NCBI GenBank assembly: GCA_964019425.1
Contig: OZ025795.1
Span: 124,001 to 188,000 of the forward strand
Origin: Flectonema sp. DT1601
Taxonomy: Eukaryota
Direction of reading: 5' to 3'
DNA length: 64,000 bases
Made by a program: the position numbers and the translations under genes. The notes below the pieces were generated by a model. That model saw only the letters and a list, made by a program, of their open reading frames with translations, was not told the origin of the DNA and made no database searches. Positions 1 to 64,000 of the stretch are shown here, in pieces (positions within the stretch are counted from its first letter, which is position 1; every line of letters begins with the position of its first letter).

Positions 1-378
1 TGGACGAGGCTTATCGATACTTCCATCAGCCAAGTATCCCAAGTAGCCGTAGTACTCTCTACAGACTTGAGGGTTTAGAGCTGGTAATACTTCGTGACAG
101 TTTTGTTTCCTAACCCAAACCATGTAGCCTAAGTCAACTAACTCTTGTACAACTGTGTGATTACTTCCGCCGATTACAATGAGTGATTGGTTTATAAACA
201 CTCCACCTTCCCTCCACATCCATTTACCCATTGTATTGCTGCCTTCCTTCATGACTCCATGATGCTTCGGTTTTTTAACTTCAACAGTAACAACTACTGG
301 AGGATTTTCCGGATAAGAGTTGGAAATTAAAACAACGGCGATGAGGCCAAAGATCAGTGCCAGTACCCTGTTTTGCAT
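1..378 (-). CDS. Partial (3' end off-window) type II membrane or secreted protein, weakly DUF3431-like
   Basis: Manual translation, absent from the ORF track: MQNRVLALIFGLIAVVLISNSYPENPP...CREYYGYLGYLADGSIDKPRP, open to position 1. N-terminal hydrophobic segment; preceded by a polypyrimidine tract and AG (393-394). The family guess is weak. Confidence 0.6.
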   Translation of the reverse strand, partial: MQNRVLALIFGLIAVVLISNSYPENPPVVVTVEVKKPKHHGVMKEGSNTMGKWMWREGGVFINQSLIVIGGSNHTVVQELVDLGYMVWVRKQNCHEVLPALNPQVCREYYGYLGYLADGSIDKPRP

Positions 379-632
379 TGTCTTGAGAATACCTGAAAGG
401 GGTGATTTTTTGACTAAAAAAATTAAAGAGAGAGAGAAAAAAAAAAAACTCATCATCGTTTTTTCTAGAATTTGGGGTATGGTTATATATAAATAGTACC
501 ACCACACGAGTGCGATAATTTAGTATCGAATTTTCATAAGTCAGAGAAACATGGACCTATACCACATGATATTATAAACGTTTTTGTTTTGTTTTGTTTT
601 GTTTTGTTTTAAAAATTTCCACTTTTTTTTGG

Positions 633-664
<32 letters not shown>

Positions 665-906
665 CGACTGGAGCAAAGAAAAGTCACAAGAAAATAAAAC
701 AAACTACAAACTTGGCAAGATTACTATTAACACCTCACTAGGCGATGGTTGATCCTTTTAAAAAGGAATTCATTATTGTTGATATGGAATACGCACACAT
801 GGGTTAGATAAAAATATAAAATAGTATAATAATAACTAAGCAATCACAAAGAACTGTTTCCAATGTATGTTGGGAAATGGTGATATTCTTTTATACTAAA
901 GAAGCT

Positions 907-1371
907 TTAGAAACCTTCAGGAAGATGACTTTCAGCATAATCAACAAACCTTGTGATAGGAGGATCGAGGATTAACGGAAGAAATGGAATAATTACGAGT
1001 CCAGAACAAGTCGGAGCAAAATTTTTAACTTGTGACGGTTTCCAAGAAGACAACAACTGACGAGTAAGAGCAACCTGCTTATTAACAAAAAAAGCAGGAA
1101 TGGTAACAGATGCCATAAGCTGCCACAGAGCTGCGATACCAAAAGCAGAGAATGCCTTTTTATCACTGAATCCTTTAGACTTTGCAACACGAGCCTTGTC
1201 AATAGCATCTCCACCTGCATAACCGATTGCTACAGCGTACGTACCAAAGACAACACTTTTTGGAATTAACGGTCTGAAAGCTTCTCCCAACTCATTTGCA
1301 TATCCTGCGTACCTCACGTTGCTGTCTCTCCACCAGTCAAATTGCTCAGTCATCTTATGGTTGTGTGTCAT
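907..1371 (-). CDS. MTFP1: Mitochondrial fission process protein 1 (MTP18 family)
   Basis: WWRDSNVRYAGYANELGEAFRPLIP, WQLMASVTIPAFFVN and GLVIIPFLPLILDPPI match MTP18 motifs. Confidence 0.9.
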   Translation of the reverse strand: MTHNHKMTEQFDWWRDSNVRYAGYANELGEAFRPLIPKSVVFGTYAVAIGYAGGDAIDKARVAKSKGFSDKKAFSAFGIAALWQLMASVTIPAFFVNKQVALTRQLLSSWKPSQVKNFAPTCSGLVIIPFLPLILDPPITRFVDYAESHLPEGF

Positions 1372-1743
1372 TTAGATAAATCTGTGATGAGAAAAATGGT
1401 AAAATTTAAAAGACAATTTCAGTGAGGGTAAAACATTGCAAAAAAAAAAAAAAAAACATCAGTATACTTTTGTAGTTTTTTTTTTCTGTTTAAAAAAAAA
1501 ATTTTAATGAAATATTCTTACAATCAAAAAAAAAAAAAATAATAATTACCACGAACACTAATACAGATGTATGCGCAAATGCTATATTTTTCTTGATAAA
1601 TCTGTTTCTCGCTGGGGGTAACTTGATACTGGGGGGGGGTACTACGTAAGACTGAAAGATATTTCATCTCAACCATGATATTTGTTAGTAGTGCAACATC
1701 CTCATAGGGTGCAACTTATAAAAAAAATGAAATTTCAAAGCAG

Positions 1744-3075
1744 CTAATCGTCCTTTTTCGTTCTCTTGCTGTCTTGGCGATCAGTTGTTTCGAGGGCTCT
1801 CTTTTCTTGTTCTTTTTCTTTTTCTAATTGTCTTTCAAAGAAGGAATCGAATTTCATATTCTTTAGTATACTCCAATATGATCTCGGGTGATCACTTTCA
1901 ACAATCGTTCCTGAGAGAATGAATCCTCCAGTCCCAGACATTGCAACAAAAGGATGAGTTCTGTTTTCAAGTACCTGATGCTCTCGCCACCAAGTCTCAG
2001 TTAGCTTAACATTAACAGCAATCCATTTACTACGAAGTGTTGAAGACAATGATACGAGAGGTTCGATGTATCTGCTGTAAACAGCAAACGTACAAGATCC
2101 ACCCATCAATGGAAGTAATTCAAAGAAAGCCTCCTCAGGGTCATGTGTTGAAGTTATAACAACAGACTGCACTCCATTCATTTGTTGAATTTCATAAGCT
2201 GCTGAAGTGAGTCCCATCAGACTACGGTAGTCTCGTCTTCTTAAATTCTTTGATGATAATTTCGTACATTCATCATTGTTAGGAAGGTCTGCAATATCTC
2301 TATCAAGATCAACGTTCACCATTGAAGTTTCAGCCCAGTTATTAATTCCAAGGTATTCACAGTTCATCATTGTTGGTGCTCCCTTACCTTGTGTTCCAAC
2401 GATGCTAAATAGATTACCCTGTCCACCCATTCTTTGTACACAAGCTGATGTTACTAATCCAGCACTGGAGTCTAATACAACTGTTGAAGAACCGGCATGA
2501 ATGTTTGCGAATGTTAACATCTCACCGATGGTGTCAACTCTGATGTGCATAATCTTGTCTGGTTTCTTCATCAAAGCCATCTCAATCAGTCTCGCAATTG
2601 TTGGTTTGAAGACCCTCATTTGAAAAACGTACTTCTTTTGCTTCTTTTTAATGTACTTTTCTTGACTAAATTTTGTTTTTGACATAAATGTTTTTGAACT
2701 CGTCATCAGTTCTTTGATTGCTTCATTTCCAGATCCACTCTTCTTCATTTCGAGTAATTTTTCAGGATCTGCCATCTGAGCTTTGTTGTCGTCAATAAGC
2801 TGCCTATTGTCTTGTCCTCCTCCTTTTCCTTCTTCTACTAGTCTAGCCATCTCAGCAATTGATTCGCTTACTTGCCCAAGAACGAGTTTTTTCGTTGAAC
2901 TGTCGTATTCGATTCTTTGATTCCACTTGAGTCCAATGAGGTCACCAAGATCTACTACAGGAACACCTTTAACATGTTTGAATTGCTCTCCTTTTGTTAT
3001 TCGTATCATGTATCTTTTATCGTCTGCTAGAACTGCGACTCCCCAGTCTCCACTTTGCATGATTGAGTCGCTCAT
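1744..3075 (-). CDS. TRM6: tRNA m1A58 methyltransferase non-catalytic subunit (Gcd10/TRM6)
   Basis: DNRQLIDD..Q, SKTFMSKTKFSQEKYIKKKQKKY, ETWWREHQVLENRTHP and SGTGGFILSG motifs. First ATG at 3075. Confidence 0.9.
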   Translation of the reverse strand: MSDSIMQSGDWGVAVLADDKRYMIRITKGEQFKHVKGVPVVDLGDLIGLKWNQRIEYDSSTKKLVLGQVSESIAEMARLVEEGKGGGQDNRQLIDDNKAQMADPEKLLEMKKSGSGNEAIKELMTSSKTFMSKTKFSQEKYIKKKQKKYVFQMRVFKPTIARLIEMALMKKPDKIMHIRVDTIGEMLTFANIHAGSSTVVLDSSAGLVTSACVQRMGGQGNLFSIVGTQGKGAPTMMNCEYLGINNWAETSMVNVDLDRDIADLPNNDECTKLSSKNLRRRDYRSLMGLTSAAYEIQQMNGVQSVVITSTHDPEEAFFELLPLMGGSCTFAVYSRYIEPLVSLSSTLRSKWIAVNVKLTETWWREHQVLENRTHPFVAMSGTGGFILSGTIVESDHPRSYWSILKNMKFDSFFERQLEKEKEQEKRALETTDRQDSKRTKKDD

Positions 3076-3402
3076 ATTATTTTTGCTTATTTTCACTCAC
3101 TAGTAAGAAAAGAGAATAACCAAAAAAACGAAAAATTTATATTAAAAAAAAAAAAACCAACGCTTACCAGTGTGGCTTTTGCTAAAATTCCTTTTTTTTT
3201 TTTTTTTTTTTTTGGAAAAACATTATTTTCACCATTTCGGAATAAAAAACAATAATACTTTCGAACGAATAAAAAGAATAGTTTTGAGCCTTAACTTTTT
3301 TTTTTTTTTTTTTTCCTTCTAGCAGAGCAAAGCTGAATAAAGTAAACCAGCAGTAGGATAGGGAAGTGTTAATCATGCAAGTTCGTGCCACTCTTTCCAC
3401 CA

Positions 3403-5139
3403 TTAGAATTTCCAGACAGTCGTATTTCCAATTATTCCATTAAATATCGCAGTATTGTTAACAGGAACTCGTTGTTTTGTTACTAATTTAATAACTTCCT
3501 GAGAAGCAATTCCTCCCAAAACAGAAGCAACAGTATGAATCTCAGATCCACCAGCTCGACACCATTCCTGAATGTACTCATCAGGTAGTGATGACGTAGA
3601 ACATCCAACAGATGACAATAAAGAGCTGACGACTTCCTTTAAATTCGAACAGTCTTCTTCTTCTGTTGGATTCCTGTTGATGTTTTTTGCTTAGGAATAC
3701 CACTCACGAATTCTACAACAGAAGTAATAATAATAAACACACCTTCCATATTTAGATAAGAACATATCACCAGCTCTGTACAAAACATACCACCAGACAT
3801 CAGATGGATCCTCAGTCATATGTTCAGCTGTGGTATTGTTTTTGAGGGTTGGTTTTGTGTGTATAAAAAAATATCAAAAAAGATAAAAAATGAACAAACC
3901 AATAGAAGTAAGGTGTACCAGCTCATCACTAATAGAACCGTGTCTGACAACACGTAAGTTTCGAGCATTTTTACAAAATTTGCCAACGAGTTCGGGTGTT
4001 AAAGATGCGCTACATGAACGAATTTCAGAAAGTCGGGTTGCAGCTTGTGTAATCCATGCTACATGTCGTTTATGATACGATGCTAGGACGTCACGAAGTC
4101 GAGTGAAGTTACACGTCGTTGATGTCATATCTGGTATTGATCCACAGTGAGGAAGTATTTTAAATTCTTCATAAAACTCTTTCAATGCCGCCACCAAAAC
4201 CCAAAACACATCTGATGAAGAATTCACTTGCTCATCTTCAAACAGTTTTTCAATAGCATCTCCAATAGGATGCGGAAGATATTTATTCAAATTATCCTGA
4301 GCTTCTGTAAAGTTTTCCTCTGACTTAGTTGGAGTCAGTTGCATTGATTGAATAATGGTTTTAATCTCACGACGTTGTTTGTATTCTTTTGGTAACATTG
4401 TAGTATCAGACTGTTGAGATTGCCATGTTTTTGTTGCATGATAAGCAATAACTGGCCAAGGAACATGAGAATGTTCCATTCCATCAGTTATTTCTGATAT
4501 ATTAAAAGATTCAAAGTAATCTTTAAGTTCAGTAAATGGATTCGTCACACACAAATCATGTAATTCCGCATCAGGAAACCCTTCAACGACAGTATGACCA
4601 TCTGAACTACCACATTGAAGTCTAATAAAACCAATCATTCCATTACTCATTAGCTTGACTAAGTGAGAGTTTGATTGCCTGCATTGGTTGCTTATCTTTT
4701 GAAGAGACTCGCTAGAGAAATCTTCAGCGATAATCAAACAATCAATTGTTGTTAAGAAAGAAGGATCTTCAGATAACACATCAGATAAGCTTTTACTAAT
4801 CGAGTGAGTTGAAACATTTGATGAGTTCAATTCAGATAACAGTTCGCGACATGCTTCTGCTCTGGAAGATCCAACGCTGTCTTTTGTGACGAAGAAATTT
4901 CTTCCCAAATCTCGTTCGGTTACCTCTGCTGGGTCTACGATCGTTACTTTTCCAACTCCGGGTAATATTAAATTCTTTAATGTCTCACAACCTGTTCCAG
5001 TGGCTCCAACAAGACAGACGTGAGCATCCTCAAGTGCTTTCTGTCCTTCAGAACCCCACAACCTGACGCCTCTGTCATATCGGGTTTCCTTCTCTGAGGG
5101 TTTTTCTATTTTGGCTTTCTTAACTTGCGCAGTCGTCAT
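3403..5139 (-). CDS. NAE1: NEDD8-activating enzyme E1 regulatory subunit (APPBP1/Ula1); 3 exons: 5139-3900, 3827-3743, 3673-3403
   Basis: RYDRGVRLWG, GCETLKNLILPGVG, HSHVPW, GSIPDMTS and EIHTVASVLGGIASQEVIKLVTKQ motifs. GT-AG introns 3899-3828 (72 nt) and 3742-3674 (69 nt) join the two ORFs in frame through WWYVLYRAGDMF..YGR. Confidence 0.9.
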
Positions 5140-5301
5140 ATTTTATTTTATTTTGCCTGAATGAGTAATAAGAAGTTCCGATTTTTATAAAAATCGACAA
5201 AAAGAAAATTAATTTGCATGAAACGGCAAATTCCAATGTTGTCTTTGGTTAGGAGACTACTCGACTTACAAATTCTCAGGTCAGGATTCTGTTGAAGATC
5301 A

Positions 5302-6342
5302 TTACTCAGGTTTTTGTCTTTTAATAGTTTGTTCCTCTTCAGCTTCAGAGCTCTCTTCTTCTTCTTCGTCTTCTTCAGTTTCTTCTTCCTCGTCGCTGCT
5401 TTCGTTGTCGTTGATGGATTCTGTTATGGTAGCGATAGCATTCTCACTGTTCTCAATCTCAAAAACCTTTTCAATAGTCTCCGACGGTTGTCCACCCTCG
5501 TTAGATACCATGCGAAGGGTCGCTTTTCGTTTCTTACCAGCGCGGAATGTAAAAATAGACTCACCAGGAAGTTGTGACGCTGCTGTAAGGCATCCCTTTG
5601 TTTTGAAATCAGCGGTGACTGCACTGCCATTATGAACTTTGTGATTGTCACTAAAGAACGGATCAGCAGTAATAGGTTCGTGATTAAGCCAAATATTAAT
5701 AAGTAAAGTTACTCTGTGAGACTGTTCTGATGCAGGCTTACCACCTGATACAGCTCCGTGAAGGTATCGACCATCAAATGCGAAGTGACGAGTAGGTTTT
5801 GGGAAGCAGCACCAGGCCTTTGTAGGATTAGAAGTTATCGGTTCAATTGTTGAAAAAGGAGCCACAGAATTGAGAGCAGCTGTACCACATCCGACGTCAG
5901 TAAAATATGTGACCGTACCAATCTGAGGATAAACATTTATATTCATTTCTGATTCTAAATAATAATCTTTATCCCAATGCCATCCTACTTGTGAATCACC
6001 ATCTAGACTTAGCGCCCACCATTCAGCACCAGATGTAGATTTGTCAAATATTGCTGAGCTGCTGTGAAACTCAAATACCTGTTTGACGTATTCTTCTAAT
6101 TTGCTTTTTGGTTCTGCAGTTGCACCCAACCAGTAGGTTGATCCTCGGCTGTATTGTTGCTTTCCTGTTGTTCTTTTGACTACGGCTGATTTACATTCTT
6201 CTTTCAGTTGTTGAAGTACTTCCTCGTTGATGACATTTTCCCAAACTGATGCTCCATTTTCTATGGTGGGAAGTGTTCCTTTAAACTTGACGCGACCTTC
6301 TTCATCAACTTCGAGCTGGCGCTCTGGTTCTCCTTCACTCAT
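5302..6342 (-). CDS. Hypothetical protein, probable 2OG-Fe(II) oxygenase-like fold with acidic tail
   Basis: 346-aa ORF with HWDKD (HxD), TVTY, FDGRYLHG and RVTLLINIW, consistent with HxD...H...R ligands. Confidence 0.65.
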   Translation of the reverse strand: MSEGEPERQLEVDEEGRVKFKGTLPTIENGASVWENVINEEVLQQLKEECKSAVVKRTTGKQQYSRGSTYWLGATAEPKSKLEEYVKQVFEFHSSSAIFDKSTSGAEWWALSLDGDSQVGWHWDKDYYLESEMNINVYPQIGTVTYFTDVGCGTAALNSVAPFSTIEPITSNPTKAWCCFPKPTRHFAFDGRYLHGAVSGGKPASEQSHRVTLLINIWLNHEPITADPFFSDNHKVHNGSAVTADFKTKGCLTAASQLPGESIFTFRAGKKRKATLRMVSNEGGQPSETIEKVFEIENSENAIATITESINDNESSDEEEETEEDEEEEESSEAEEEQTIKRQKPE

Positions 6343-6568
6343 ATTGACAAATCTGTGGGAGTGAATTAATGATTTTGAAATTGAAAATTAAAATACCAAA
6401 ACAATACTCGTATTTTCCATGCATAATAATAATTATTTCTTTTTTTAATCTAATTTTAAAAACGAATGAACTCGCACGACGACAATCAGCTCGCGCTTCG
6501 GTTGTACTGAAATGTTGCGCCATAAACGGGAAGAGCATTAATTTTCTATTAAAAAATAAAAATTTAAC

Positions 6569-6599
<31 letters not shown>

Positions 6600-6921
6600 T
6601 TTCATTGGTTTCCTGTAAATTGGTTGAGCAATAAACATTGCAATGTACTGCGTAAAGCAGAGTACTTCGAAGGGCTTTTGCCAAAGCCGTAAAAGCTAGT
6701 GTGACAATCAAGACTAGTTCACTATAAGCAAAGGAAAGCAATGACGATAGAACAAGTATTTTAATTATATGAAGGTTATAGTTAGGCAAGCAAGTTAATA
6801 AAAAGTCTATCAGAACTTGAAATATACAAAAGGGCGAAGGGAATAGGAAGAGGACCCTTAGTGTCTTATGTAAACTTGAAAGTGGGTGGCACTCCCTGAG
6901 AGTCGTGGTTGCCTAACAATT

Positions 6922-8265
6922 CTATTTTTTAAACCACCCAGAAACCCATCCAACGAGTCCAGGTGATGGCACTTCCGGTTTTAATGTCTCCGTAGATAGA
7001 TTTACTGAGTCACTTGATTTACTTTGACGAGATCTTTGCAGAGCTAATAATTGATCTCTGGCCCTCTCAATTGTTAATCTCTTATTACTGAGAGTGCTAA
7101 TCAAGTGAACTATCTTCTTATCTTCAGAATCGAGACGGGACAACACATTATCAACTTCTGACTGGGAGAGAGGATTCGTTGTGCTGGCAATGCGAAGTCT
7201 GATGGAGTTGATTTCTTCTGTTGAAAGAGAAGCGTTGTTTTCTACCAAGGCATCAATCTCAGATTTAATATTCCTGACAGGAACTCTTTTAGTATGTGGG
7301 ATTCTCATCACACTATCTTGGGGAGGTGGGACAGCAGCTACTCTTTCAGGTTCGAGTGGTGATGGAGGTGGGACAGCAGCTACTCTTTCAGCGAGTGGTG
7401 ATGGAGGTGCTGGGGTTTCAAATAACGTTGACGACCTCTTTGATTGTCCTTGAATGTCAACCAGCTGTTCAGACGTTGGAGACATATCGAGAATAGGAGT
7501 AGCAAAGCTAACTCTTCCTGTATCTTCACTACAGCTGATCTCGTTAGCTTCTCGCTCAATAGCTTCGACTGCTTCCACTAGCTTCTTCGTCTCTTCTGTA
7601 ACTTCATTTTCTTTCCTCTGCGCTGAAGTCAAACAGACTTCCACACTCGGAGACGCATTGGGCGATGAGATCGGTCTCTTAAACTTCAGTCTCTCTTTCT
7701 CTTTTATTGGTTTTATGTCTGGTTTTATGTCTTCAGGGTTTTGCGGAGATGTCTCAGCTGCGAGTGTCTCTGATGCCGGGAGACTTTTTAAAGAGGTTTC
7801 CCATTCTTCTTTGTATTGTTCGAATTCTTTGACTTGTTCAGAGTTTAATCTTACCTCAATTAATCCAACTTGTACACTTAACCATTCAGATAACTTGGCT
7901 CGTTTATCCAACTCTATAGAAGAATCCGAGTGCCAATCCTTCTCCATATCCTCTCCCTTCAGACGCTTTATGTCGTTTTCAAGAATTGCGAGCTTCCTAG
8001 CAGTGTTGCCTTCTTTAATTTCGAATTCATTCTCCTTAGCTCGTGGTGAAAGAGCTGCAACAGCTTTTGGAATCATCATTTGAGCTTTTCTCTTCTGTTC
8101 TTGTTTCTTTCTCATTCTCGCTTCTGCAAACTTCGCTCTCAAACGACTACCACCTTCCTGATCAACAATCATGGATGTTGAATTGTTGTCGTGGTGTTCT
8201 AAGATTTCTCTTTTTCTTCGCTTTAGCAAATTTGGCTGTTCATCCTCATCTCGTTTTGTTGACAT
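6922..8265 (-). CDS. Hypothetical coiled-coil, proline-rich protein
   Basis: 447-aa ORF with charged helical segments and an internal duplication (ERVAAVPPP twice). No family recognised. Confidence 0.7.
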   Translation of the reverse strand: MSTKRDEDEQPNLLKRRKREILEHHDNNSTSMIVDQEGGSRLRAKFAEARMRKKQEQKRKAQMMIPKAVAALSPRAKENEFEIKEGNTARKLAILENDIKRLKGEDMEKDWHSDSSIELDKRAKLSEWLSVQVGLIEVRLNSEQVKEFEQYKEEWETSLKSLPASETLAAETSPQNPEDIKPDIKPIKEKERLKFKRPISSPNASPSVEVCLTSAQRKENEVTEETKKLVEAVEAIEREANEISCSEDTGRVSFATPILDMSPTSEQLVDIQGQSKRSSTLFETPAPPSPLAERVAAVPPPSPLEPERVAAVPPPQDSVMRIPHTKRVPVRNIKSEIDALVENNASLSTEEINSIRLRIASTTNPLSQSEVDNVLSRLDSEDKKIVHLISTLSNKRLTIERARDQLLALQRSRQSKSSDSVNLSTETLKPEVPSPGLVGWVSGWFKK

Positions 8266-9105
8266 TTTTATGAATTGTCTCTGATGAAGTGTTTCAATAA
8301 ATACCCATCATAAGAGATTGCTTTTCGGACAGCCTAAAGTTAATTCATGATATTAAAGAGTTACCTGTTTGATTGAATAATAGAAAGGAAAGAAGAAAAT
8401 TGCAACGTTCACAAAAACAAACAATCTCGTCCGGGTAACCAACAGAGATGTGTGATGAGCAAGGAGGGTACGGTGGAGAGGAAGTTATCAGAAACAAAAA
8501 CATGACAATGGGAGGGATAATGGGTACTTTGATAAATAGGGCGGTTGATTCGGAAGGACGTAAAAAATTTCTTTTTTTCTTTTTTTTTTTTTTTTTTTTC
8601 TTCTGCTCTTCGTACACATATGCTCAATAAGTAACCAACAAACAAGGTCACTCATTCTCACATGCCGAAAGAGTTTATTTTATTTGCTTTCTTTTTTCTT
8701 TTCTGATATGACAAAACAACTAATGTTCTTTCCTTGTTGTATTTTTTTTTTTTTTTTTTTAAATTTTTTTTTTGTATTTCTGTTGGGAAACATGGCAGAT
8801 TATTGAAATAATATGGTCGAGTATGACTCTTGAAAAACAAAAGATTTCCAACTTTTAAAAAGTAGAAACTTAGGATTCTTCGCCCTTCGAAAGTCATTAA
8901 GGAGACTGCTGCGACTAATTGTTTTTTTCTTTTTTTTTTTTCCTCTTGTTTCTTTCTATGCGATGAATTGATTATTTATTTCAAAAGAGTTTACAGAACG
9001 ACTGATGACTCCTTGGGGAATGCTGTGGCTGAAAAAGCTCAGAAGGACCTCGCGGAGTTGTATAATTATATAAACAGAAGAACTTGTGGGGCAAAGTGAA
9101 GGTGT

Positions 9106-11184
9106 TTACCAACGCTTGCCACCCTTCTTACCTCCCTTTCCACCTCTTTTGCCTCCACCCTTTCCCTTTCCCTTTCCACCCTTTGAAGATCTCTCTTCTC
9201 TTTCAAGGAGCTCTGGGAGCTTGTCTGGGCAAGACAACCAGTCAAAGTCGAGAGCCTTCTTCAAGTGTACTTCAGCGTCAGCACGGACATCGAAGACGGC
9301 ACCCCATCTGTCAGCAGTGACCTGCATAGACATGACTCCCATCTTGTCCTTCTCGGTGTACTCCTCAGGAAGCACCTTGTTAAGAGCTCCCCAGACGTAT
9401 CCGAGTGCCCAAATCTCGCTGTTCTTTGAGTGAAACATGTAAGTAGTGTATCCAGTGGCTCCTGTCAACAAAGATCTTGATGGAGGGGCTTCAGTGTTGC
9501 TGGTGGCTAAGGCCAGAGCTGCTGCTACAGCTTTCTTCTCGTCACCAACCTTTTCAATCAAGTTTTCAGCTGCTTTCTCAAAGTTGTCCAAGACTTCTTG
9601 TGGAATACGTGCGGCATCATCGATAGCAGTGGCGGCTGCGACGTGCATAACCTGAGCAGGCTGTGGAGCGTCAAGCCATTCAAATGTGTTTCCAGTCTTC
9701 CTTTCGATCTGCTGCAGGGTACGCTTTTGCTTTGCGGAGTAAAGGGTTACACAAACTCCCTTGCGACCCGCACGACCAGTTCTTCCGGAACGGTGAACGT
9801 ATGTCTCTACTTCAGGGTATCCTGAACGGGACTCTGGAGGGCAAGCATTTAAAACTAAATCAACAGTCATGTCTAATCCTCTAGCAGCAACATCTGTTGC
9901 AACAAGGAGTCTGAACTTACCCTTTCTGAATGCATCTAAAGTTGACTCTCTAAGGTTTTGAGGGATATCTCCGTGAAGTGCCTTGGCTTCGTATTTGATG
10001 CTTTCATCCGAGCACAGGTCGTTACATTCTGCCTTGGTGCTGCAGAAGCAAAGAGCACGTCCACTGGTACCAGCGTACATAGCAATTACGTCACTGATGG
10101 TATTGCTCTTTGAAGTCCAGTGAGAAGCGATAGCAACGTGTCTAACATCAAGTGATGCCATCACACCTTTATCATCTCCTGCCATGTCAATAAGTTGATG
10201 ATCAACCATATGCTTATCAGCTACACCTGTAACCCATTCAGGGACAGTGGCTGAGAATAGACACTTTTGATGCTTCTTGGTCGCCTTTTCAAGAATTCTG
10301 TCAACGTCTTCCTGGAAACCCATTTCAAGCATCTTATCAGCTTCATCAAGTACAACGTGTTCAATTCTTGAAAGGTCCAATGTACCTCTCTCTAAATGGT
10401 CAAGAATTCTACCTGGTGTTCCGACTAAGATATCAACACCTGATGCTAAAGCTTGACATTGTTTACCCATTGGTGCTCCTCCATAAACGTTCAATACTAC
10501 GAACGATGGCGCAACGGATTCAAATTCCTTTCCTACCTGCTGAGCTAATTCTCTGGTAGGCGCCAATACGATTACACCAGGAGCGCGGCCTCTTCTCATG
10601 CTGTCACGTCTGTTTTCAGATCTCTTGTTTAATAAAGTTTGAATAATTGGAAGAGCAAAGGCCAGAGTCTTTCCGCATCCGGTACGAGCCTTTCCGATGA
10701 TGTCTTTTCCTTCAGCGATGAGTTTGTAAGTAGCACCCTGAATTGGGAATAACTTAGTGATACCTTTTTGCTTTAAAGCATTCTTCGTCTCTTCAGCAAT
10801 GTCAAAGTTGTTAACGTGAAGTGGATCTTCCTCCTCGTTCTTGCCGCTGGACTTGGAGGCATCTTCGCTTCCGGAACTGCTGCTGCTGTCGGATTCGCTT
10901 TCCTGCTTCTTTGATCTCTTAGGAGCTGCCTTTGGACTCTTCTTTGGTGATTTCTTAGCTGCGGCCTTTGGAGACTTCTTTGGCGACTTCTTAACAGCGC
11001 TCTTTGGTGATCTTTTTGGGCTCTTCTTGGCCCTCTTTACTGGACTGCTGCTGCTGCTGCTACTGTCGTCACTGCTGCTGTCCGAGCTAGTTGCATCTCT
11101 CTTCTTCTTGTCCGCCACTCTCTCGTCTTCTTCCTTCTTCAACTGTGCCTTCGTTTTCTTGGATGATGCTTTCTTTCCTGGCAT
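9106..11184 (-). CDS. DDX21: DEAD-box nucleolar RNA helicase, DDX21/DDX50/RH7 type, with GUCT-like C-terminal domain
   Basis: LFPIQ, ARTGCGKT, PTRELA, DEAD, SAT and HRSGRTGRAG motifs; KKSP-repeat N-terminus; RSLL..GYTT and AVFDV GUCT-like region; G/K-rich tail. Confidence 0.9.
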   Translation of the reverse strand: MPGKKASSKKTKAQLKKEEDERVADKKKRDATSSDSSSDDSSSSSSSPVKRAKKSPKRSPKSAVKKSPKKSPKAAAKKSPKKSPKAAPKRSKKQESESDSSSSSGSEDASKSSGKNEEEDPLHVNNFDIAEETKNALKQKGITKLFPIQGATYKLIAEGKDIIGKARTGCGKTLAFALPIIQTLLNKRSENRRDSMRRGRAPGVIVLAPTRELAQQVGKEFESVAPSFVVLNVYGGAPMGKQCQALASGVDILVGTPGRILDHLERGTLDLSRIEHVVLDEADKMLEMGFQEDVDRILEKATKKHQKCLFSATVPEWVTGVADKHMVDHQLIDMAGDDKGVMASLDVRHVAIASHWTSKSNTISDVIAMYAGTSGRALCFCSTKAECNDLCSDESIKYEAKALHGDIPQNLRESTLDAFRKGKFRLLVATDVAARGLDMTVDLVLNACPPESRSGYPEVETYVHRSGRTGRAGRKGVCVTLYSAKQKRTLQQIERKTGNTFEWLDAPQPAQVMHVAAATAIDDAARIPQEVLDNFEKAAENLIEKVGDEKKAVAAALALATSNTEAPPSRSLLTGATGYTTYMFHSKNSEIWALGYVWGALNKVLPEEYTEKDKMGVMSMQVTADRWGAVFDVRADAEVHLKKALDFDWLSCPDKLPELLEREERSSKGGKGKGKGGGKRGGKGGKKGGKRW

Positions 11185-11247
11185 TGTGAGGTGAGTTACC
11201 TTGTTTGTAAAAATAAGTTAAAATGAGAAATAGTATAACACAGGCTC

Positions 11248-11345
11248 AACTTCAGTGTGCTTTTTGAAACTTCAACTTGCCTGTTCCATATAATGCTGTG
11301 GGAAAAACGTAACTGAAGCTGTACATCAATACACTCATCGCAATG
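11248..11345 (-). ncRNA. Candidate C/D-box snoRNA in a putative 5'-UTR intron of DDX21
   Basis: D box CUGA (11252-11255) next to a 10-nt antisense to the conserved LSU motif UGCUUUUUGA; C-like box GCGAUGA near 11335-11341. Possible GTAAGT donor at 11408 and AG at about 11200. Confidence 0.4.
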
Positions 11346-12929
11346 GGGAGAAAATAAAAGTCTGGGGTAGGGAGGTGTGGGCTAATAATCTAATAGATTT
11401 AAACTTACGGTTCGCTGTTTTTTTTTCTCTTTTTCTCCCCCTTTTTCGTGTTAACTTGAACTTTGCCGTAATCAGTTCAGTTTTTTATTTTTTTTGGTTT
11501 TTTTTTTTCCCTTCTTCTATTCAATTCAAATCATTTTAAAGAAAAGGAGGGAAGAGGAGGTGCGGTCTCACAAAAAAAAGAAAAAGAAAACCCGTACAAC
11601 AACCACATCAGGTAATTTAAGCAAGACTCAAATATAACTGAAAAGGAATGAGAATAATATCGTTTCCTAGAAGTTGCACTTTCTACAGAGATCTCCCTCA
11701 ACACTTATCGGTAAGTAAATCACCATCATCTTTGTAGCTCATAGCAAGACAGATAACGTCAAGCGATCAGAGTTTAAGCACATGATGTACTGCACGGTTC
11801 CCATATACAAACAGAGATTCGGTACCTAACACCAAAGTCTGATTGAGTCGGCACATCTGCTTCACATACGCGGGTGTCCAAAGGCAAGCTCGCTGGATGA
11901 TGCATCCGTGCAGTAAAAAAAGCACACAAGTGAGGGGAAAGGGAGGATGGGATAATGTCTAACTTTGTGGGGGTGTACTGTAGTGAGGAGAGTGGGTGAC
12001 GGCAGCATCCTTTACTTTGCTAAAGAAAGGAACAGAAAACTTTCTTTTTTTTTTTTTCGGTTGTTTTATTCCTTCCTCTAGTCAGGAAAAACTCGTGCAA
12101 AACACGTTTGTTTTTCCACATTTTTTTCGTTCTCTTTTTTTTTTCTTGTATTCTTTTTTCTCCCAGTTTTCTGCATTTCATACTGCCACTCACCCTCTGG
12201 GAGTAAACACAAGGCAAAAACAAGGCAATCCATCTGCTAAGAATGCCAACTCTTGATGTGCATTTCTCTCACGTTTACCTATGGCGTGGTAAACCTTTTA
12301 TTGTGTTCACACCCTCTACTCACTCTTTGCTCAATTGAAAATGGAACTTCTGGGGAAGGGATGGGAAATCTAAAAATATAAAAAATTGAGGAAGATAACT
12401 TCGTACCTACACCAAGGGGAGGGCGTCAAACAGATCGTAGCGGTGAAGATTCAAAGTATGAGAGAGAAGGGACTTGTGAGATACGCACAACGGGATGGGA
12501 TCACCAACTGTCCAACTGTGGTTCAAAAACACAGCAAGACAAGCGAGCTACTAATATGGAACTACAGCACTGATGCTAAGTACAAGTATTTGTACGGACA
12601 ACCAAACAACAAATAAAAATGGGAAAAGGGGACGAAGAAGAACAGCGTCACTCGACTACGATCACCCTTTCCTTGTGAGAGTACTTAATCCGTCCGACAA
12701 GGCTGCAAAAATACACAACGAAATGGTTTTCTAACATGTAGACGAAATTATGAACTCACGCCAGCTAAAATGATCTTCTTTAGTGTAACAGTTGGTTGCA
12801 ATAAAAGTTGAAGAAGAAAATCACACAGCAGATTTCACCCTTGAGAAGCTTCCAGCCAATGAAGGCTTGCTATTATTTGTGATAATAAAAAAGCGGCGGA
12901 TTCTTTGAATGAATTAGTAAAAAAGATGT

Positions 12930-14485
12930 CTATGGGCGGGTGTAGGCTGGATCGCGAACGCGAGTTGGGGTATCTGGGGCGCCAAGAATGTGACCAAAAC
13001 TCGATTTCTCGTATGACTCACGACGTTTGTTCATTTGATCAGCTTCCTTGTAGTTCTTCAAAACAAACGGGTGGTACATAATATCGTGAGCACGAATTCT
13101 TGTTGTCTTGTCGTATCTCAAACAATTTTCAATGAGATCGGCAAAGTCAGGATCCGCAATCATCTTTCTAATCGGCTGTGCATTTCTCACTCTGTTCAAC
13201 GACTTGTTAGCGGCAGGAGTTCTGTCATGCATCCAAGTGTGGTCTAAATCTCCCTTTTCGTTGAAGAACTTTCTGTTTTCTGGAAGCATATAATTAGTAA
13301 GGAAGCTTGGGATACTGGCTCCTAGTGTCTTCTCCATTAAACACAAGTGTTCTCTGTTTTCGTGGGTTTCGTATAAAAGACGACCAGTGAACAGTTCTAT
13401 CAAAATACAACCAACTGACCAAATGTCAGCAGCAAACATCCAACCAGCCTGTAAGATGACTTCAGGTGCTCTGTAGTGACGGGTTGAAACAATTGTGTTT
13501 CTACCGTGACGCTCATCAGTGGTTCCTCCAAAGTCAATAACACGAATCTTCGTCTTCGGTGGAAGACTGTACTTACGAATCTGTTTTGTTTAGTTTTACT
13601 TTTATGATACCAATCAAGGTAATCACTTTATAATATTTATCAATAATTATCGGTACTGTATTGACCATGAATGCCGTCTGAAGGGGTCGAATAGGCAAAC
13701 ATGGCTTCGATCAGAACCTTCAACAGGTTGTATGTGTGGATTACTTGAGTGATATATTCATCACGATACTTTCATATTAAAAACAATTAAAGACATACTC
13801 CCATTCTATCAACACTTTCAACAGCTTCTTCAAGAAGGATGTTTTCAGGTTTCAAGTCGGTGTGGATGAGTTTCAAGTGAGCGTGGATGTAGTTAAGTGC
13901 CGCACCCAACTGCCATGCGATGTGAGCTACTTCGTGAATTTTGAAAGTAGTACAGCGGTTGAGGTAATCAAGTAAGCAAAAACCCAACTTTGGGAAGACA
14001 ATGCACATGTGGTTCCCACTTACAGGGTTGTTTGAAAAAAAGTAAGTGCGGTACTTAATGGTTGGGTAGAAGTCAGCCATGTCGTCGAGCTTAATTCGGT
14101 GAAGAATTTGAATTTCAAACTTTGCATCTCTGGTGTACTTTTCAATAGCGCGGACAAGTTTAATTGCAACGTACGCCTTTCTCTTTCTGTCCCACGCTTC
14201 AATCACCTTCGCGAATGTTCCTTCTCCGATAAGATCCAAGATCTTCCATCTGTTTTCAGTTCCTTCAACGTCTTCACCTAAAACAACTTTGTAATGACCT
14301 TCTTCTTTTGATTGAACTGGAGTGTAGGTCTTCTTTGGTTTTTTTTGAATCGCCTGAGCAGATTGCTCTTGCCCACCAGCAGCTTCAGGATGGCTGCTAG
14401 TTCTCTTACCTCCACTTAATCTCTTTTGTTCTCCTTCAGACTGTCCTGTGACTGTATTAAACGAACTCTTTATGATATCAGACAT
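12930..14485 (-). CDS. CLK1: CLK/LAMMER protein kinase, kinetoplastid CLK1 (KKT10/KKT19)-like; exons 14485-13799 and 13580-12930
   Basis: GEGTFAKV, HTDLKPENIL, IDFGG, STRHYRAPE and EHLCLMEKTLG (LAMMER variant). A 218-nt GTATGT...CAG intron (13798-13581) joins the two ORFs in frame. Confidence 0.9.
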
Positions 14486-15105
14486 TTCCTCTCTAGTAAT
14501 AGTTGTCTCTAAAGGGGGGAGGGAAACACAACAAAAGGGGAGACCAAAAGGGCGGTCAATTCCTGAAAAAAGAAAAGTAAAAATAAAAATTTTAAATTTG
14601 TATCTTTAAAAAAAAAAAAAAAAGAAAATTCACTACAAAAACAATAACTGACACTGAAGCAGTTATTTTTGAATATAGTTCGTCTGTTAATTAAGTTTTA
14701 TTATCAACCAATTAAGGGATACGGAAGGAAGCTAGAGAGGAACAAGTTAAAGTATGTGTAGCCTGGCACCGTTTGCGTTGAAAACACACATTTTAAAACG
14801 GACATTAGAGAGGAAAGAATAACAAACTTTCAACAGAACCAATTAAGGAATTGGTTAAAGTTATCCTCATAACATAACACACATACACACACTCCGATGA
14901 GGGTTGTATTACAATTCGACTGCTTGAAGCCCTTTCGAGTACTGGACTAGAATTGCAAGTCTCAGTATTGCGTTCCGTTGCGTGTTATATAGCATCGGTT
15001 GTTAATAAACTTAATATAGGAATTTGTTCTATGTTCTAATTATAAAGTCGGTGTGGGGTAACTTGATACTACGATTAAATATAAGTGTGGGGGGGGGAGG
15101 AAATC

Positions 15106-16818
15106 TTAGCACCGACAACCTGAGCAGTCACAGCCGTACCTGCCTTCAAGAATATCACATCTGTAGCCTCTCGACACCCAGTAGTCACAACTACGTCTAG
15201 AGCATCCATTACTGTCGTAACATCTCCCCCTGGGAACAGGAGTAGGCTGCGGAGCGGGAGCAGGAACAGACGAGCAGGAGTTGCATCCTCTGCAATCGCA
15301 AAAACGGAAATTGCTGCAACCATATCCCCTCACATACCAGTAGTCACAACTACGTCCATAACAACTATTTTGATTGATGCATCCCCCCCGAGCAGGGGCT
15401 GGAGTTGCAGGAGGCGGTGTTGGTGCTTGCGCACTTCCACAATACGTGCACCTTGAGCAATCACAGCGGGTCAAACTACGGCAAGTGTATCCGCTTAAGA
15501 TCCAGTAATCACAACTCGCACCGTAGCAGCCACGTTGATCAGCACATCCTGCAGGAGTGGTTGGGGGAGTTGGAGTGGTTCGGGGAGTTGGAGTGGGTCG
15601 CGGGGTAGGTTGGGCAGTTGGTGCAGGTGGTGACGGGGGAGTGCTTGCATCACAGGGAATATTAAGAATCCTATTTGGAGATCCACGAGAATTAGAAATG
15701 TATCCATTTCCTGCATTAGTGAACAACCAGTTCGTCACGTCCCTTGGTGACGCCGAGGGGTTCTGTCCGAGGTAGGCAGCCATCGCTCCGGCAACGTGCG
15801 GAGATGCCATCGAAGTGCCTGACAATGTCGCAAACGCCGAGTCGTGTGACGCCCCAGCAGACACGATGTTGGAACCAGGGGCAAAGATGTCGGTGCAGGA
15901 TCCCCAGTTTGAAAAAGATGAGCGAGAGTCACTCAAAGTTGACGCGCACACAGTTATAGCTGATGGTGCCGAGGCAGGACTTTGAGAACAGGCATTGGTG
16001 TTGTCATTTCCGGCAGCCACCGCGATACTCACGCCAGCTCTGATCGCTGCTTCAACAGCATCATTCTCAGAACGAGAACGACTTCCACCCAGAGACATGT
16101 TTATAACTGACGGCCTACCACGACGGCGAGCGTTGTCCACTGCCCATTGCATTCCTCTAATAATACTTGTTGTTGTACCAATACCATCATCTCCAAGTAC
16201 TTTTACAGCTATGATCTGTGCCCTCTTAGCGATTCCATAAGTACTCCCAGCTACTGTTCCGGCCACGTGTGTTCCGTGACCTTGGCGATCTGAATTCGAA
16301 GATCCGCTCACGAAGTTGGCACCCCAAGTACATCTTCCACCTGCAAACTCTCGGTGAGAGCAGCGTACTCCAGTGTCGAGGATGTAAGCATCGACACCTG
16401 CTCCCCAATTTGAGTCATGTGAGAAAACCGAACCAACATCTCTCGCTCTATCAACTGTTACTCTCTTCTGACCCCATGAAACTGGTGAGCGCTGACTGTT
16501 CGGACACGACTGCTGTGCCATTCGAACTATGCGAACGGGCTCGTAGTACTCCACCATACCTCTGTCTCCTTTAGCCATCTCTCCCTCAACCCATGCCATT
16601 AATGAAGCGTCTAGTTCTGATTCGACTGCTTCAAATGATTCTCCAACGTTACACGCAGTACCTTTATGAGAAGACATGATTCGATCATTTGATGAAGTCC
16701 TTTTAATACCTTTTCTGTACTTTACCATGTACATACCCTGCACTACATCACCTGTCTGCACTGATCCAGAACTCACTAATGAGAATGCATATCCAAATAA
16801 AAATATTGATATTTTCAT
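15106..16818 (-). CDS. Secreted subtilisin (S8, proteinase K-like) with PT linker and three Cys-rich C-terminal repeats
   Basis: Signal peptide; catalytic triad motifs YILDTG, GHGTHVAG and GTSMASPHVAG; AAGN oxyanion motif. Confidence 0.9.
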   Translation of the reverse strand: MKISIFLFGYAFSLVSSGSVQTGDVVQGMYMVKYRKGIKRTSSNDRIMSSHKGTACNVGESFEAVESELDASLMAWVEGEMAKGDRGMVEYYEPVRIVRMAQQSCPNSQRSPVSWGQKRVTVDRARDVGSVFSHDSNWGAGVDAYILDTGVRCSHREFAGGRCTWGANFVSGSSNSDRQGHGTHVAGTVAGSTYGIAKRAQIIAVKVLGDDGIGTTTSIIRGMQWAVDNARRRGRPSVINMSLGGSRSRSENDAVEAAIRAGVSIAVAAGNDNTNACSQSPASAPSAITVCASTLSDSRSSFSNWGSCTDIFAPGSNIVSAGASHDSAFATLSGTSMASPHVAGAMAAYLGQNPSASPRDVTNWLFTNAGNGYISNSRGSPNRILNIPCDASTPPSPPAPTAQPTPRPTPTPRTTPTPPTTPAGCADQRGCYGASCDYWILSGYTCRSLTRCDCSRCTYCGSAQAPTPPPATPAPARGGCINQNSCYGRSCDYWYVRGYGCSNFRFCDCRGCNSCSSVPAPAPQPTPVPRGRCYDSNGCSRRSCDYWVSRGYRCDILEGRYGCDCSGCRC

Positions 16819-17053
16819 ATTTTATAATCTAGAAAATTGAATTATAATCAGAGGACGGCTTTATCCAAGGGTGGCGTGCTGCCATCCTTCACCTTCAACA
16901 CAGGAAAACAGATTACAAAAAAAAAAAACCAAAAAAAAAAATTCTCATCTACTTTATACTTATCTTTGAATGATAGTTTTCACTATCGTTGCTTTACAAT
17001 ATATATTAGCAATGTGTTAAGTGTTGTTTATGTTAGAAGCGTCCATTTTCGGT

Positions 17054-18154
17054 TTAAATCTCCTCATCTTCCTCAACGCTGCTTTCACTCTCTGGTAGTA
17101 TTCCTTCATCTTGAGTTCCAACGTCAAGCATCCAAATATCATTATTATTCTGTGGAGTGTGTCTACCACCAAAGAGACACAGAACACCAGAAAGAATACA
17201 AATCGAGTGGTAGGCTGTCGGAGGAGGAGCATTTTTAGTAAAAAGAGTCTGCCATTCAGGAGATTGTTGAGACAAGTCGATTACTAAAAGATCAGATAAA
17301 AGATTATTATCTTTTGATAACCCTCCATGGATGAATAGTTGTGATCCGAATGAACAGGCGGCATGACCATAACGTGCAGATGGTTGAGTTCCGCTGTATT
17401 TTAAAGGTTGAGTGAATGTGTTTGTAATGGTGTCGTAAGTGAGTAGTTCTGCTGAAGCAACACCTTCCTCATCCATACCACCAAATATAAATAATCTATC
17501 ACCAACAGCAGTTAGAGTATGAGATGATCTTTTATAAGTTGTTGTAGCTGTCGATATTGACCACGTCATCACTGACGGGTCGAATACCCACATTTTACTT
17601 TCAACAGCCGTACTCCTTCCTCCAAATGCGTATATCTTTTTATTAACTTCTGCTGCGCTGCTGAATGTCACACCACCAGGTTGCTCTCCTTCAGTTTTTA
17701 AAACTGAGACATTTATTTCACTCGGAGCAGTAGGAAGAGTAATATCGTCGTGAATATTTGCTCCAGCAGCTCTCGGCTTTTCAGTGATTGCTATCGTTTG
17801 ATGATTTCGTTTTAATTCTGTCGGATCCCATCCACCAATGATATACATGCGATCACCATCACTACAACAGCATCCTTGTGTTATTGCTTTTGGTATTTTA
17901 CAGGTAACTTCATTCCAGCATGCTGCAGGGTCGAGACCAAGCCTGTATATTTTTTTATCACTTACAACATCACTGTCACCTTGACCACCAACAACAATCA
18001 TAGACGTACCCAGCGTTCCTGACATGTGCATTTCTCGACCTTTAGGACCTGTTCCGTATACAACTTGATTCCATTGTGGGACCATTCCTTCATCTTCACT
18101 TTGACCTTCAGACTGTACCATTTGAGGTGATTGAATTCGATCCGTAGAAGTCAT
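17054..18154 (-). CDS. Kelch-repeat beta-propeller protein
   Basis: Repeated hydrophobic-GG...W motifs (IYAFGG, LFIFGG, PSARYGHAA, LFIHGG). Confidence 0.85.
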   Translation of the reverse strand: MTSTDRIQSPQMVQSEGQSEDEGMVPQWNQVVYGTGPKGREMHMSGTLGTSMIVVGGQGDSDVVSDKKIYRLGLDPAACWNEVTCKIPKAITQGCCCSDGDRMYIIGGWDPTELKRNHQTIAITEKPRAAGANIHDDITLPTAPSEINVSVLKTEGEQPGGVTFSSAAEVNKKIYAFGGRSTAVESKMWVFDPSVMTWSISTATTTYKRSSHTLTAVGDRLFIFGGMDEEGVASAELLTYDTITNTFTQPLKYSGTQPSARYGHAACSFGSQLFIHGGLSKDNNLLSDLLVIDLSQQSPEWQTLFTKNAPPPTAYHSICILSGVLCLFGGRHTPQNNNDIWMLDVGTQDEGILPESESSVEEDEEI

Positions 18155-18389
18155 TTATTTTATTTATAGTTTTCACTATACAACAAGTGTACCTGATTAA
18201 AAGAAGAAGTGATTAGAATTGTTCGTAATCGAGTAATAAATAACAAAAAGTACAATACGATGTGCAGCTGGCTCTACTTCCCCCAAGACGGGGGGTGCAC
18301 GTCGCTAAACGAGTTCTACAAAATAAAATGAATAGGACAGATCATAATAACGTACAATATAAATAAGAAATAAGTTGGGTAATGAAGAG

Positions 18390-21300
18390 CTATCGAAGAG
18401 GGAACTTGTGAAGCCCAGAAACAGTATCTCTGTGAACAACTGATTGGTAGATTGAGTTTTCTTCAAGCTCTTCGAGGTATCTCGAAGCTTCTCGGTACTC
18501 GTGTTGCTCCCAAGCTTTTTGTTGCATCTGCCATTGAGACTCGGCAACACATCGATGGATGTGAGAAGCGTCTCTGTCACGTATAAGAAGCGCTTCATCA
18601 AGATCGAGATCGTTCTCCTTCTGACGAACTGCTCTAAATCGATTCTCAACAACAATTCTCCTCTTTTCTTGTTGAAGTCTCCGTTCGACTTCGCGAAGTT
18701 TTCTCGTGTCGCGTTCTTTTCTCTGGACAATAGCCTTAGCTTCAGCTTCTTTCTTCTTTAACTCTTTTCGGTAAGCCTCCACTTTAGCAAGTCGTTCCTT
18801 TTCTTCTCGGGTTGCTTTTTTGTCAGCTTCCAGCTTTTTTACTCTCTCTTCGCGCTTCTTGAAGTCTTGTTCCTGCCTAAGGGCTCGTTGTTTGAGAGTT
18901 GACATAATTTCTTGATGAGTCGCTTCGTGTTTTTTCATGAGGCATTCCTCTTCGTACTGTCGCAGCTTTAGTTGTCGTTCGTACTCTTGTTCTTTACCAT
19001 GGCGAGCAGCCTCTACTTTGTGAACGTGAACAGTGAAAAGATCAAAGTGTTTGTGTGCTTTATTGGCGTACCTATTCCTATCTTCTTCTATTTGATTGGT
19101 AAGTAATAATGTTCTATTTATGGTATCGAAAACATTTTGTCTTCTTGCTGACTCCACCATCTCCAAACCTCGACGTGTTTCGTCGACAGCATTCAGTTCT
19201 TCTTCTCGTTTTTTCTGTTCTTTCTGACGTTCCATTTTTATACGACGTTGCTCTCTCATGATCAACAGGTTGAAAACATGTTTACGAGAGTGGAATCCAA
19301 GAGCTACCTTTCGTAATACATTCTCAGATTGTTTTCGTAAAACAGAAACTCGTTCGTTAAGAAGACGTAATATGTCAGTAGTTGTAAAGACACTGGATGA
19401 TATTCCAACTTGAAAGTCACCTCGTGGAAGGCTTAATTCCTGCTGTAGCTGTCCACATGCAGATGATGGAGGCGTAGTTGAGTTTTGGTTTTTTAGTAAG
19501 CAGCCATATTTTCTCAGAAAAACTTCAAATTTCTGAATCTTAGGAGCTGTTTGTAATAATCGAATAGTTGGGATCACTCCATTGCAGTGAAGTTGATTCC
19601 GCACCAAAGACCCTTCGAATACCTTCGGAACTTTACGTGAGTTCGGTTTTATACATCTGATCCACAGCGTTTCAGTACTTCTAATGCTGTCCAATAGTAG
19701 CCCAAGGTCTTCTTTAAAAGTTTGAGAAACCAATGCAGCCTGGCTGTATGTTGGTAGTATGCTTTGCATTGCTGACTTGCCTAAACATGTGAGCATTTCA
19801 TCCCGAACAGGAGATTTATTTTTTTGAATAGCATCCTTCACAGTATACATTACAGGTCCAGCATAATGAGAAATTATAAACGAGTCTCTCGGTTGGGAGG
19901 GTTTCGGCTTGTCAAAATGAGGATTTAATTTTTGTCTTCCCAACATGTAGTTTGAGTTTAAGTTTTCTAAAAATTTAGCATCAGATGTTTGCAGTTCTCC
20001 AAGGCTGCATTCGTCTTCTAGTATTCGGAGGATACCTCTTTTTGCTTCTACCAGTTCTAGACAAGAGCTATTGTCATCGAAGCGAGGTATGTCTATTGAA
20101 ACACCTTCGTCTCTGCAACGTTGCTCTAAATCATCAAACATCCTCGTGTTGTAGAAACTTTGAATCTTTTCATTCGCATAGTTTATAAGAAATTGTTCAA
20201 ATTTATTCTCTTTGAAATTTTCAAAACCAAATAAGTCCAAAATTCCTATCTTCGGAGTGTTTCGTGGGACATTTTCCACCTTAAGTGTTTTATTAATCTT
20301 CTCAACAAGAAACGCAAATAAAGATTTATACAAAAATTTTGCAAGACCATCACGCATTGCTGTCGCCTTTGTTATTGATAGTCGCTGTTGTACTTGTGAA
20401 CCTTTTATTGTTATAACTGACGTTGTTAAGAGAGAGATCAACTTCTCACTTGAAATTCCAAATAGATGGGCAGCTGAAACAACTGGAGTCTCATCGACGA
20501 CAGAGACCGAATCATCTTTACTCCCAGTTTTTGTAAATTCAGTATTTAATAAGTGAACAATACCAGCAATTGGTCTCCACAACAAGTCTTCCTGCATACC
20601 TTCATCAATCCCAATTGCTAACAATGCCTGTGTGACTTCTTTAAAGTTGTCATCATCATTAATACCTCCTCCAATCTTATTAGTAGATCCTGGGTTAAGA
20701 CATTTGAAGTCATTCGGTCTTTTGCCTGCTCCTAGTAGTCTGTTTCTCAGCTTCTCTGGTGCCTTGAAAAAGGCGTAAAAACTGTGAAAATTTCTCTCAG
20801 AACTTCCGTGTGATGTTATTCGGGTAATCTCGAGAAGGTAGGTGGAGATTTCAGAACCAGTGATTGAGAGGGTTGTTGGATCGAAGTAAAGAATTGTGTG
20901 TTTACCAAAACGAGATGAATTATCATTGCGGGCAGTCTTCGCATTACCAAAGACTTCAAGAATACAATTCACAGCCATCACACGATCTGCTATCGTCGGA
21001 TCTGATTCAGAAGCGACTGTTAAAAACTTCATCGCTGCTCTTGCTGATTCAGTTTTCCCCGCCCCCGACTCACCAGTTACAATAATAGTACTGGAAACAT
21101 TTGTCTCACACAGACGTCGGTAAGCTTCTCTCGCGAGGTGCCACGGATGTGCTTCAGGGTAGTTGTTATTATTCTCAAGAAGTTTTTTCATCCTCTTTTC
21201 ACCATAAATAGCACCATCACCAGGTATGTTATGAGAGTAAGGATTGACTATGATACAAATATCTTCACCCATTGAAACACAATACTTTTCAGAATTAAAA

Positions 21301-21545
21301 ATATTTTTTATATGTTGAAATGCGAGTGACTCGTGTACATCTGGACTCTCAAGTAAGTCATTCGGTTGAAGGCTAATCGAATCATTGGTGACTGCGAATA
21401 CTTGATCCATTGACAACAATCCGTCTTTACCTTTAATCTTTATTCGTACTTTCTCTCCGGAGCCGGTTGTAGATTCAATCTTCCCAACTAACCATCCCTG
21501 TTCAGAGTCTGTATGGAGAACCAAAGCCCCAGCAGTTAGGGTCAT
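18390..21545 (-). CDS. Unconventional myosin heavy chain (motor domain plus coiled-coil tail)
   Basis: P-loop GESGAGKT, switch I NDNSSRFGK, ERNFH, switch II LDLFGFE, WIRCIKPN; charged helical tail. Confidence 0.93.
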   Translation of the reverse strand: MTLTAGALVLHTDSEQGWLVGKIESTTGSGEKVRIKIKGKDGLLSMDQVFAVTNDSISLQPNDLLESPDVHESLAFQHIKNIFNSEKYCVSMGEDICIIVNPYSHNIPGDGAIYGEKRMKKLLENNNNYPEAHPWHLAREAYRRLCETNVSSTIIVTGESGAGKTESARAAMKFLTVASESDPTIADRVMAVNCILEVFGNAKTARNDNSSRFGKHTILYFDPTTLSITGSEISTYLLEITRITSHGSSERNFHSFYAFFKAPEKLRNRLLGAGKRPNDFKCLNPGSTNKIGGGINDDDNFKEVTQALLAIGIDEGMQEDLLWRPIAGIVHLLNTEFTKTGSKDDSVSVVDETPVVSAAHLFGISSEKLISLLTTSVITIKGSQVQQRLSITKATAMRDGLAKFLYKSLFAFLVEKINKTLKVENVPRNTPKIGILDLFGFENFKENKFEQFLINYANEKIQSFYNTRMFDDLEQRCRDEGVSIDIPRFDDNSSCLELVEAKRGILRILEDECSLGELQTSDAKFLENLNSNYMLGRQKLNPHFDKPKPSQPRDSFIISHYAGPVMYTVKDAIQKNKSPVRDEMLTCLGKSAMQSILPTYSQAALVSQTFKEDLGLLLDSIRSTETLWIRCIKPNSRKVPKVFEGSLVRNQLHCNGVIPTIRLLQTAPKIQKFEVFLRKYGCLLKNQNSTTPPSSACGQLQQELSLPRGDFQVGISSSVFTTTDILRLLNERVSVLRKQSENVLRKVALGFHSRKHVFNLLIMREQRRIKMERQKEQKKREEELNAVDETRRGLEMVESARRQNVFDTINRTLLLTNQIEEDRNRYANKAHKHFDLFTVHVHKVEAARHGKEQEYERQLKLRQYEEECLMKKHEATHQEIMSTLKQRALRQEQDFKKREERVKKLEADKKATREEKERLAKVEAYRKELKKKEAEAKAIVQRKERDTRKLREVERRLQQEKRRIVVENRFRAVRQKENDLDLDEALLIRDRDASHIHRCVAESQWQMQQKAWEQHEYREASRYLEELEENSIYQSVVHRDTVSGLHKFPLR

Positions 21546-21685
21546 TGTGTTGGTCTGACTTGAGAGAGATGAATATCATAATTATTCGCAGTGACTGTAC
21601 TAACATTTATAGCACTCGGATAATCAGCAAAATGGTGGTGTATTTTTTCATAGAAAAGGTGGAAGCTGTGAGCTGTCACCGATAC

Positions 21686-21728
<43 letters not shown>

Positions 21729-21862
21729 GAAATAAGAACGTTATGAGTGATTGTGAATGTAATTCACAATATAAAAAAAAAGGAAATCTGATTTTTTTGA
21801 AATTCAAGTCAAAAAAAAAACAGTTTTTCTATAGTAGTTTATACATGTAAAAGGAACCAAAT

Positions 21863-22501
21863 TTAGATACCCCCAACAGTAATTGTGTTGTATTCTTCTA
21901 TTCTGTGATAGCTTAACTTAGAAAGCGTTGCAGTCGATGATAACTCAGGGTTCTCAAAATCACCTGGAGGATAATTATATCTACAAATAGCTACTCCCCA
22001 CTGCTCTTCCTTTTTGGGAGCACATTCAAGTCCAAAAGCTGACCAGGGAACTAATAACTCAGCCGCCCAAACACCATCGTTGGATTGAACGATGTATTTA
22101 GACTTCGATGATTCCTTCACACATTCAGACCATTTTATATCACCTTTTAGGAACTTGTCTCTGTTTGGAATCTTTATGTCAGTAATAAGACTGTTTGGTG
22201 ATAAATGAATTTCCCAATATTCTCCTTCAAAACCTTCAGTTGTTCTCGTGTGATGAATAAAGAACTCCGCTACTGATCCTTTTAGGTAGAGTTCTTGTTG
22301 ATCAGCTGTTGCTGTTGTAAATGGTTCTTTCTCACAGAAGTAAGAATACATTAACAATCCCTGTTCTGTTTGCTTTACATAACCATGACCACCTTCATTC
22401 GGACCGATTCCACTTCCAGCCCATTTTTGCATTAATTTCATGGGTTCACAGTCCTTGTAAACCACCGGATGCGCACTTCCAACATCGGGAGATAGCGACA
22501 T
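21863..22501 (-). CDS. Carbohydrate-binding family 9-like (CBM9/DOMON-like) protein
   Basis: GSVAEFFI, YWEIHLSPN, WAAELLVPWSAFG, W..AICRY and final YH motifs resemble bacterial CBM9-like proteins. ATG at 22501. Confidence 0.6.
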   Translation of the reverse strand: MSLSPDVGSAHPVVYKDCEPMKLMQKWAGSGIGPNEGGHGYVKQTEQGLLMYSYFCEKEPFTTATADQQELYLKGSVAEFFIHHTRTTEGFEGEYWEIHLSPNSLITDIKIPNRDKFLKGDIKWSECVKESSKSKYIVQSNDGVWAAELLVPWSAFGLECAPKKEEQWGVAICRYNYPPGDFENPELSSTATLSKLSYHRIEEYNTITVGGI

Positions 22502-22773
22502 TTTCAAAAGCAGCTCTGAAAAACAAAAAAAAAGACTACTGACTGGTAGTTAATATGAACATCTCTTATAACTTTCATGATGAGGACATAATTTCCTATA
22601 ATGTCTCAACAGGTAGGCGACAGTTGAAAAACTATTCGCGATACTTTGTTTCTGTACAGTCTGTATGAAAGAAGGCAATATATTAATATAAACTATCACG
22701 TACACTATTCCGTTGGGTACAAAGCAAACAACTAACGCCAGTACGAAGATAAGCTTGAAAGGGAGTGGAGTGG

Positions 22774-22876
22774 CGCTACCCACATCAACAGAATGCAGCG
22801 AAGACTAGTTTGTTTGATTGCTCAAACCTAGTTTGGGGAGTGCCACAAGCGTATCACAATTAAGATTTCAGTAGCG
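22774..22876 (-). promoter_or_regulatory. SECIS-like element in the 3' UTR of GILT copy 1
   Basis: RNA folds as helix I CGCUACU/GGUAGCG, core GUGAU...UGAU (tandem G.A), 11-nt helix II ACGCUUGUGGC/GCUGCAUUCUGU, and apical arm ACUAG-GUUUGA-GCAA-UCAAAC-AAA-CUAGU. Confidence 0.8.
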
Positions 22877-23213
22877 TAAACACTTTCACTTTCCTATCAA
22901 AGCTGGATAATCATTCGTACTAAACTGCAGTCGGAATACCATTCAATGGAGTGTCCCGATATTAACGGAAAACTCAGCAATTAATATCGATAAACTCATA
23001 GTAAGTAAATAATACATTTTGACAGAACCTATGTGAACGAGCAGCTCAGTCAGCAATGAAAACACAAAACAGGAATCACACGTAAAAAGACCACCTCTTA
23101 TATATTAATGAACTCCGAAAACAAGAGACCTCAGAGTTAATCAAACGAGCGAAGGTACCAAAAGCTAAATTTTTTTTTTTTGCCCATTTCGGCTACGGCA
23201 GCAGTACTACTTT

Positions 23214-23888
23214 TTACAGCTTGCAGCCTTCTGGCTTAGTTCCGTTGTAGTCTCTGCAGATTACCTCCTTTAAAAGGTCAGTCTGCTTCAACACCTTTCC
23301 GTTGACAACGAGGTAAGGCACGTAATCCCTGCCCGGAACCAATGCCGTCTTCTTAGCAGCAGCAGCAGTCAAGGACTTTCCCTTGCTACCATTCATGCAG
23401 GCAGTTACATCAGACGGGTTCAGTCCCGAGATAGTTGCACACTTTTCCATTTGGGAAGTTGAAACCTTACCGTTAGCCTCGAGGCAGTACACGAAAGGCA
23501 TGTACTTCGAAGGGTCATCATTCAGCATGTCCTTCACACAGACTTCAGCCAAGTTTCCGTAACACTCCTCAGGTCCATGCTGACACACATTCTCTCCAGT
23601 GTAGCAGTCAGCAGCAGGGCTCGAGGCCGAAGGACCACAGTGCTTCAACCAGCACTCGAATCCCTGATTTCCTTCACATTCACTGATCTTTACGTAAGCG
23701 TTACCAAATGGAATGAAGTCGAAGTTCATGATGCCGATGAGTCCCGGTGCGGTCAGTGTGGAATTCACTGGTCCCTTCACCGTGGCGTCACATGCGGGTC
23801 AAAGAGCCTCTCCGTAGAAGTCAACGGACACCTTCTCCTGAGCGGAGGCGGTCACGGCGAGCATGGCAACAGCGAGAGCACGGTGCAT
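23214..23888 (-). CDS. GILT: GILT (gamma-interferon-inducible lysosomal thiol reductase) selenoprotein, copy 1, 224 aa; Sec TGA at 23799-23801
   Basis: Signal peptide MHRALAVAMLAVTASA, then VSVDFYGEAL-U-PAC (the CXXC position), FIPFGNA and the GILT signature CQHGPEECYGNLAEVC. The two listed ORFs are in one frame, separated only by this TGA. Confidence 0.9.
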
Positions 23889-24020
23889 TGTTGTAAAGGT
23901 ATTGAAGCTGAGGGGAGTACAATACAAAGAGTAGTAATATAATATACCAGAGATGAGATTGGAATAAATACGAAGAGTTTCCAACAAGTCACCAACTAGA
24001 AATAAAAAGAGACCATCCGA

Positions 24021-24123
24021 TAGCTAAGTACCCACATCCATCTGAATCTCTGGGACTAGTTTGTTTGATTGCTCAAACCTAGTTTAAAAGTGAGAAACAG
24101 ACTTCACAAAAGAGACATCGCTA
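24021..24123 (-). promoter_or_regulatory. SECIS-like element in the 3' UTR of GILT copy 2
   Basis: GUGAA-GUCUGUUUCUC...GAGAUUCAGAU-GGAU: same geometry as copy 1 with a different helix II sequence and an identical apical arm. Confidence 0.75.
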
Positions 24124-24590
24124 ACGGAGGGTGTTGGCCTCATAATATAATCAGGTAGGTGAATTGTGGCACTTGGGTAGTTCATTAACGATGCGAACAA
24201 AAGTAACTCCACAATTCGATTGTAAATACAGTAAGAGATTATTTATTGTGAACAAGAGCTTGCCCATAAGGAAACTTATAGACTTATAAATGCTCCCTCT
24301 CCATTTTAACACTAGTTTGACAAGCACCTTAAAATGAAACAACAAAGAGTCGTTGATTGTTAAACAAAAACACTAAAACATCTTCTTCCTTAACATTATT
24401 TTAGGATAGCATAAACTAACAATCAACTTCTTGAATTAGAACTTACATCAAACTAGTGTTTCAAAACAGAGTAATCATTAGTAGTAACACATTGTGTTGC
24501 TATTCGTGTTATAAAGGTGGTGGGTAATATATAGAATTCAGTAATAATATTGCGGAAAAGGTTCACAAGATTCACACAAAGTTATCTTTA

Positions 24591-25262
24591 CTACTTGCAG
24601 CCTTCTGGCTTAGTGCCCTTGTAGTCATCGCAGACGGTTTTCTTCAAGTCATCCGAGTTCTTCAACACCTTTCCGTTGACAACGAGGTAAGGCACGTAAT
24701 CCCTGCCTGGAACCAATGCCGTCTTCTTAGCAGCAGCAGCAGTCAAGGACTTTCCCTTGCTACCATTCATGCAGGCAGTTACATCAGACGGGTTCAGTCC
24801 CGAGATAGTTGCACACTTTTCCATTTGGGAAGTTGAAACCTTACCGTTGGCCTCGAGGCAGTACACGAAAGGCATGTACTTCGAAGGGTCATCATTCAGC
24901 ATGTCCTTCACACAGACTTCAGCCAAGTTTCCGTAACACTCCTCAGGTCCATGCTGGCACACATTCTCTCCAGTGTAGCAGTCAGCAGCAGGGGTTGAGG
25001 CCGAAGGACCACAGTGCTTCAACCAGCACTTGAAACCTTGTTCAAACTTGCATTCATCAATCTTTACGTAAGCGTTACCAAATGGAATGAAGTCGAAGTC
25101 CATGATGCCGATGAGTCCCGGTGCGGTCAGTGTGGAATTCACTGGTCCCTTCACCGTGGCGTCACATGCGGGTCAAAGAGCCTCTCCGTAGAAGTCAACG
25201 GACACCTTCTCCTGAGCGGAGGCAGTCACGGCGAGCATGGCAACAGCGAGAGCACGGTGCAT
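24591..25262 (-). CDS. GILT: GILT selenoprotein copy 2, 223 aa; Sec TGA at 25173-25175
   Basis: Same signal peptide, GEAL-U-PAC and CQHGPEECYGN as copy 1. Confidence 0.9.
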
Positions 25263-25395
25263 TGTTGTAAAGGTATTGAAGCTGAGGGGAGTACAATACA
25301 AAGAGTAGTAATATAATATACCAGAGATGAGATTGGAATAAACTACGAAGAGTTTCCAACAAGTCACCAACTAGAAATAAAAAGAGACCATCCGA

Positions 25396-25498
25396 TAGCT
25401 AAGTACCCACATCCATCTGAATCTCTAGGACTAGTTTGTTTGATTGCTCAAACCTAGTTTAAAAGTGAGAAACAGACTTCACAAAAGAGACATCGCTA
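25396..25498 (-). promoter_or_regulatory. SECIS-like element in the 3' UTR of GILT copy 3
   Basis: Near-identical to 24021-24123 (part of a duplicated block); about 205 nt downstream of the copy 3 stop. Confidence 0.75.
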
Positions 25499-25702
25499 AC
25501 GGAGGGTGTTGGCCTCATAATATAATCAGGTAGGTGGCTTGTGGTAACATTACTAAGCAGCAGCGGAGAGAGAGCTCACTCAAAGGTAATAATAATCACT
25601 ATTTGAGTATAAACGTGTTTTGGAAAAGATATTAAAGAAAGTCACAAAAAAAGAACATCACATTCACTCGTGGAATTTTGAATTTTTGGGTCAACACAAA
25701 TA

Positions 25703-26374
25703 CTACTTGCAGCCTTCTGGCTTAGTGCCCTTGTAGTCATCGCAGACGGTTTTCTTCAAGTCATCCGAGTTCATTAACACTTTTCCATCAACAACGAGGT
25801 AAGGAACGTAATTCCTGCCCGGAACCAATGCCGTCTTCTTAGCAGCAGCAGCAGTCAAGGACTTTCCCTTGCTGCCATTCATGCAGGCAGTTACATCAGA
25901 CGGGTTCAGTCCCGAGATAGTTGCACACTTTTCCATTTGGGAAGTTGAAACCTTACCGTTGGCCTCGAGGCAGTACACGAAAGGCATGTACTTCGAAGGG
26001 TCATCATTCAGCATGTCCTTCACACAGACTTCAGCCAAGTTTCCGTAACACTCCTCAGGTCCATGCTGGCACACATTCTCTCCAGTGTAGCAGTCAGCAG
26101 CAGGGCTCGAGGCCGAAGGACCACAGTGCTTCAACCAGCACTCGAATCCCTGATCTCCTTCACATTCACTGATCTTTACGTAAGCGTTACCAAATGGAAT
26201 GAAGTCGAAGTCCATGATGCCGATGAGTCCCGGTGCGGTCAGTGTGGCGTTCACTGGTCCCTTCACCGTGGCGTCACATGCGGGTCAAAGAGCCTCTCCG
26301 TAGAAGTTAACGGACACCTTCTCCTGAGCGGAGGCGGTCACGGCGAGCATGGCAACAGCGAGAGCACGGTGCAT
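25703..26374 (-). CDS. GILT: GILT selenoprotein copy 3, 223 aa; Sec TGA at 26285-26287
   Basis: ATG at 26374; GEAL-U-PAC; GILT signature present. Confidence 0.9.
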
Positions 26375-27000
26375 TGTTTGTGTGTTTTATAAGGCTGAGA
26401 AGGAATATTGATTAAAAGTAATTACGAAAGATATGAATATTCAGGGGAAGGATAGCTAACCAAACAACAATCACCAAAACTACTTGTTTAGTATCGCAAA
26501 GTGAAGAAACTAAATAATTAGCGCCACTCAGTCGTTGTTTCAAATATTTTAACTCTCAGAAATTGTCAAGCAGAAAAAAGAATTGAATTGGCCTTATCTT
26601 AAAACTATGCAGAAAATAGTAATATAACACCACCATGAACCAACTTAAACTGATAAAGCTAAAGGAGGTTTACGTGTGCTGCCAACATTCTATTTCTTTC
26701 TTACAATACTTGTTAAATGCAAAGAGAAAGGAAAAAAAAAAGGGAATATAAGACCAACGGCCGCAGAACTCTGAACAAAGAGTTGCGCCAACTGGTAAAA
26801 CATGTGCTTCAGTAATAATTTATCATTTAATAAAAAACACACAAGTGAAATAAATTGAACGGTAGTTAATTCAAACAAACAGTCATCTCACAGAAATCGG
26901 TTCATGTCAGTGGTTAGAGTGACTGATCAACATTCCTTCTTTGAAGGAATACAATTTCAGTGAATAATTGAAAGGTTTGTTGTGTTTGTTTGTATTGACT

Positions 27001-30000
27001 TCATTGAATATTGTGATCAAGTAATGGATACTTACCACCAAGTCTGTAAACACTCAACACCTCAGCCAAGTGAGGAGGGGACACTACTTCATTAGCTTCT
27101 TTACGCTCAGCTTTAGAGAGCAGTTCCATATTTTGTCTGATCGCAGTTTTTATGCCTTCTCTGTTAATCCTTGATAATGGAAACCCATACTGATCAATAG
27201 TCAAATCAATAAGTGTCTTATTTCTAAGACAGCTATTATCTAACGACCCTCCAAGTACTAAACGAAAAGCACTGTGACCCCTCTCATCAATAGCATTATG
27301 ACGAAGAGACAGAGAGAGAAGAGTTGTATTAAATCGCAAAGCCTCAGCTATTTGTTCAGCTCCGAAATTTTCAATTCTGTTGCAAAGCTCTCCAATAGCG
27401 ACAGTCATTATAAGAAATCCGAGGTCTAATTTACGAACTGTTTTATTTATCTTTAAGAACTCAGCAACATACGTAGATCCAACTGAACCAATTCCTGAGG
27501 ACGAAACATCCAACATCTCAAGCTTCATGTCCGTGACTGAAAATAACATTTTCGCACCTTCATCTCCCAGTCTATTACAACCCAAACCTAATGACCTGAG
27601 TCCTGTTGGCTTTCTGAGCATATCACAAATAGAAGGAATTGACTTGATAGTTATTCCATTACCATTTAAGTAAAGAACTTGTAAGTGTTTATTATCAGTC
27701 AATCCTTTCATAAGTATTTCTGTACCCTCATCAAGAAGACCTGTACAGGTTAGATCAAGAACTTTTAAGTGTCGATTTAATGAAATCATTTTTGATAAAT
27801 GAACAGCAGCAAATGGCTTCAGAGGATTTCTCTTCAGCCATAATTGGTTTACGTAGTCATCAGTTTGAAGAGCGTCACACAAAGGTTTAATACCAACGTC
27901 AGTTAAGTGATTACCTGCTATGTACCAAGTTGATACTGATGATGATTTATTTATTACCATGTCAGCTACCCCGTTACCAAGATTATCACCAGCAATGTTA
28001 TTACCCAACAACAAGTGTCTCACTTTACTTTGATTGTCATTTCGTAAGCTGTCAAGCAACGGTTCGATTCCCTTCGGACCGATTACCTGCTTACATAAAT
28101 CAAGACGACCATCACCGCACATGGTTCCTTTTGTAAATGCTATAAAGTCATTCGCTTTTTTAAGTTTATCAGCTGTTTTAATATAATCCAACACAGGTTG
28201 CATCTGAGTACCAGTTGCGATATCAACAGGTTCTGGTTCTGGATGAAGTATCATTTGTGATAGAGGAAGGTCAGATACTAATTGTTGATATTCTTGTTGA
28301 CTTCTCTGTTGATCGATAATGTTCTCCTTCCAGTTTGAGTAGATAATTGATTTCTTTAGATTGTAGTAATCAAGATTGTATTTGGTGTTTAAAATATCTT
28401 TTATTGATTTCACTACTTCATTAAACTTCTTAATCTTATCGTAGGTTGCCTTAGACGGTAATATTGATTCCATGTTACGAACTAACTTGTCACTCGTCAG
28501 TTTCACGAGTTCAGTTTTCTTCGCAGAGTAGGTACGACGAGTCTTCAAACAATGGAGGACACAATCTGACGGACGCTCACTTGTCGATGCGGATATACAT
28601 TTTTGGTAGTCTTCGTACAGCTTGTCAGCAATTAACTGCGACACTGTTTCCAACAACTCTCTGACGACTGGTTGTGAGCGATGGGATTCCTCATCCTGTT
28701 CTTGAACTACATCACAAAGACAGTTATTCTCTTTTTCACGAACATTTACCTTCCTAGAAGTTCCAGTACACGATAATAAACAAAGTCTTTCCATATCCTC
28801 CCAACCACCGTAGTATTGAATTGAATGAAGTAATTTCATTGTAATGTCAAAACGACTTTCTGATGTCGGCTGTTCATTTATAATAGCCCACCACAACCAA
28901 TAGACTGTCTGGTTAGAACGTTCCTGTAGTGTCACGTAGTCAGAATTAGATATTTCTTTTTTCTTAAATGGAGATCTCAATCTCTTTTTTCCAACATTTA
29001 CATACTGACACCATGAAAGAAGTAACAAGTCACTGTCTATTGTCTTTGTATCAACCGAAGGATGACCTCTCATTTCCTTAACGAATTCTCTAATGTCACT
29101 CTGTTGAAAACAGACATGAGGGTCTATAGCAATAGTCTTCCCTTTTGATTTACAAGTTTCCCAGAAAGTTGTTGTGAGTAAGAACTTGTTACAAATACCA
29201 ACAGGAATGAGTGGGAATAAATCATCTTCAGAACCTCTACACTTCATTGTTGATGATAGTTTTATTTGTAAGTCTGGTTCTGGTTGTGACTCCAGTGGAT
29301 TAATAATAACAGAACTATCAAATTGAGTATTGTCAGATACTTGAAGCTGGTCTAACCAGTTTGAGATGTCATCGATGGGCCATTTTCCAATCGCTTTTTT
29401 AAAATGATCACCAGAATGACTTTTAACTAACGGATTTCTAAACACCTGAGAGAGTCTAACAGTCCTATCTGATGGCATGATGGTATCTGTTTCTCCATAA
29501 ATATGAAATGATGGAATCTCAAGATTCATTGAAGTGCTGTGAAGGTCTTTAAAACGATCACGAGAATCTCTACATTCTCCACCAGAAATACAAATATAAC
29601 ATTTTGGAGTAAAGTACTTAGCCTTGTCTGAACCAGATGCCTGTAGTGAAGCCATTATAGCGGCTATACAGGCACCTTGACTGAATCCTATCACACATTG
29701 AAACGGACCGTTAATGTTAAAATAATTATTAAGATATTCAATAGATTCATCTAACCCTTCATAAATAAGATCACCTGACTCACTAGTTGTAGAGTTGTAC
29801 CAATGTCTTCCTGTGTTTGCAATCATTTGAACGTTTCCTTCTGAAAATGAACTTTTGTGAGGAGCGTCTGCGAACACGAATTCGACGTTGCTGTTTTTAC
29901 TGATTCCAGTCAGGGCTTGTTTTGCTGCTCTTGAGAAGCTTCTTCCATTTTGACGAAGTCCATGTAACACCAGTACTCTGATCAAACCAGTTTTTGTACT

Positions 30001-30639
30001 AACAGATTTCTCAGGAACGACGTTACTCTGTTTCGGAGATGACTTTGCCTCCACAGCAGAGATATACCTCATTTCAGATTGGGTTGATTCCCTTCCAAGT
30101 AATTCGTTGCGGAGAGGATCACGTTTAAATTTCTCGAGGATGCCACGCATTCGAATCGAGTCCTTAAAACATTTGTTAACACGAGTTCCAACAGAACTCC
30201 CAACACCACCATGATGACTTATTATTGAAGTAAATCCAACAATAGCTCTTCTAACATCAAACATGATCTCAGAATTACACAAAGCTATGTAAATAAAACA
30301 AATATAAGTCCACGGAAGTGATGAAATTGAAGCTCCGATATCGTCAGCTGCTGAATTTGATATTTTCGAAATGACTTCGTCGAATTCGAATCTTCTTTCT
30401 TTATTGATGACGCGGTGTATCTGACTTAGTAGTATTATTGAGGCTACCTTACCTTCGATACTACCTGACTCATTCCAGTCTTTCCATGTATTATCTTGTA
30501 TGTAGTTATTAAAAGTACTTCTCATATAATCAATTGTTTCAACTCGACTTAATCTTCTTTGTGAATCAACACATCCCCACCATAGTTTACTTCTCCATTG
30601 GAGATCGTCTCCGAACCAAAAATTTAAAACTTCGTTCAT
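27001..30639 (-). CDS. Multidomain protein: DUF924-like, FSH1-type serine hydrolase and RNI-like LRRs
   Basis: EVLNFWFG...RDPLRNELLGRESTQSE (DUF924-like); LVLHGLRQNG, GFSQG, HIYGETD and HSGDH (FSH1); C-terminal LxxLxLxxNxIxxxG repeats. Confidence 0.8.
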   Translation of the reverse strand: MNEVLNFWFGDDLQWRSKLWWGCVDSQRRLSRVETIDYMRSTFNNYIQDNTWKDWNESGSIEGKVASIILLSQIHRVINKERRFEFDEVISKISNSAADDIGASISSLPWTYICFIYIALCNSEIMFDVRRAIVGFTSIISHHGGVGSSVGTRVNKCFKDSIRMRGILEKFKRDPLRNELLGRESTQSEMRYISAVEAKSSPKQSNVVPEKSVSTKTGLIRVLVLHGLRQNGRSFSRAAKQALTGISKNSNVEFVFADAPHKSSFSEGNVQMIANTGRHWYNSTTSESGDLIYEGLDESIEYLNNYFNINGPFQCVIGFSQGACIAAIMASLQASGSDKAKYFTPKCYICISGGECRDSRDRFKDLHSTSMNLEIPSFHIYGETDTIMPSDRTVRLSQVFRNPLVKSHSGDHFKKAIGKWPIDDISNWLDQLQVSDNTQFDSSVIINPLESQPEPDLQIKLSSTMKCRGSEDDLFPLIPVGICNKFLLTTTFWETCKSKGKTIAIDPHVCFQQSDIREFVKEMRGHPSVDTKTIDSDLLLLSWCQYVNVGKKRLRSPFKKKEISNSDYVTLQERSNQTVYWLWWAIINEQPTSESRFDITMKLLHSIQYYGGWEDMERLCLLSCTGTSRKVNVREKENNCLCDVVQEQDEESHRSQPVVRELLETVSQLIADKLYEDYQKCISASTSERPSDCVLHCLKTRRTYSAKKTELVKLTSDKLVRNMESILPSKATYDKIKKFNEVVKSIKDILNTKYNLDYYNLKKSIIYSNWKENIIDQQRSQQEYQQLVSDLPLSQMILHPEPEPVDIATGTQMQPVLDYIKTADKLKKANDFIAFTKGTMCGDGRLDLCKQVIGPKGIEPLLDSLRNDNQSKVRHLLLGNNIAGDNLGNGVADMVINKSSSVSTWYIAGNHLTDVGIKPLCDALQTDDYVNQLWLKRNPLKPFAAVHLSKMISLNRHLKVLDLTCTGLLDEGTEILMKGLTDNKHLQVLYLNGNGITIKSIPSICDMLRKPTGLRSLGLGCNRLGDEGAKMLFSVTDMKLEMLDVSSSGIGSVGSTYVAEFLKINKTVRKLDLGFLIMTVAIGELCNRIENFGAEQIAEALRFNTTLLSLSLRHNAIDERGHSAFRLVLGGSLDNSCLRNKTLIDLTIDQYGFPLSRINREGIKTAIRQNMELLSKAERKEANEVVSPPHLAEVLSVYRLGGKYPLLDHNIQ

Positions 30640-30755
30640 AATGGTTGTTGTGTATTTGGATTTTTACTGAAAAAGGAAACTGATGATTGAAAGTAACTAA
30701 CTAAGTAAGGCTGATCGTTCAGCTAGTAATAACTACACCGTGTAAATGAATTAAC

Positions 30756-33562
30756 TTATGGCAGTACAGTAGTTATGACATATCCTAACATTCCTAAGGC
30801 TTGTCTGAATTTTGATAACTCACATTGCTCTCTAAATAAAATAAATAACTGAAGGAAGTCACTCGAACTCTTCTCAAGACCAGGTAAGTGTATTGAGACC
30901 GTCGGATGAGATAATGAAGTTGGTAACGGACACCAATCTGAACAAGAAAGAACACCTGGACGTTCCCACAGATGGCCGACTACAGAACACCTAAGAGAAA
31001 GAGACCAACAACGACTAATAAAATGTTTCCCTTTAGCAGAATCATAACAATGCGGTGCAGATATGTATCCGCTGTCTCGTAGCCTACGCAAAGCCTCATC
31101 GATACACTCAGTTGGAAGAGTTATTTTATTAATTTGTGAACACTGCTCTTCGTCATCCAGAGCCGACTCAAACATACCACAATATGATAAGACCCCAATA
31201 AGCCTTGGGCCTACTAGAATATCATAAGAGGTTTCTATCAAATTAGCAGCAGCCAAGAAACTAATCTCCTGAACTACATATTGCCTTGTGTTGTTCGCGA
31301 ATAAGTCTGTAGGAAAACCAAAAGAATTCGAAGGTATCTGTACATCGTTGGTTCTTATTAAACTACACTGTTCTAGAATGTGTAATAATTCACCAGGGAT
31401 GACCCTATCAAGATCCTCTTTAGAAGTATTTTCTTTATAAAGTGTTAACAGAATGAGTGATCCAAGAAAATCTGATGAACGTTGAGCCTCAACATATCCA
31501 ACATTAGATACCTGAGTATAGGTACTGCATTCTCTAAACAACGAGAAGGAAGCGTATTGATCAAGTCGCAGACAAGAACAAGCTAATCTCCAATCACTGT
31601 AAGTCAGAAAGTCTAAATCTCTTCTAAAATGGTTATATAATTCATCAGAATAATTAATAACACATTCAGGTATCGACAGCACTGTGTGAGACTGAATAAC
31701 TGTGAATCTCTGATACTGTTGTGGTGGGCTGATCCATATTCGATTGTTTGCAACTTGTAAAAAGCATCTACGAACTATCCTAATGTGTGCTTCATTTGTA
31801 AATACACAAACAGTAAAATCATTACATTGAATGTTACTGTGAGGAACTTTACACAGAACATAGTCAGATGAAATTGTGTGCGCTCGTACTGTTTGTTCAC
31901 CAAATTTAATACTAACTCCTCGGAGGCTGCAAAAATTCGAACCCTCGAACCTGATATGTTCACCTGCTGAACCAGTCACTGGTGCTACCAATCGAATACA
32001 TGGCTTTCTGAGTATTAAATCATTAATATCACTCTCTAAAGGATGTCCTGTAAGTCTCGCATACGCATCTGATAAAAAGACTGTAAACAACGTATCAACT
32101 TTATCCACAAGAGGTGCACTACTTGGTAACATACAATGAAACAATTCATTTCCAAATAGAGATGCCGCTAATCTCACGATAGCATCGTGAAACTCTGGTT
32201 CAATTATGAGAGTTTTATCTGATTTTTGTTTACTCGGATGTGAGGGATAAAGTAATGAAGATGCTCTTATTACTTTTTGAAGTACGACAGATGTAACTAT
32301 TTGGGGATAGATACAAATATACTTTGCGAAAGAAGCGAAACTTTCACTTCCCATAACACCCCTCCAATGACTACCATGAGAATCAATACCTTCGATTGTA
32401 TGTTGAGATTGCCAGCCAAGTTCTACTGCATCTTTAGTAACAAAACACTGAAAGAATTTTTTTAAAATTCCATTTCTCATATACATGTAGTCGTCAAGAT
32501 CTGTATTTTGCAGCCAGTCTGGATCAAAATTTTCCTTTGCTCCACTCGGATCAGACAACACATCGCTGTAGTAATGGTTATTTTTGTTTGTATTGAAATA
32601 AGCAATCTCCTCTCAACGATAATAAAAACAACGTACCTGTAATATCGAAGCAGGTTATCATCAATTAATTTTGACAACACTGCAATAGGAGTACGAGCGA
32701 ATGCAGACCTGTTTAAGTCATCCGAAAATGAAAGCAACAGTATAACAAACGATCTAAAACAAAGAGATGGCGAACACAATATTTCGATAAGTCTTGACGT
32801 TGCCGTTGACGGTTCCAATTTCGTATCATGCAAGAATGTTGATAATGATGCAGGAGAAAGTTCATCGCATTTAAAGACGTGAAGAGCTGCTTTGTATATT
32901 CTTAGAAGAGAAGTTCCAACTACTTCGTGTTTTTTTATTTCATTCACGAAATCAGAATGAGCTTTGAGAATGTTAGCTTTAGTTGTAAGACAACTATTAA
33001 TATCTCCGTGAAGTACTGAAGACTTGCGTGTTTCTCTCCTGGAACCTGTTGGTGAAACAACAGTTGCTCGTCGTGATGAAGTTCCTAATGAAGTTGCTAA
33101 TGATCTCCTTGTTCTGGGAAAGACTCTCATCGGTTCTGAATCAAGTATCACACTGGTGTCTGTTGATGCTTGACTTGTTCGAGAACCACTTCGGCGTTGT
33201 TGAGATGGTCGTCTGATATCTTCATTAAATAAAGATCTACGAGGAAATACTAACTCACCGTCACTTTCTGAGAAATTACTTTCCGTCCTCCGTCTTACTC
33301 GATACCCAACTGGTGGTTTCGGTTCCATCAATGACCCTCTTGGTGATCTCTTAGTACCAGTTGACGGACTGAGTATGAAACCATCTGTAGTAACTCTTTG
33401 CTTTGTTTCTCTTAGCGCTCCTACATAAGGTGACATTGTCAGTTTTGGTCTTGACAGTGATGTATTTATCTTTGCTTTTGCATGAATCGCATTTCGTAGT
33501 AATCTAAAACTAGATTCAGCCTTCGTCAAAGGTTTTATAATATCGAGTGAATCGTCAATCAT
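30756..33562 (-). CDS. Hypothetical protein with possible IPT/TIG domain; exons 33562-32637 and 32565-30756
   Basis: A 71-nt GTACGT...TACAG intron (32636-32566) joins the two ORFs in frame. PCIRLVAPVTGSAGEHIRFEGSNF...IKFG...CKVP resembles an IPT domain. Confidence 0.7.
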
Positions 33563-33851
33563 TGTGATTGTTGACTTGAGTTAGTAGTTGGCTTCGGTGA
33601 TGTTTAAAACATTATTTACACAAAGCTGTTATCTTCACCTGTGTGATAATATAATAACATGTGATAAATATACTTTACTCAACTTTTTATTATTATTCAT
33701 GCTGGCATTTTGCATTGAAGATTACAATACATCCCGAAAGACGAGAGGAATTTTTTGAGTTTTGTTTTTTTTTTTGTTTCACAAAAAAAAAAAAAAGTAA
33801 CGCGATCGAGGGCAATTTAATCAACTTGTGTGAAAGGATTGCTGGTAAATA

Positions 33852-33937
33852 ATTGCACGTTTCAGTGGAATGTAGCGGAAGACTAGTTTGTTTGATCTAG
33901 TTTTTTAAAATGATACATCCACGTCACGGATTGCAAT
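33852..33937 (-). promoter_or_regulatory. SECIS-like element in the 3' UTR of GILT copy 4
   Basis: Helix I AUUGCA/UGCAAU, core GUGAC...UGAA, helix II GUGGAUGUAUC/GCUACAUUCCAC, and a shortened apical arm ACUAG-AUCAAACAA-ACUAGU. Confidence 0.8.
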
Positions 33938-34220
33938 AAACAGTTGCCAACCATCTTTTCTTGAAGTCAATACATTGCGTCGTCTTCTGAAGCAGTACTT
34001 TACTGCTTTTGCGGCATTTAGAAATTGGTGAAAATCAAAAAGACTTTTAACTTTTAATAATCAAGTAAGGTGAGATTGTGGCGTAATACGATTAGTTTAT
34101 GTTGTAATTGAAAGAAAATAAAATTCAGAAAAAAATAAGCTGCCAAAAAAAGTTCGTACGCAGCAGCTACGAAATCTAGAAACAACTAACTGCGGGAATT
34201 GGAGGTCTTTTTTATGCGAT

Positions 34221-34895
34221 TTATAACTTGCAGCCCTTTGGCTTAGTTCCATTATAGTCTCTACAGACTGTTTCCTTCAAGAGGTCGGTTTCCTTCAGCA
34301 CCTTTCCGTTGACAACCAGGTAAGGCACGTAATCCCTGCCCGGAACCAATGCCGTCTTCTTAGCAGCAACAGCAGTCAAGGTTCTTCCCTTTTTGTCATT
34401 CATGCAGGCAGTTACATCAGACGGGTTCAGTCCCGAGATAGTTGCACACTTTTCCATTTGGGAAGTTGAAACCTTACCGTTGGCCTCGAGGCAGTACACG
34501 AAAGGCATGTACTTCGAAGGGTCATCATTCAGCATGTCCTTCACACAGACTTCAGCCAAGTTTCCGTAACACTCCTCAGGTCCATGCTGACACACATTCT
34601 CTCCAGTGTAGCAGTCATCAGCAGGGCTCGAGGCCGAAGGACCGCAGTGCTTCAACCAGCACTCGAATCCCTGATCTCCTTCACATTCATTGATCTTTAC
34701 GTAAGCGTTACCAAATGGAATGAAGTCGAAGTTCATGATGCCGATGAGACCCGGTGCGGTCAGTGTGGAATTCACTGGTCCCCTCACCGTGGCGTCACAT
34801 GCGGGTCAAAGAGACTCTCCGTAGAAGTCAACGGACACCTTCTCCTGAGCGGAGGCGGTCACGGCGAGCATAGCAACAAAGAGAGCACGGTGCAT
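34221..34895 (-). CDS. GILT: GILT selenoprotein copy 4, 224 aa; Sec TGA at 34806-34808
   Basis: ATG at 34895; FYGESL-U-PAC; GILT signature present. Confidence 0.9.
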
Positions 34896-35427
34896 TGTTG
34901 TGGAGGTGTTGAAGCTGAAAAGGGAAAACCAATCAAGTAGAACCATATTAGCAAACGAGTTCCAAAATACTTGTCCAAGTCTAACAAGTAGTGCTTCTTT
35001 CGTTTTTTTTTTTGTTCACTTTCATTCGTTTGTGGGGCTGTTTTTCAGCACAAATGGATTCCGCTTTACGAAGATTTCAAGGGCGTTTCCTTGCTGAATA
35101 ATCGCACGAAATTGTATCCGAAACAAGATTGAAAAAAAGATGACAACAGCGACAAGACATTCACGTAGAAACCATTCAGACAAGCCTTATATTTTGTTGA
35201 TCGCAGCTAGTTTTACTGGCGCACAGGGAAATAGATAACATGACATAATAAATAACGGTTCTTAATCTGAATAGTTTCTTCTCCGACTTAGTCGGTACAA
35301 AAAATAAAACTCAAAACAGCCTTCATCAACATCAAGAGTTTTATTATAATCAGAGTACAAGCCCCTCAAATTTGAAGGCATCGTATCATATATGATCTAG
35401 TAGGAAATCACAACGGATATGTGTCGT

Positions 35428-35700
35428 CTAACCAAATCGAGCTTCAACTGTGTATCCAAATCTTAAGACGCCATCTACTGTTGGAATATCTTTTAATTGC
35501 ATACCTGGATTTTGATAATCTGCATCATATGACCAGCAGTAGCAGTCTTTACCAACATCCAGAGTTAGTTTTCTAACTTTAAAAAAAACGTACAAGTCTG
35601 ACACCGTTTTCTCTCTGTTTTTTATTTCAACTTCGATTCCTTCATTCCCCAAAGCAAGTCCTCCAAATCCCCCTTGTTTGAAGACTGCAGTTACAGACAT
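35428..35700 (-). CDS. Small hypothetical protein (90 aa)
   Basis: ATG-initiated ORF on the coding strand with globular-looking composition. No family recognised. Confidence 0.5.
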   Translation of the reverse strand: MSVTAVFKQGGFGGLALGNEGIEVEIKNREKTVSDLYVFFKVRKLTLDVGKDCYCWSYDADYQNPGMQLKDIPTVDGVLRFGYTVEARFG

Positions 35701-36145
35701 TTTGTACTTTGGATGCCTAAAAACAAAATTATTGTTAACTAATGTTTATATAAGAACCTTCTCTTCCATTAAGCCGAAAAGACTAACGAAAAGAGTAGCT
35801 AGAAAGTGTTAGTTAGTTGGTTAGCAAAAATACAAAAACTGATGACTGTCCGCATCAGCAAGGACCCAATCACGAAGATTGTAGATTGTAGTTTTATAGC
35901 TTCGGTTGGAAGTGATCGACTCCCAGTGGCAAAAAAAAAAAACCAGTTGTTAGTTAGAGACCCGAAAAAGTTAATCAGTACATGTTTTCAGTAGGCGATA
36001 TGTAATTAAACAACGTACATAAATATTGTAGATGTGTTTTGCGACTAGGTTAGTACGGGATCACAAAAGCACTGATTACTACAATAAAACAATGAAAGAA
36101 ATTACAGGTAAAGAGCTATCGAAAGAGACAAAAAGCAGTAAATTC

Positions 36146-37282
36146 TCATATTGGAATTTTCTTCTTTTTAATACCACTATTCCGCAATGAAATAACCGCT
36201 GTGCAAGTCATAAATAAAAATAACACCAATAAGGTGTGCCAATTCGGAACAGGTCGTCCGAGAGATAAATCGAAGACAAGAGTTGCGATAGGTTCAAAAG
36301 ACATTATACCTGTGACGACAATAGGAGTGGAAAAACTTAGAGCCAATACTATGCTCCCTTGAAAACACGCAGTCAATAGAGCAACCAAGAACGTCGGAAC
36401 TGAATACCAAGGGTTAATCATAGCAAACAACCATGTTCCAATACTAAGTTCAGGATTGAAATAAAAAGAATTTAATAACAAAAAGACAGTCGACTGTGCG
36501 TACATCATTCCCATGAGAGGAACCAACGGAATATAATTACGTAAAGTCTTTACGAACATTAGATGAGCAGCATTGACACATGAGACAGCCAGACCTGCTA
36601 GCACTCCATACACAGAAGGTCCGAGAACTATTATAAAATAAGTAACAACCGTAAGTGCGATGTATAATGAATACTTCACTATCTGATCATGTTTTTGTTT
36701 ATCTTGTATCAGTGAAAACATCACTGTAAACAAACAAGAGCAATTCGTAAGCACAGCCGTAACTTCATCACCAGCATAGTCCAAAGCCAACTGAGCCATA
36801 ATACTGACGACTCCGTGAGTGATCCCAGCTAGTAAGAGTGTTGTTATGAGTTGTTTATTGTTTTCATCAGTAAAATGTTTTAATATTTGATTCACATCAC
36901 CCAAAGGTATCCCAATGTTCGACTGTTGCTGTAGAGCTACTGCACACAATAACGTAAGTACTAAGTTACGTGTTCCAACTTTTAGCATCGGATTTTCTTC
37001 GTACATATCCATGAGAGGGAAGACTAATCCTCCACAACAAGTTCCAAATAGCGCTAATCCAACACCGAGATATGCTCTGTGAGGACCACGAGCAATAGAT
37101 TCCCATTCTGCTAAAAACTTCTCAGCATTGCCGCGTTTACTCTTTTTCAAACTCAACAACTCTGCAGGTGTATCAGGAAGGGTTTCGATGGAATCATTTC
37201 TCGAAATATCTAACAGCACATCTTCTTGAAGCTCTTCAGGTCGGAGCCGTGGATGCCTACTATGACTTGTTGTCTGTTCCAT
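36146..37282 (-). CDS. DMT/EamA-like multi-pass membrane transporter
   Basis: About 10 hydrophobic segments; the motif VVTGIMSFEPIATLV..LG is typical of EamA. Confidence 0.7.
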   Translation of the reverse strand: MEQTTSHSRHPRLRPEELQEDVLLDISRNDSIETLPDTPAELLSLKKSKRGNAEKFLAEWESIARGPHRAYLGVGLALFGTCCGGLVFPLMDMYEENPMLKVGTRNLVLTLLCAVALQQQSNIGIPLGDVNQILKHFTDENNKQLITTLLLAGITHGVVSIMAQLALDYAGDEVTAVLTNCSCLFTVMFSLIQDKQKHDQIVKYSLYIALTVVTYFIIVLGPSVYGVLAGLAVSCVNAAHLMFVKTLRNYIPLVPLMGMMYAQSTVFLLLNSFYFNPELSIGTWLFAMINPWYSVPTFLVALLTACFQGSIVLALSFSTPIVVTGIMSFEPIATLVFDLSLGRPVPNWHTLLVLFLFMTCTAVISLRNSGIKKKKIPI

Positions 37283-37726
37283 ATTAACCTGTTACTAATT
37301 ATAGAAACCATTAAACATATTTATTGATTGTTATTACAACTAACGAAACAACTCCAACAATATCATTCTCCAGTAAGCTGTAACAGAAAGGAATATTGAG
37401 ATGTAATTCTGTTATCGAAAAAATGCTAACAAAAAAAAAACCTTCTTTTCGCTACTGATAAAACTGATACGTAACTCCTCAAAGGGATAATATTTTTCGA
37501 CATAATCTTACTCACTGAGTGCAGGTTAGAAAGACTATCTAACCTACCTAAGATTAAAGTATAGTGTGCACTGGTTGATATAGTGATTCAAACTAAAGGT
37601 ATTGGTTGGAGGTTATCACTGCGTTACTGTCGGCAGTGAGAATTTGTTGAATATCACGTCAGTCACACTGTCGTCTTCACCAACAGAACGAAACATTAGA
37701 AATCAAAGAAAGTAACTAAAAATTAT

Positions 37727-38278
37727 TTATTTCTTCAACTTACTCTCTTCGTAATTGTGTTTAATAATCGCCTTCTTTACTTTGTTTGATTTTGTTTGTT
37801 GTCTACGAGATGCCCTACGAGATAAGCAGTACGATATGACTAAGTTCTCAACTCCAAGAGTCTCTTTTTGGTTTGTTCCATTAAACCTTTCCAATGCGTG
37901 TTCAGCCATGGCGCGAGTCTTGAATTCTACGAGGGAGTATTTACCTTGACGTTTGATATTTTTGTATTTTTCAATTGTTACTTTCGGGTCATAATCTTCG
38001 AATAAGGTTCTGACATCATTTCTATCTGTTGTGTTGTCTACGTGCAAGTGTACTGTTCTGTCTCTGGCACTCTCAGCAGCTGCCTTCTTCCTCTTTGCAT
38101 TTGCTGTTAGCTTCTTCTCCTCTACTTCACTCAATTCACTCATGTCATCGTCAGCATCATCACCCTTCTTTCTCTTTTGCTTGGCCTTCGCTTTCTTGGT
38201 ACCCGAAGTGGCGTCTGCTCCACTTCCCCAAACCATTGCCATTGCTGACTCCTTCTCCTCGTCTAGTGTTTTACCCAT
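37727..38278 (-). CDS. Small basic RRM-domain protein
   Basis: RTVHLHV (RNP2-like), KYSLVEF (RNP1-like) and AEHALERFNG; Lys-rich flanks. First ATG at 38278. Confidence 0.7.
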   Translation of the reverse strand: MGKTLDEEKESAMAMVWGSGADATSGTKKAKAKQKRKKGDDADDDMSELSEVEEKKLTANAKRKKAAAESARDRTVHLHVDNTTDRNDVRTLFEDYDPKVTIEKYKNIKRQGKYSLVEFKTRAMAEHALERFNGTNQKETLGVENLVISYCLSRRASRRQQTKSNKVKKAIIKHNYEESKLKK

Positions 38279-38561
38279 TTTAGTGATTGGCTTACTGAAG
38301 AATTGATGAGTTAGTGTACTTCTAAGTGACAATAGAATAACGCTTTCATGAGTAAATCCATCCTACCCATCAGAATCACCATCAGAGTTACATACAGCTA
38401 AGCCTAAGCGAGATACGATTTACTTTGTGAGAAAATTCAAATTAAAAATTATCGAAAACTCTCAAATAATACTTTTAAAGAGTTAGGATCGTTGTTTAGT
38501 TCATACAAAAATGATACAGGGAAAAAAAAAAAAAAAAAAAAGAAGTACTCAAAACACCTCA

Positions 38562-39473
38562 TCATGTATATTGAGTAACCAAGTGCATAGCAGCTGAACA
38601 ATGGTCAGTTGATTGCAGTCGTTTATCAAGTCTCCAAGATGCCGTGTCAGCTATAGTGTTGTCAAAGCGACCTTTTAATGATTGAAGAGTTGAAATGTTA
38701 TTTTGTGTTTGATGTTCCAGCTGTTGCAGTTGCTGAAGAATCGAACCTGTTAAGAGATTCTGATGAGGACGACTAGGAGAATTATCTACGTAAGTAGTCG
38801 GCGTTTGCAGAGAACTACCAGGTGTCTGTAGTGGTATTCGTCTGAGTGGAGATGGTGGAGCAATAGGAGTAGGAACTACCGAATTATATAAAGGAGCGGG
38901 TGATGTATACAATACTGTGGGTGGAGGTGATTGAATCGAATCATATCCAGTCTCGAATACCGGATCCACAACTACATTAGAAGGAAAACCAAAAACACTT
39001 TGCTGTGATAGATGTTGTGAAGATTCTGCGAGTTTTTGAACCAAATCATTCTTCGCATTATTCAACTCATCTCTCAGTAGTGTAACTTCATTGTCTAGTG
39101 ATATAGAAGGTGTTACAGCATCTTGTATATCTCTCAGCCAAATATCTCGTTGCATTTGATCAGAAAAACAAATTACTGCCGTCTTCTCAACGTCATTTCC
39201 TAACCAATTAATACAAATCATACTTGGCATTATATCGACATCTGTTTTCTTACCTAATTGGTCAAGTAGTTTTGCTGATACTTGATCTTTGCACTCTAAA
39301 CCAGAAGTTTCTAGCCTTTCGATTACTACTCTGTGTTCACCTCGTACTGAATGGCATTCCTCTCCATTTCCTCTTGCAATTATTAAAGAAGAATCTCTGA
39401 TAGTTACAACTCGTAGTTTCCATCCTCCCTCCTCTAGGATGATCGCGTATACCTTTTCCTTCTTGCTGCTCAT
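38562..39473 (-). CDS. Hypothetical protein with PH-like N-terminus, coiled coil and Pro-rich region
   Basis: GWKLRVVTI...CFSDQMQRDIWLRDIQDA resembles the termini of a PH domain. Confidence 0.65.
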   Translation of the reverse strand: MSSKKEKVYAIILEEGGWKLRVVTIRDSSLIIARGNGEECHSVRGEHRVVIERLETSGLECKDQVSAKLLDQLGKKTDVDIMPSMICINWLGNDVEKTAVICFSDQMQRDIWLRDIQDAVTPSISLDNEVTLLRDELNNAKNDLVQKLAESSQHLSQQSVFGFPSNVVVDPVFETGYDSIQSPPPTVLYTSPAPLYNSVVPTPIAPPSPLRRIPLQTPGSSLQTPTTYVDNSPSRPHQNLLTGSILQQLQQLEHQTQNNISTLQSLKGRFDNTIADTASWRLDKRLQSTDHCSAAMHLVTQYT

Positions 39474-39912
39474 CTAATTTTATAATCTGAGAGCTTGATA
39501 ATGTGTATCTTTGAAAATCATTATTAAAAAAAAGGGGGAAAATAAGTTTTCACTATGCTTCATGTAGTAACCTGTAATATAAATGGTACTGAGTAACTGT
39601 TGTTCATCACGTGAATGATTAACCTTTTCTGAGGATACATAAGAAGCAGCTTGAGGCTATAAACACGCAAGGGAAGACCTACAATAAAAAAGACACACGC
39701 AGAGCTCATAACAACTACTTATACTCAACAGTGCAGCATGTGCACGTTCAGGGAATGCATTCCAGCGAAGAAGCACTGCCCAGCTTATGTAAGTGCGGAA
39801 AAGACGTTGATAAGCTCTACTTAATGAGAATTTAGTAGGCTCATAGACAATATCCACCAAATATTGTGAAGAAGAAAATAGGAAGGGGAAAGAACGAGTT
39901 TGCGAGAAGTTA

Positions 39913-41362
39913 CTATTTCGTGTTGAAGGCAGGTAGCATTCCTGTATAATATATATTTTGTTTTGTTATTTACTAAGAAAGTATTTATAAAGAATAATGA
40001 ATAACACATACCAGTGCCAACTATAACATTCAAGAATGAAGGATAAATTTCCGATTGCCATGTCTTGCCTGCTTCACAATCTTCACCGTCCAAGACGACC
40101 TTATCTCTTGAACGGGGCATCTCAGCATAGATGGACTTGGCTTTAATTTCTGTCCATCTCTTGCTTTCGGCGTGGGTACCCTCTTCGATGGCATCAAATT
40201 CCGAAATCAATCCAAGTCTATTTTGAGGAGTACTCCAACTAGCATGAAGAATACCGTCAGCAAGTCTAGCATGTGGCATAACTTTAGTCGCTTGATCCAA
40301 AGCAGGTGCAGATGTTGCTTGAAAAAACTGAACAGTCCCTTCATGACTTTGCCAACCAAGTGATTCATCATTTACATCATATTTCGGTTTTGCAAGTGGT
40401 TTTTGAATATCATCTGCCGGACCATCAGCAGGAAGCCACTTAATTTTCATCGGGTATGATGTAGAGTGGTGCTTTGCACAGACACAACAGCAACAACAAC
40501 AGCAAAATAACTTTGCCACAGTGTAGCAAACAAATCTAATAGTACCACAGCAACGACAGACTTCACTATCGATATCAATGTCAGCGATAAGACCTGTTGT
40601 AACGGAGAGGACTCCGTAGCGGACTCTGTTTGCTTGGTGAAAGCTGAACAAGTCAAGTTCTCTAGATTCACCCTTCACAAGTCCCCAAATAGAAGTAATG
40701 TCGTCACCTACACCAGTCATGTGAGCCATAGCATTAGCTGAGCCAGAAGGGATGTAGCAAATAGTAAACTTACCCTTCTCTGCGTCAGGTCTTTGCATCA
40801 AACCCTCAAGAGCTTCACACATGCTTCCATCTCCACCAATTGTTGCCACAATGCTGTCCTCATCCAGGACTAGACCTGCTGCTATTGAAGTAGCATCTCC
40901 CCTTCCCTTTGTCGTTGAAACAGTAATCTTGTGACGAGTAAAGGCAACGTGTTTTTGAACGCTTTGTCTAATTTTTTCACCCCTACCGTTTCCAGAATGT
41001 GGGTTTGCAATAACATAAATATTCAGTTTTCTCGGACAAGCCCATTCTTTTACTTTCGCTTTCCATCTTCTTGTTGTCTTCTCATCGTCAAGTATCATTT
41101 TAGTAGCACTCCATTTGACTGCTTCGTACCATGGCTTTCCCTTTTGTGGAAGACCAGTCTTACTGGATATTGTCACACCGTTTTCATTTGGTGTCTTAAC
41201 AATTCTAATCACAAGTGTACATCCCTTCGAACTCGCTCCATATACATTCTTTCTCGGAATAATTTCCTCACTACCGGAACTTCCCACAATTAGACTATCA
41301 TCTTTTAGAGTGAGGTTACAACCCGCTTTGTTTGATATCGTCAATAACTCTGGTGTGGCCAT
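39913..41362 (-). CDS. Sphingosine/ceramide kinase-like (DAGK catalytic domain); exons 41362-40012 and 39941-39913
   Basis: IANPHSGNG, GGDGS, IPSGSANAMA, ADIDIDSE and VVLDGE motifs. A terminal 70-nt GTATGT...CAG intron (40011-39942) gives the C-terminus GMLPAFNTK*. Confidence 0.85.
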
Positions 41363-41521
41363 TGAATTTTAAGTGCTGGCGAAAGTGTGTAATAATAACT
41401 GAAAGTAAATTTTACTCTGAGGATTGCAGTCATAATTCTTGTCCTCATACGTGAACCATTCACTGCTCTTGCCTACATCAAATTAGAGACAGGGATGGGA
41501 CAAACGACGGTCAGAATGGAA

Positions 41522-41627
41522 AGCAACGCTCAGACACGAAAGCTACGTCAACAAATAGCATTCAGGTGACTCACGGTCTGCAGAACTATGAGATCGGCTT
41601 TCTATCTCGTCAATCATTCGCGTTGCT
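41522..41627 (-). ncRNA. C/D-box snoRNA family 1 (7 copies: 41522, 42565, 43261, 43665, 44705, 45401, 46441); target unassigned
   Basis: 8-bp terminal stem AGCAACGC/GCGUUGCU, C-like box AUGAUUG and terminal CUGA. Confidence 0.65.
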
Positions 41628-41680
41628 ATTTTCCTCCTTTTTTCCAACTCCCACAAAACACAGAAAAGAAGTCGCACACA

Positions 41681-41776
41681 CAGAGCTCAGACAGCAGGAC
41701 GGTAGTTGCAGTTTGGTTTCATGAGTAAAGGTTGGAAGCCATCAAATATTATGATAAGGTGATCATCTTAGCTCTG
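41681..41776 (-). ncRNA. C/D-box snoRNA family 2 (7 copies), guide for the LSU motif ACAGCAGGACGGU
   Basis: Terminal stem CAGAGC/GCUCUG, C box AUGAUCA, and D box CUGA preceded by a 13-nt antisense to conserved LSU rRNA. Confidence 0.8.
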
Positions 41777-41831
41777 AATGACGACAACTCAAATCAACGA
41801 GAAGAAGAAGAAGAAGAGAGAACGACAAGGA

Positions 41832-41945
41832 AGCACGAAGTCAGCAAGTTTTAAACCTTTTTTCAAGTCACGAGAAATCAGAAGCAAGACTGGCGTTGGA
41901 AAGGTTGTGTGTGTTATCCATCATGAGAATCATGTGAGAAGTGCT
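41832..41945 (-). ncRNA. C/D-box snoRNA family 3 (5 copies); D' guide predicts the equivalent of yeast 25S Am1133
   Basis: Two CUGA boxes. The internal one follows an antisense to AAGCAAGACUGGCG (compare LSU AAGCAGAACUGGCG); the +5 rule gives the A after AAGC. Confidence 0.7.
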
Positions 41946-42010
41946 GGTATTCCAAATGCATGAAAGGAATCGAAAAAGAACAACGCACTCACAACAGCAG
42001 GGCAACAAAA

Positions 42011-42103
42011 GGATCAGCTTGAAGGCCGAAATTACTTGAAATCAATAAAAAGGATTTTCATACGAACGAGATCTATTGGGTAATTTCTATATCATCATGA
42101 GAT
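42011..42103 (-). ncRNA. C/D-box snoRNA family 4 (3 copies), D' guide to the SSU motif ACGAACGAGAUC
   Basis: Perfect C box AUGAUGA, D' AUGA with a 12-nt SSU-like antisense, and terminal CUGA. Confidence 0.75.
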
Positions 42104-42133
42104 ATTGTGGAATCAATAACAACACAGAGAGGC

Positions 42134-42188
42134 GGATCTCAGGCAAAGTCAGATGAGCGAATGGCAAACATCTTCCGAGGTTGTCTGG
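42134..42188 (-). ncRNA. Possible single-hairpin AGA-box RNA (3 copies); target unassigned
   Basis: Stems CAGACAA/UUGCCUG and AGAUG/CAUCU followed by AGA-UCC. The pocket-to-box spacing is shorter than canonical. Confidence 0.35.
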
Positions 42189-42296
42189 ACCCACAAAACA
42201 GCAGGGGATTCGACTCGGCTATCCTTCAACAACAGGCAGGCAATACGATGAATGGAACAACGACCTCACAACAGCGGGCAACAAAAGGATGAAGAC

Positions 42297-42396
42297 CAGA
42301 CAATCAGACAGCCCGTCGTTGTTTGTCACCAGATCTGCACCCAAAGGGAGCAGGTAAGGCATCAGCTTGCAATACGACTTTCTCATCATGTGTCTG
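42297..42396 (-). ncRNA. C/D-box snoRNA family 5 (5 copies including 2 variants); predicts the equivalent of yeast 18S Cm1639 / human Cm1703
   Basis: Terminal stem CAGACA/UGUCUG, C box AUGAUGA, and a D-box guide antisense to GCCCGUCGUUGUUU (kinetoplastid-like SSU 3' region). The +5 rule hits the known decoding-site Cm. Confidence 0.85.
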
Positions 42397-42424
42397 AAAT
42401 TACTTCAAAGGAGATACATCAAGA

Positions 42425-42491
42425 GATTCTTGTACACGTGGGTGTGCGTTAATTCCATATCCGGAAGGAACGCGACCGTATTGCGTACTTT
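42425..42491 (-). ncRNA. Single-hairpin AGA-box pseudouridylation guide (3 copies); predicted target LSU UGGGUU-Psi-A-GACCGU
   Basis: Lower stem GUACGC/GUGUAC, upper stem GCGUU..UUCCG/UGGAA..AACGC, pocket ACGGUC + ACCCA, 15 nt from pocket top to AGA. Confidence 0.75.
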
Positions 42492-43154
42492 CTAAAAAGA
42501 GATTGGGAACTTCTTCAACAACACACAAAAAGGATCAGCAGGGAAGCAGGAACACGACAGACAAAGCAACGCTCAGACACGAAAGCTACGTCAACAAATA
42601 GCATTCAGGTGACTCACGGTCTGCAGAACTATGAGATCGGCTTTCTATCTCGTCAATCATTCGCGTTGCTATTTTCCTCCTTTTTTCCAACTCCCACAAA
42701 AACGCAGAAAAGATGTCGCACACACAGAGCTCAGACAGCAGGACGGTAGTTGCAGTTTGGTTTCATGAGTAAAGGTTGGAAGCCATCAAATATTATGATA
42801 AGGTGATCATCTTCGCTCTGAATGACGACAACTCAAATCAACGAGAAGAAGAAGAAGAGAACGACAAGGAAGCACGAAGTCAGCAAGTTTTAAACCTTTT
42901 TTCAAGTCACGAGAAATCAGAAGCAAGACTGGCGTTGGAAAGGTTGTGTGTGTTATCCATCATGTGAATCATGTGAAGGAAGTGAATGTTCGAAGACCAG
43001 ACAATCAGACAGCCCGTCGTTGTTTGTCACCAGATCTGCACCCAAAAGGAGCAGGTAAGGCATCAGCTTGCAATACGACTTTTTCATAACGTGTCTGAAA
43101 TGAATACATAAAGTCAGGTGTGAGGCCTCCCACAATACATAGCACAGCAAAGCT

Positions 43155-43237
43155 CAAATCAGACAAAGTAGTAGTAAGAAGTTATCGTCAAATATAATCC
43201 GACATATGCTTGTTATGATATGTGATCATCATATTAC
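43155..43237 (-). ncRNA. C/D-box snoRNA family 6 (3 copies: about 43155, 43559, 45295); predicts the equivalent of yeast 18S Am28
   Basis: C box AUGAUGA, D' CGGA preceded by an 11-nt antisense to SSU CAUAUGCUUGU (+5 rule gives A28), and terminal CUGA. Confidence 0.8.
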
Positions 43238-46200
43238 TTTAGACAGTCAGTTTCAGAGAAAGCAACGCTCAGACACGAAAGCTACGTCAACAAATAGCAT
43301 TCAGGTGACTCACGGTCTGCAGAACTATGAGATCGGCTTTCTATCTCGTCAATCATTCGCGTTGCTATGTTTCCCTTTTTTTACAACTCCCACAAAAAAC
43401 AGAAAAGATGTCGCACACACAGAGCTCAGACAGCAGGACGGTAGTTGCAGTTTGGTTTCATGAGTAAAGGTTGGAAGCCATCAAATATTATGATAAGGTG
43501 ATCATCTTCGCTCTGAATGACGACAATTCAAATCAAAGACAGGTTCTGGAAAGGTTCTCAAATCAGACAAAGTAGTAGTAAGAAGTTATCGTCAAATATA
43601 ATCCGACATATGCTTGTTATGATATGTGATCATCATATTACTTTAGACAGTCAGTTTCAGAGAAAGCAACGCTCAGACACGAAAGCTACGTCAACAAATA
43701 GCATTCAGGTGACTCACGGTCTGCAGAACTATGAGATCGGCTTTCTATCTCGTCAATCATTCGCGTTGCTATGTTTCCCTTTTTTTACAACTCCCACAAA
43801 AAACAGAAAAGATGTCGCACACACAGAGCTCAGACAGCAGGACGGTAGTTGCAGTTTGGTTTCATGAGTAAAGGTTGGAAGCCATCAAATATTATGATAA
43901 GGTGATCATCTTCGCTCTGAATGACGACAACTCAAATCAACGAGAAGAAGAAGAAGAGAGAACGACAAGGAAACACGAAGTCAGCAAGTTTTAAACCTTT
44001 TTTCAAGTCACGAGAAATCAGAAGCAAGACTGGCGTTGGAAAGGTTGTGTGTGTTATCCATCATGAGAATCATGTGAGAAGTGCTGGTATTCCAAATGCA
44101 TGAAAGGAATCGAAAAAGAACAACGCACTCACAACAGCAGGGCAACAAAAGGATCAGCTTGAAGGCCGAAATTACTTGAAATCAATAAAAAGGATTTTCA
44201 TACGAACGAGATCTATTGGGTAATTTCTATATCATCATGAGATATTGTGGAATCAATAACAACACAGAGAGGCGGATCTCAGGCAAAGTCAGATGAGCGA
44301 ATGGCAAACATCTTCCGAGGTTGTCTGGACCCACAAAACAGCAGGGGATTCGACTCGGCTATCCTTCAACAACAGGCAGGCAATACGATGAATGGAACAA
44401 CGACCTCACAACAGCGGGCAACAAAAGGATGAAGACCAGACAATCAGACAGCCCGTCGTTGTTTGTCACCAGATCTGCACCCAAAGGGAGCAGGTAAGGC
44501 ATCAGCTTGCAATACGACTTTCTCATCATGTGTCTGAAATTACTTCAAAGGAGATACATCAAGAGATTCTTGTACACGTGGGTGTGCGTTAATTCCATAT
44601 CCGGAAGGAACGCGACCGTATTGCGTACTTTCTAAAAAGAGATTGGGAACTTCTTCAACAACACACAAAAAGGATCAGCAGGGAAGCAGGAACACGACAG
44701 ACAAAGCAACGCTCAGACACGAAAGCTACGTCAACAAATAGCATTCAGGTGACTCACGGTCTGCAGAACTATGAGATCGGCTTTCTATCTCGTCAATCAT
44801 TCGCGTTGCTATTTTCCTCCTTTTTTCCAACTCCCACAAAAACGCAGAAAAGATGTCGCACACACAGAGCTCAGACAGCAGGACGGTAGTTGCAGTTTGG
44901 TTTCATGAGTAAAGGTTGGAAGCCATCAAATATTATGATAAGGTGATCATCTTCGCTCTGAATGACGACAACTCAAATCAACGAGAAGAAGAAGAAGAGA
45001 ACGACAAGGAAGCACGAAGTCAGCAAGTTTTAAACCTTTTTTCAAGTCACGAGAAATCAGAAGCAAGACTGGCGTTGGAAAGGTTGTGTGTGTTATCCAT
45101 CATGTGAATCATGTGAAGGAAGTGAATGTTCGAAGACCAGACAATCAGACAGCCCGTCGTTGTTTGTCACCAGATCTGCACCCAAAAGGAGCAGGTAAGG
45201 CATCAGCTTGCAATACGACTTTTTCATAACGTGTCTGAAATGAATACATAAAGTCAGGTGTGAGGCCTCCCACAATACATAGCACAGCAAAGCTCAAATC
45301 AGACAAAGTAGTAGTAAGAAGTTATCGTCAAATATAATCCGACATATGCTTGTTATGATATGTGATCATCATATTACTTTAGACAGTCAGTTTCAGAGAA
45401 AGCAACGCTCAGACACGAAAGCTACGTCAACAAATAGCATTCAGGTGACTCACGGTCTGCAGAACTATGAGATCGGCTTTCTATCTCGTCAATCATTCGC
45501 GTTGCTATGTTTCCCTTTTTTTACAACTCCCACAAAAAACAGAAAAGATGTCGCACACACAGAGCTCAGACAGCAGGACGGTAGTTGCAGTTTGGTTTCA
45601 TGAGTAAAGGTTGGAAGCCATCAAATATTATGATAAGGTGATCATCTTCGCTCTGAATGACGACAACTCAAATCAACGAGAAGAAGAAGAAGAGAGAACG
45701 ACAAGGAAACACGAAGTCAGCAAGTTTTAAACCTTTTTTCAAGTCACGAGAAATCAGAAGCAAGACTGGCGTTGGAAAGGTTGTGTGTGTTATCCATCAT
45801 GAGAATCATGTGAGAAGTGCTGGTATTCCAAATGCATGAAAGGAATCGAAAAAGAACAACGCACTCACAACAGCAGGGCAACAAAAGGATCAGCTTGAAG
45901 GCCGAAATTACTTGAAATCAATAAAAAGGATTTTCATACGAACGAGATCTATTGGGTAATTTCTATATCATCATGAGATATTGTGGAATCAATAACAACA
46001 CAGAGAGGCGGATCTCAGGCAAAGTCAGATGAGCGAATGGCAAACATCTTCCGAGGTTGTCTGGACCCACAAAACAGCAGGGGATTCGACTCGGCTATCC
46101 TTCAACAACAGGCAGGCAATACGATGAATGGAACAACGACCTCACAACAGCGGGCAACAAAAGGATGAAGACCAGACAATCAGACAGCCCGTCGTTGTTT

Positions 46201-47121
46201 GTCACCAGATCTGCACCCAAAGGGAGCAGGTAAGGCATCAGCTTGCAATACGACTTTCTCATCATGTGTCTGAAATTACTTCAAAGGAGATACATCAAGA
46301 GATTCTTGTACACGTGGGTGTGCGTTAATTCCATATCCGGAAGGAACGCGACCGTATTGCGTACTTTCTAAAAAGAGATTGGGAACTTCTTCAACAACAC
46401 ACAAAAAGGATCAGCAGGGAAGCAGGAACACGACAGACAAAGCAACGCTCAGACACGAAAGCTACGTCAACAAATAGCATTCAGGTGACTCACGGTCTGC
46501 AGAACTATGAGATCGGCTTTCTATCTCGTCAATCATTCGCGTTGCTATTTTCCTCCTTTTTTCCAACTCCCACAAAAACGCAGAAAAGATGTCGCACACA
46601 CAGAGCTCAGACAGCAGGACGGTAGTTGCAGTTTGGTTTCATGAGTAAAGGTTGGAAGCCATCAAATATTATGATAAGGTGATCATCTTCGCTCTGAATG
46701 ACGACAATTTAACGGAAATAACGATGATGGTTACTCGAATAGTAGTTTTTATGTAGATGACAGTTTTCAATGGATAACTTTGACTAAAATACTATGAAAC
46801 CTGTAGAATAAGGAGACTTGATAAAAGGCTTTCTAAGCAACTCATCATTCAGCACTCATGATAAACCGAATGGCTGGTTTGGGGGGGCGGGGGGAACTCA
46901 TCATCTTTTCTCATCAAATGTTGTTTGAAAAGATCTTCTTCGTACTTTGGGTTTCCCCAATTTAATTTAATCATTTATTATTTTTTTGTTTTTTTTATGA
47001 GGTTTTTTTTTAACTTTTTTTTGTTTTTCGTGGTTTTTCACCTGCAGCCCTTGCAGGAAGATAACAACTTCTTGCGGACGTAAAAACAAGGCTGCAGAAG
47101 TGCAAATATAAACAACGCTTC

Positions 47122-48300
47122 TTAACGGTTGGTCTTGGCAACACGCTCAATTCCGTCCTTTTCCTTGATGGCGAAGGAGTTCGATGATCCCTTTGCGGCG
47201 TTGACGAGCTCGTCGGCAAGGCATTCAGAGATGGACTTGATGTTTCTGAATGAGGCCTTTCTGGCTCCAGCGGTCAAAAGGGAGATGGCCTGTGTTTTTA
47301 TATATTGTTAGTTTATTTAATACAGTTGAACTGAAAGATAAATAAAATAATACTTCACTCTACTACAAAGAGGAGGAGTATCAGATCTCCCTACATTATT
47401 GAGAACACGACAACTATCAAAAGAGCTGAACATGCCCTTCTGATGCAGGTCACACAGCTAACCGATCAAAGAATCTCGCGTACTTGGGAGACCCCAAACC
47501 CATTGGCTATCATTAGGGCACATGTGGGGGACTATGAAGACACGCCGAACCATAACACAGCATCAGATCTCCCTACATTATTGAGAACACGACAACTATC
47601 AAAAGAGCTGAACATGCCCTTCTGATGCAGGTCACACAGCTAACCGATCAAAGAATCTCGCGTACTTGGGAGACCCCAAACCCATTGGCTATCATTAGGG
47701 CACATGTGGGGGACTATGAAGACACGCCGAATCATAACAAGCATCGATTGCCCGCCAGCGAAACCGCAACAAAGAAATAAGAAAAAAATTACATACGACG
47801 TTGACACGACGAAGTGGGGAAACGTCAACGGCCTGACGACGAACAACACCGGCGGATCCAACACGAGTCGAGTCTTCTCTGGCTCCGGACTTGGCAACGG
47901 CGTCAACAAGGATCTGTTTTTTTGTTGATTTTGCATTGTTTTGATTCTCTTCGTTTCATTGCAAAGCAACTCATCTAGTGAGCCTACAACTTTTACATAC
48001 CTGAAGTGGGTTGCTGTCGGTCATGAGGTACATGATCTCGAAAGCGTGACGAACGATACGGCAGGCCTGGATCTTCTTACCGTTGTTACGTCCGTGCATC
48101 ATGATGGAGCAGGTGAGACGTTCAACAACTGGGCACTTGGCCTTTCTGAATCTCTTCTTTGACCATCTTCCTGATGAGTGAGGAAGGTAGATAGGCTTCA
48201 GGGTGATGTAGTCCTGGAGGGAAAGGTCAGCGCACTTGACATCCTCGGCGGACCACTTTCCGAACAACCTGACGTTGGTCTTGATGGCAGGGGCAGTCAT
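47122..48300 (-). CDS. RPS5: 40S ribosomal protein S5 (uS7) copy A, 194 aa; exons 48300-48001, 47913-47797, 47289-47122
   Basis: The spliced translation is complete: LFGKW...[14 protein letters not shown]...NNGKK | [27 protein letters not shown] | [15 protein letters not shown]...ERVAKTNR*. Both introns are GTATGT...CAG. Confidence 0.95.
47383..47451 (-). ncRNA. Intronic single-hairpin AGA-box snoRNA B (one per 182-bp unit; 13 copies in the window)
   Basis: Lower stem CCUGCAU/AUGUAGG, upper stem GGCAUG..CAGCU/AGUUG..CGUGUU, then G-AGA-UCU. The pocket AGAA + CUCAAU would fit euglenozoan SSU AUUGAG-U-G-UUCU (target recalled from memory). Confidence 0.7.
47471..47546 (-). ncRNA. Intronic single-hairpin AGA-box snoRNA A (13 copies); predicted target LSU helix 69 GGGAG-Psi-A-ACUAUGA
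   Basis: Lower stem GCGUG(U)CUU/AAGUACGC, pocket UCAUAGU + CUCCC complementary to both sides of UA in H69, upper stem CCCC/GGGG, 14 nt to the AGA box. Confidence 0.8.
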
Positions 48301-48495
48301 TTTAATAAGGTAAGTTGTGAGATAAACCTGCTAAATAAAAGATTATAATATCTGATGACACTGTAGACTGTTAACTAATGATTTAAATCCAGGTGATCCT
48401 TCCTAATGACAAAATAAAAAGGAACCCTTAATGGAATTCATCCCTTGAGTAACCGCACAAATGACGGTGCGAGCAACAGAATAGTTGAAAGCATT

Positions 48496-49674
48496 TTAAC
48501 GGTTGGTCTTGGCAACACGCTCAATTCCGTCCTTTTCCTTGATGGCGAAGGAGTTCGATGATCCCTTTGCGGCGTTGACGAGCTCGTCGGCAAGGCATTC
48601 AGAGATGGACTTGATGTTTCTGAATGAGGCCTTTCTGGCTCCAGCGGTCAAAAGGGAGATGGCCTGTGTTTTTATATATTGTTAGTTTATTCAATACAGT
48701 TGAACTGAAAGATAAATAAAATAATACTTCACTCTACTACAAAGAGGAGGAGTATGAAATCTCCCTACATTATTGAGAACACGACAACTATCAAAAGAGT
48801 TGAACATGCCCTTCTGATGCAGGTCACACAGCTTACTGATCAAAGAATCTCGCGTACTTGGGAGACCCCAAACCCATTGGCTATCATTAGGGCACATGTG
48901 GGGGACTATGAAGACACGCCGAACCATAACAAAGCATCAGATCTCCCTACATTATTGAGAACACGACAACTATCAAAAGAGTTGAACATGCCCTTCTGAT
49001 GCAGGTCACACAGCTAACCGATCAAAGAATCTAGCGTACTTGGGAGACCCCAAACCCATTGGCTATCGTTAGGGCACATGTGGGGGACTATGAAGACACG
49101 CCGAATCATAACAAGCATCGATTGCCCGCCAGCGAAACCGCAACAAAGAAATAAGAAAAAAATTACATACGACGTTGACACGACGAAGTGGGGAAACGTC
49201 AACGGCCTGACGACGAACAACACCGGCGGATCCAACACGGGTCGAGTCTTCTCTGGCTCCGGACTTGGCAACGGCGTCAACAAGGATCTGTTTTTTTGTT
49301 GATTTTGCATTGTTTTGATTCTCTTCGCCTCATTGCAAAGCAACTCATCTAGTGAGCCTACAACTTTTACATACCTGAAGTGGGTTGCTGTCGGTCATGA
49401 GGTACATGATCTCGAAAGCGTGACGAACGATACGGCAGGCCTGGATCTTCTTACCGTTGTTACGTCCGTGCATCATGATGGAGCAGGTGAGACGTTCAAC
49501 AACTGGGCACTTGGCCTTTCTGAATCTCTTCTTTGACCATCTTCCTGATGAGTGAGGAAGGTAGATAGGCTTCAGGGTGATGTAGTCCTGGAGGGAAAGG
49601 TCAGCGCACTTGACGTCCTCGGCGGACCACTTTCCGAACAACCTGACGTTGGTCTTGATGGCAGGGGCAGTCAT
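48496..49674 (-). CDS. RPS5: 40S ribosomal protein S5 copy B; exons 49674-49375, 49287-49171, 48663-48496
   Basis: Near-identical to copy A at an offset of 1374, including both introns and two 182-bp units. Confidence 0.95.
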
Positions 49675-49943
49675 TTTAAGGAGTAAGAGATGTAATCTAA
49701 TAGAGGAGAAATAAATTGTTGACCAGTCTTCTAAACCACAGTTAGGCTAATCTACTTAATTGATAAGCCTCATGTATCTGTTTAAAGTTTTATATTTATG
49801 CGGAGTAACCTGATAGAAGTGAAGAAGTATTTCCCTGCTAAGACTAAATAACAACAATTGCCTAATAACCTGCCTTAGACATTAACTTGGAAGCTCTCCA
49901 TAAAAAGAGAGATTTCTGACTTGTAAAATTGATAAATCCAAAT

Positions 49944-52396
49944 TTAACGGTTGGTCTTGGCAACACGCTCAATGCCATCCTTTTCCTTGATGGCGAAGGA
50001 GTTCGATGATCCCTTTGCGGCGTTGACGAGCTCGTCGGCAAGGCATTCAGAGATGGACTTGATGTTTCTGAATGAGGCCTTTCTGGCTCCAGCGGTCAAA
50101 AGGGAGATGGCCTGTGTTTTTATATATTGTTAGTTTATTCAATACAGTTGAACTGAAAGATAAATAAAATAATACTTCACTCTACTACAAAGAGGAGGAG
50201 TATCAGATCTCCCTACATTATTGAGAACACGACAACTATCAAAAGAGTTGAACATGCCCTTCTGATGCAGGTCACACAGTTTACTGATCAAAGAATCTCG
50301 CGTACTTGGGAGACCCCAAACCCATTGGCTATCATTAGGGCACATGTGGGGGACTATGAAGACACGCTGAACCATAACAAAGCATCAGATCTCCCTACAT
50401 TATTGAGAACACGACAACTATCAAAAGAGTTGAACATGCCCTTCTGATGCAGGTCACACAGTTTACTGATCAAAGAATCTCGCGTACTTGGGAGACCCCA
50501 AACCCATTGGCTATCATTAGGGCACATGTGGGGGACTATGAAGACACGCTGAACCATAACAAAGCATCAGATCTCCCTACATTATTGAGAACACGACAAC
50601 TATCAAAAGAGTTGAACATGCCCTTCTGATGCAGGTCACACAGTTTACTGATCAAAGAATCTCGCGTACTTGGGAGACCCCAAACCCATTGGCTATCATT
50701 AGGGCACATGTGGGGGACTATGAAGACACGCCGAACCATAACAAAGCATCAGATCTCCCTACATTATTGAGAACACGACAACTATCAAAAGAGTTGAACA
50801 TGCCCTTCTGATGCAGGTCACACAGTTTACTGATCAAAGAATCTCGCGTACTTGGGAGACCCCAAACCCATTGGCTATCATTAGGGCACATGTGGGGGAC
50901 TATGAAGACACGCTGAACCATAACAAAGCATCAGATCTCCCTACATTATTGAGAACACGACAACTATCAAAAGAGTTGAACATGCCCTTCTGATGCAGGT
51001 CACACAGTTTACTGATCAAAGAATCTCGCGTACTTGGGAGACCCCAAACCCATTGGCTATCATTAGGGCACATGTGGGGGACTATGAAGACACGCTGAAC
51101 CATAACAAAGCATCAGATCTCCCTACATTATTGAGAACACGACAACTATCAAAAGAGTTGAACATGCCCTTCTGATGCAGGTCACACAGTTTACTGATCA
51201 AAGAATCTCGCGTACTTGGGAGACCCCAAACCCATTGGCTATCATTAGGGCACATGTGGGGGACTATGAAGACACGCCGAACCATAACAAAGCATCAGAT
51301 CTCCCTACATTATTGAGAACACGACAACTATCAAAAGAGTTGAACATGCCCTTCTGATGCAGGTCACACAGTTTACTGATCAAAGAATCTCGCGTACTTG
51401 GGAGACCCCAAACCCATTGGCTATCATTAGGGCACATGTGGGGGACTATGAAGACACGCTGAACCATAACAAAGCATCAGATCTCCCTACATTATTGAGA
51501 ACACGACAACTATCAAAAGAGTTGAACATGCCCTTCTGATGCAGGTCACACAGTTTACTGATCAAAGAATCTCGCGTACTTGGGAGACCCCAAACCCATT
51601 GGCTATCATTAGGGCACATGTGGGGGACTATGAAGACACGCCGAACCATAACAAAGCATCAGATCTCCCTACATTATTGAGAACACGACAACTATCAAAA
51701 GAGTTGAACATGCCCTTCTGATGCAGGTCACACAGTTTACTGATCAAAGAATCTCGCGTACTTGGGAGACCCCAAACCCATTGGCTATCATTAGGGCACA
51801 TGTGGGGGACTATGAAGACACGCCGAATCATAACAAGCATCGATTGCCCGCCAGCGAAACCGCAACAAAGAAATAAGAAAAAAATTACATACGACGTTGA
51901 CACGACGAAGTGGGGAAACGTCAACGGCCTGACGACGAACAACACCGGCGGATCCAACACGGGTCGAGTCTTCTCTGGCTCCGGACTTGGCAACGGCGTC
52001 AACAAGGATCTGTTTTTTTGTTGATTTTGCATTGTTTTGATTCTCTTCGCCTCATTGCAAAGCAACTCATCTAGTGAGCCTACAACTTTTACATACCTGA
52101 AGTGGGTTGCTGTCGGTCATGAGGTACATGATCTCGAAAGCGTGACGAACGATACGGCAGGCCTGGATCTTCTTACCGTTGTTACGTCCGTGCATCATGA
52201 TGGAGCAGGTGAGACGTTCAACAACTGGGCACTTGGCCTTTCTGAATCTCTTCTTTGACCATCTTCCTGATGAGTGAGGAAGGTAGATAGGCTTCAGGGT
52301 GATGTAGTCCTGGAGGGAAAGGTCAGCGCACTTGACGTCCTCGGCGGACCACTTTCCGAACAACCTGACGTTGGTCTTGATGGCAGGGGCAGTCAT
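49944..52396 (-). CDS. RPS5: 40S ribosomal protein S5 copy C; exons 52396-52097, 52009-51893, 50111-49944
   Basis: Same exons as copies A and B. Intron 2 is 1781 nt, which equals 507 + 7 x 182. Confidence 0.95.
50201..51838 (-). repeat. Nine tandem 182-bp units (two-snoRNA cassette) inside intron 2 of RPS5 copy C
   Basis: Exact 182-bp period (50265, 50447, ... 51539 in the ORF track). Two-unit versions lie at about 47379-47742 and 48753-49116. Confidence 0.95.
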
Positions 52397-52866
52397 TTTG
52401 TGGCAATAAAGAAGAATCTGAAGTGGAAATAAACAATAAGTTGACCACACCTCATTACAAATATGAGATCAAAATCAAATAAACATATCTTCAAACAAAT
52501 GAACTGATATCATTACAACAATGATTCAAACAATACAAAACTGTTGAAGAACAGAACAAAAACAAACGTGTAAATGACTTATGTAAATGGCACATTAAGG
52601 ATGAACTCATTCAGCTAGTTGTGCCACTACATAATAATTAGAAACAAAACAACGAGAGAATAAATAACATAGAACATGTATTTCATAAAAAGAACATATA
52701 AAGCTGACTCCCTTTTGATCATTTGGCATAAAGAAACCAATTAAAGTAGCTCACTATCTCACTCCTGATGAGGTACCACAGGCTGCTGAAAAGCAGAGTG
52801 AATCGAAACTTTTATATATAAAAAAAAGAATCCTCCACCAAAACTATTTTTGAGAATCATGCCATG

Positions 52867-54123
52867 CTATGTACTTCTTGATGATGATGGTGTTTGAAGT
52901 GGGCAGTGAGACATTGGCATCGCGTATCCAGCAGCTGGATTGCTGAGGTGCTGACTCGATAAAGAAATCGGATCTGGAAAGCTTGGATAGAATTTATATA
53001 ATTTTGGCTCAAAGTCAAACGATGATGTTTGAACCTCAGATCGAGTAGCTCTGCAAATTAAACGAAATATTGCTTGGGCTACCAACGGAGCATGAGAATC
53101 AGGTAAGTCGTGATGAACACCTTCCAACAAAAGTAAATCCGAAGCAGGAACAGCAGAAGCTAACTGTAGAGCATCAGACACTGGTACGAATATATCATTC
53201 GTACCGTGGACGATTAGCATCGGTTTTCTCCATTGAAGAAGAGATTCAACATCAAGAGGAGTGTAATCTCCATTCCTATCCTCAAGTAGTGATAAACACC
53301 ATTCTTGTCTGGAGTGACAGCTCTCAAGAAGTTCGAGTGGACACTTTCTTTCACAAGCAGGATTATGTTTAAATGACAGCAGTGCCTGTAAATATACTTC
53401 AGTTAAAGTTGCCGTACCATAAGTACTTCCTGGTGTACAGAGCTGTCGATTTCGCTCAGCCAGGTACCTGGCTTTGGCAAGAACGCTGTCCCGAGGACTT
53501 GGGTGAGTTAGTTTTTGTTTTTTTGCATCTAAGGAGCGCGTATCACTTTTACAACAAAGCAGTTTTCTTCGGATTTCCGAAGAAGGAATGATTGCCTCCA
53601 GTGGACTGCCAATAAGAGTAAGAGTAATGCAGGCCTCGGGAAACGACTCTGCGAATACTCTCGCTAGTAAACTACCAGAACCAAATCCCACAACATGACA
53701 AGCAACAACACATAATCGGAATAGTAATTGCTCAATGTCTTTAGCGATTGTAGAAGCAGTGTAGGGAACTTCCTTTTGAACGACCTTGTTCCTAAATCGT
53801 TTCATTAACCTTTCATAAAGTGTTGGTCCCCTAGAGGTATATATTGTACTACCACCTGAATCTCTCATATTGAATCTGATTACTGTGCAGCCTTTTTCTA
53901 CGAGAAGTTGTATAAATGATTTCTCAGGCCATATGCTAGTTGTTCCCACTTGTCCGATGTCACATACGAGAAGGATGACCATCTCTGTTGATATCCATTC
54001 ACCAAAAACTTGGTATTCAATATCTGCCGAATCGATTCTCAAAGTACAAGTTTTTCTTGCATGATAGCCAGCAGGTTTGTGCGTCGGAAGTGACTTCCGA
54101 CGTCGCACCGACGCTGACATCAT
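52867..54123 (-). CDS. Alpha/beta-hydrolase-fold protein, probably lacking the catalytic nucleophile
   Basis: VIRFNMRDSGGS, PYTASTIAKD, HVVGFGSG, PMLIVHGTNDIFVP and EGVHHDLP motifs. Confidence 0.8.
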   Translation of the reverse strand: MMSASVRRRKSLPTHKPAGYHARKTCTLRIDSADIEYQVFGEWISTEMVILLVCDIGQVGTTSIWPEKSFIQLLVEKGCTVIRFNMRDSGGSTIYTSRGPTLYERLMKRFRNKVVQKEVPYTASTIAKDIEQLLFRLCVVACHVVGFGSGSLLARVFAESFPEACITLTLIGSPLEAIIPSSEIRRKLLCCKSDTRSLDAKKQKLTHPSPRDSVLAKARYLAERNRQLCTPGSTYGTATLTEVYLQALLSFKHNPACERKCPLELLESCHSRQEWCLSLLEDRNGDYTPLDVESLLQWRKPMLIVHGTNDIFVPVSDALQLASAVPASDLLLLEGVHHDLPDSHAPLVAQAIFRLICRATRSEVQTSSFDFEPKLYKFYPSFPDPISLSSQHLSNPAAGYAMPMSHCPLQTPSSSRST

Positions 54124-54394
54124 CTCTACTGATACGAGATAAAAATAACATAAAAAATTGAAAATATTTTTTATAAAAAAAAAAACTTATTTTTACTTCC
54201 TTCTTTGATCCATCAGATTTTATAAAGCTACAGAGAAATATAATATTTATCACAAAAAAGTAAACTACTAAAACAATATAATCGCTTTCAGGTTAATACC
54301 TGTGTGTGCATATATGATTCTAAATGAGAGCTTCGAGTCGATTACAGACGTGTAGAATTCACGTCACCAGAAACAATAATAAACAGAGAAGTTA

Positions 54395-57300
54395 TCACAC
54401 TTCTTGTGAGTCGCTCAACTTTAAAACTCCTTTCGGAGATAGCGATCTCAGTCCTGATTTCGATTCTGTTATTTTACACAAATGTTCTTCTGCTTCGCAA
54501 CACAGTTTCGAATAAAGGTTTAATTTATCATCTGACGAAGGTGCAGAAGATGAAATGTTAATCAAATCTGATTTAAACCTTTTAAGTAGATTAGTAACTT
54601 TAAGATCCCAACCATCCGAATCGTCAGCTTTTGACTTCTGGTGATTAGGAGACAGAAGGAGAACGTCTTTGATATCGGTCGTGGGATCTGAAGTAGTGGC
54701 GGCAGCAGCTGCAGCTACCTTTGACTTTAAAACAGGTCGTATTTTTAATTTCCTCCTCAGTGGTAGTTTGTCCTCAGCTTTCACATCCGCACCCTGTTGG
54801 TGTTGTTTTGTAGAATCATGTTGTTGTTCTGCAATCTCACAATTTAAGTTCTGATCAGCCTCAGCACCAGTCTTTTGCGGGCTGCCTTTTTCATGAGTCT
54901 TATCAAGTTCCTCACTTGGATGCTGCTTTGGGGAAGATGTTTCCCCTGATAGGATTCTCCTTTTCGCTTTTCCCTTTTGCGAGAAGTCTTTCTGTTCAAC
55001 TACTTCCTTTGGAGTGTTTTCTTTTGCTTTTATTTTTTCAGGACTTTTATTTTTGTTTTGTTTAAGTAAATTGCGGGTCAGAGTTTTTCTAACCGAATCC
55101 GGTGCCAACAAGTATTGCCTAGCTTCTGATGGTTGCAGTGAGCATAAATCACCTACTGTTGTTATAGTACAAGGGATTGTACAGCCAACCCAATCTCTTG
55201 CTGATACTACTTTAGTGATCAGTGTTTTATCATTTCTTAAATCTGAGATGAAAGCATCGGATTTCTTCAGCAGCAGATCACGTCGTCGGAGTTTCATTGC
55301 ACTTGTCGGGGTCTTTTCATTACCCGGAGATGTTATTTTTTTGTTTCGAGAACGTTTTAAGCTACTTGGACTGTGGCTGCCTATAATCTGTCTTGGAGGA
55401 GTCGCTGGCAGTTCCTCATTTCTTTTATTTCTAACAATATCAGGTGTTTGACATCCCTGTGATAATTTAGTACGTCTCTCAGGTGTTTGTGAAGATCTGT
55501 CTTGAGATGAGGTTGTGATCAAATCTTTTTTTTTAATTCCATCTTGCGACTCCTTTGGTTTCACGACCACCATATCAGATGAATCATCGTGAGATATAAT
55601 AGTTTGAGCAACTTGATTAGAAACTTTCCGAGTAGAAAGGTCAACAGGAGTCATTACTGTTGACATGTCTAGTTGAGCAGATGTAAACAGAGGAGATACT
55701 TTCCTTTTATTATCAATTGGGAATTGACTTGTATTCAACGATTCGCTTAATATCACTAAACTGGCATCTCCATCGCTGAGGTTTTCAAGTACTGCTGCAA
55801 TATTCTGAGAGGTTGTTGGTTGTTGTTGGTCGGGTTCATTTGACTTTTGTCTTTTTGTAACTTGAGAGATGGCAGTGGAGGGTTTCTTACGCTTTACTAC
55901 AGCCTGAGTCTTATCATCGTCATCTACAGATCGGATGTTAGTCTTCACTAGATTGCTGTCGATTGCTTTGGTCTTATCTGACTCAACAGTTTCAATCTCC
56001 ACTTCAGCTTCAGAACAACTCAACTGTGGTGGTACCTCAACTGGTGTGCTGTCAGAAATATTTTTATTTGAGTGACTGTCGTCAAGTTTGGTAGTAGTTG
56101 GTATTACTTCAGTGGATTGATTATTTAATTCAATTAGTCGTTTTGTTTGTTCATTACCATCAGAGTCAATGATATCGACTGGTGATGATGTGCAGTTTGT
56201 TTTGATTACAATACTTTCAGAGTTTGTAGTGTCAACTATCTGTTGCGGTACTTCAGTCTCCGTACACTCAGGCGATTGCTGAACTGATTCCTTTAGATGT
56301 TTATCAGATGTTTGATCTTTATTATGAGGTGATTCCTTCTGGTGTTCTTTATCAACTGTTGTCTTTATTGAAACAACAGTTTGAGAATTCTGAGGAAGGG
56401 GTAGCTGCTCTTCGTTATTTGAGATAACTGTTGCAGACTGCTGTTGTTCACTCACCATAACTACTGTCAGATCATTATCATTACTTGTTGTTGTTGTTGT
56501 AGTTGTTGTTGTTGTGTCAACTTGTTTGTTCAACTGCTCTGTTTGATTCGTCACTGCGATTGTCAGTTGTTCGATATTTGGAGGAGTGCTTTGAATCTTT
56601 TTAATACCACCAGTACTAGGAGGAGCTATGACATCATCAGTTACGATAGTAAGGAGATTTATGTCATTAGAGTTGGTAGCCTTCGTACTCTTTTTCATTG
56701 GAGTCTGACCACCCACATCAATCGTAAACTGGTCGATCCCAACACAACATTTATCTTCTCCACTAAATGGAGGCCTTAACTGTAATTGTTGACCCTTTAC
56801 AGCAGGAGGTGATTCAGGTAGTGCTCCGCTTGAGGAACAACCCGCTGATTTGTCAGTTTTTTGTGATGTGATTTGACTGCAGCGAATCGATTGCTTTCCT
56901 TCTTTGATTTGATTATTCGGTTGAGACTTTAGTTGAGAACTCTCAGTTTTGGGTGTTGGATCTGTTGGAATGATTTCTTGTTTATTGTCTTTCTGTTCTA
57001 TTTTTAATTCATCAGATTGAAGACCTCTTTCATGAGTAGTTGTGTTGTCCTCAACAGGTGTGACTTGACTTTGTGGTTTCTGAACTTCAGCAGGAGTACT
57101 CTGTTCAATCGACTTATCAGCGGTAGGAACTTCTTCAAGAGAAGAGAGACACTCAAACTGTGATGTTCCAACAAGAGCAGGCCTATCTGAAAAGTCTGGT
57201 GCAGTTACTCCCTCCTTTACTATTCTCGTTGCTGTGATGTCCTGTGAAGGCTCGTTGGGGTAATCAGAGTTAGATTCCTCTGCGAAGAATTTTTCAAATT

Positions 57301-60300
57301 GTGTTGTGCCAACCATCTCTGTCTGTAGAAGTGCTGGTGACACAGAGCGACTGCTGGAATCTCCTTCTCTTGTTATGATTTGAAGAGATGGAGGAGAGTC
57401 TTCGATATCTTCGTTTTGTTGTTCAGTTTTATCATCTCCAGTTAGTAGATTGGTTTGATCATTTTCATGTTTTAGTACGTCAGTAGCGACCTCAGGAAGT
57501 ACTTCATTAGAATGCTGAAGTACTTTGATACCATCGATTGATTCTATTTTATTATTACAGATATCAGGAGTTGGTATAATCTGATGAGGTGTTTTAATAC
57601 TTTCATTTGTCTCTCTAACTTCTGGTGTTTCAACAGTTGATTCTGACGTACATCCAACTGATCTCCTAAACTGTGGTGATGAAGACGTTGTAATCGCGAA
57701 GTCTATTTGCCTACTGTCGGGTAAGGTATCTTTTGGTGGCGATTGTTTCTTAACTGTCGTCTCCTTTTGTTGATTTTCATTTAATTCATCCTCCGATTGC
57801 GACTGTGAGTCGATTTCTATTACTTGTGCTTTACTACAATCAGAAACTTCCTTTTTGGGAATTTGTTCCTGATGAGAAGCTGAGTCAGACGTACTGCGGT
57901 CTTTAAGAGTTTCTTTGTTTACTTCCTCTCCTTGATCACTCACAAGAGCAATAATAGAATTACTATTTATTGATGAAAACGATACTCTTTTAGAATCAAT
58001 TACCTCCACTGGATCAGGTAATGTGATTCGAGGACGATGTTTTGGTAAGTTTATCGTTTCTTCTCGAGGAGCTTTTCTCTGAGGTGTTAAAAATCTGGAC
58101 TTCGAGACTCTCGCGATCCCAATAACAGCAGTCGGCTCAGGAGGAGTTGATCGTCTTTCCTGAGTCTCAGCGATGTCGTTGATGTTAACCAAATTATTTT
58201 GTTCATAACAATCCAGTTCTTGTGATCCAGACACTTCAGGAATAGTCACAGTGATACCTGAACGTCTGGCAGATCGAAGTGCTGCAATTAACTCTGGTGG
58301 GAATCTTATTGATTGGCTACTTAGTATTCCGAAGGTTGATTGCCACAGTTGGAATCCTAATTCTAATATAAAGGCTGATTTGAATGTTAAAATTCGTGTT
58401 AAGAAATCAGATGTTAAAGTAACAGAAAGTTGAACCTTTCCATGAGGAGTACTAATGTCTGTTACGTCAAAAACTAATGCGGACTTTGCTGAACGTTTAT
58501 CAAACCCGATAGAACTGCAACAACAAGTAATCCATCGTACTAATGGTGATTGTTTTGAAGCCAACATTGATGTTATCGAACTAAACACATTTTGAAGTTT
58601 CTCATATAATTTTTTTTTTTTTTTAACTTTACAATCCAACAGTTTATCAAACAACATCTCAGTAGACGTATTGATAGCAAACATCGCTAATAAAAATTTT
58701 AATTCCGTTTCACTGTCGATGAGTTGACCACCACTCTTACTAACACACCAGTGAAATAATAATAATAAAATATCAAACAACCTCAGTAGATGGTCTTCAT
58801 TACTTGAATTTTTAATAAGAGATAAAACAACTGATGTGAGTGAAATAATAGAAGTACCTTTCATGTATGTAACATTTGATAGTAAGAAGATAACATCGTG
58901 TCTAGTCTTGGGTTGTAATACAGCAGCTTCTACATCAGGAATATAATAATCAGGTTTCACACTAGACTGTTGAATTATCCATTCGACTAGCATCATTACA
59001 ACTGTTGGGTTCGATTCTGCTATGAATGAGCTATTTTCCCAAGTCAACAACTGCAACACTGCCGTTGAAGGTTTATTACTACACTGCCATGTTGATACGA
59101 TAGGATTATCGAAGACTGGTGATCCAGGTTGGTGATTTTGAATTCCCCTATAGTATTCATTTAATATAAACAACATCTTTTTAACTATCGGAGCAAGCAC
59201 TTCTGTAACACCTGCTTGATAAGGTCTAGATGACGCATTTAATACGACTGTTAGTAGTGGCTCCCAGTTACGAGTCTTACTCAATATCGATTTCATAACA
59301 TTCTGAATTGAATCATCAGATACATTCTTAGCTGATAACAGAGTCGCAGTTGCTTTAATTGTGGCAAGTTCGAACCCGACTTTACAAGTAATATCATGTC
59401 CAAACTCAGGATTTAATAGAGTCTTACTGATCCATAGTAGATTTTGAAGTTTGTTGCTTGGTTTTCCTACGGTCAATAAATCAACGCATTGCTCAAACAA
59501 AATATTGTTTTCACAAGGGTGAGAGCATCTATTATTGTATGAAATTAATAACAATGCTTTTGAACGAGATAGGCCGGGTGCTCCAGAGAAATTTTCTGAA
59601 TCAATCCCGTGTAAGGAAGTAGTATAACAGCTACTTTGAAGACTTAATATCGTAGTTAGGCAACGTTTAATTACGTCATGGGTTGTTATTTTACAGAATG
59701 ATAAAAATATATTCATTACTTGCGTTGATATTGAAAGAGAAAGTGACTCATCAAGCAATGCAAGTTGGGCACCCAAAAACACAATAATTATGAATAGAGG
59801 TTCGAGATAACGATCGTTAACCGTTGCTGTTGGTAACGAATCACAAAATGATATTTTACAACTATCAAAAACAAATTGCACCACAGAAAGTGGTAGTGTG
59901 GGTCTAATGTAACCATCTACAAGTGAAACATGAATAGATTTATCAACAGAAAACACCTCATTAGACAGCAGGACCTTCGCAAGTGAACATCCATGAGGCA
60001 GAACAGTAGCAATTAGGTTAAAAGCAGATGTAAAAATCGCTGATAATTTTATAAAAGACTCCGAAGTATTGCTATAAAATAACGATAAATAATCCGACAC
60101 TGCCTGTCTCATAAAGTCATCTATCTCTGATGTTGATATTGATGAATTCATGTACAAAGATCGTTCCAATAATTGTTGCCATACAAACAAACCAGCAGAA
60201 CATGATTCAGAAGTGTTTTTAGAAATATTCCAAACTCGTGATCGTTCTTTCACCACCGGAACTGTAATAATATTTGATATTCTAGTCTTTCTTGTATACG

Positions 60301-61329
60301 ACGTCCACGAACCCAATAACTGCGTTAGACACAACAACCCATCAGCTAGTGGTAAGGGGTCTGATCTCGAAAGGTAGACTGACATCGCACCCAATAATTT
60401 ATTTATCGTTTTTTGCGATGATGTTGGAGAAAGGATAGCCGTATTGTAGCGTGCAGATATAGACCAGATGCAAAGATTAAAACGAGAATTGATGCCCTTT
60501 GGCAATTCCAACAACATATTTTCTTCATGCACGTTCATCTTTTCCGTTATAACACTGCAACAGCTTGGACGATCACCACACACAAATGGAGTGTATTTAC
60601 TTACAGTCGACCAAAGCAAGTTTTGACTCTCATTGTGAGCTGCTTCATTATTATTATTAAATCTTTTTATAACTTCAACCAGCCAAGGAATCCAAATGGA
60701 TTCAGCAGCAGCTACTCTTCTCTCGCAATTATTTTCTTTCTTTGATTTAACAATCTGATTTAATACTTTCACACACACACGAACATGTGTGTATGAATGA
60801 AGGTCTTCCACAGGTACAGTAATTCCTCTTATTATGGTGGAGAATAGATTGCTTGAGGGAGTGTCAGTCATTGCATATCTGATTTTAATGTTTCTTTTTT
60901 TAATAATATAAAAAGATAACCGCTTTCAACTGTCGTATTGGTTATAACATACCGTAGACCAGGAGCTGAGAGACCGACAGCAGATGCAGAAGCGGTATCG
61001 ATATCACTGCTGCGAAGAGTTATCCCGAATACGGTGGCTATTCGAATTCTCTCTTGAGAAGGTATCAAATGTGATTTAGATGAGGTTACTATGCTGCAAA
61101 GTGTTTTTAACGCCCTCCCTCCCCAGAGTCGCTCTCCACTAGCAGCAGTCTCAGCCACGATATCAATTACCCTCGGCAAGCCATCATTCAGAAGACTTCC
61201 ACTCTTTTCAACAATCTCTCGTACTCTTCGATAAGCAGCAGCTCTATTACTCGATGTATTGCAATCTGTTAGTAGCTTCGATAATTCAACGAGTCCCAAC
61301 TTATCTATATAAGAATTCTTTTTGGGCAT
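54395..61329 (-). CDS. RIF1: Large Rif1-like protein (about 2286 aa); exons 61329-60953 and 60878-54395
   Basis: A 74-nt GTATGT...CAG intron joins the two ORFs in frame. Helical N-terminal about 1000 aa, long disordered SQ/TQ-rich region, KRVSF motif, and C-terminal ITTVGDLCSLQPSEARQY resembling the Rif1 CTD. The CDS is secure; orthology is tentative. Confidence 0.6.
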
Positions 61330-62045
61330 TACTACTCCTTCCCTGTTTGTGTACTTTGGAAAAGAAGTAATCCAACAACCTAATTACAATTAATAATAAT
61401 AATTAGGAAGACTGTCACTTCCAAAATAAATAATAACTAAGCTGAGAGTAAGGAATCATAATATGATGAGCAACAGTAGTGACACCATTAAGTGAAGTGA
61501 TTGAAGAACAGAATCTCAAGAATGTATATCCAACATTTTTAGGACCAGAAAGGTCAAGAGCGAGTGATTGATCGAATGGCAACCGAAACAGAATGAAAAA
61601 AACTATTCTGAACCTTAAGAAGTCGTCTACGATTGAAGTGACTTCAGAGTCGGAATTAGAGAACCAAATCCATTCGTCTGAAGGAGGTAACAAATCACTG
61701 TCAAGACTGAGGCTACTCCCCCGAGCGTGACAGGGAAAAGGTACTCCCCTTCTCTACCTATTCGCCCACGTGTCAGATTCTCTTGAAGAGACGCGTTACA
61801 GAAACATGTTTTGAATTTACTGAAAAAAATATGAAATGTTGCAAATCATCAAATTCTAAATTAAATTCCTCCCTCGCTGAGCAAAATTGTGTGTCACTGA
61901 TATGACACATCGATTGTTAATAATATTAATAGTGCTTGTCTTTAATGTAGCACACGTCAATAATTATTTAATCATCTCTCTTCTTAATAAGAATCGACTT
62001 ATAACAGTCTTGTAGATAATACCTTCAGGGCTTCCTTAACATCAA

Positions 62046-62445
62046 TTAGCGTTTCTTGCGAGAGATGAGGATCACACCGTCGCCTCGAACGTAGAGCATT
62101 TCGACTTTTCGTGTTGTGGATTCCATAGTGTTTCCCTTAAAGTGTTTCTGTTTTGTTTTTTGTATTTTATTTACTCTCCCCCAAGAGATACAATGATAAC
62201 TAGATAATAATAAACACCTCCACAGCAGGTGATAGCATCATATTCAAATGTTCATCAAAACCGATTAGAGTTCCCGTTAATTCTCTATCACCTCTCATCT
62301 TCACAATTACATCCTTACCCAGAGATAGTCTGTTTGTTTATTATAAACTTTTTTAGTTGCATTTTTTTTTTTTTTTTATTAAAAAAAAAACTCATGTTAA
62401 GACATACGTCACTAAATCCATCGGCGCCTTTACTTCCCCCTCCAT
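62046..62445 (-). CDS. LSM3: U6 snRNA-associated Sm-like protein LSm3, 83 aa; exons 62445-62408, 62329-62218, 62147-62046
   Basis: Manual splice: [87 protein letters not shown] introns of 78 and 70 nt. Absent from the ORF track. Confidence 0.9.
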
Positions 62446-62829
62446 ATTTTAATCGATTTTTTTTTTTTTTTTTCTATTGGGGAAAAAAAAAACTTATTCA
62501 AAAAGGTCAAAAATTTTGCTGCACATCATTTTTTAAAAAAACAAAAACCTGTAGATTATATAATAATAATAAAGAACAAGATACGGACAACAACAACTTT
62601 TTTTCTCATCTATAAGTGTAAATTGGTTAAAGAAAAATAATGCAAACTGTAAAGAACTGCGGCAAATGAAAAAAAAAAAAAAAAGCCCAAACAGAACATT
62701 GAAAAAAAACCAACAAAAGTCAAAAAAGAAAAAAGTTTAATTGCAAAGTAAATGATATAAAAAGAGATGAAGCAGACAGAAGAATGAAATAAAAAAAGTC
62801 CTAAACTCAGGACTAGCCCAAAGGATCAT

Positions 62830-64000
62830 TTAATTTGATTGTGGTGTCGTCTCAGCTTTCAAGACGACATTTGACTCGAACGCAGTCTCTCCAGGGCTTT
62901 CTTGCTTTAAAGTAGAAGCGCTGGGTGATACCAGCTGTTCGTTTGTTGGAGCAGTGCAGGGCCGTTCATCATCATCATCACCTTCCATCCAGTAGACGAA
63001 TCTTTTAGTTCCAACTGGATTAGTTGGATTAAACTCACTTAATTTATTAATATCGATAACCTGTTCAATGACTTCTATATTTCTCTGAGCTAAATACTCA
63101 TCTTCAGTAGCATCCTCAGGTGGTGGTGGGAGTGGTCCAGTATGAGTTTTAATATGTAGTTGTTGCTGTCCACGCATTTGAGCTAAAAGTTCTTTAGTTG
63201 CCAAGTGATGGCGGATGATTCCCCTTTTCGATTTACGTCTCTCTCCGGTATTTTCATTATAACTTCCGAATCTAATTGCCTTCTTAACTTTACCAACAGC
63301 ATCAGGTGGCATTTGAGATTTTCTAATTGAAGACGTGCGAGATCGGGATCGCCAAATTCTACTCGCATGTGAGTTACCTGGTGTGGGACTCTCATCCTCA
63401 TCAAAGGCTGACTCTTTTCGATATCGAAGATATTTCTTAATCGAAAATGCTGCCAAAACAGCCCCAGCAAAGACGGAAATACTAATAATAATAGTAGTCG
63501 ACTGCGTACTACTAACTCCACTAACCCTCTCACCAGATAAAATAACAGGTTCTTCAGGAGGTAGAACAAAGTCAGTAGACGATGGCATTGGAGTTGAGTC
63601 ATCAACAACTACTACGGGGATTAACTCTTCCATGAACGCGAGAGCGAATATACTAAAATGTGTTATTTGACATCCGTATGAAGTTTGTCTCAGTCCTGCA
63701 GGCATAATAAGAGGGTCAAGTCTGCTGGCTGATTCTATCCTTCCAACACCTACCCAGTCTCCCCATAGCCATGTTGAATCTTCCCAATAAACACAATTAT
63801 AAGATCTTCTGTAGTTTATATCAGAAGATAATGAGAACATTATAGTTGCTATTGGTTCACTAGTATTCATTGAAGCAACGTTAATGGGTACTTTAGTAGT
63901 CTGATCTCTTACTGAAATACTAATTATAGTTGATTCCAGTAACAGAGTGTGTGTCTTCCCATCAACACCTTGTATTGTGAATGATCGGTCAGCTCCTGGA
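62830..64000 (-). CDS. Partial (5' end off-window) single-pass membrane protein with a GPS/GAIN-like motif
   Basis: The frame is open to the window end. CVYWEDSTWLW...GCQITHFSIFA is followed by a stalk, a TM helix (IIIISISVFAGAVLAAFSI) and a basic cytoplasmic tail. Confidence 0.75.
   Translation of the reverse strand, partial: PGADRSFTIQGVDGKTHTLLLESTIISISVRDQTTKVPINVASMNTSEPIATIMFSLSSDINYRRSYNCVYWEDSTWLWGDWVGVGRIESASRLDPLIMPAGLRQTSYGCQITHFSIFALAFMEELIPVVVVDDSTPMPSSTDFVLPPEEPVILSGERVSGVSSTQSTTIIISISVFAGAVLAAFSIKKYLRYRKESAFDEDESPTPGNSHASRIWRSRSRTSSIRKSQMPPDAVGKVKKAIRFGSYNENTGERRKSKRGIIRHHLATKELLAQMRGQQQLHIKTHTGPLPPPPEDATEDEYLAQRNIEVIEQVIDINKLSEFNPTNPVGTKRFVYWMEGDDDDERPCTAPTNEQLVSPSASTLKQESPGETAFESNVVLKAETTPQSN

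What the first reader, a model, noticed from the sequence alone, without database searches (positions are those of the whole stretch)
22774..33937. Non-canonical GUGA-type SECIS with a long apical arm, conserved by covariation in four otherwise unrelated 3' UTRs
Seen: 205-470 nt downstream of each GILT stop (22774-22876, 24021-24123, 25396-25498, 33852-33937) lies the same fold: helix I, a GUGAN...NGAN tandem G.A core, exactly 11 nt of helix II, A(C/U)U plus pyrimidines, then an ACUAG/CUAGU arm carrying an invariant AUCAAACAAACUAGUC. In three copies the arm is capped by GUUUGA-GCAA-UCAAAC. Helix II has three different sequences that all pair (ACGCUUGUGGC/GCUGCAUUCUGU; GUCUGUUUCUC/GAGAUUCAGAU; GUGGAUGUAUC/GCUACAUUCCAC). 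Copies 2 and 3 are one duplicated block, so there are three independent versions. Known: eukaryotic SECIS elements are usually AUGA, helix II of 11-12 bp, unpaired AA, then GA, and GUGA variants exist. Inference: this is a lineage-specific SECIS subtype lacking AA at the canonical position and with an enlarged conserved apical domain, which standard searches may miss and which may bind a dedicated factor.
Basis: partly seen in the sequence, partly recalled or inferred. Interest (0 to 1): 0.9.

Follow-up and report, generated by a model that had tools for sequence, protein, structure and literature searches.

The report
Long-capped SECIS behind diplonemid GILT selenoproteins
Four copies of a thiol-reductase (GILT) gene in a marine diplonemid protist carry a UGA 'stop' exactly at the catalytic cysteine, and each is followed by the same predicted RNA hairpin, which likely tells the ribosome to insert selenocysteine although its top is too long and its adenines too far out to match the published SECIS search patterns.

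Summary
Four minus-strand GILT paralogues have TGA at the first Cys of the CxxC site (U-P-A-C). Each has GUGAN, an 11-nt arm, a 35-42 nt apex with an invariant 16-mer, a complementary arm and NGAN, 220-483 nt after its stop. Helix II pairs in 37 of 42 cells and 6 of 11 pairs change on both sides. All 8 database relatives in the same diplonemid clade start after the site; sister paralogues have Cys. It is very likely the SECIS (0.8). It lies outside published limits: the first AA is 16-18 nt from the core (rule 10-13), the apex exceeds 30 nt, and my re-implementation of the four SECISearch1 patterns misses 4 of 4 copies. Corrections: the AA is displaced, not absent. The copies are homologous, giving 2-3 versions, not independent ones. 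GUGA cores, long mini-stems and Sec-GILT are already published. No orthologous UTR, poly(A) site or second selenoprotein gene could be examined, so 'lineage-specific subtype' and 'dedicated factor' are untested. The scan held no look-alike. New variant of a known kind; interest 0.5.

The parts
23214..23888 (-). GILT paralogue g1, 224 aa, signal-peptide-like N-terminus, TGA at codon 30 (23799-23801) in EAL-U-PAC, stop TAA
   Evidence: (PF03227, E 5e-21)
24591..25262 (-). GILT paralogue g2, 223 aa, TGA at 25173-25175, stop TAG
25703..26374 (-). GILT paralogue g3, 223 aa, TGA at 26285-26287, stop TAG
34221..34895 (-). GILT paralogue g4, 224 aa, TGA at 34806-34808 (ESL-U-PAC), stop TAA
   Evidence: (PF03227, E 9.2e-21)
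22774..22876 (-). Element c1 behind g1: GUGAU at 22857, 11-nt arm, 42-nt apex, 3' UGAU at 22784-22787; core 356 nt after the stop
24021..24123 (-). Element c2 behind g2: GUGAA at 24107, 40-nt apex, 3' GGAU at 24036-24039; core 483 nt after the stop, 3' core 147 nt before the g1 ATG
25396..25498 (-). Element c3 behind g3: GUGAA at 25482, near-identical to c2 (shared 282-nt block); core 220 nt after the stop
33852..33937 (-). Element c4 behind g4: GUGAC at 33927, 35-nt apex without the GUUUGA-GCAA cap, 3' UGAA at 33861-33864; core 293 nt after the stop
22803..22818 (-). Invariant AUCAAACAAACUAGUC (also 24054-24069, 25429-25444, 33881-33896); holds the 3' strand of the ACUAG/CUAGU stem, predicted pair probability 0.86-0.97 in c1, c2, c4
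23889..24170 (-). 282-nt block duplicated at 25263-25544 (98.6%); holds c2/c3 and the pyrimidine tract + AG that is the likely trans-splice acceptor of the next GILT gene

Best explanation
The hairpin is likely the SECIS element that recodes the in-frame UGA of four diplonemid GILT genes as selenocysteine, in a type II-like form whose top half is predicted to be unusually extended. Shown: the TGA sits at the first Cys of the GILT CxxC site in 4 of 4 genes; one copy of the element follows each gene; its GUGA/GA core brackets an 11-pair helix kept through sequence change. Inferred from established SECIS biology: the GA/GA tandem forms a kink-turn bound by SBP2, and eEFSec brings Sec-tRNA to the UGA 805-1068 nt upstream, giving a secreted or lysosomal UxxC disulfide reductase. 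What differs: A-C/U-U and a pyrimidine run stand where the AAR normally stands, the AA run is 5-7 nt further out at the foot of a 5-pair ACUAG/CUAGU stem, and the apex carries a conserved A-rich 16-mer. My favoured structural reading, inferred and untested, is that the pyrimidine-rich internal loop (ACUCCCC/CUUC, ACUUUU/CCCA, AUUUU/CUUCC) stacks as non-canonical pairs and presents the displaced AA, or the unpaired AAA of the 16-mer, to the normal apical contact.
For: TGA aligns with the Cys of mouse GILT 6nwx. In the 69-row tree (quick tree, not the finished careful one) the window genes sit in a 15-row clade (SH-aLRT 99); all 8 rows of it that are not from this window (D. ambulator 2, D. japonicum 3, F. 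neradi 1, Logan 2) begin at a Met after the site, as expected if an in-frame stop precedes it; 4 of 4 full-length neighbouring paralogues (F. neradi, R. euleeides, two ENA) have CPFC/CPYC; 44 of 54 rows outside the clade have Cys there. TGA is a real stop here (4 of 15 long ORFs end in it; TGG used 120 times), so a recoding signal is needed. The element follows 4 of 4 genes but precedes only 2 of 4, and it is the only block shared by otherwise unalignable downstream regions while the coding regions are 92-96% identical. Helix II: 88% of cells paired, 6 of 11 pairs with changes on both sides, covariation 0.68 against 0.03-0.26 when slid; 0 of 500 shuffles reach the score; RNAalifold finds the helix unprompted; own-arm shuffles P 0.008, 0.008, 0.0006. 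The default SECISearch1 pattern fits 4 of 4 copies, helix I included, once the AA rule is dropped and the loop is allowed to 45 nt; no published pattern hits anywhere in the four downstream regions. Diplonemids have selenophosphate synthetase, SelT-like and SelW-related genes, and a family annotated as Sec synthase in 3 of 4 species listed (PMC10161547 supplement rows).
Against: No experiment and no RNA coverage of any copy, so it is not shown to lie in the mature mRNA; c2 and c3 end 127-128 nt before the next likely splice acceptor. The precise core-to-AAR distance is described as a conserved feature, and AAR mutations block Sec insertion in mammals (PMC2761289, PMC2792357); this element breaks that rule. 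Only 4 sequences and 2-3 related versions support the covariation, and relatedness inflates the shuffle test. A core-plus-helix pattern without the AA rule is unspecific (67 hits in 128 kb of both strands). c1's helix II is marginal in ViennaRNA. The truncated relatives are indirect evidence: their DNA was not seen. SBP2, eEFSec and tRNA-Sec were not examined in this organism.
Confidence: 0.8

Rival explanations
1. The element is an mRNA-processing or stability signal (for example a kink-turn bound by an L7Ae-family protein, or a signal tied to trans-splicing and polyadenylation), and the true SECIS is elsewhere or unrecognisable.
For: c2 and c3 travel in one 282-nt block with the next gene's acceptor. 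A pyrimidine-rich AG lies 29, 39, 39 and 35 nt after the core (16, 15, 15, 12 pyrimidines of 20); background rates are 7% at 15 or more and 31% at 12 or more. Diplonemid genes are co-transcribed and trans-spliced (PMC10161547).
Against: None of the other genes among the 27 ORFs listed has the element. It is absent upstream of g3 and g4. The RUGA/11 pairs/NGAN geometry is exactly SECIS geometry. One stop-to-acceptor gap in the window is only 89 nt, so a poly(A) site can lie closer to an acceptor than the 127 nt left after c2/c3.
Confidence: 0.08
2. The working SECIS is a canonical-pattern hairpin inside the coding region (AUGAA, 12 nt, AA, short stem, AGAA; core at 23396, 24770, 25882).
For: It matches the default SECISearch1 pattern as published in 3 of 4 genes (3 of 7 hits in the window), upper stem -13.9 to -15.9 kcal/mol.
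Against: Broken in g4 (-5.1 kcal/mol), which keeps the TGA. The Met-Asn that supplies AUGAA is absent in P0004, P0005 and P0009 of the same clade. Its repeat in three genes is coding-sequence duplication.
Confidence: 0.04
3. The TGA is a true stop: the genes are pseudogenes or yield an N-terminally short protein from Met54, and the hairpin is a relic or chance fold.
For: Database entries, including those for this window, are the 170-171 aa products from Met54. Folding z-scores of the whole element are modest.
Against: The stop falls on the catalytic Cys; codons 1-53 are conserved among paralogues, with GC3 0.65-0.70, no lower than the 0.57-0.59 of the rest; three named species and Logan entries show the same truncation; a Met54 product would lack signal peptide and active site.
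Confidence: 0.03
4. It is a small RNA gene (box C/D or single-hairpin H/ACA-like snoRNA) or a relic mobile-element fragment lying in the spacers.
For: Single hairpin of snoRNA size with a G.A tandem and an internal loop; a 32-nt stretch is identical between unalignable spacers.
Against: No RUGAUGA box C in any copy, no consistently placed CUGA or terminal AGA/ACA; the would-be guide pocket differs between copies; no Rfam match; strict one-to-one placement behind UGA genes.
Confidence: 0.04

Closest known systems
Eukaryotic type II SECIS (UGAN/KGAW quartet, helix 2, AAR bulge, helix 3; PMC2647825, PMC2761289, PMC3753652)
   Same: Helix I, RUGAN/NGAN core, 11-nt helix II, third stem in the apex, downstream of a UGA gene within 3 kb.
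   Different: A-C/U-U at the AAR position; AA 16-18 nt from the core instead of 10-13; apex 35-42 nt instead of 8-30; 3-nt bulge plus a fourth stem in 3 of 4 copies.
Ostreococcus and Chlamydomonas GUGA-type SECIS with long mini-stem; Dictyostelium SECIS with very long mini-stem and organism-wide sequence conservation (Lobanov et al. 2007, PMC2375036)
   Same: G before the quartet, long apical stem, primary-sequence conservation beyond the core.
   Different: Those keep AA(A) 10-13 nt from the core and 15-39 nt from AA to the 3' GA; here 16-18 and 41-46 nt. Their conservation spans unrelated genes; here only one paralogue family was seen.
Kinetoplastid SECIS of SelK, SelT, SelTryp (Lobanov et al. 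2006, PMC1557815)
   Same: Sister lineage; SelT elements were atypical and partly missed by SECISearch.
   Different: They were screened for unpaired AA/AG/CC and searched with a 3-17 nt apical loop; figures were not visible to me, so I could not compare shapes directly.
Asgard archaeal eukaryote-like SECIS (PMC11227280, PMC4989117)
   Same: GUGA_GA cores and apical A runs shifted by 1-2 nt (G[U/G]AAA, AGAAA) are described.
   Different: Shorter stems and loops; shift here is 5-7 nt.
GILT family (PF03227; mouse 6nwx) and the rare algal Sec-GILT (PMC7539508)
   Same: CxxC/UxxC site, CQHG..EC signature; Sec-GILT is listed among the least widespread algal selenoproteins.
   Different: Not found reported for Euglenozoa in my searches; four paralogues in one locus; a Cys-rich insert between the site and CQHG that mouse GILT lacks.

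Membership tests
Eukaryotic SECIS | In-frame UGA at a Cys-equivalent position in the upstream gene | tested here: met
   4 of 4 genes; Cys in 6nwx and in 44 of 54 rows outside the clade
Eukaryotic SECIS | UGAN/KGAW quartet preceded by A or G | tested here: met
   GUGAN with UGAU, GGAU, GGAU, UGAA in 4 of 4; consensus from PMC2647825
Eukaryotic SECIS | Helix II of 10-13 nt above the core | tested here: met
   11 nt; 9, 9, 9, 10 of 11 paired; 6 of 11 pairs with changes on both sides
Eukaryotic SECIS | Helix I below an internal loop | tested here: met
   8-pair helix I found under the pattern's tolerances in 4 of 4; in the MFE folds of all four
Eukaryotic SECIS (canonical type I/II) | Unpaired AA/AR/CC directly after helix II, 10-13 nt from the core | tested here: not met
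   A-C/U-U there; first AA 16-18 nt out
Eukaryotic SECIS (canonical type I/II) | Apex between the helix II strands 8-30 nt (SECISearch3 filter) | tested here: not met
   42, 40, 40, 35 nt; filter read in PMC3753652 supplement S4. SECISearch3 itself was not run.
Eukaryotic SECIS | Match to Rfam SECIS models | tested here: not met
   No match at gathering score in the window; none at E<=10 in 21500-35500 or 22700-22950
Eukaryotic SECIS | Lies in the mature 3' UTR | tested here: inconclusive
   220-483 nt after the stop, within the D. papillatum median of about 800 nt; no contig covers it
Eukaryotic SECIS | Binds SBP2 and drives UGA readthrough | not testable with these tools
   needs binding and reporter assays
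Eukaryotic SECIS | Organism encodes tRNA-Sec, eEFSec, SBP2 | not testable with these tools
   No genome held; no tRNA in the window; only relatives' SPS, SelT-like, SelW-related and Sec-synthase rows seen
Box C/D or H/ACA-like snoRNA | Box C RUGAUGA with box D CUGA, or terminal AGA/ACA with a conserved pocket | tested here: not met
   pocket sequences differ
GILT (PF03227) | Profile match above cut-off, CxxC site, CQHG signature | tested here: met
   75 bits against cut-off 22.4 for g1 and g4 (2 of the 4 scanned); g2, g3 are 93% identical to g1

The most novel reading that the evidence does not exclude
Diplonemids use their own SECIS form across the selenoproteome: the universal core-to-AAR ruler is broken, and a sequence-conserved apical domain is read by a changed eEFSec or a lineage-specific partner. 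Their selenoproteins are therefore invisible to current SECIS searches, and GILT gained Sec in a diplonemid paralogue clade together with this element.
Probability: 0.3. Interest if true: 0.75.

Novelty: new variant of a known kind. Interest (0 to 1): 0.5.

Why it matters
The fixed distance from the SECIS core to the apical AAR is one of very few rules shared by eukaryotic SECIS elements, and what the AAR does is not fully settled. A natural element that shifts the AA by 5-7 nt and lengthens the apex beyond 30 nt, in two natural forms (with and without the cap), is a ready test of that rule. It would also give a search handle on the selenoproteins of diplonemids, an abundant marine group for which my searches found no selenoproteome paper, and it corrects gene models: all 8 relatives in this clade are stored without their active site.

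Tried and rejected
No whole genome is held, so no genome-wide scan. The one metagenome scan returned 1 locus from 114 pattern matches, a Cys-type GILT (L001, 37% identity) with no match to the model; this is a weak negative control from another organism. Viral contigs: 0 matches to the element pattern, and 0 of 29 candidates confirmed for the protein. Two sequencing runs held small shares (0.15, 0.07); their contigs cover GILT coding and proximal downstream pieces but no copy of the element, which is no evidence either way. The search of 50%-identity representatives gave 1962 GILT-like proteins without names or DNA and was not used further. No other convincing UGA redox gene was seen among the candidate frames in the window. 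One search used a mis-registered structure string (upper helix off by one) and is superseded. The product of chance terms (about 1e-4 per version) assumes independence that the copies lack, so I do not rely on it. I looked for a statement on SBP2 in kinetoplastids and found none. GILT is not named in the SECISearch3 supplement file searched (1 of 2 files). Earlier-finding look-ups: nothing for this genome or by sequence. No structure prediction or complex job was run.
Full report
SETTING. The window is eukaryotic: 27 listed long ORFs lie on the minus strand, as expected for co-transcribed, trans-spliced diplonemid genes (PMC10161547, passages). The closest named relative of the genes in question is a Flectonema neradi protein (89% identical, same 90% cluster), followed by Diplonema ambulator and D. 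japonicum (56-64%). I call the source a diplonemid close to F. neradi. No genome is held for it.

THE GENES. Four paralogues (23214-23888, 24591-25262, 25703-26374, 34221-34895; minus strand) read as 223-224 aa with one in-frame TGA at codon 30. g1 and g4, the two scanned, match Pfam GILT at 75 bits. The TGA aligns with the first Cys of the CxxC site of mouse GILT 6nwx. TGA is an ordinary stop in this organism: 4 of 15 long ORFs end in it and TGG is used 120 times. In a quick tree of 69 rows (careful search unfinished) the four genes lie in a 15-row clade with support 99. Of these rows, 7 are the window's own; all other 8 begin at a Met after the site. Four neighbouring paralogues (F. neradi, Rhynchopus euleeides, two ENA records) are full length with CPFC or CPYC, and 44 of 54 rows outside the clade have Cys at the site; the other 10 lack that region, among them D. 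ambulator P0016 and Artemidia motanka P0027. Clade-wide truncation is what gene callers produce at an in-frame stop; this is inference, since I did not see those genes' DNA. Sec-GILT is already listed for algae (PMC7539508, passage; its supplement could not be read).

THE ELEMENT. Cores lie 356, 483, 220 and 293 nt after the stops and 805-1068 nt after the TGA. The coding regions differ at 29-54 of about 670 nt, whereas the downstream regions do not align except at the element and at one 282-nt block shared by copies 2 and 3. The invariant 16-mer occurs exactly four times in the window. On a sequence-only alignment RNAalifold predicts helix II with 6 double-sided changes. For the 11-pair helix, 37 of 42 cells pair, covariation is 0.68 against 0.03-0.26 for slid registers, and 0 of 500 shuffles reach it; on the stricter count of pairs with double changes 20 of 500 do. 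Random intergenic 11/12-mers reach 9 of 11 pairs in 2.7% of trials. The ACUAG/CUAGU stem has pair probability 0.86-0.97 in c1, c2 and c4; being invariant, it has no covariation support.

LIMITS OF THAT EVIDENCE. There are four sequences and at most three versions, and they are homologous: c1 and c4 share 8 of 12 nt in the 3' arm and cross-pair 10 of 11; c2/c3 against c1 or c4 cross-pair only 4-6 of 11. Whole-element z-scores are -0.8 to -1.9. With wide flanks c1 prefers another fold in ViennaRNA, which does not model kink-turns (own knowledge). A core-plus-helices pattern with a long loop and no AA rule gives 67 hits on both strands of the window, so the case rests on placement and conservation, not on the fold alone.

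HOW IT DEPARTS FROM THE RULES. I re-implemented the four SECISearch1 patterns from PMC3753652 supplement S1. As published they miss 4 of 4 copies, and dropping only the AA rule is not enough; the default pattern fits 4 of 4, with helix I, once AA is dropped and the loop may reach 45 nt. No pattern hits anywhere in the four downstream regions. The SECISearch3 filter rejects apices over 30 nt (supplement S4); these are 42, 40, 40 and 35. I did not run SECISearch3. Rfam gives nothing. The first AA lies 16-18 nt after UGAN and 41-46 nt before the 3' GA; Lobanov 2007 used 10-13 and 15-39 (PMC2375036, passages). The same paper shows that G before the quartet and long mini-stems are standard in Ostreococcus, and that Dictyostelium elements share primary sequence; sponges also use GUGA (PMC3473315, passages). 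Asgard elements show A runs shifted by 1-2 nt (PMC11227280, passages). So GUGA and a long stem are not new; the 5-7 nt shift of the AA with an apex above 30 nt is what I did not find in print (searches; open-access library only).

MECHANISM. Shown: gene, codon position, placement, conserved pairing. Inferred: kink-turn at the GA/GA tandem, SBP2 binding, Sec insertion (PMC2761289, PMC2792357, PMC13059024, passages). Those papers describe the core-to-AAR distance as precise and AAR mutations as blocking Sec insertion, which is why the shift matters and why confidence is not higher. That eEFSec's C-terminal domain touches the AAR in the ribosome structure is recalled, not read here. Both sides of the internal loop are pyrimidine-rich in all versions, so stacking as non-canonical pairs is plausible but untested. 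AUCAAACAAA is partly paired in c1-c3 and a plain loop in c4, yet unchanged in sequence; this fits recognition by sequence, but also recent shared descent or a short conversion tract, and the coding regions do show patchwork exchange. Diplonemids carry Sec-pathway genes according to PMC10161547 supplement rows; its Additional file 1, which covers UTRs and structural RNAs, could not be read and may bear on poly(A) spacing and tRNA-Sec.

IS IT IN THE mRNA? Not shown. No contig of the two runs covers a copy. c2 and c3 end 127-128 nt before the next likely acceptor. One gene pair in the window has only 89 nt from stop to likely acceptor, and D. papillatum 3' UTRs have a median near 800 nt, so inclusion is plausible. 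A pyrimidine-rich AG 29-39 nt after each core keeps a processing-signal reading alive at low odds.

RIVALS. Processing or stability element 0.08; coding-region canonical hairpin 0.04 (present in g1-g3, broken in g4); small RNA or relic 0.04; pseudogenes 0.03.

OTHER PAPERS SEEN. PMC1557815: passages and part 2 of the results section. PMC4989117, PMC7595633, PMC2746813: passages. PMC2647825: part 1 of 2 of the text. PMC3753652: passages and supplement parts 1, 3, 4 of 72.

VERDICT. Observation confirmed; very likely a real SECIS (0.8) behind unannotated Sec-GILT genes; a new variant of a known kind, not a member of canonical type I/II by the AA and apex rules. Whether it is a diplonemid-wide subtype is open (0.3). 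Interest 0.5.

Noticed in passing
window 23396, 24770, 25882 (minus strand, inside GILT coding regions): A hairpin matching the default SECISearch1 pattern as published in g1-g3, broken in g4; likely chance.
   Followed up: yes
29-39 nt downstream of each element's 3' core: A pyrimidine-rich stretch ending in AG at a similar distance in all versions (16, 15, 15, 12 of 20 pyrimidines); background 7-31%.
   Followed up: partly
window 23214-26374 and 34221-34895: Differences among the GILT paralogues fall in blocks (codons 68-90, 167-176, 188-216), a patchwork typical of gene conversion. One contig of run X2 joins a g1-like 3' coding end to the g2 downstream region.
   Followed up: partly
P0016, P0025-P0029, P0033, P0041 (homolog search): Further GILT records outside the clade, among them D. 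ambulator and Artemidia motanka, start after the active site; some may be unannotated Sec-GILT genes.
   Followed up: no
window 35845-35927: An intergenic stretch matched by contigs of both runs at higher depth (7 and 20), whose loose ends resemble the window sequence upstream; no Rfam match of note. Possibly a decayed multi-copy element.
   Followed up: partly
window 27001-30639 (minus): A 1212-aa ORF with DUF924, FSH1 serine hydrolase and leucine-rich repeat matches in one chain, lying between the GILT genes.
   Followed up: no
window about 41500-52300: An 11.5-kb gap without long ORFs holds several repeated blocks (same hits recur at 1-2 kb spacing).
   Followed up: no
window 32477-33562 / 30756-32486 and 60868-61329 / 54395-60871: Two pairs of same-strand ORFs overlap by 10 and 4 nt; each pair may be one gene split by an intron or frameshift.
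   Followed up: no
GILT residues about 66-96: A Cys-rich insert (C..CW...CG) between the active site and CQHG, absent from mouse GILT, shared with protist relatives.
   Followed up: no

Follow-up and report, generated by a model that had tools for sequence, protein, structure and literature searches.

A putative family of selenocysteine-containing GILT thiol reductases with SECIS-like elements in a diplonemid

How is a TGA to be understood when it stands in frame, at the codon of the catalytic cysteine, in each of four genes of one thiol reductase family? The genes, g1-g4, lie within the 64,000-nucleotide stretch of Flectonema DNA analysed here (the window), carry the TGA at codon 30 in the context FYGE(A/S)L-TGA-PAC, and remain open for another 193-194 codons behind it. 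The best explanation, to which we assign a probability of about 0.88 on the evidence of the sequence, is that they encode GILT-family thiol reductases in which the TGA would be read as selenocysteine (Sec) by way of a putative, non-standard SECIS element. Such site-specific recoding had been proposed from the DNA letters alone, and it is supported by the position of the TGA, by the SECIS-like element that follows each of the genes and by homologues truncated at this site in three diplonemid species.

The four GILT copies and their surroundings

The coordinates and motifs of the paralogs, with TGA at the catalytic Cys codon, are exactly as the sequence-only reading had given them (Table 1). That reading had also leaned on the recurrence of the TGA in four copies; the recurrence is real, but it does not amount to four independent observations, as the copies are 92-96% alike. 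Because any two of them differ at only 29-56 of ~672 bases, the four TGAs count as a single inherited character. Independent support for Sec comes from other organisms and from the elements in the UTRs, neither of which was available to the sequence-only reading. The variation among g1-g4, 74 columns in all, is patchily distributed, and in one marine metatranscriptome contig the coding end is of g1 type and the UTR joined to it of g2 type; together, these patterns suggest exchange among the copies. In one marine metatranscriptome run, with 0.07 of the words, six contigs were obtained, and none from this organism extends across the TGA or a SECIS. An assembly artefact is ruled out by the differences at those columns and by the unrelated UTRs.

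Table 1. Positions of the GILT genes and associated features in the window
Feature	Position	Strand	Details
GILT paralog g1	23888-23214	minus	224 codons; TGA 23801-23799; stop TAA
GILT paralog g2	25262-24591	minus	223 codons; TGA 25175-25173; stop TAG
GILT paralog g3	26374-25703	minus	223 codons; TGA 26287-26285; stop TAG
GILT paralog g4	34895-34221	minus	224 codons; TGA 34808-34806; stop TAA
Predicted signal peptide of g1	23841..23888	minus	Residues 1-16, likewise in g2-g4; hydropathy and alignment, cleavage by eye
Four-cysteine insertion of g1	23604..23678	minus	C71, C79, C84, C95; from PFGNA to CQHG
CAG ahead of g1	23908..23910	minus	Behind a pyrimidine-rich tract, 19 nt ahead of the ATG; putative spliced-leader acceptor
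SECIS-like element of g1	22784..22857	minus	Core to core; 357 nt past the stop
SECIS-like element of g2	24036..24107	minus	484 nt past the stop; in a block duplicated with g3
SECIS-like element of g3	25411..25482	minus	221 nt past the stop
SECIS-like element of g4	33861..33927	minus	294 nt past the stop; apex shorter; found with the model from g1-g3 only, E 9e-4

Read through the TGA, g1 matches the Pfam GILT domain (PF03227) with 75.4 bits against a gathering score of 22.4 (E 5e-21), and among 177,635 solved structures a sequence search returns mouse GILT (6nwx) as the sole match at E<=1 (E 5e-17). A structural model of g1 with C in place of U (pLDDT 93.7) has the same mouse protein as its top Foldseek match (E 2e-12), and the TM score against the animal GILT fold is 0.70-0.71 (by query length). 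In gap-free alignments with 6nwx and with diplonemid Cys paralogs, the TGA stands opposite the first Cys of the CxxC; in the model, its site follows the first strand and precedes the first helix and, if the codon is decoded, the active site would be U30-P-A-C33 at the start of that helix. The GILT signature CQHGx2ECx2Nx4C (PMC7017176) is intact at g1 residues 102-117. Of the signal peptide and whole GILT domain that had earlier been stated to be present in frame, the domain is confirmed through the Pfam match, and the leader, hydrophobic at about residues 4-13, is a prediction from hydropathy. There are two or three sequons per copy, N42 plus N166 or N215, and the computed masses of the mature proteins, 22.1-22.6 kDa, fall within the 22-24 kDa estimated before.

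Animal GILT/IFI30 (mouse 6nwx) and plant OSH1 are like the window proteins in fold, signature, predicted leader and sequons, but they have Cys for Sec, they lack the four-cysteine insertion, which is common to a protist subfamily and missing from standard GILTs, and, unlike in them, the leader of the window proteins runs straight into the domain. Peroxisomal targeting through the C-terminal CKL of g1 and g4 was considered and set aside, the Cys being a conserved structural residue and the L being absent from g2 and g3.

The window is AT-rich, and every long Pfam-matched ORF lies on its minus strand. TGA is an ordinary stop nearby, as had been claimed: it terminates 7 of the 22 other ORFs examined, including all four named before (27001, 36146, 38562 and 54395), and after these stops the next in-frame stop comes 0-60 codons on, compared with the 193-194 of the GILT genes. 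Trp and Cys are written with their standard codons (TGG 143, TGC 69 and TGT 185 times), and with the TGA stops this rules out a genome-wide change of the code. No tRNA genes were found within the 64 kb. CAGs equivalent to that of g1 end at 25282, 26395 and 34915, so that each copy has one 19-20 nt before its ATG, and on the basis of spliced-leader addition in diplonemids (PMC10161547) they are likely acceptors. As to the host, the g4 gene call shares a 90% cluster with a Flectonema neradi transcriptome ORF; of ten neighbouring proteins queried, nine were located in the collection, the kinase clustering with F. neradi (identity to the protein of that species is 96% for one of its two exons and 92% for the other) and the other eight being singletons. 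What had been called a euglenozoan can be narrowed to a diplonemid close to, yet not identical with, the F. neradi data set.

Atypical SECIS-like elements in the 3' spacers

The motif common to all four GILT 3' spacers forms the tip of a stem-loop whose core strands read GUGAN/KGAW, and the published type II SECIS core, UGAN/KGAW (PMC3753652), is matched in every one of them. The elements lie 221-484 nt downstream of the stop and 805-1068 nt downstream of the TGA. Helix II, of 11/11-12 nt and 9-10 pairs, differs in sequence among g1, g2/g3 and g4 yet still pairs: pairing is seen in 88% of 42 cells, a level reached by none of 500 shuffles, 6 of the 11 pairs have changed on both sides, and controls in which the strands were slid pair at 19-59%. 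The structure was derived from these same sequences, which biases the figures in its favour, and the thresholds of the scan described below were likewise set after the elements had been seen. The g2 and g3 elements belong to one duplicated block and the number of independent versions is three.

The UTRs are otherwise unrelated, and the element apex is the best local match in four of the six UTR pairs; in the remaining two, g2 and g3 share a 280-nt block, and the best match of g3 and g4 is short and unrelated to the element. A model built from the g1-g3 elements has that of g4 as its only further match below E 1 in 128 kb and finds no additional element elsewhere in the window. A generic core-plus-helix scan matches all four spacers behind the GILT genes and one of the 20 others, one of these controls being 11.5 kb long and containing intron-bearing genes, and it matches 11-32 of 500 shuffled UTRs; a first, looser version, with 19 minus-strand and 21 plus-strand matches over the 64 kb, is too loose by itself. 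The folding energies of the elements are not better than those of shuffles (z -0.6 to -1.2). In g2 and g3, the 3' end of the element lies only ~130 nt ahead of the predicted acceptor of the next gene, so that the inclusion of these two elements in the mRNA is not assured.

All four elements fail all four patterns of SECISearch1 (supplement S1 of PMC3753652), because A(C/U)U replaces AA, because the first AA is found 16-18 nt from the core, and because 58-65 nt separate the two strands of the core, the maximum allowed by the patterns being ~55 (with an apex limit of 25 nt after AA). At 10-13 nt from the core, directly after helix II, AR or CC is present in none of the four; an AAA stands at 16-18 nt, adjoining a CUAG/CUAG mini-helix. 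Below the core, helix I has 6-7 pairs in all four, a length at which helices easily arise by chance, and its spacing in g2/g3 is 11-13 nt versus the 3-10 of the pattern on the 3' side. An Rfam search over positions 21000-37000 gave no SECIS at E<=10 and just four chance-level matches; as Rfam matched one of four TGA-bearing GILT loci outside the window, and that below the gathering score, its miss here says little.

We infer that the element would act in the manner of a type II SECIS, but do not class it as canonical. Type II elements, including those of trypanosomatid SelT and SelTryp as described in PMC1557815, are similar in the UGAN/KGAW core, the 11-12 nt helix II, the lower helix (putative here), the upper mini-helix and the 3' position; the window elements differ from them in A(C/U)U for AA, in the shift of AAA away from the core and in the longer span. 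One metagenome locus, L061, has an enlarged apex too, and the enlargement is thus not limited to diplonemids.

Relatives and competing explanations

Two protein searches for relatives returned 11 and 29 proteins. Eight named diplonemid ORF clusters, one from F. neradi, three from D. ambulator and four from D. japonicum, have as their first residue a Met located past the catalytic position; these are transcriptome-derived proteins, and a TGA at their site is suggested by where the protein starts. At least seven of the eight are labelled 'complete', which might also result if the ORF caller refined the start. In a tree of 82 rows, made with a quick method, seven of the eight fall with the window copies in one clade (support 97), and the same seven group with them in an earlier tree of 37 rows; P0022 is unstable and shifts between two diplonemid subclades. 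Gain and loss of Sec are not separated by these two trees. Diplonemids also have full-length Cys-GILTs, P0023 of F. neradi and P0025 of R. euleeides among the named organisms and, in addition, P0024 and P0043, which share the insertion, are 42-47% identical to the window copies and form one diplonemid clade with them (support 96), but differ in a CPFC/CPYC active site and in gene calls of full length.

Among the best 80 of 204 metagenome GILT loci, many of them redundant, 74 have Cys at the site, four have TGA (L005, L007, L039 and L061) and two do not span it. The four TGA loci are unlike the window copies in lacking the four-cysteine insertion, in their AUGAC cores and in forming a separate clade, whereas the window copies are amplified in tandem in a diplonemid, and their elements have an enlarged apex and GUGA cores. 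The clade of the TGA loci includes the short protein P0011 (support 99), which supports, for that one case, the idea that a protein beginning right after the site points to a TGA. As an outside control, the generic scan matched three of the four TGA loci and 3 of 44 Cys loci (Fisher p 0.004), the Cys loci being distinct and each having at least 120 nt of downstream sequence; the model from g1-g3, run over 32 of the 80 loci, had no match at E<=2. In a 50% library, the best 150 of 1576 relatives comprise 79 of CxxC type, 46 whose first residue lies past the catalytic position but ahead of PFGN, 17 of other forms and 8 without the PFGN motif; the 46 are proteins without DNA, taken from a ranking that favours long matches, and are suggestive only.

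Sec is not the sole conceivable outcome of reading past the UGA. A near-cognate tRNA or a local, non-SECIS signal might place Cys or Trp there, with the UTR element serving as some other regulatory motif, and the breach of the canonical apical rules would fit this, as would the Trp seen at the catalytic position in 2 of the 150 database relatives (P0070 and P0155, either real Trp or gene calls with TGA taken as Trp) and the case of Blastocrithidia, where UGA can stand for Trp as well as for Sec (PMC12153298). Trp would, however, cost the enzyme its nucleophile, and neither residue is easily reconciled with TGA stops and standard Trp and Cys codons in the same window; moreover, the core and helix II are retained through compensatory changes, the generic scan distinguishes TGA-bearing from Cys-bearing GILT loci in other organisms, and the 44 nt behind the UGA show no folding advantage over shuffles (z 0.39). 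We consider readthrough of this kind very unlikely. A single nonsense mutation preceding the amplification, leaving either pseudogenes or a 170-residue product from Met55 with neither signal peptide nor active site, seems to us slightly harder still to believe. One event would suffice for four TGAs in copies so alike, and the public gene calls are precisely such proteins, 170-171 residues from behind the TGA, the truncation that the sequence-only reading had expected of automated annotation. Decay is nevertheless contradicted by a pN/pS of 0.26-0.44 over the whole coding sequence (over codons 1-54 it is 0-0.73, from 1-9 changes per pair, and carries little information) and by the absence of frameshifts, by the SECIS-like element behind each gene, and by an identical cut in clade members that are only 55-64% identical. 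The stretch ahead of the TGA is highly conserved against the Cys homologues, positions 18-29 agreeing at 8-10 of 12 with six of them (after Met55, 72-78 of 170), and a product from Met55 would drop the strand at 21-27 and the helix at 32-47 of the model, both upstream of that residue.

The TGA could also be taken out of the mRNA by cis-splicing or RNA editing. Cis-introns do occur in this genome (in the kinase at 14485-12930 and in the uS7 copies), and non-canonical introns are described in diplonemids (PMC12621601), but the alignment across the site is gap-free and leaves nothing to fill, and the transcriptome ORFs of the three diplonemid species start behind the site, as if the stop remained in the RNA. 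Of the explanations weighed here, removal from the mRNA strikes us as the least credible.

Proposed pathway, precedents and meaning

Decoding of the TGA as Sec, our preferred reading, would imply the following course of events. As is usual in euglenozoan biology, the genes would be transcribed polycistronically and a spliced leader would be added at the AG 19-20 nt ahead of the ATG; an SBP2-type protein would then bind the tandem G.A/A.G core, and Sec-tRNA would decode codon 30. The 16-residue leader would bring the protein into the ER, where N42 and N166 or N215 may be glycosylated. By analogy with GILT chemistry, U30 would attack the substrate disulfide and C33 would resolve it, and the likely setting for this reduction would be an acidic secretory or digestive compartment. 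At low pH, a selenolate is ionised and a thiol is not, and the selenolate is the better nucleophile there. A higher copy number may provide more dosage, and gene conversion may hold the coding regions close to one another, with the UTRs drifting apart except at the SECIS. More speculatively, the diplonemid Cys paralog with CPFC or CPYC may serve under selenium shortage.

Sec-GILT itself is known. It was described in 2008 from three ocean sequences, anonymous reads of which one had a SECIS (Zhang and Gladyshev, PMC2398784), and was listed in 2020 among the least widespread algal selenoproteins (PMC7539508), in line with the earlier remark that it had been reported from marine algae. Compared by description rather than by sequence, these proteins and the window copies are alike in the GILT domain, in UxxC with TGA at the first Cys and in a 3' UTR SECIS, putative in the window copies; new here are the diplonemid lineage, the amplification, the insertion and the atypical SECIS. 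For kinetoplastids, PMC1557815 and PMC12153298 give SelK, SelT and SelTryp, some with atypical SECIS, in agreement with the earlier statement that trypanosomatids are limited to these three. For diplonemids, automatic annotation in PMC10161547 tabulates SelD/selenophosphate synthetase in four species with 1-3 copies (supplement) and a GILT orthogroup that is expanded (2, 2, 15 and 1 copies) and has zero members in the listed kinetoplastids; the table listing this expansion does not mention selenium, and the main text has no words beginning with 'selen'. We found no report of a diplonemid selenoprotein or a diplonemid Sec-GILT in the literature, from which subscription journals were mostly out of scope, or in the supplements of two diplonemid papers (PMC7052976 and PMC10161547), and a prior mention of a diplonemid selenoprotein may exist.

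Within the papers searchable here, this would be a selenoprotein family new to Euglenozoa, and one found in named, cultured organisms. The tolerated distance of the apical adenines from the core is an open point in Sec recoding, and the three natural versions of an atypical SECIS would allow a test of the shift of these adenines away from the kink-turn core; the elements also provide a seed model for finding further diplonemid selenoproteins. A wider proposal, which we hold to be possible though somewhat less likely than not, is that diplonemids have a lineage-specific enlarged SECIS, with the adenines 5-7 nt off helix II, and a hidden, rich selenoproteome, and that Sec-GILT is a common digestive enzyme in marine protists; pattern-based tools would then miss diplonemid SECIS because of the enlarged apex and the displaced adenines. 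If this is true, diplonemids would have a richer selenoproteome than trypanosomatids do, and Sec-GILT would be common despite its reputation for rarity, as the 46 short proteins among the 150 relatives might indicate. Should abundant marine heterotrophs indeed put selenium into a multi-copy digestive enzyme, this may bear on the selenium demand of the sea.

Environmental GILT genes with a catalytic-site TGA

Among the best 80 of 204 metagenome GILT loci, four (L005, L007, L039 and L061) carry a TGA at the catalytic site. Their products share an additional Cys five residues upstream of that site, within CTE[AS][FL]-U-PGC, and the genes are accompanied by AUGAC...UGAA hairpins, of which only that of L039 has the AA in its usual placement.

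Other features of the window

The 3' spacer of the GILT paralog g2 holds a second long inverted repeat, with 32-nt arms of 75% complementarity, and also a CTAG motif. Elsewhere, a protein kinase gene is interrupted by a GT-AG intron of ~215 nt, confirmed by comparison with the protein of Flectonema neradi, and a single 1212-residue protein combines DUF924, leucine-rich repeats and a serine hydrolase of the FSH1 type. In two places a pair of long ORFs shares a few bases around a stop codon, owing to an intron, a frameshift or an error in the sequence. The intron-containing gene for ribosomal protein uS7 (S5e; Pfam) is present in three tandem copies, a 182-bp unit occurring twice in two of them and nine times in the third, a repetition that is possibly an assembly expansion. 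A further array consists of blocks 99-100% identical, spaced at 1.7-2.1 kb, and contains no long ORF.

Coordinates of the features (window positions, or locus:position for environmental genes)
Feature	Position	Strand
Environmental TGA-bearing GILT genes (n=4)	L005:107, L007:783, L039:110, L061:223	
Kinase gene	14485-12930	-
Kinase intron	near 13797-13581	
Inverted repeat	24289-24479	
DUF924-FSH1-repeat protein	27001-30639	-
ORF pair (overlap)	30756-33562 (32477-32486)	
ORF pair (overlap)	54395-61329 (60868-60871)	
Block array	41400-47000	
uS7 array	47100-52500	-

GILT relatives with Trp at the catalytic position

Two of the best 150 of 1576 database relatives, P0070 and P0155, read WPEC, with W at the catalytic position; here a gene caller has perhaps translated TGA as Trp.
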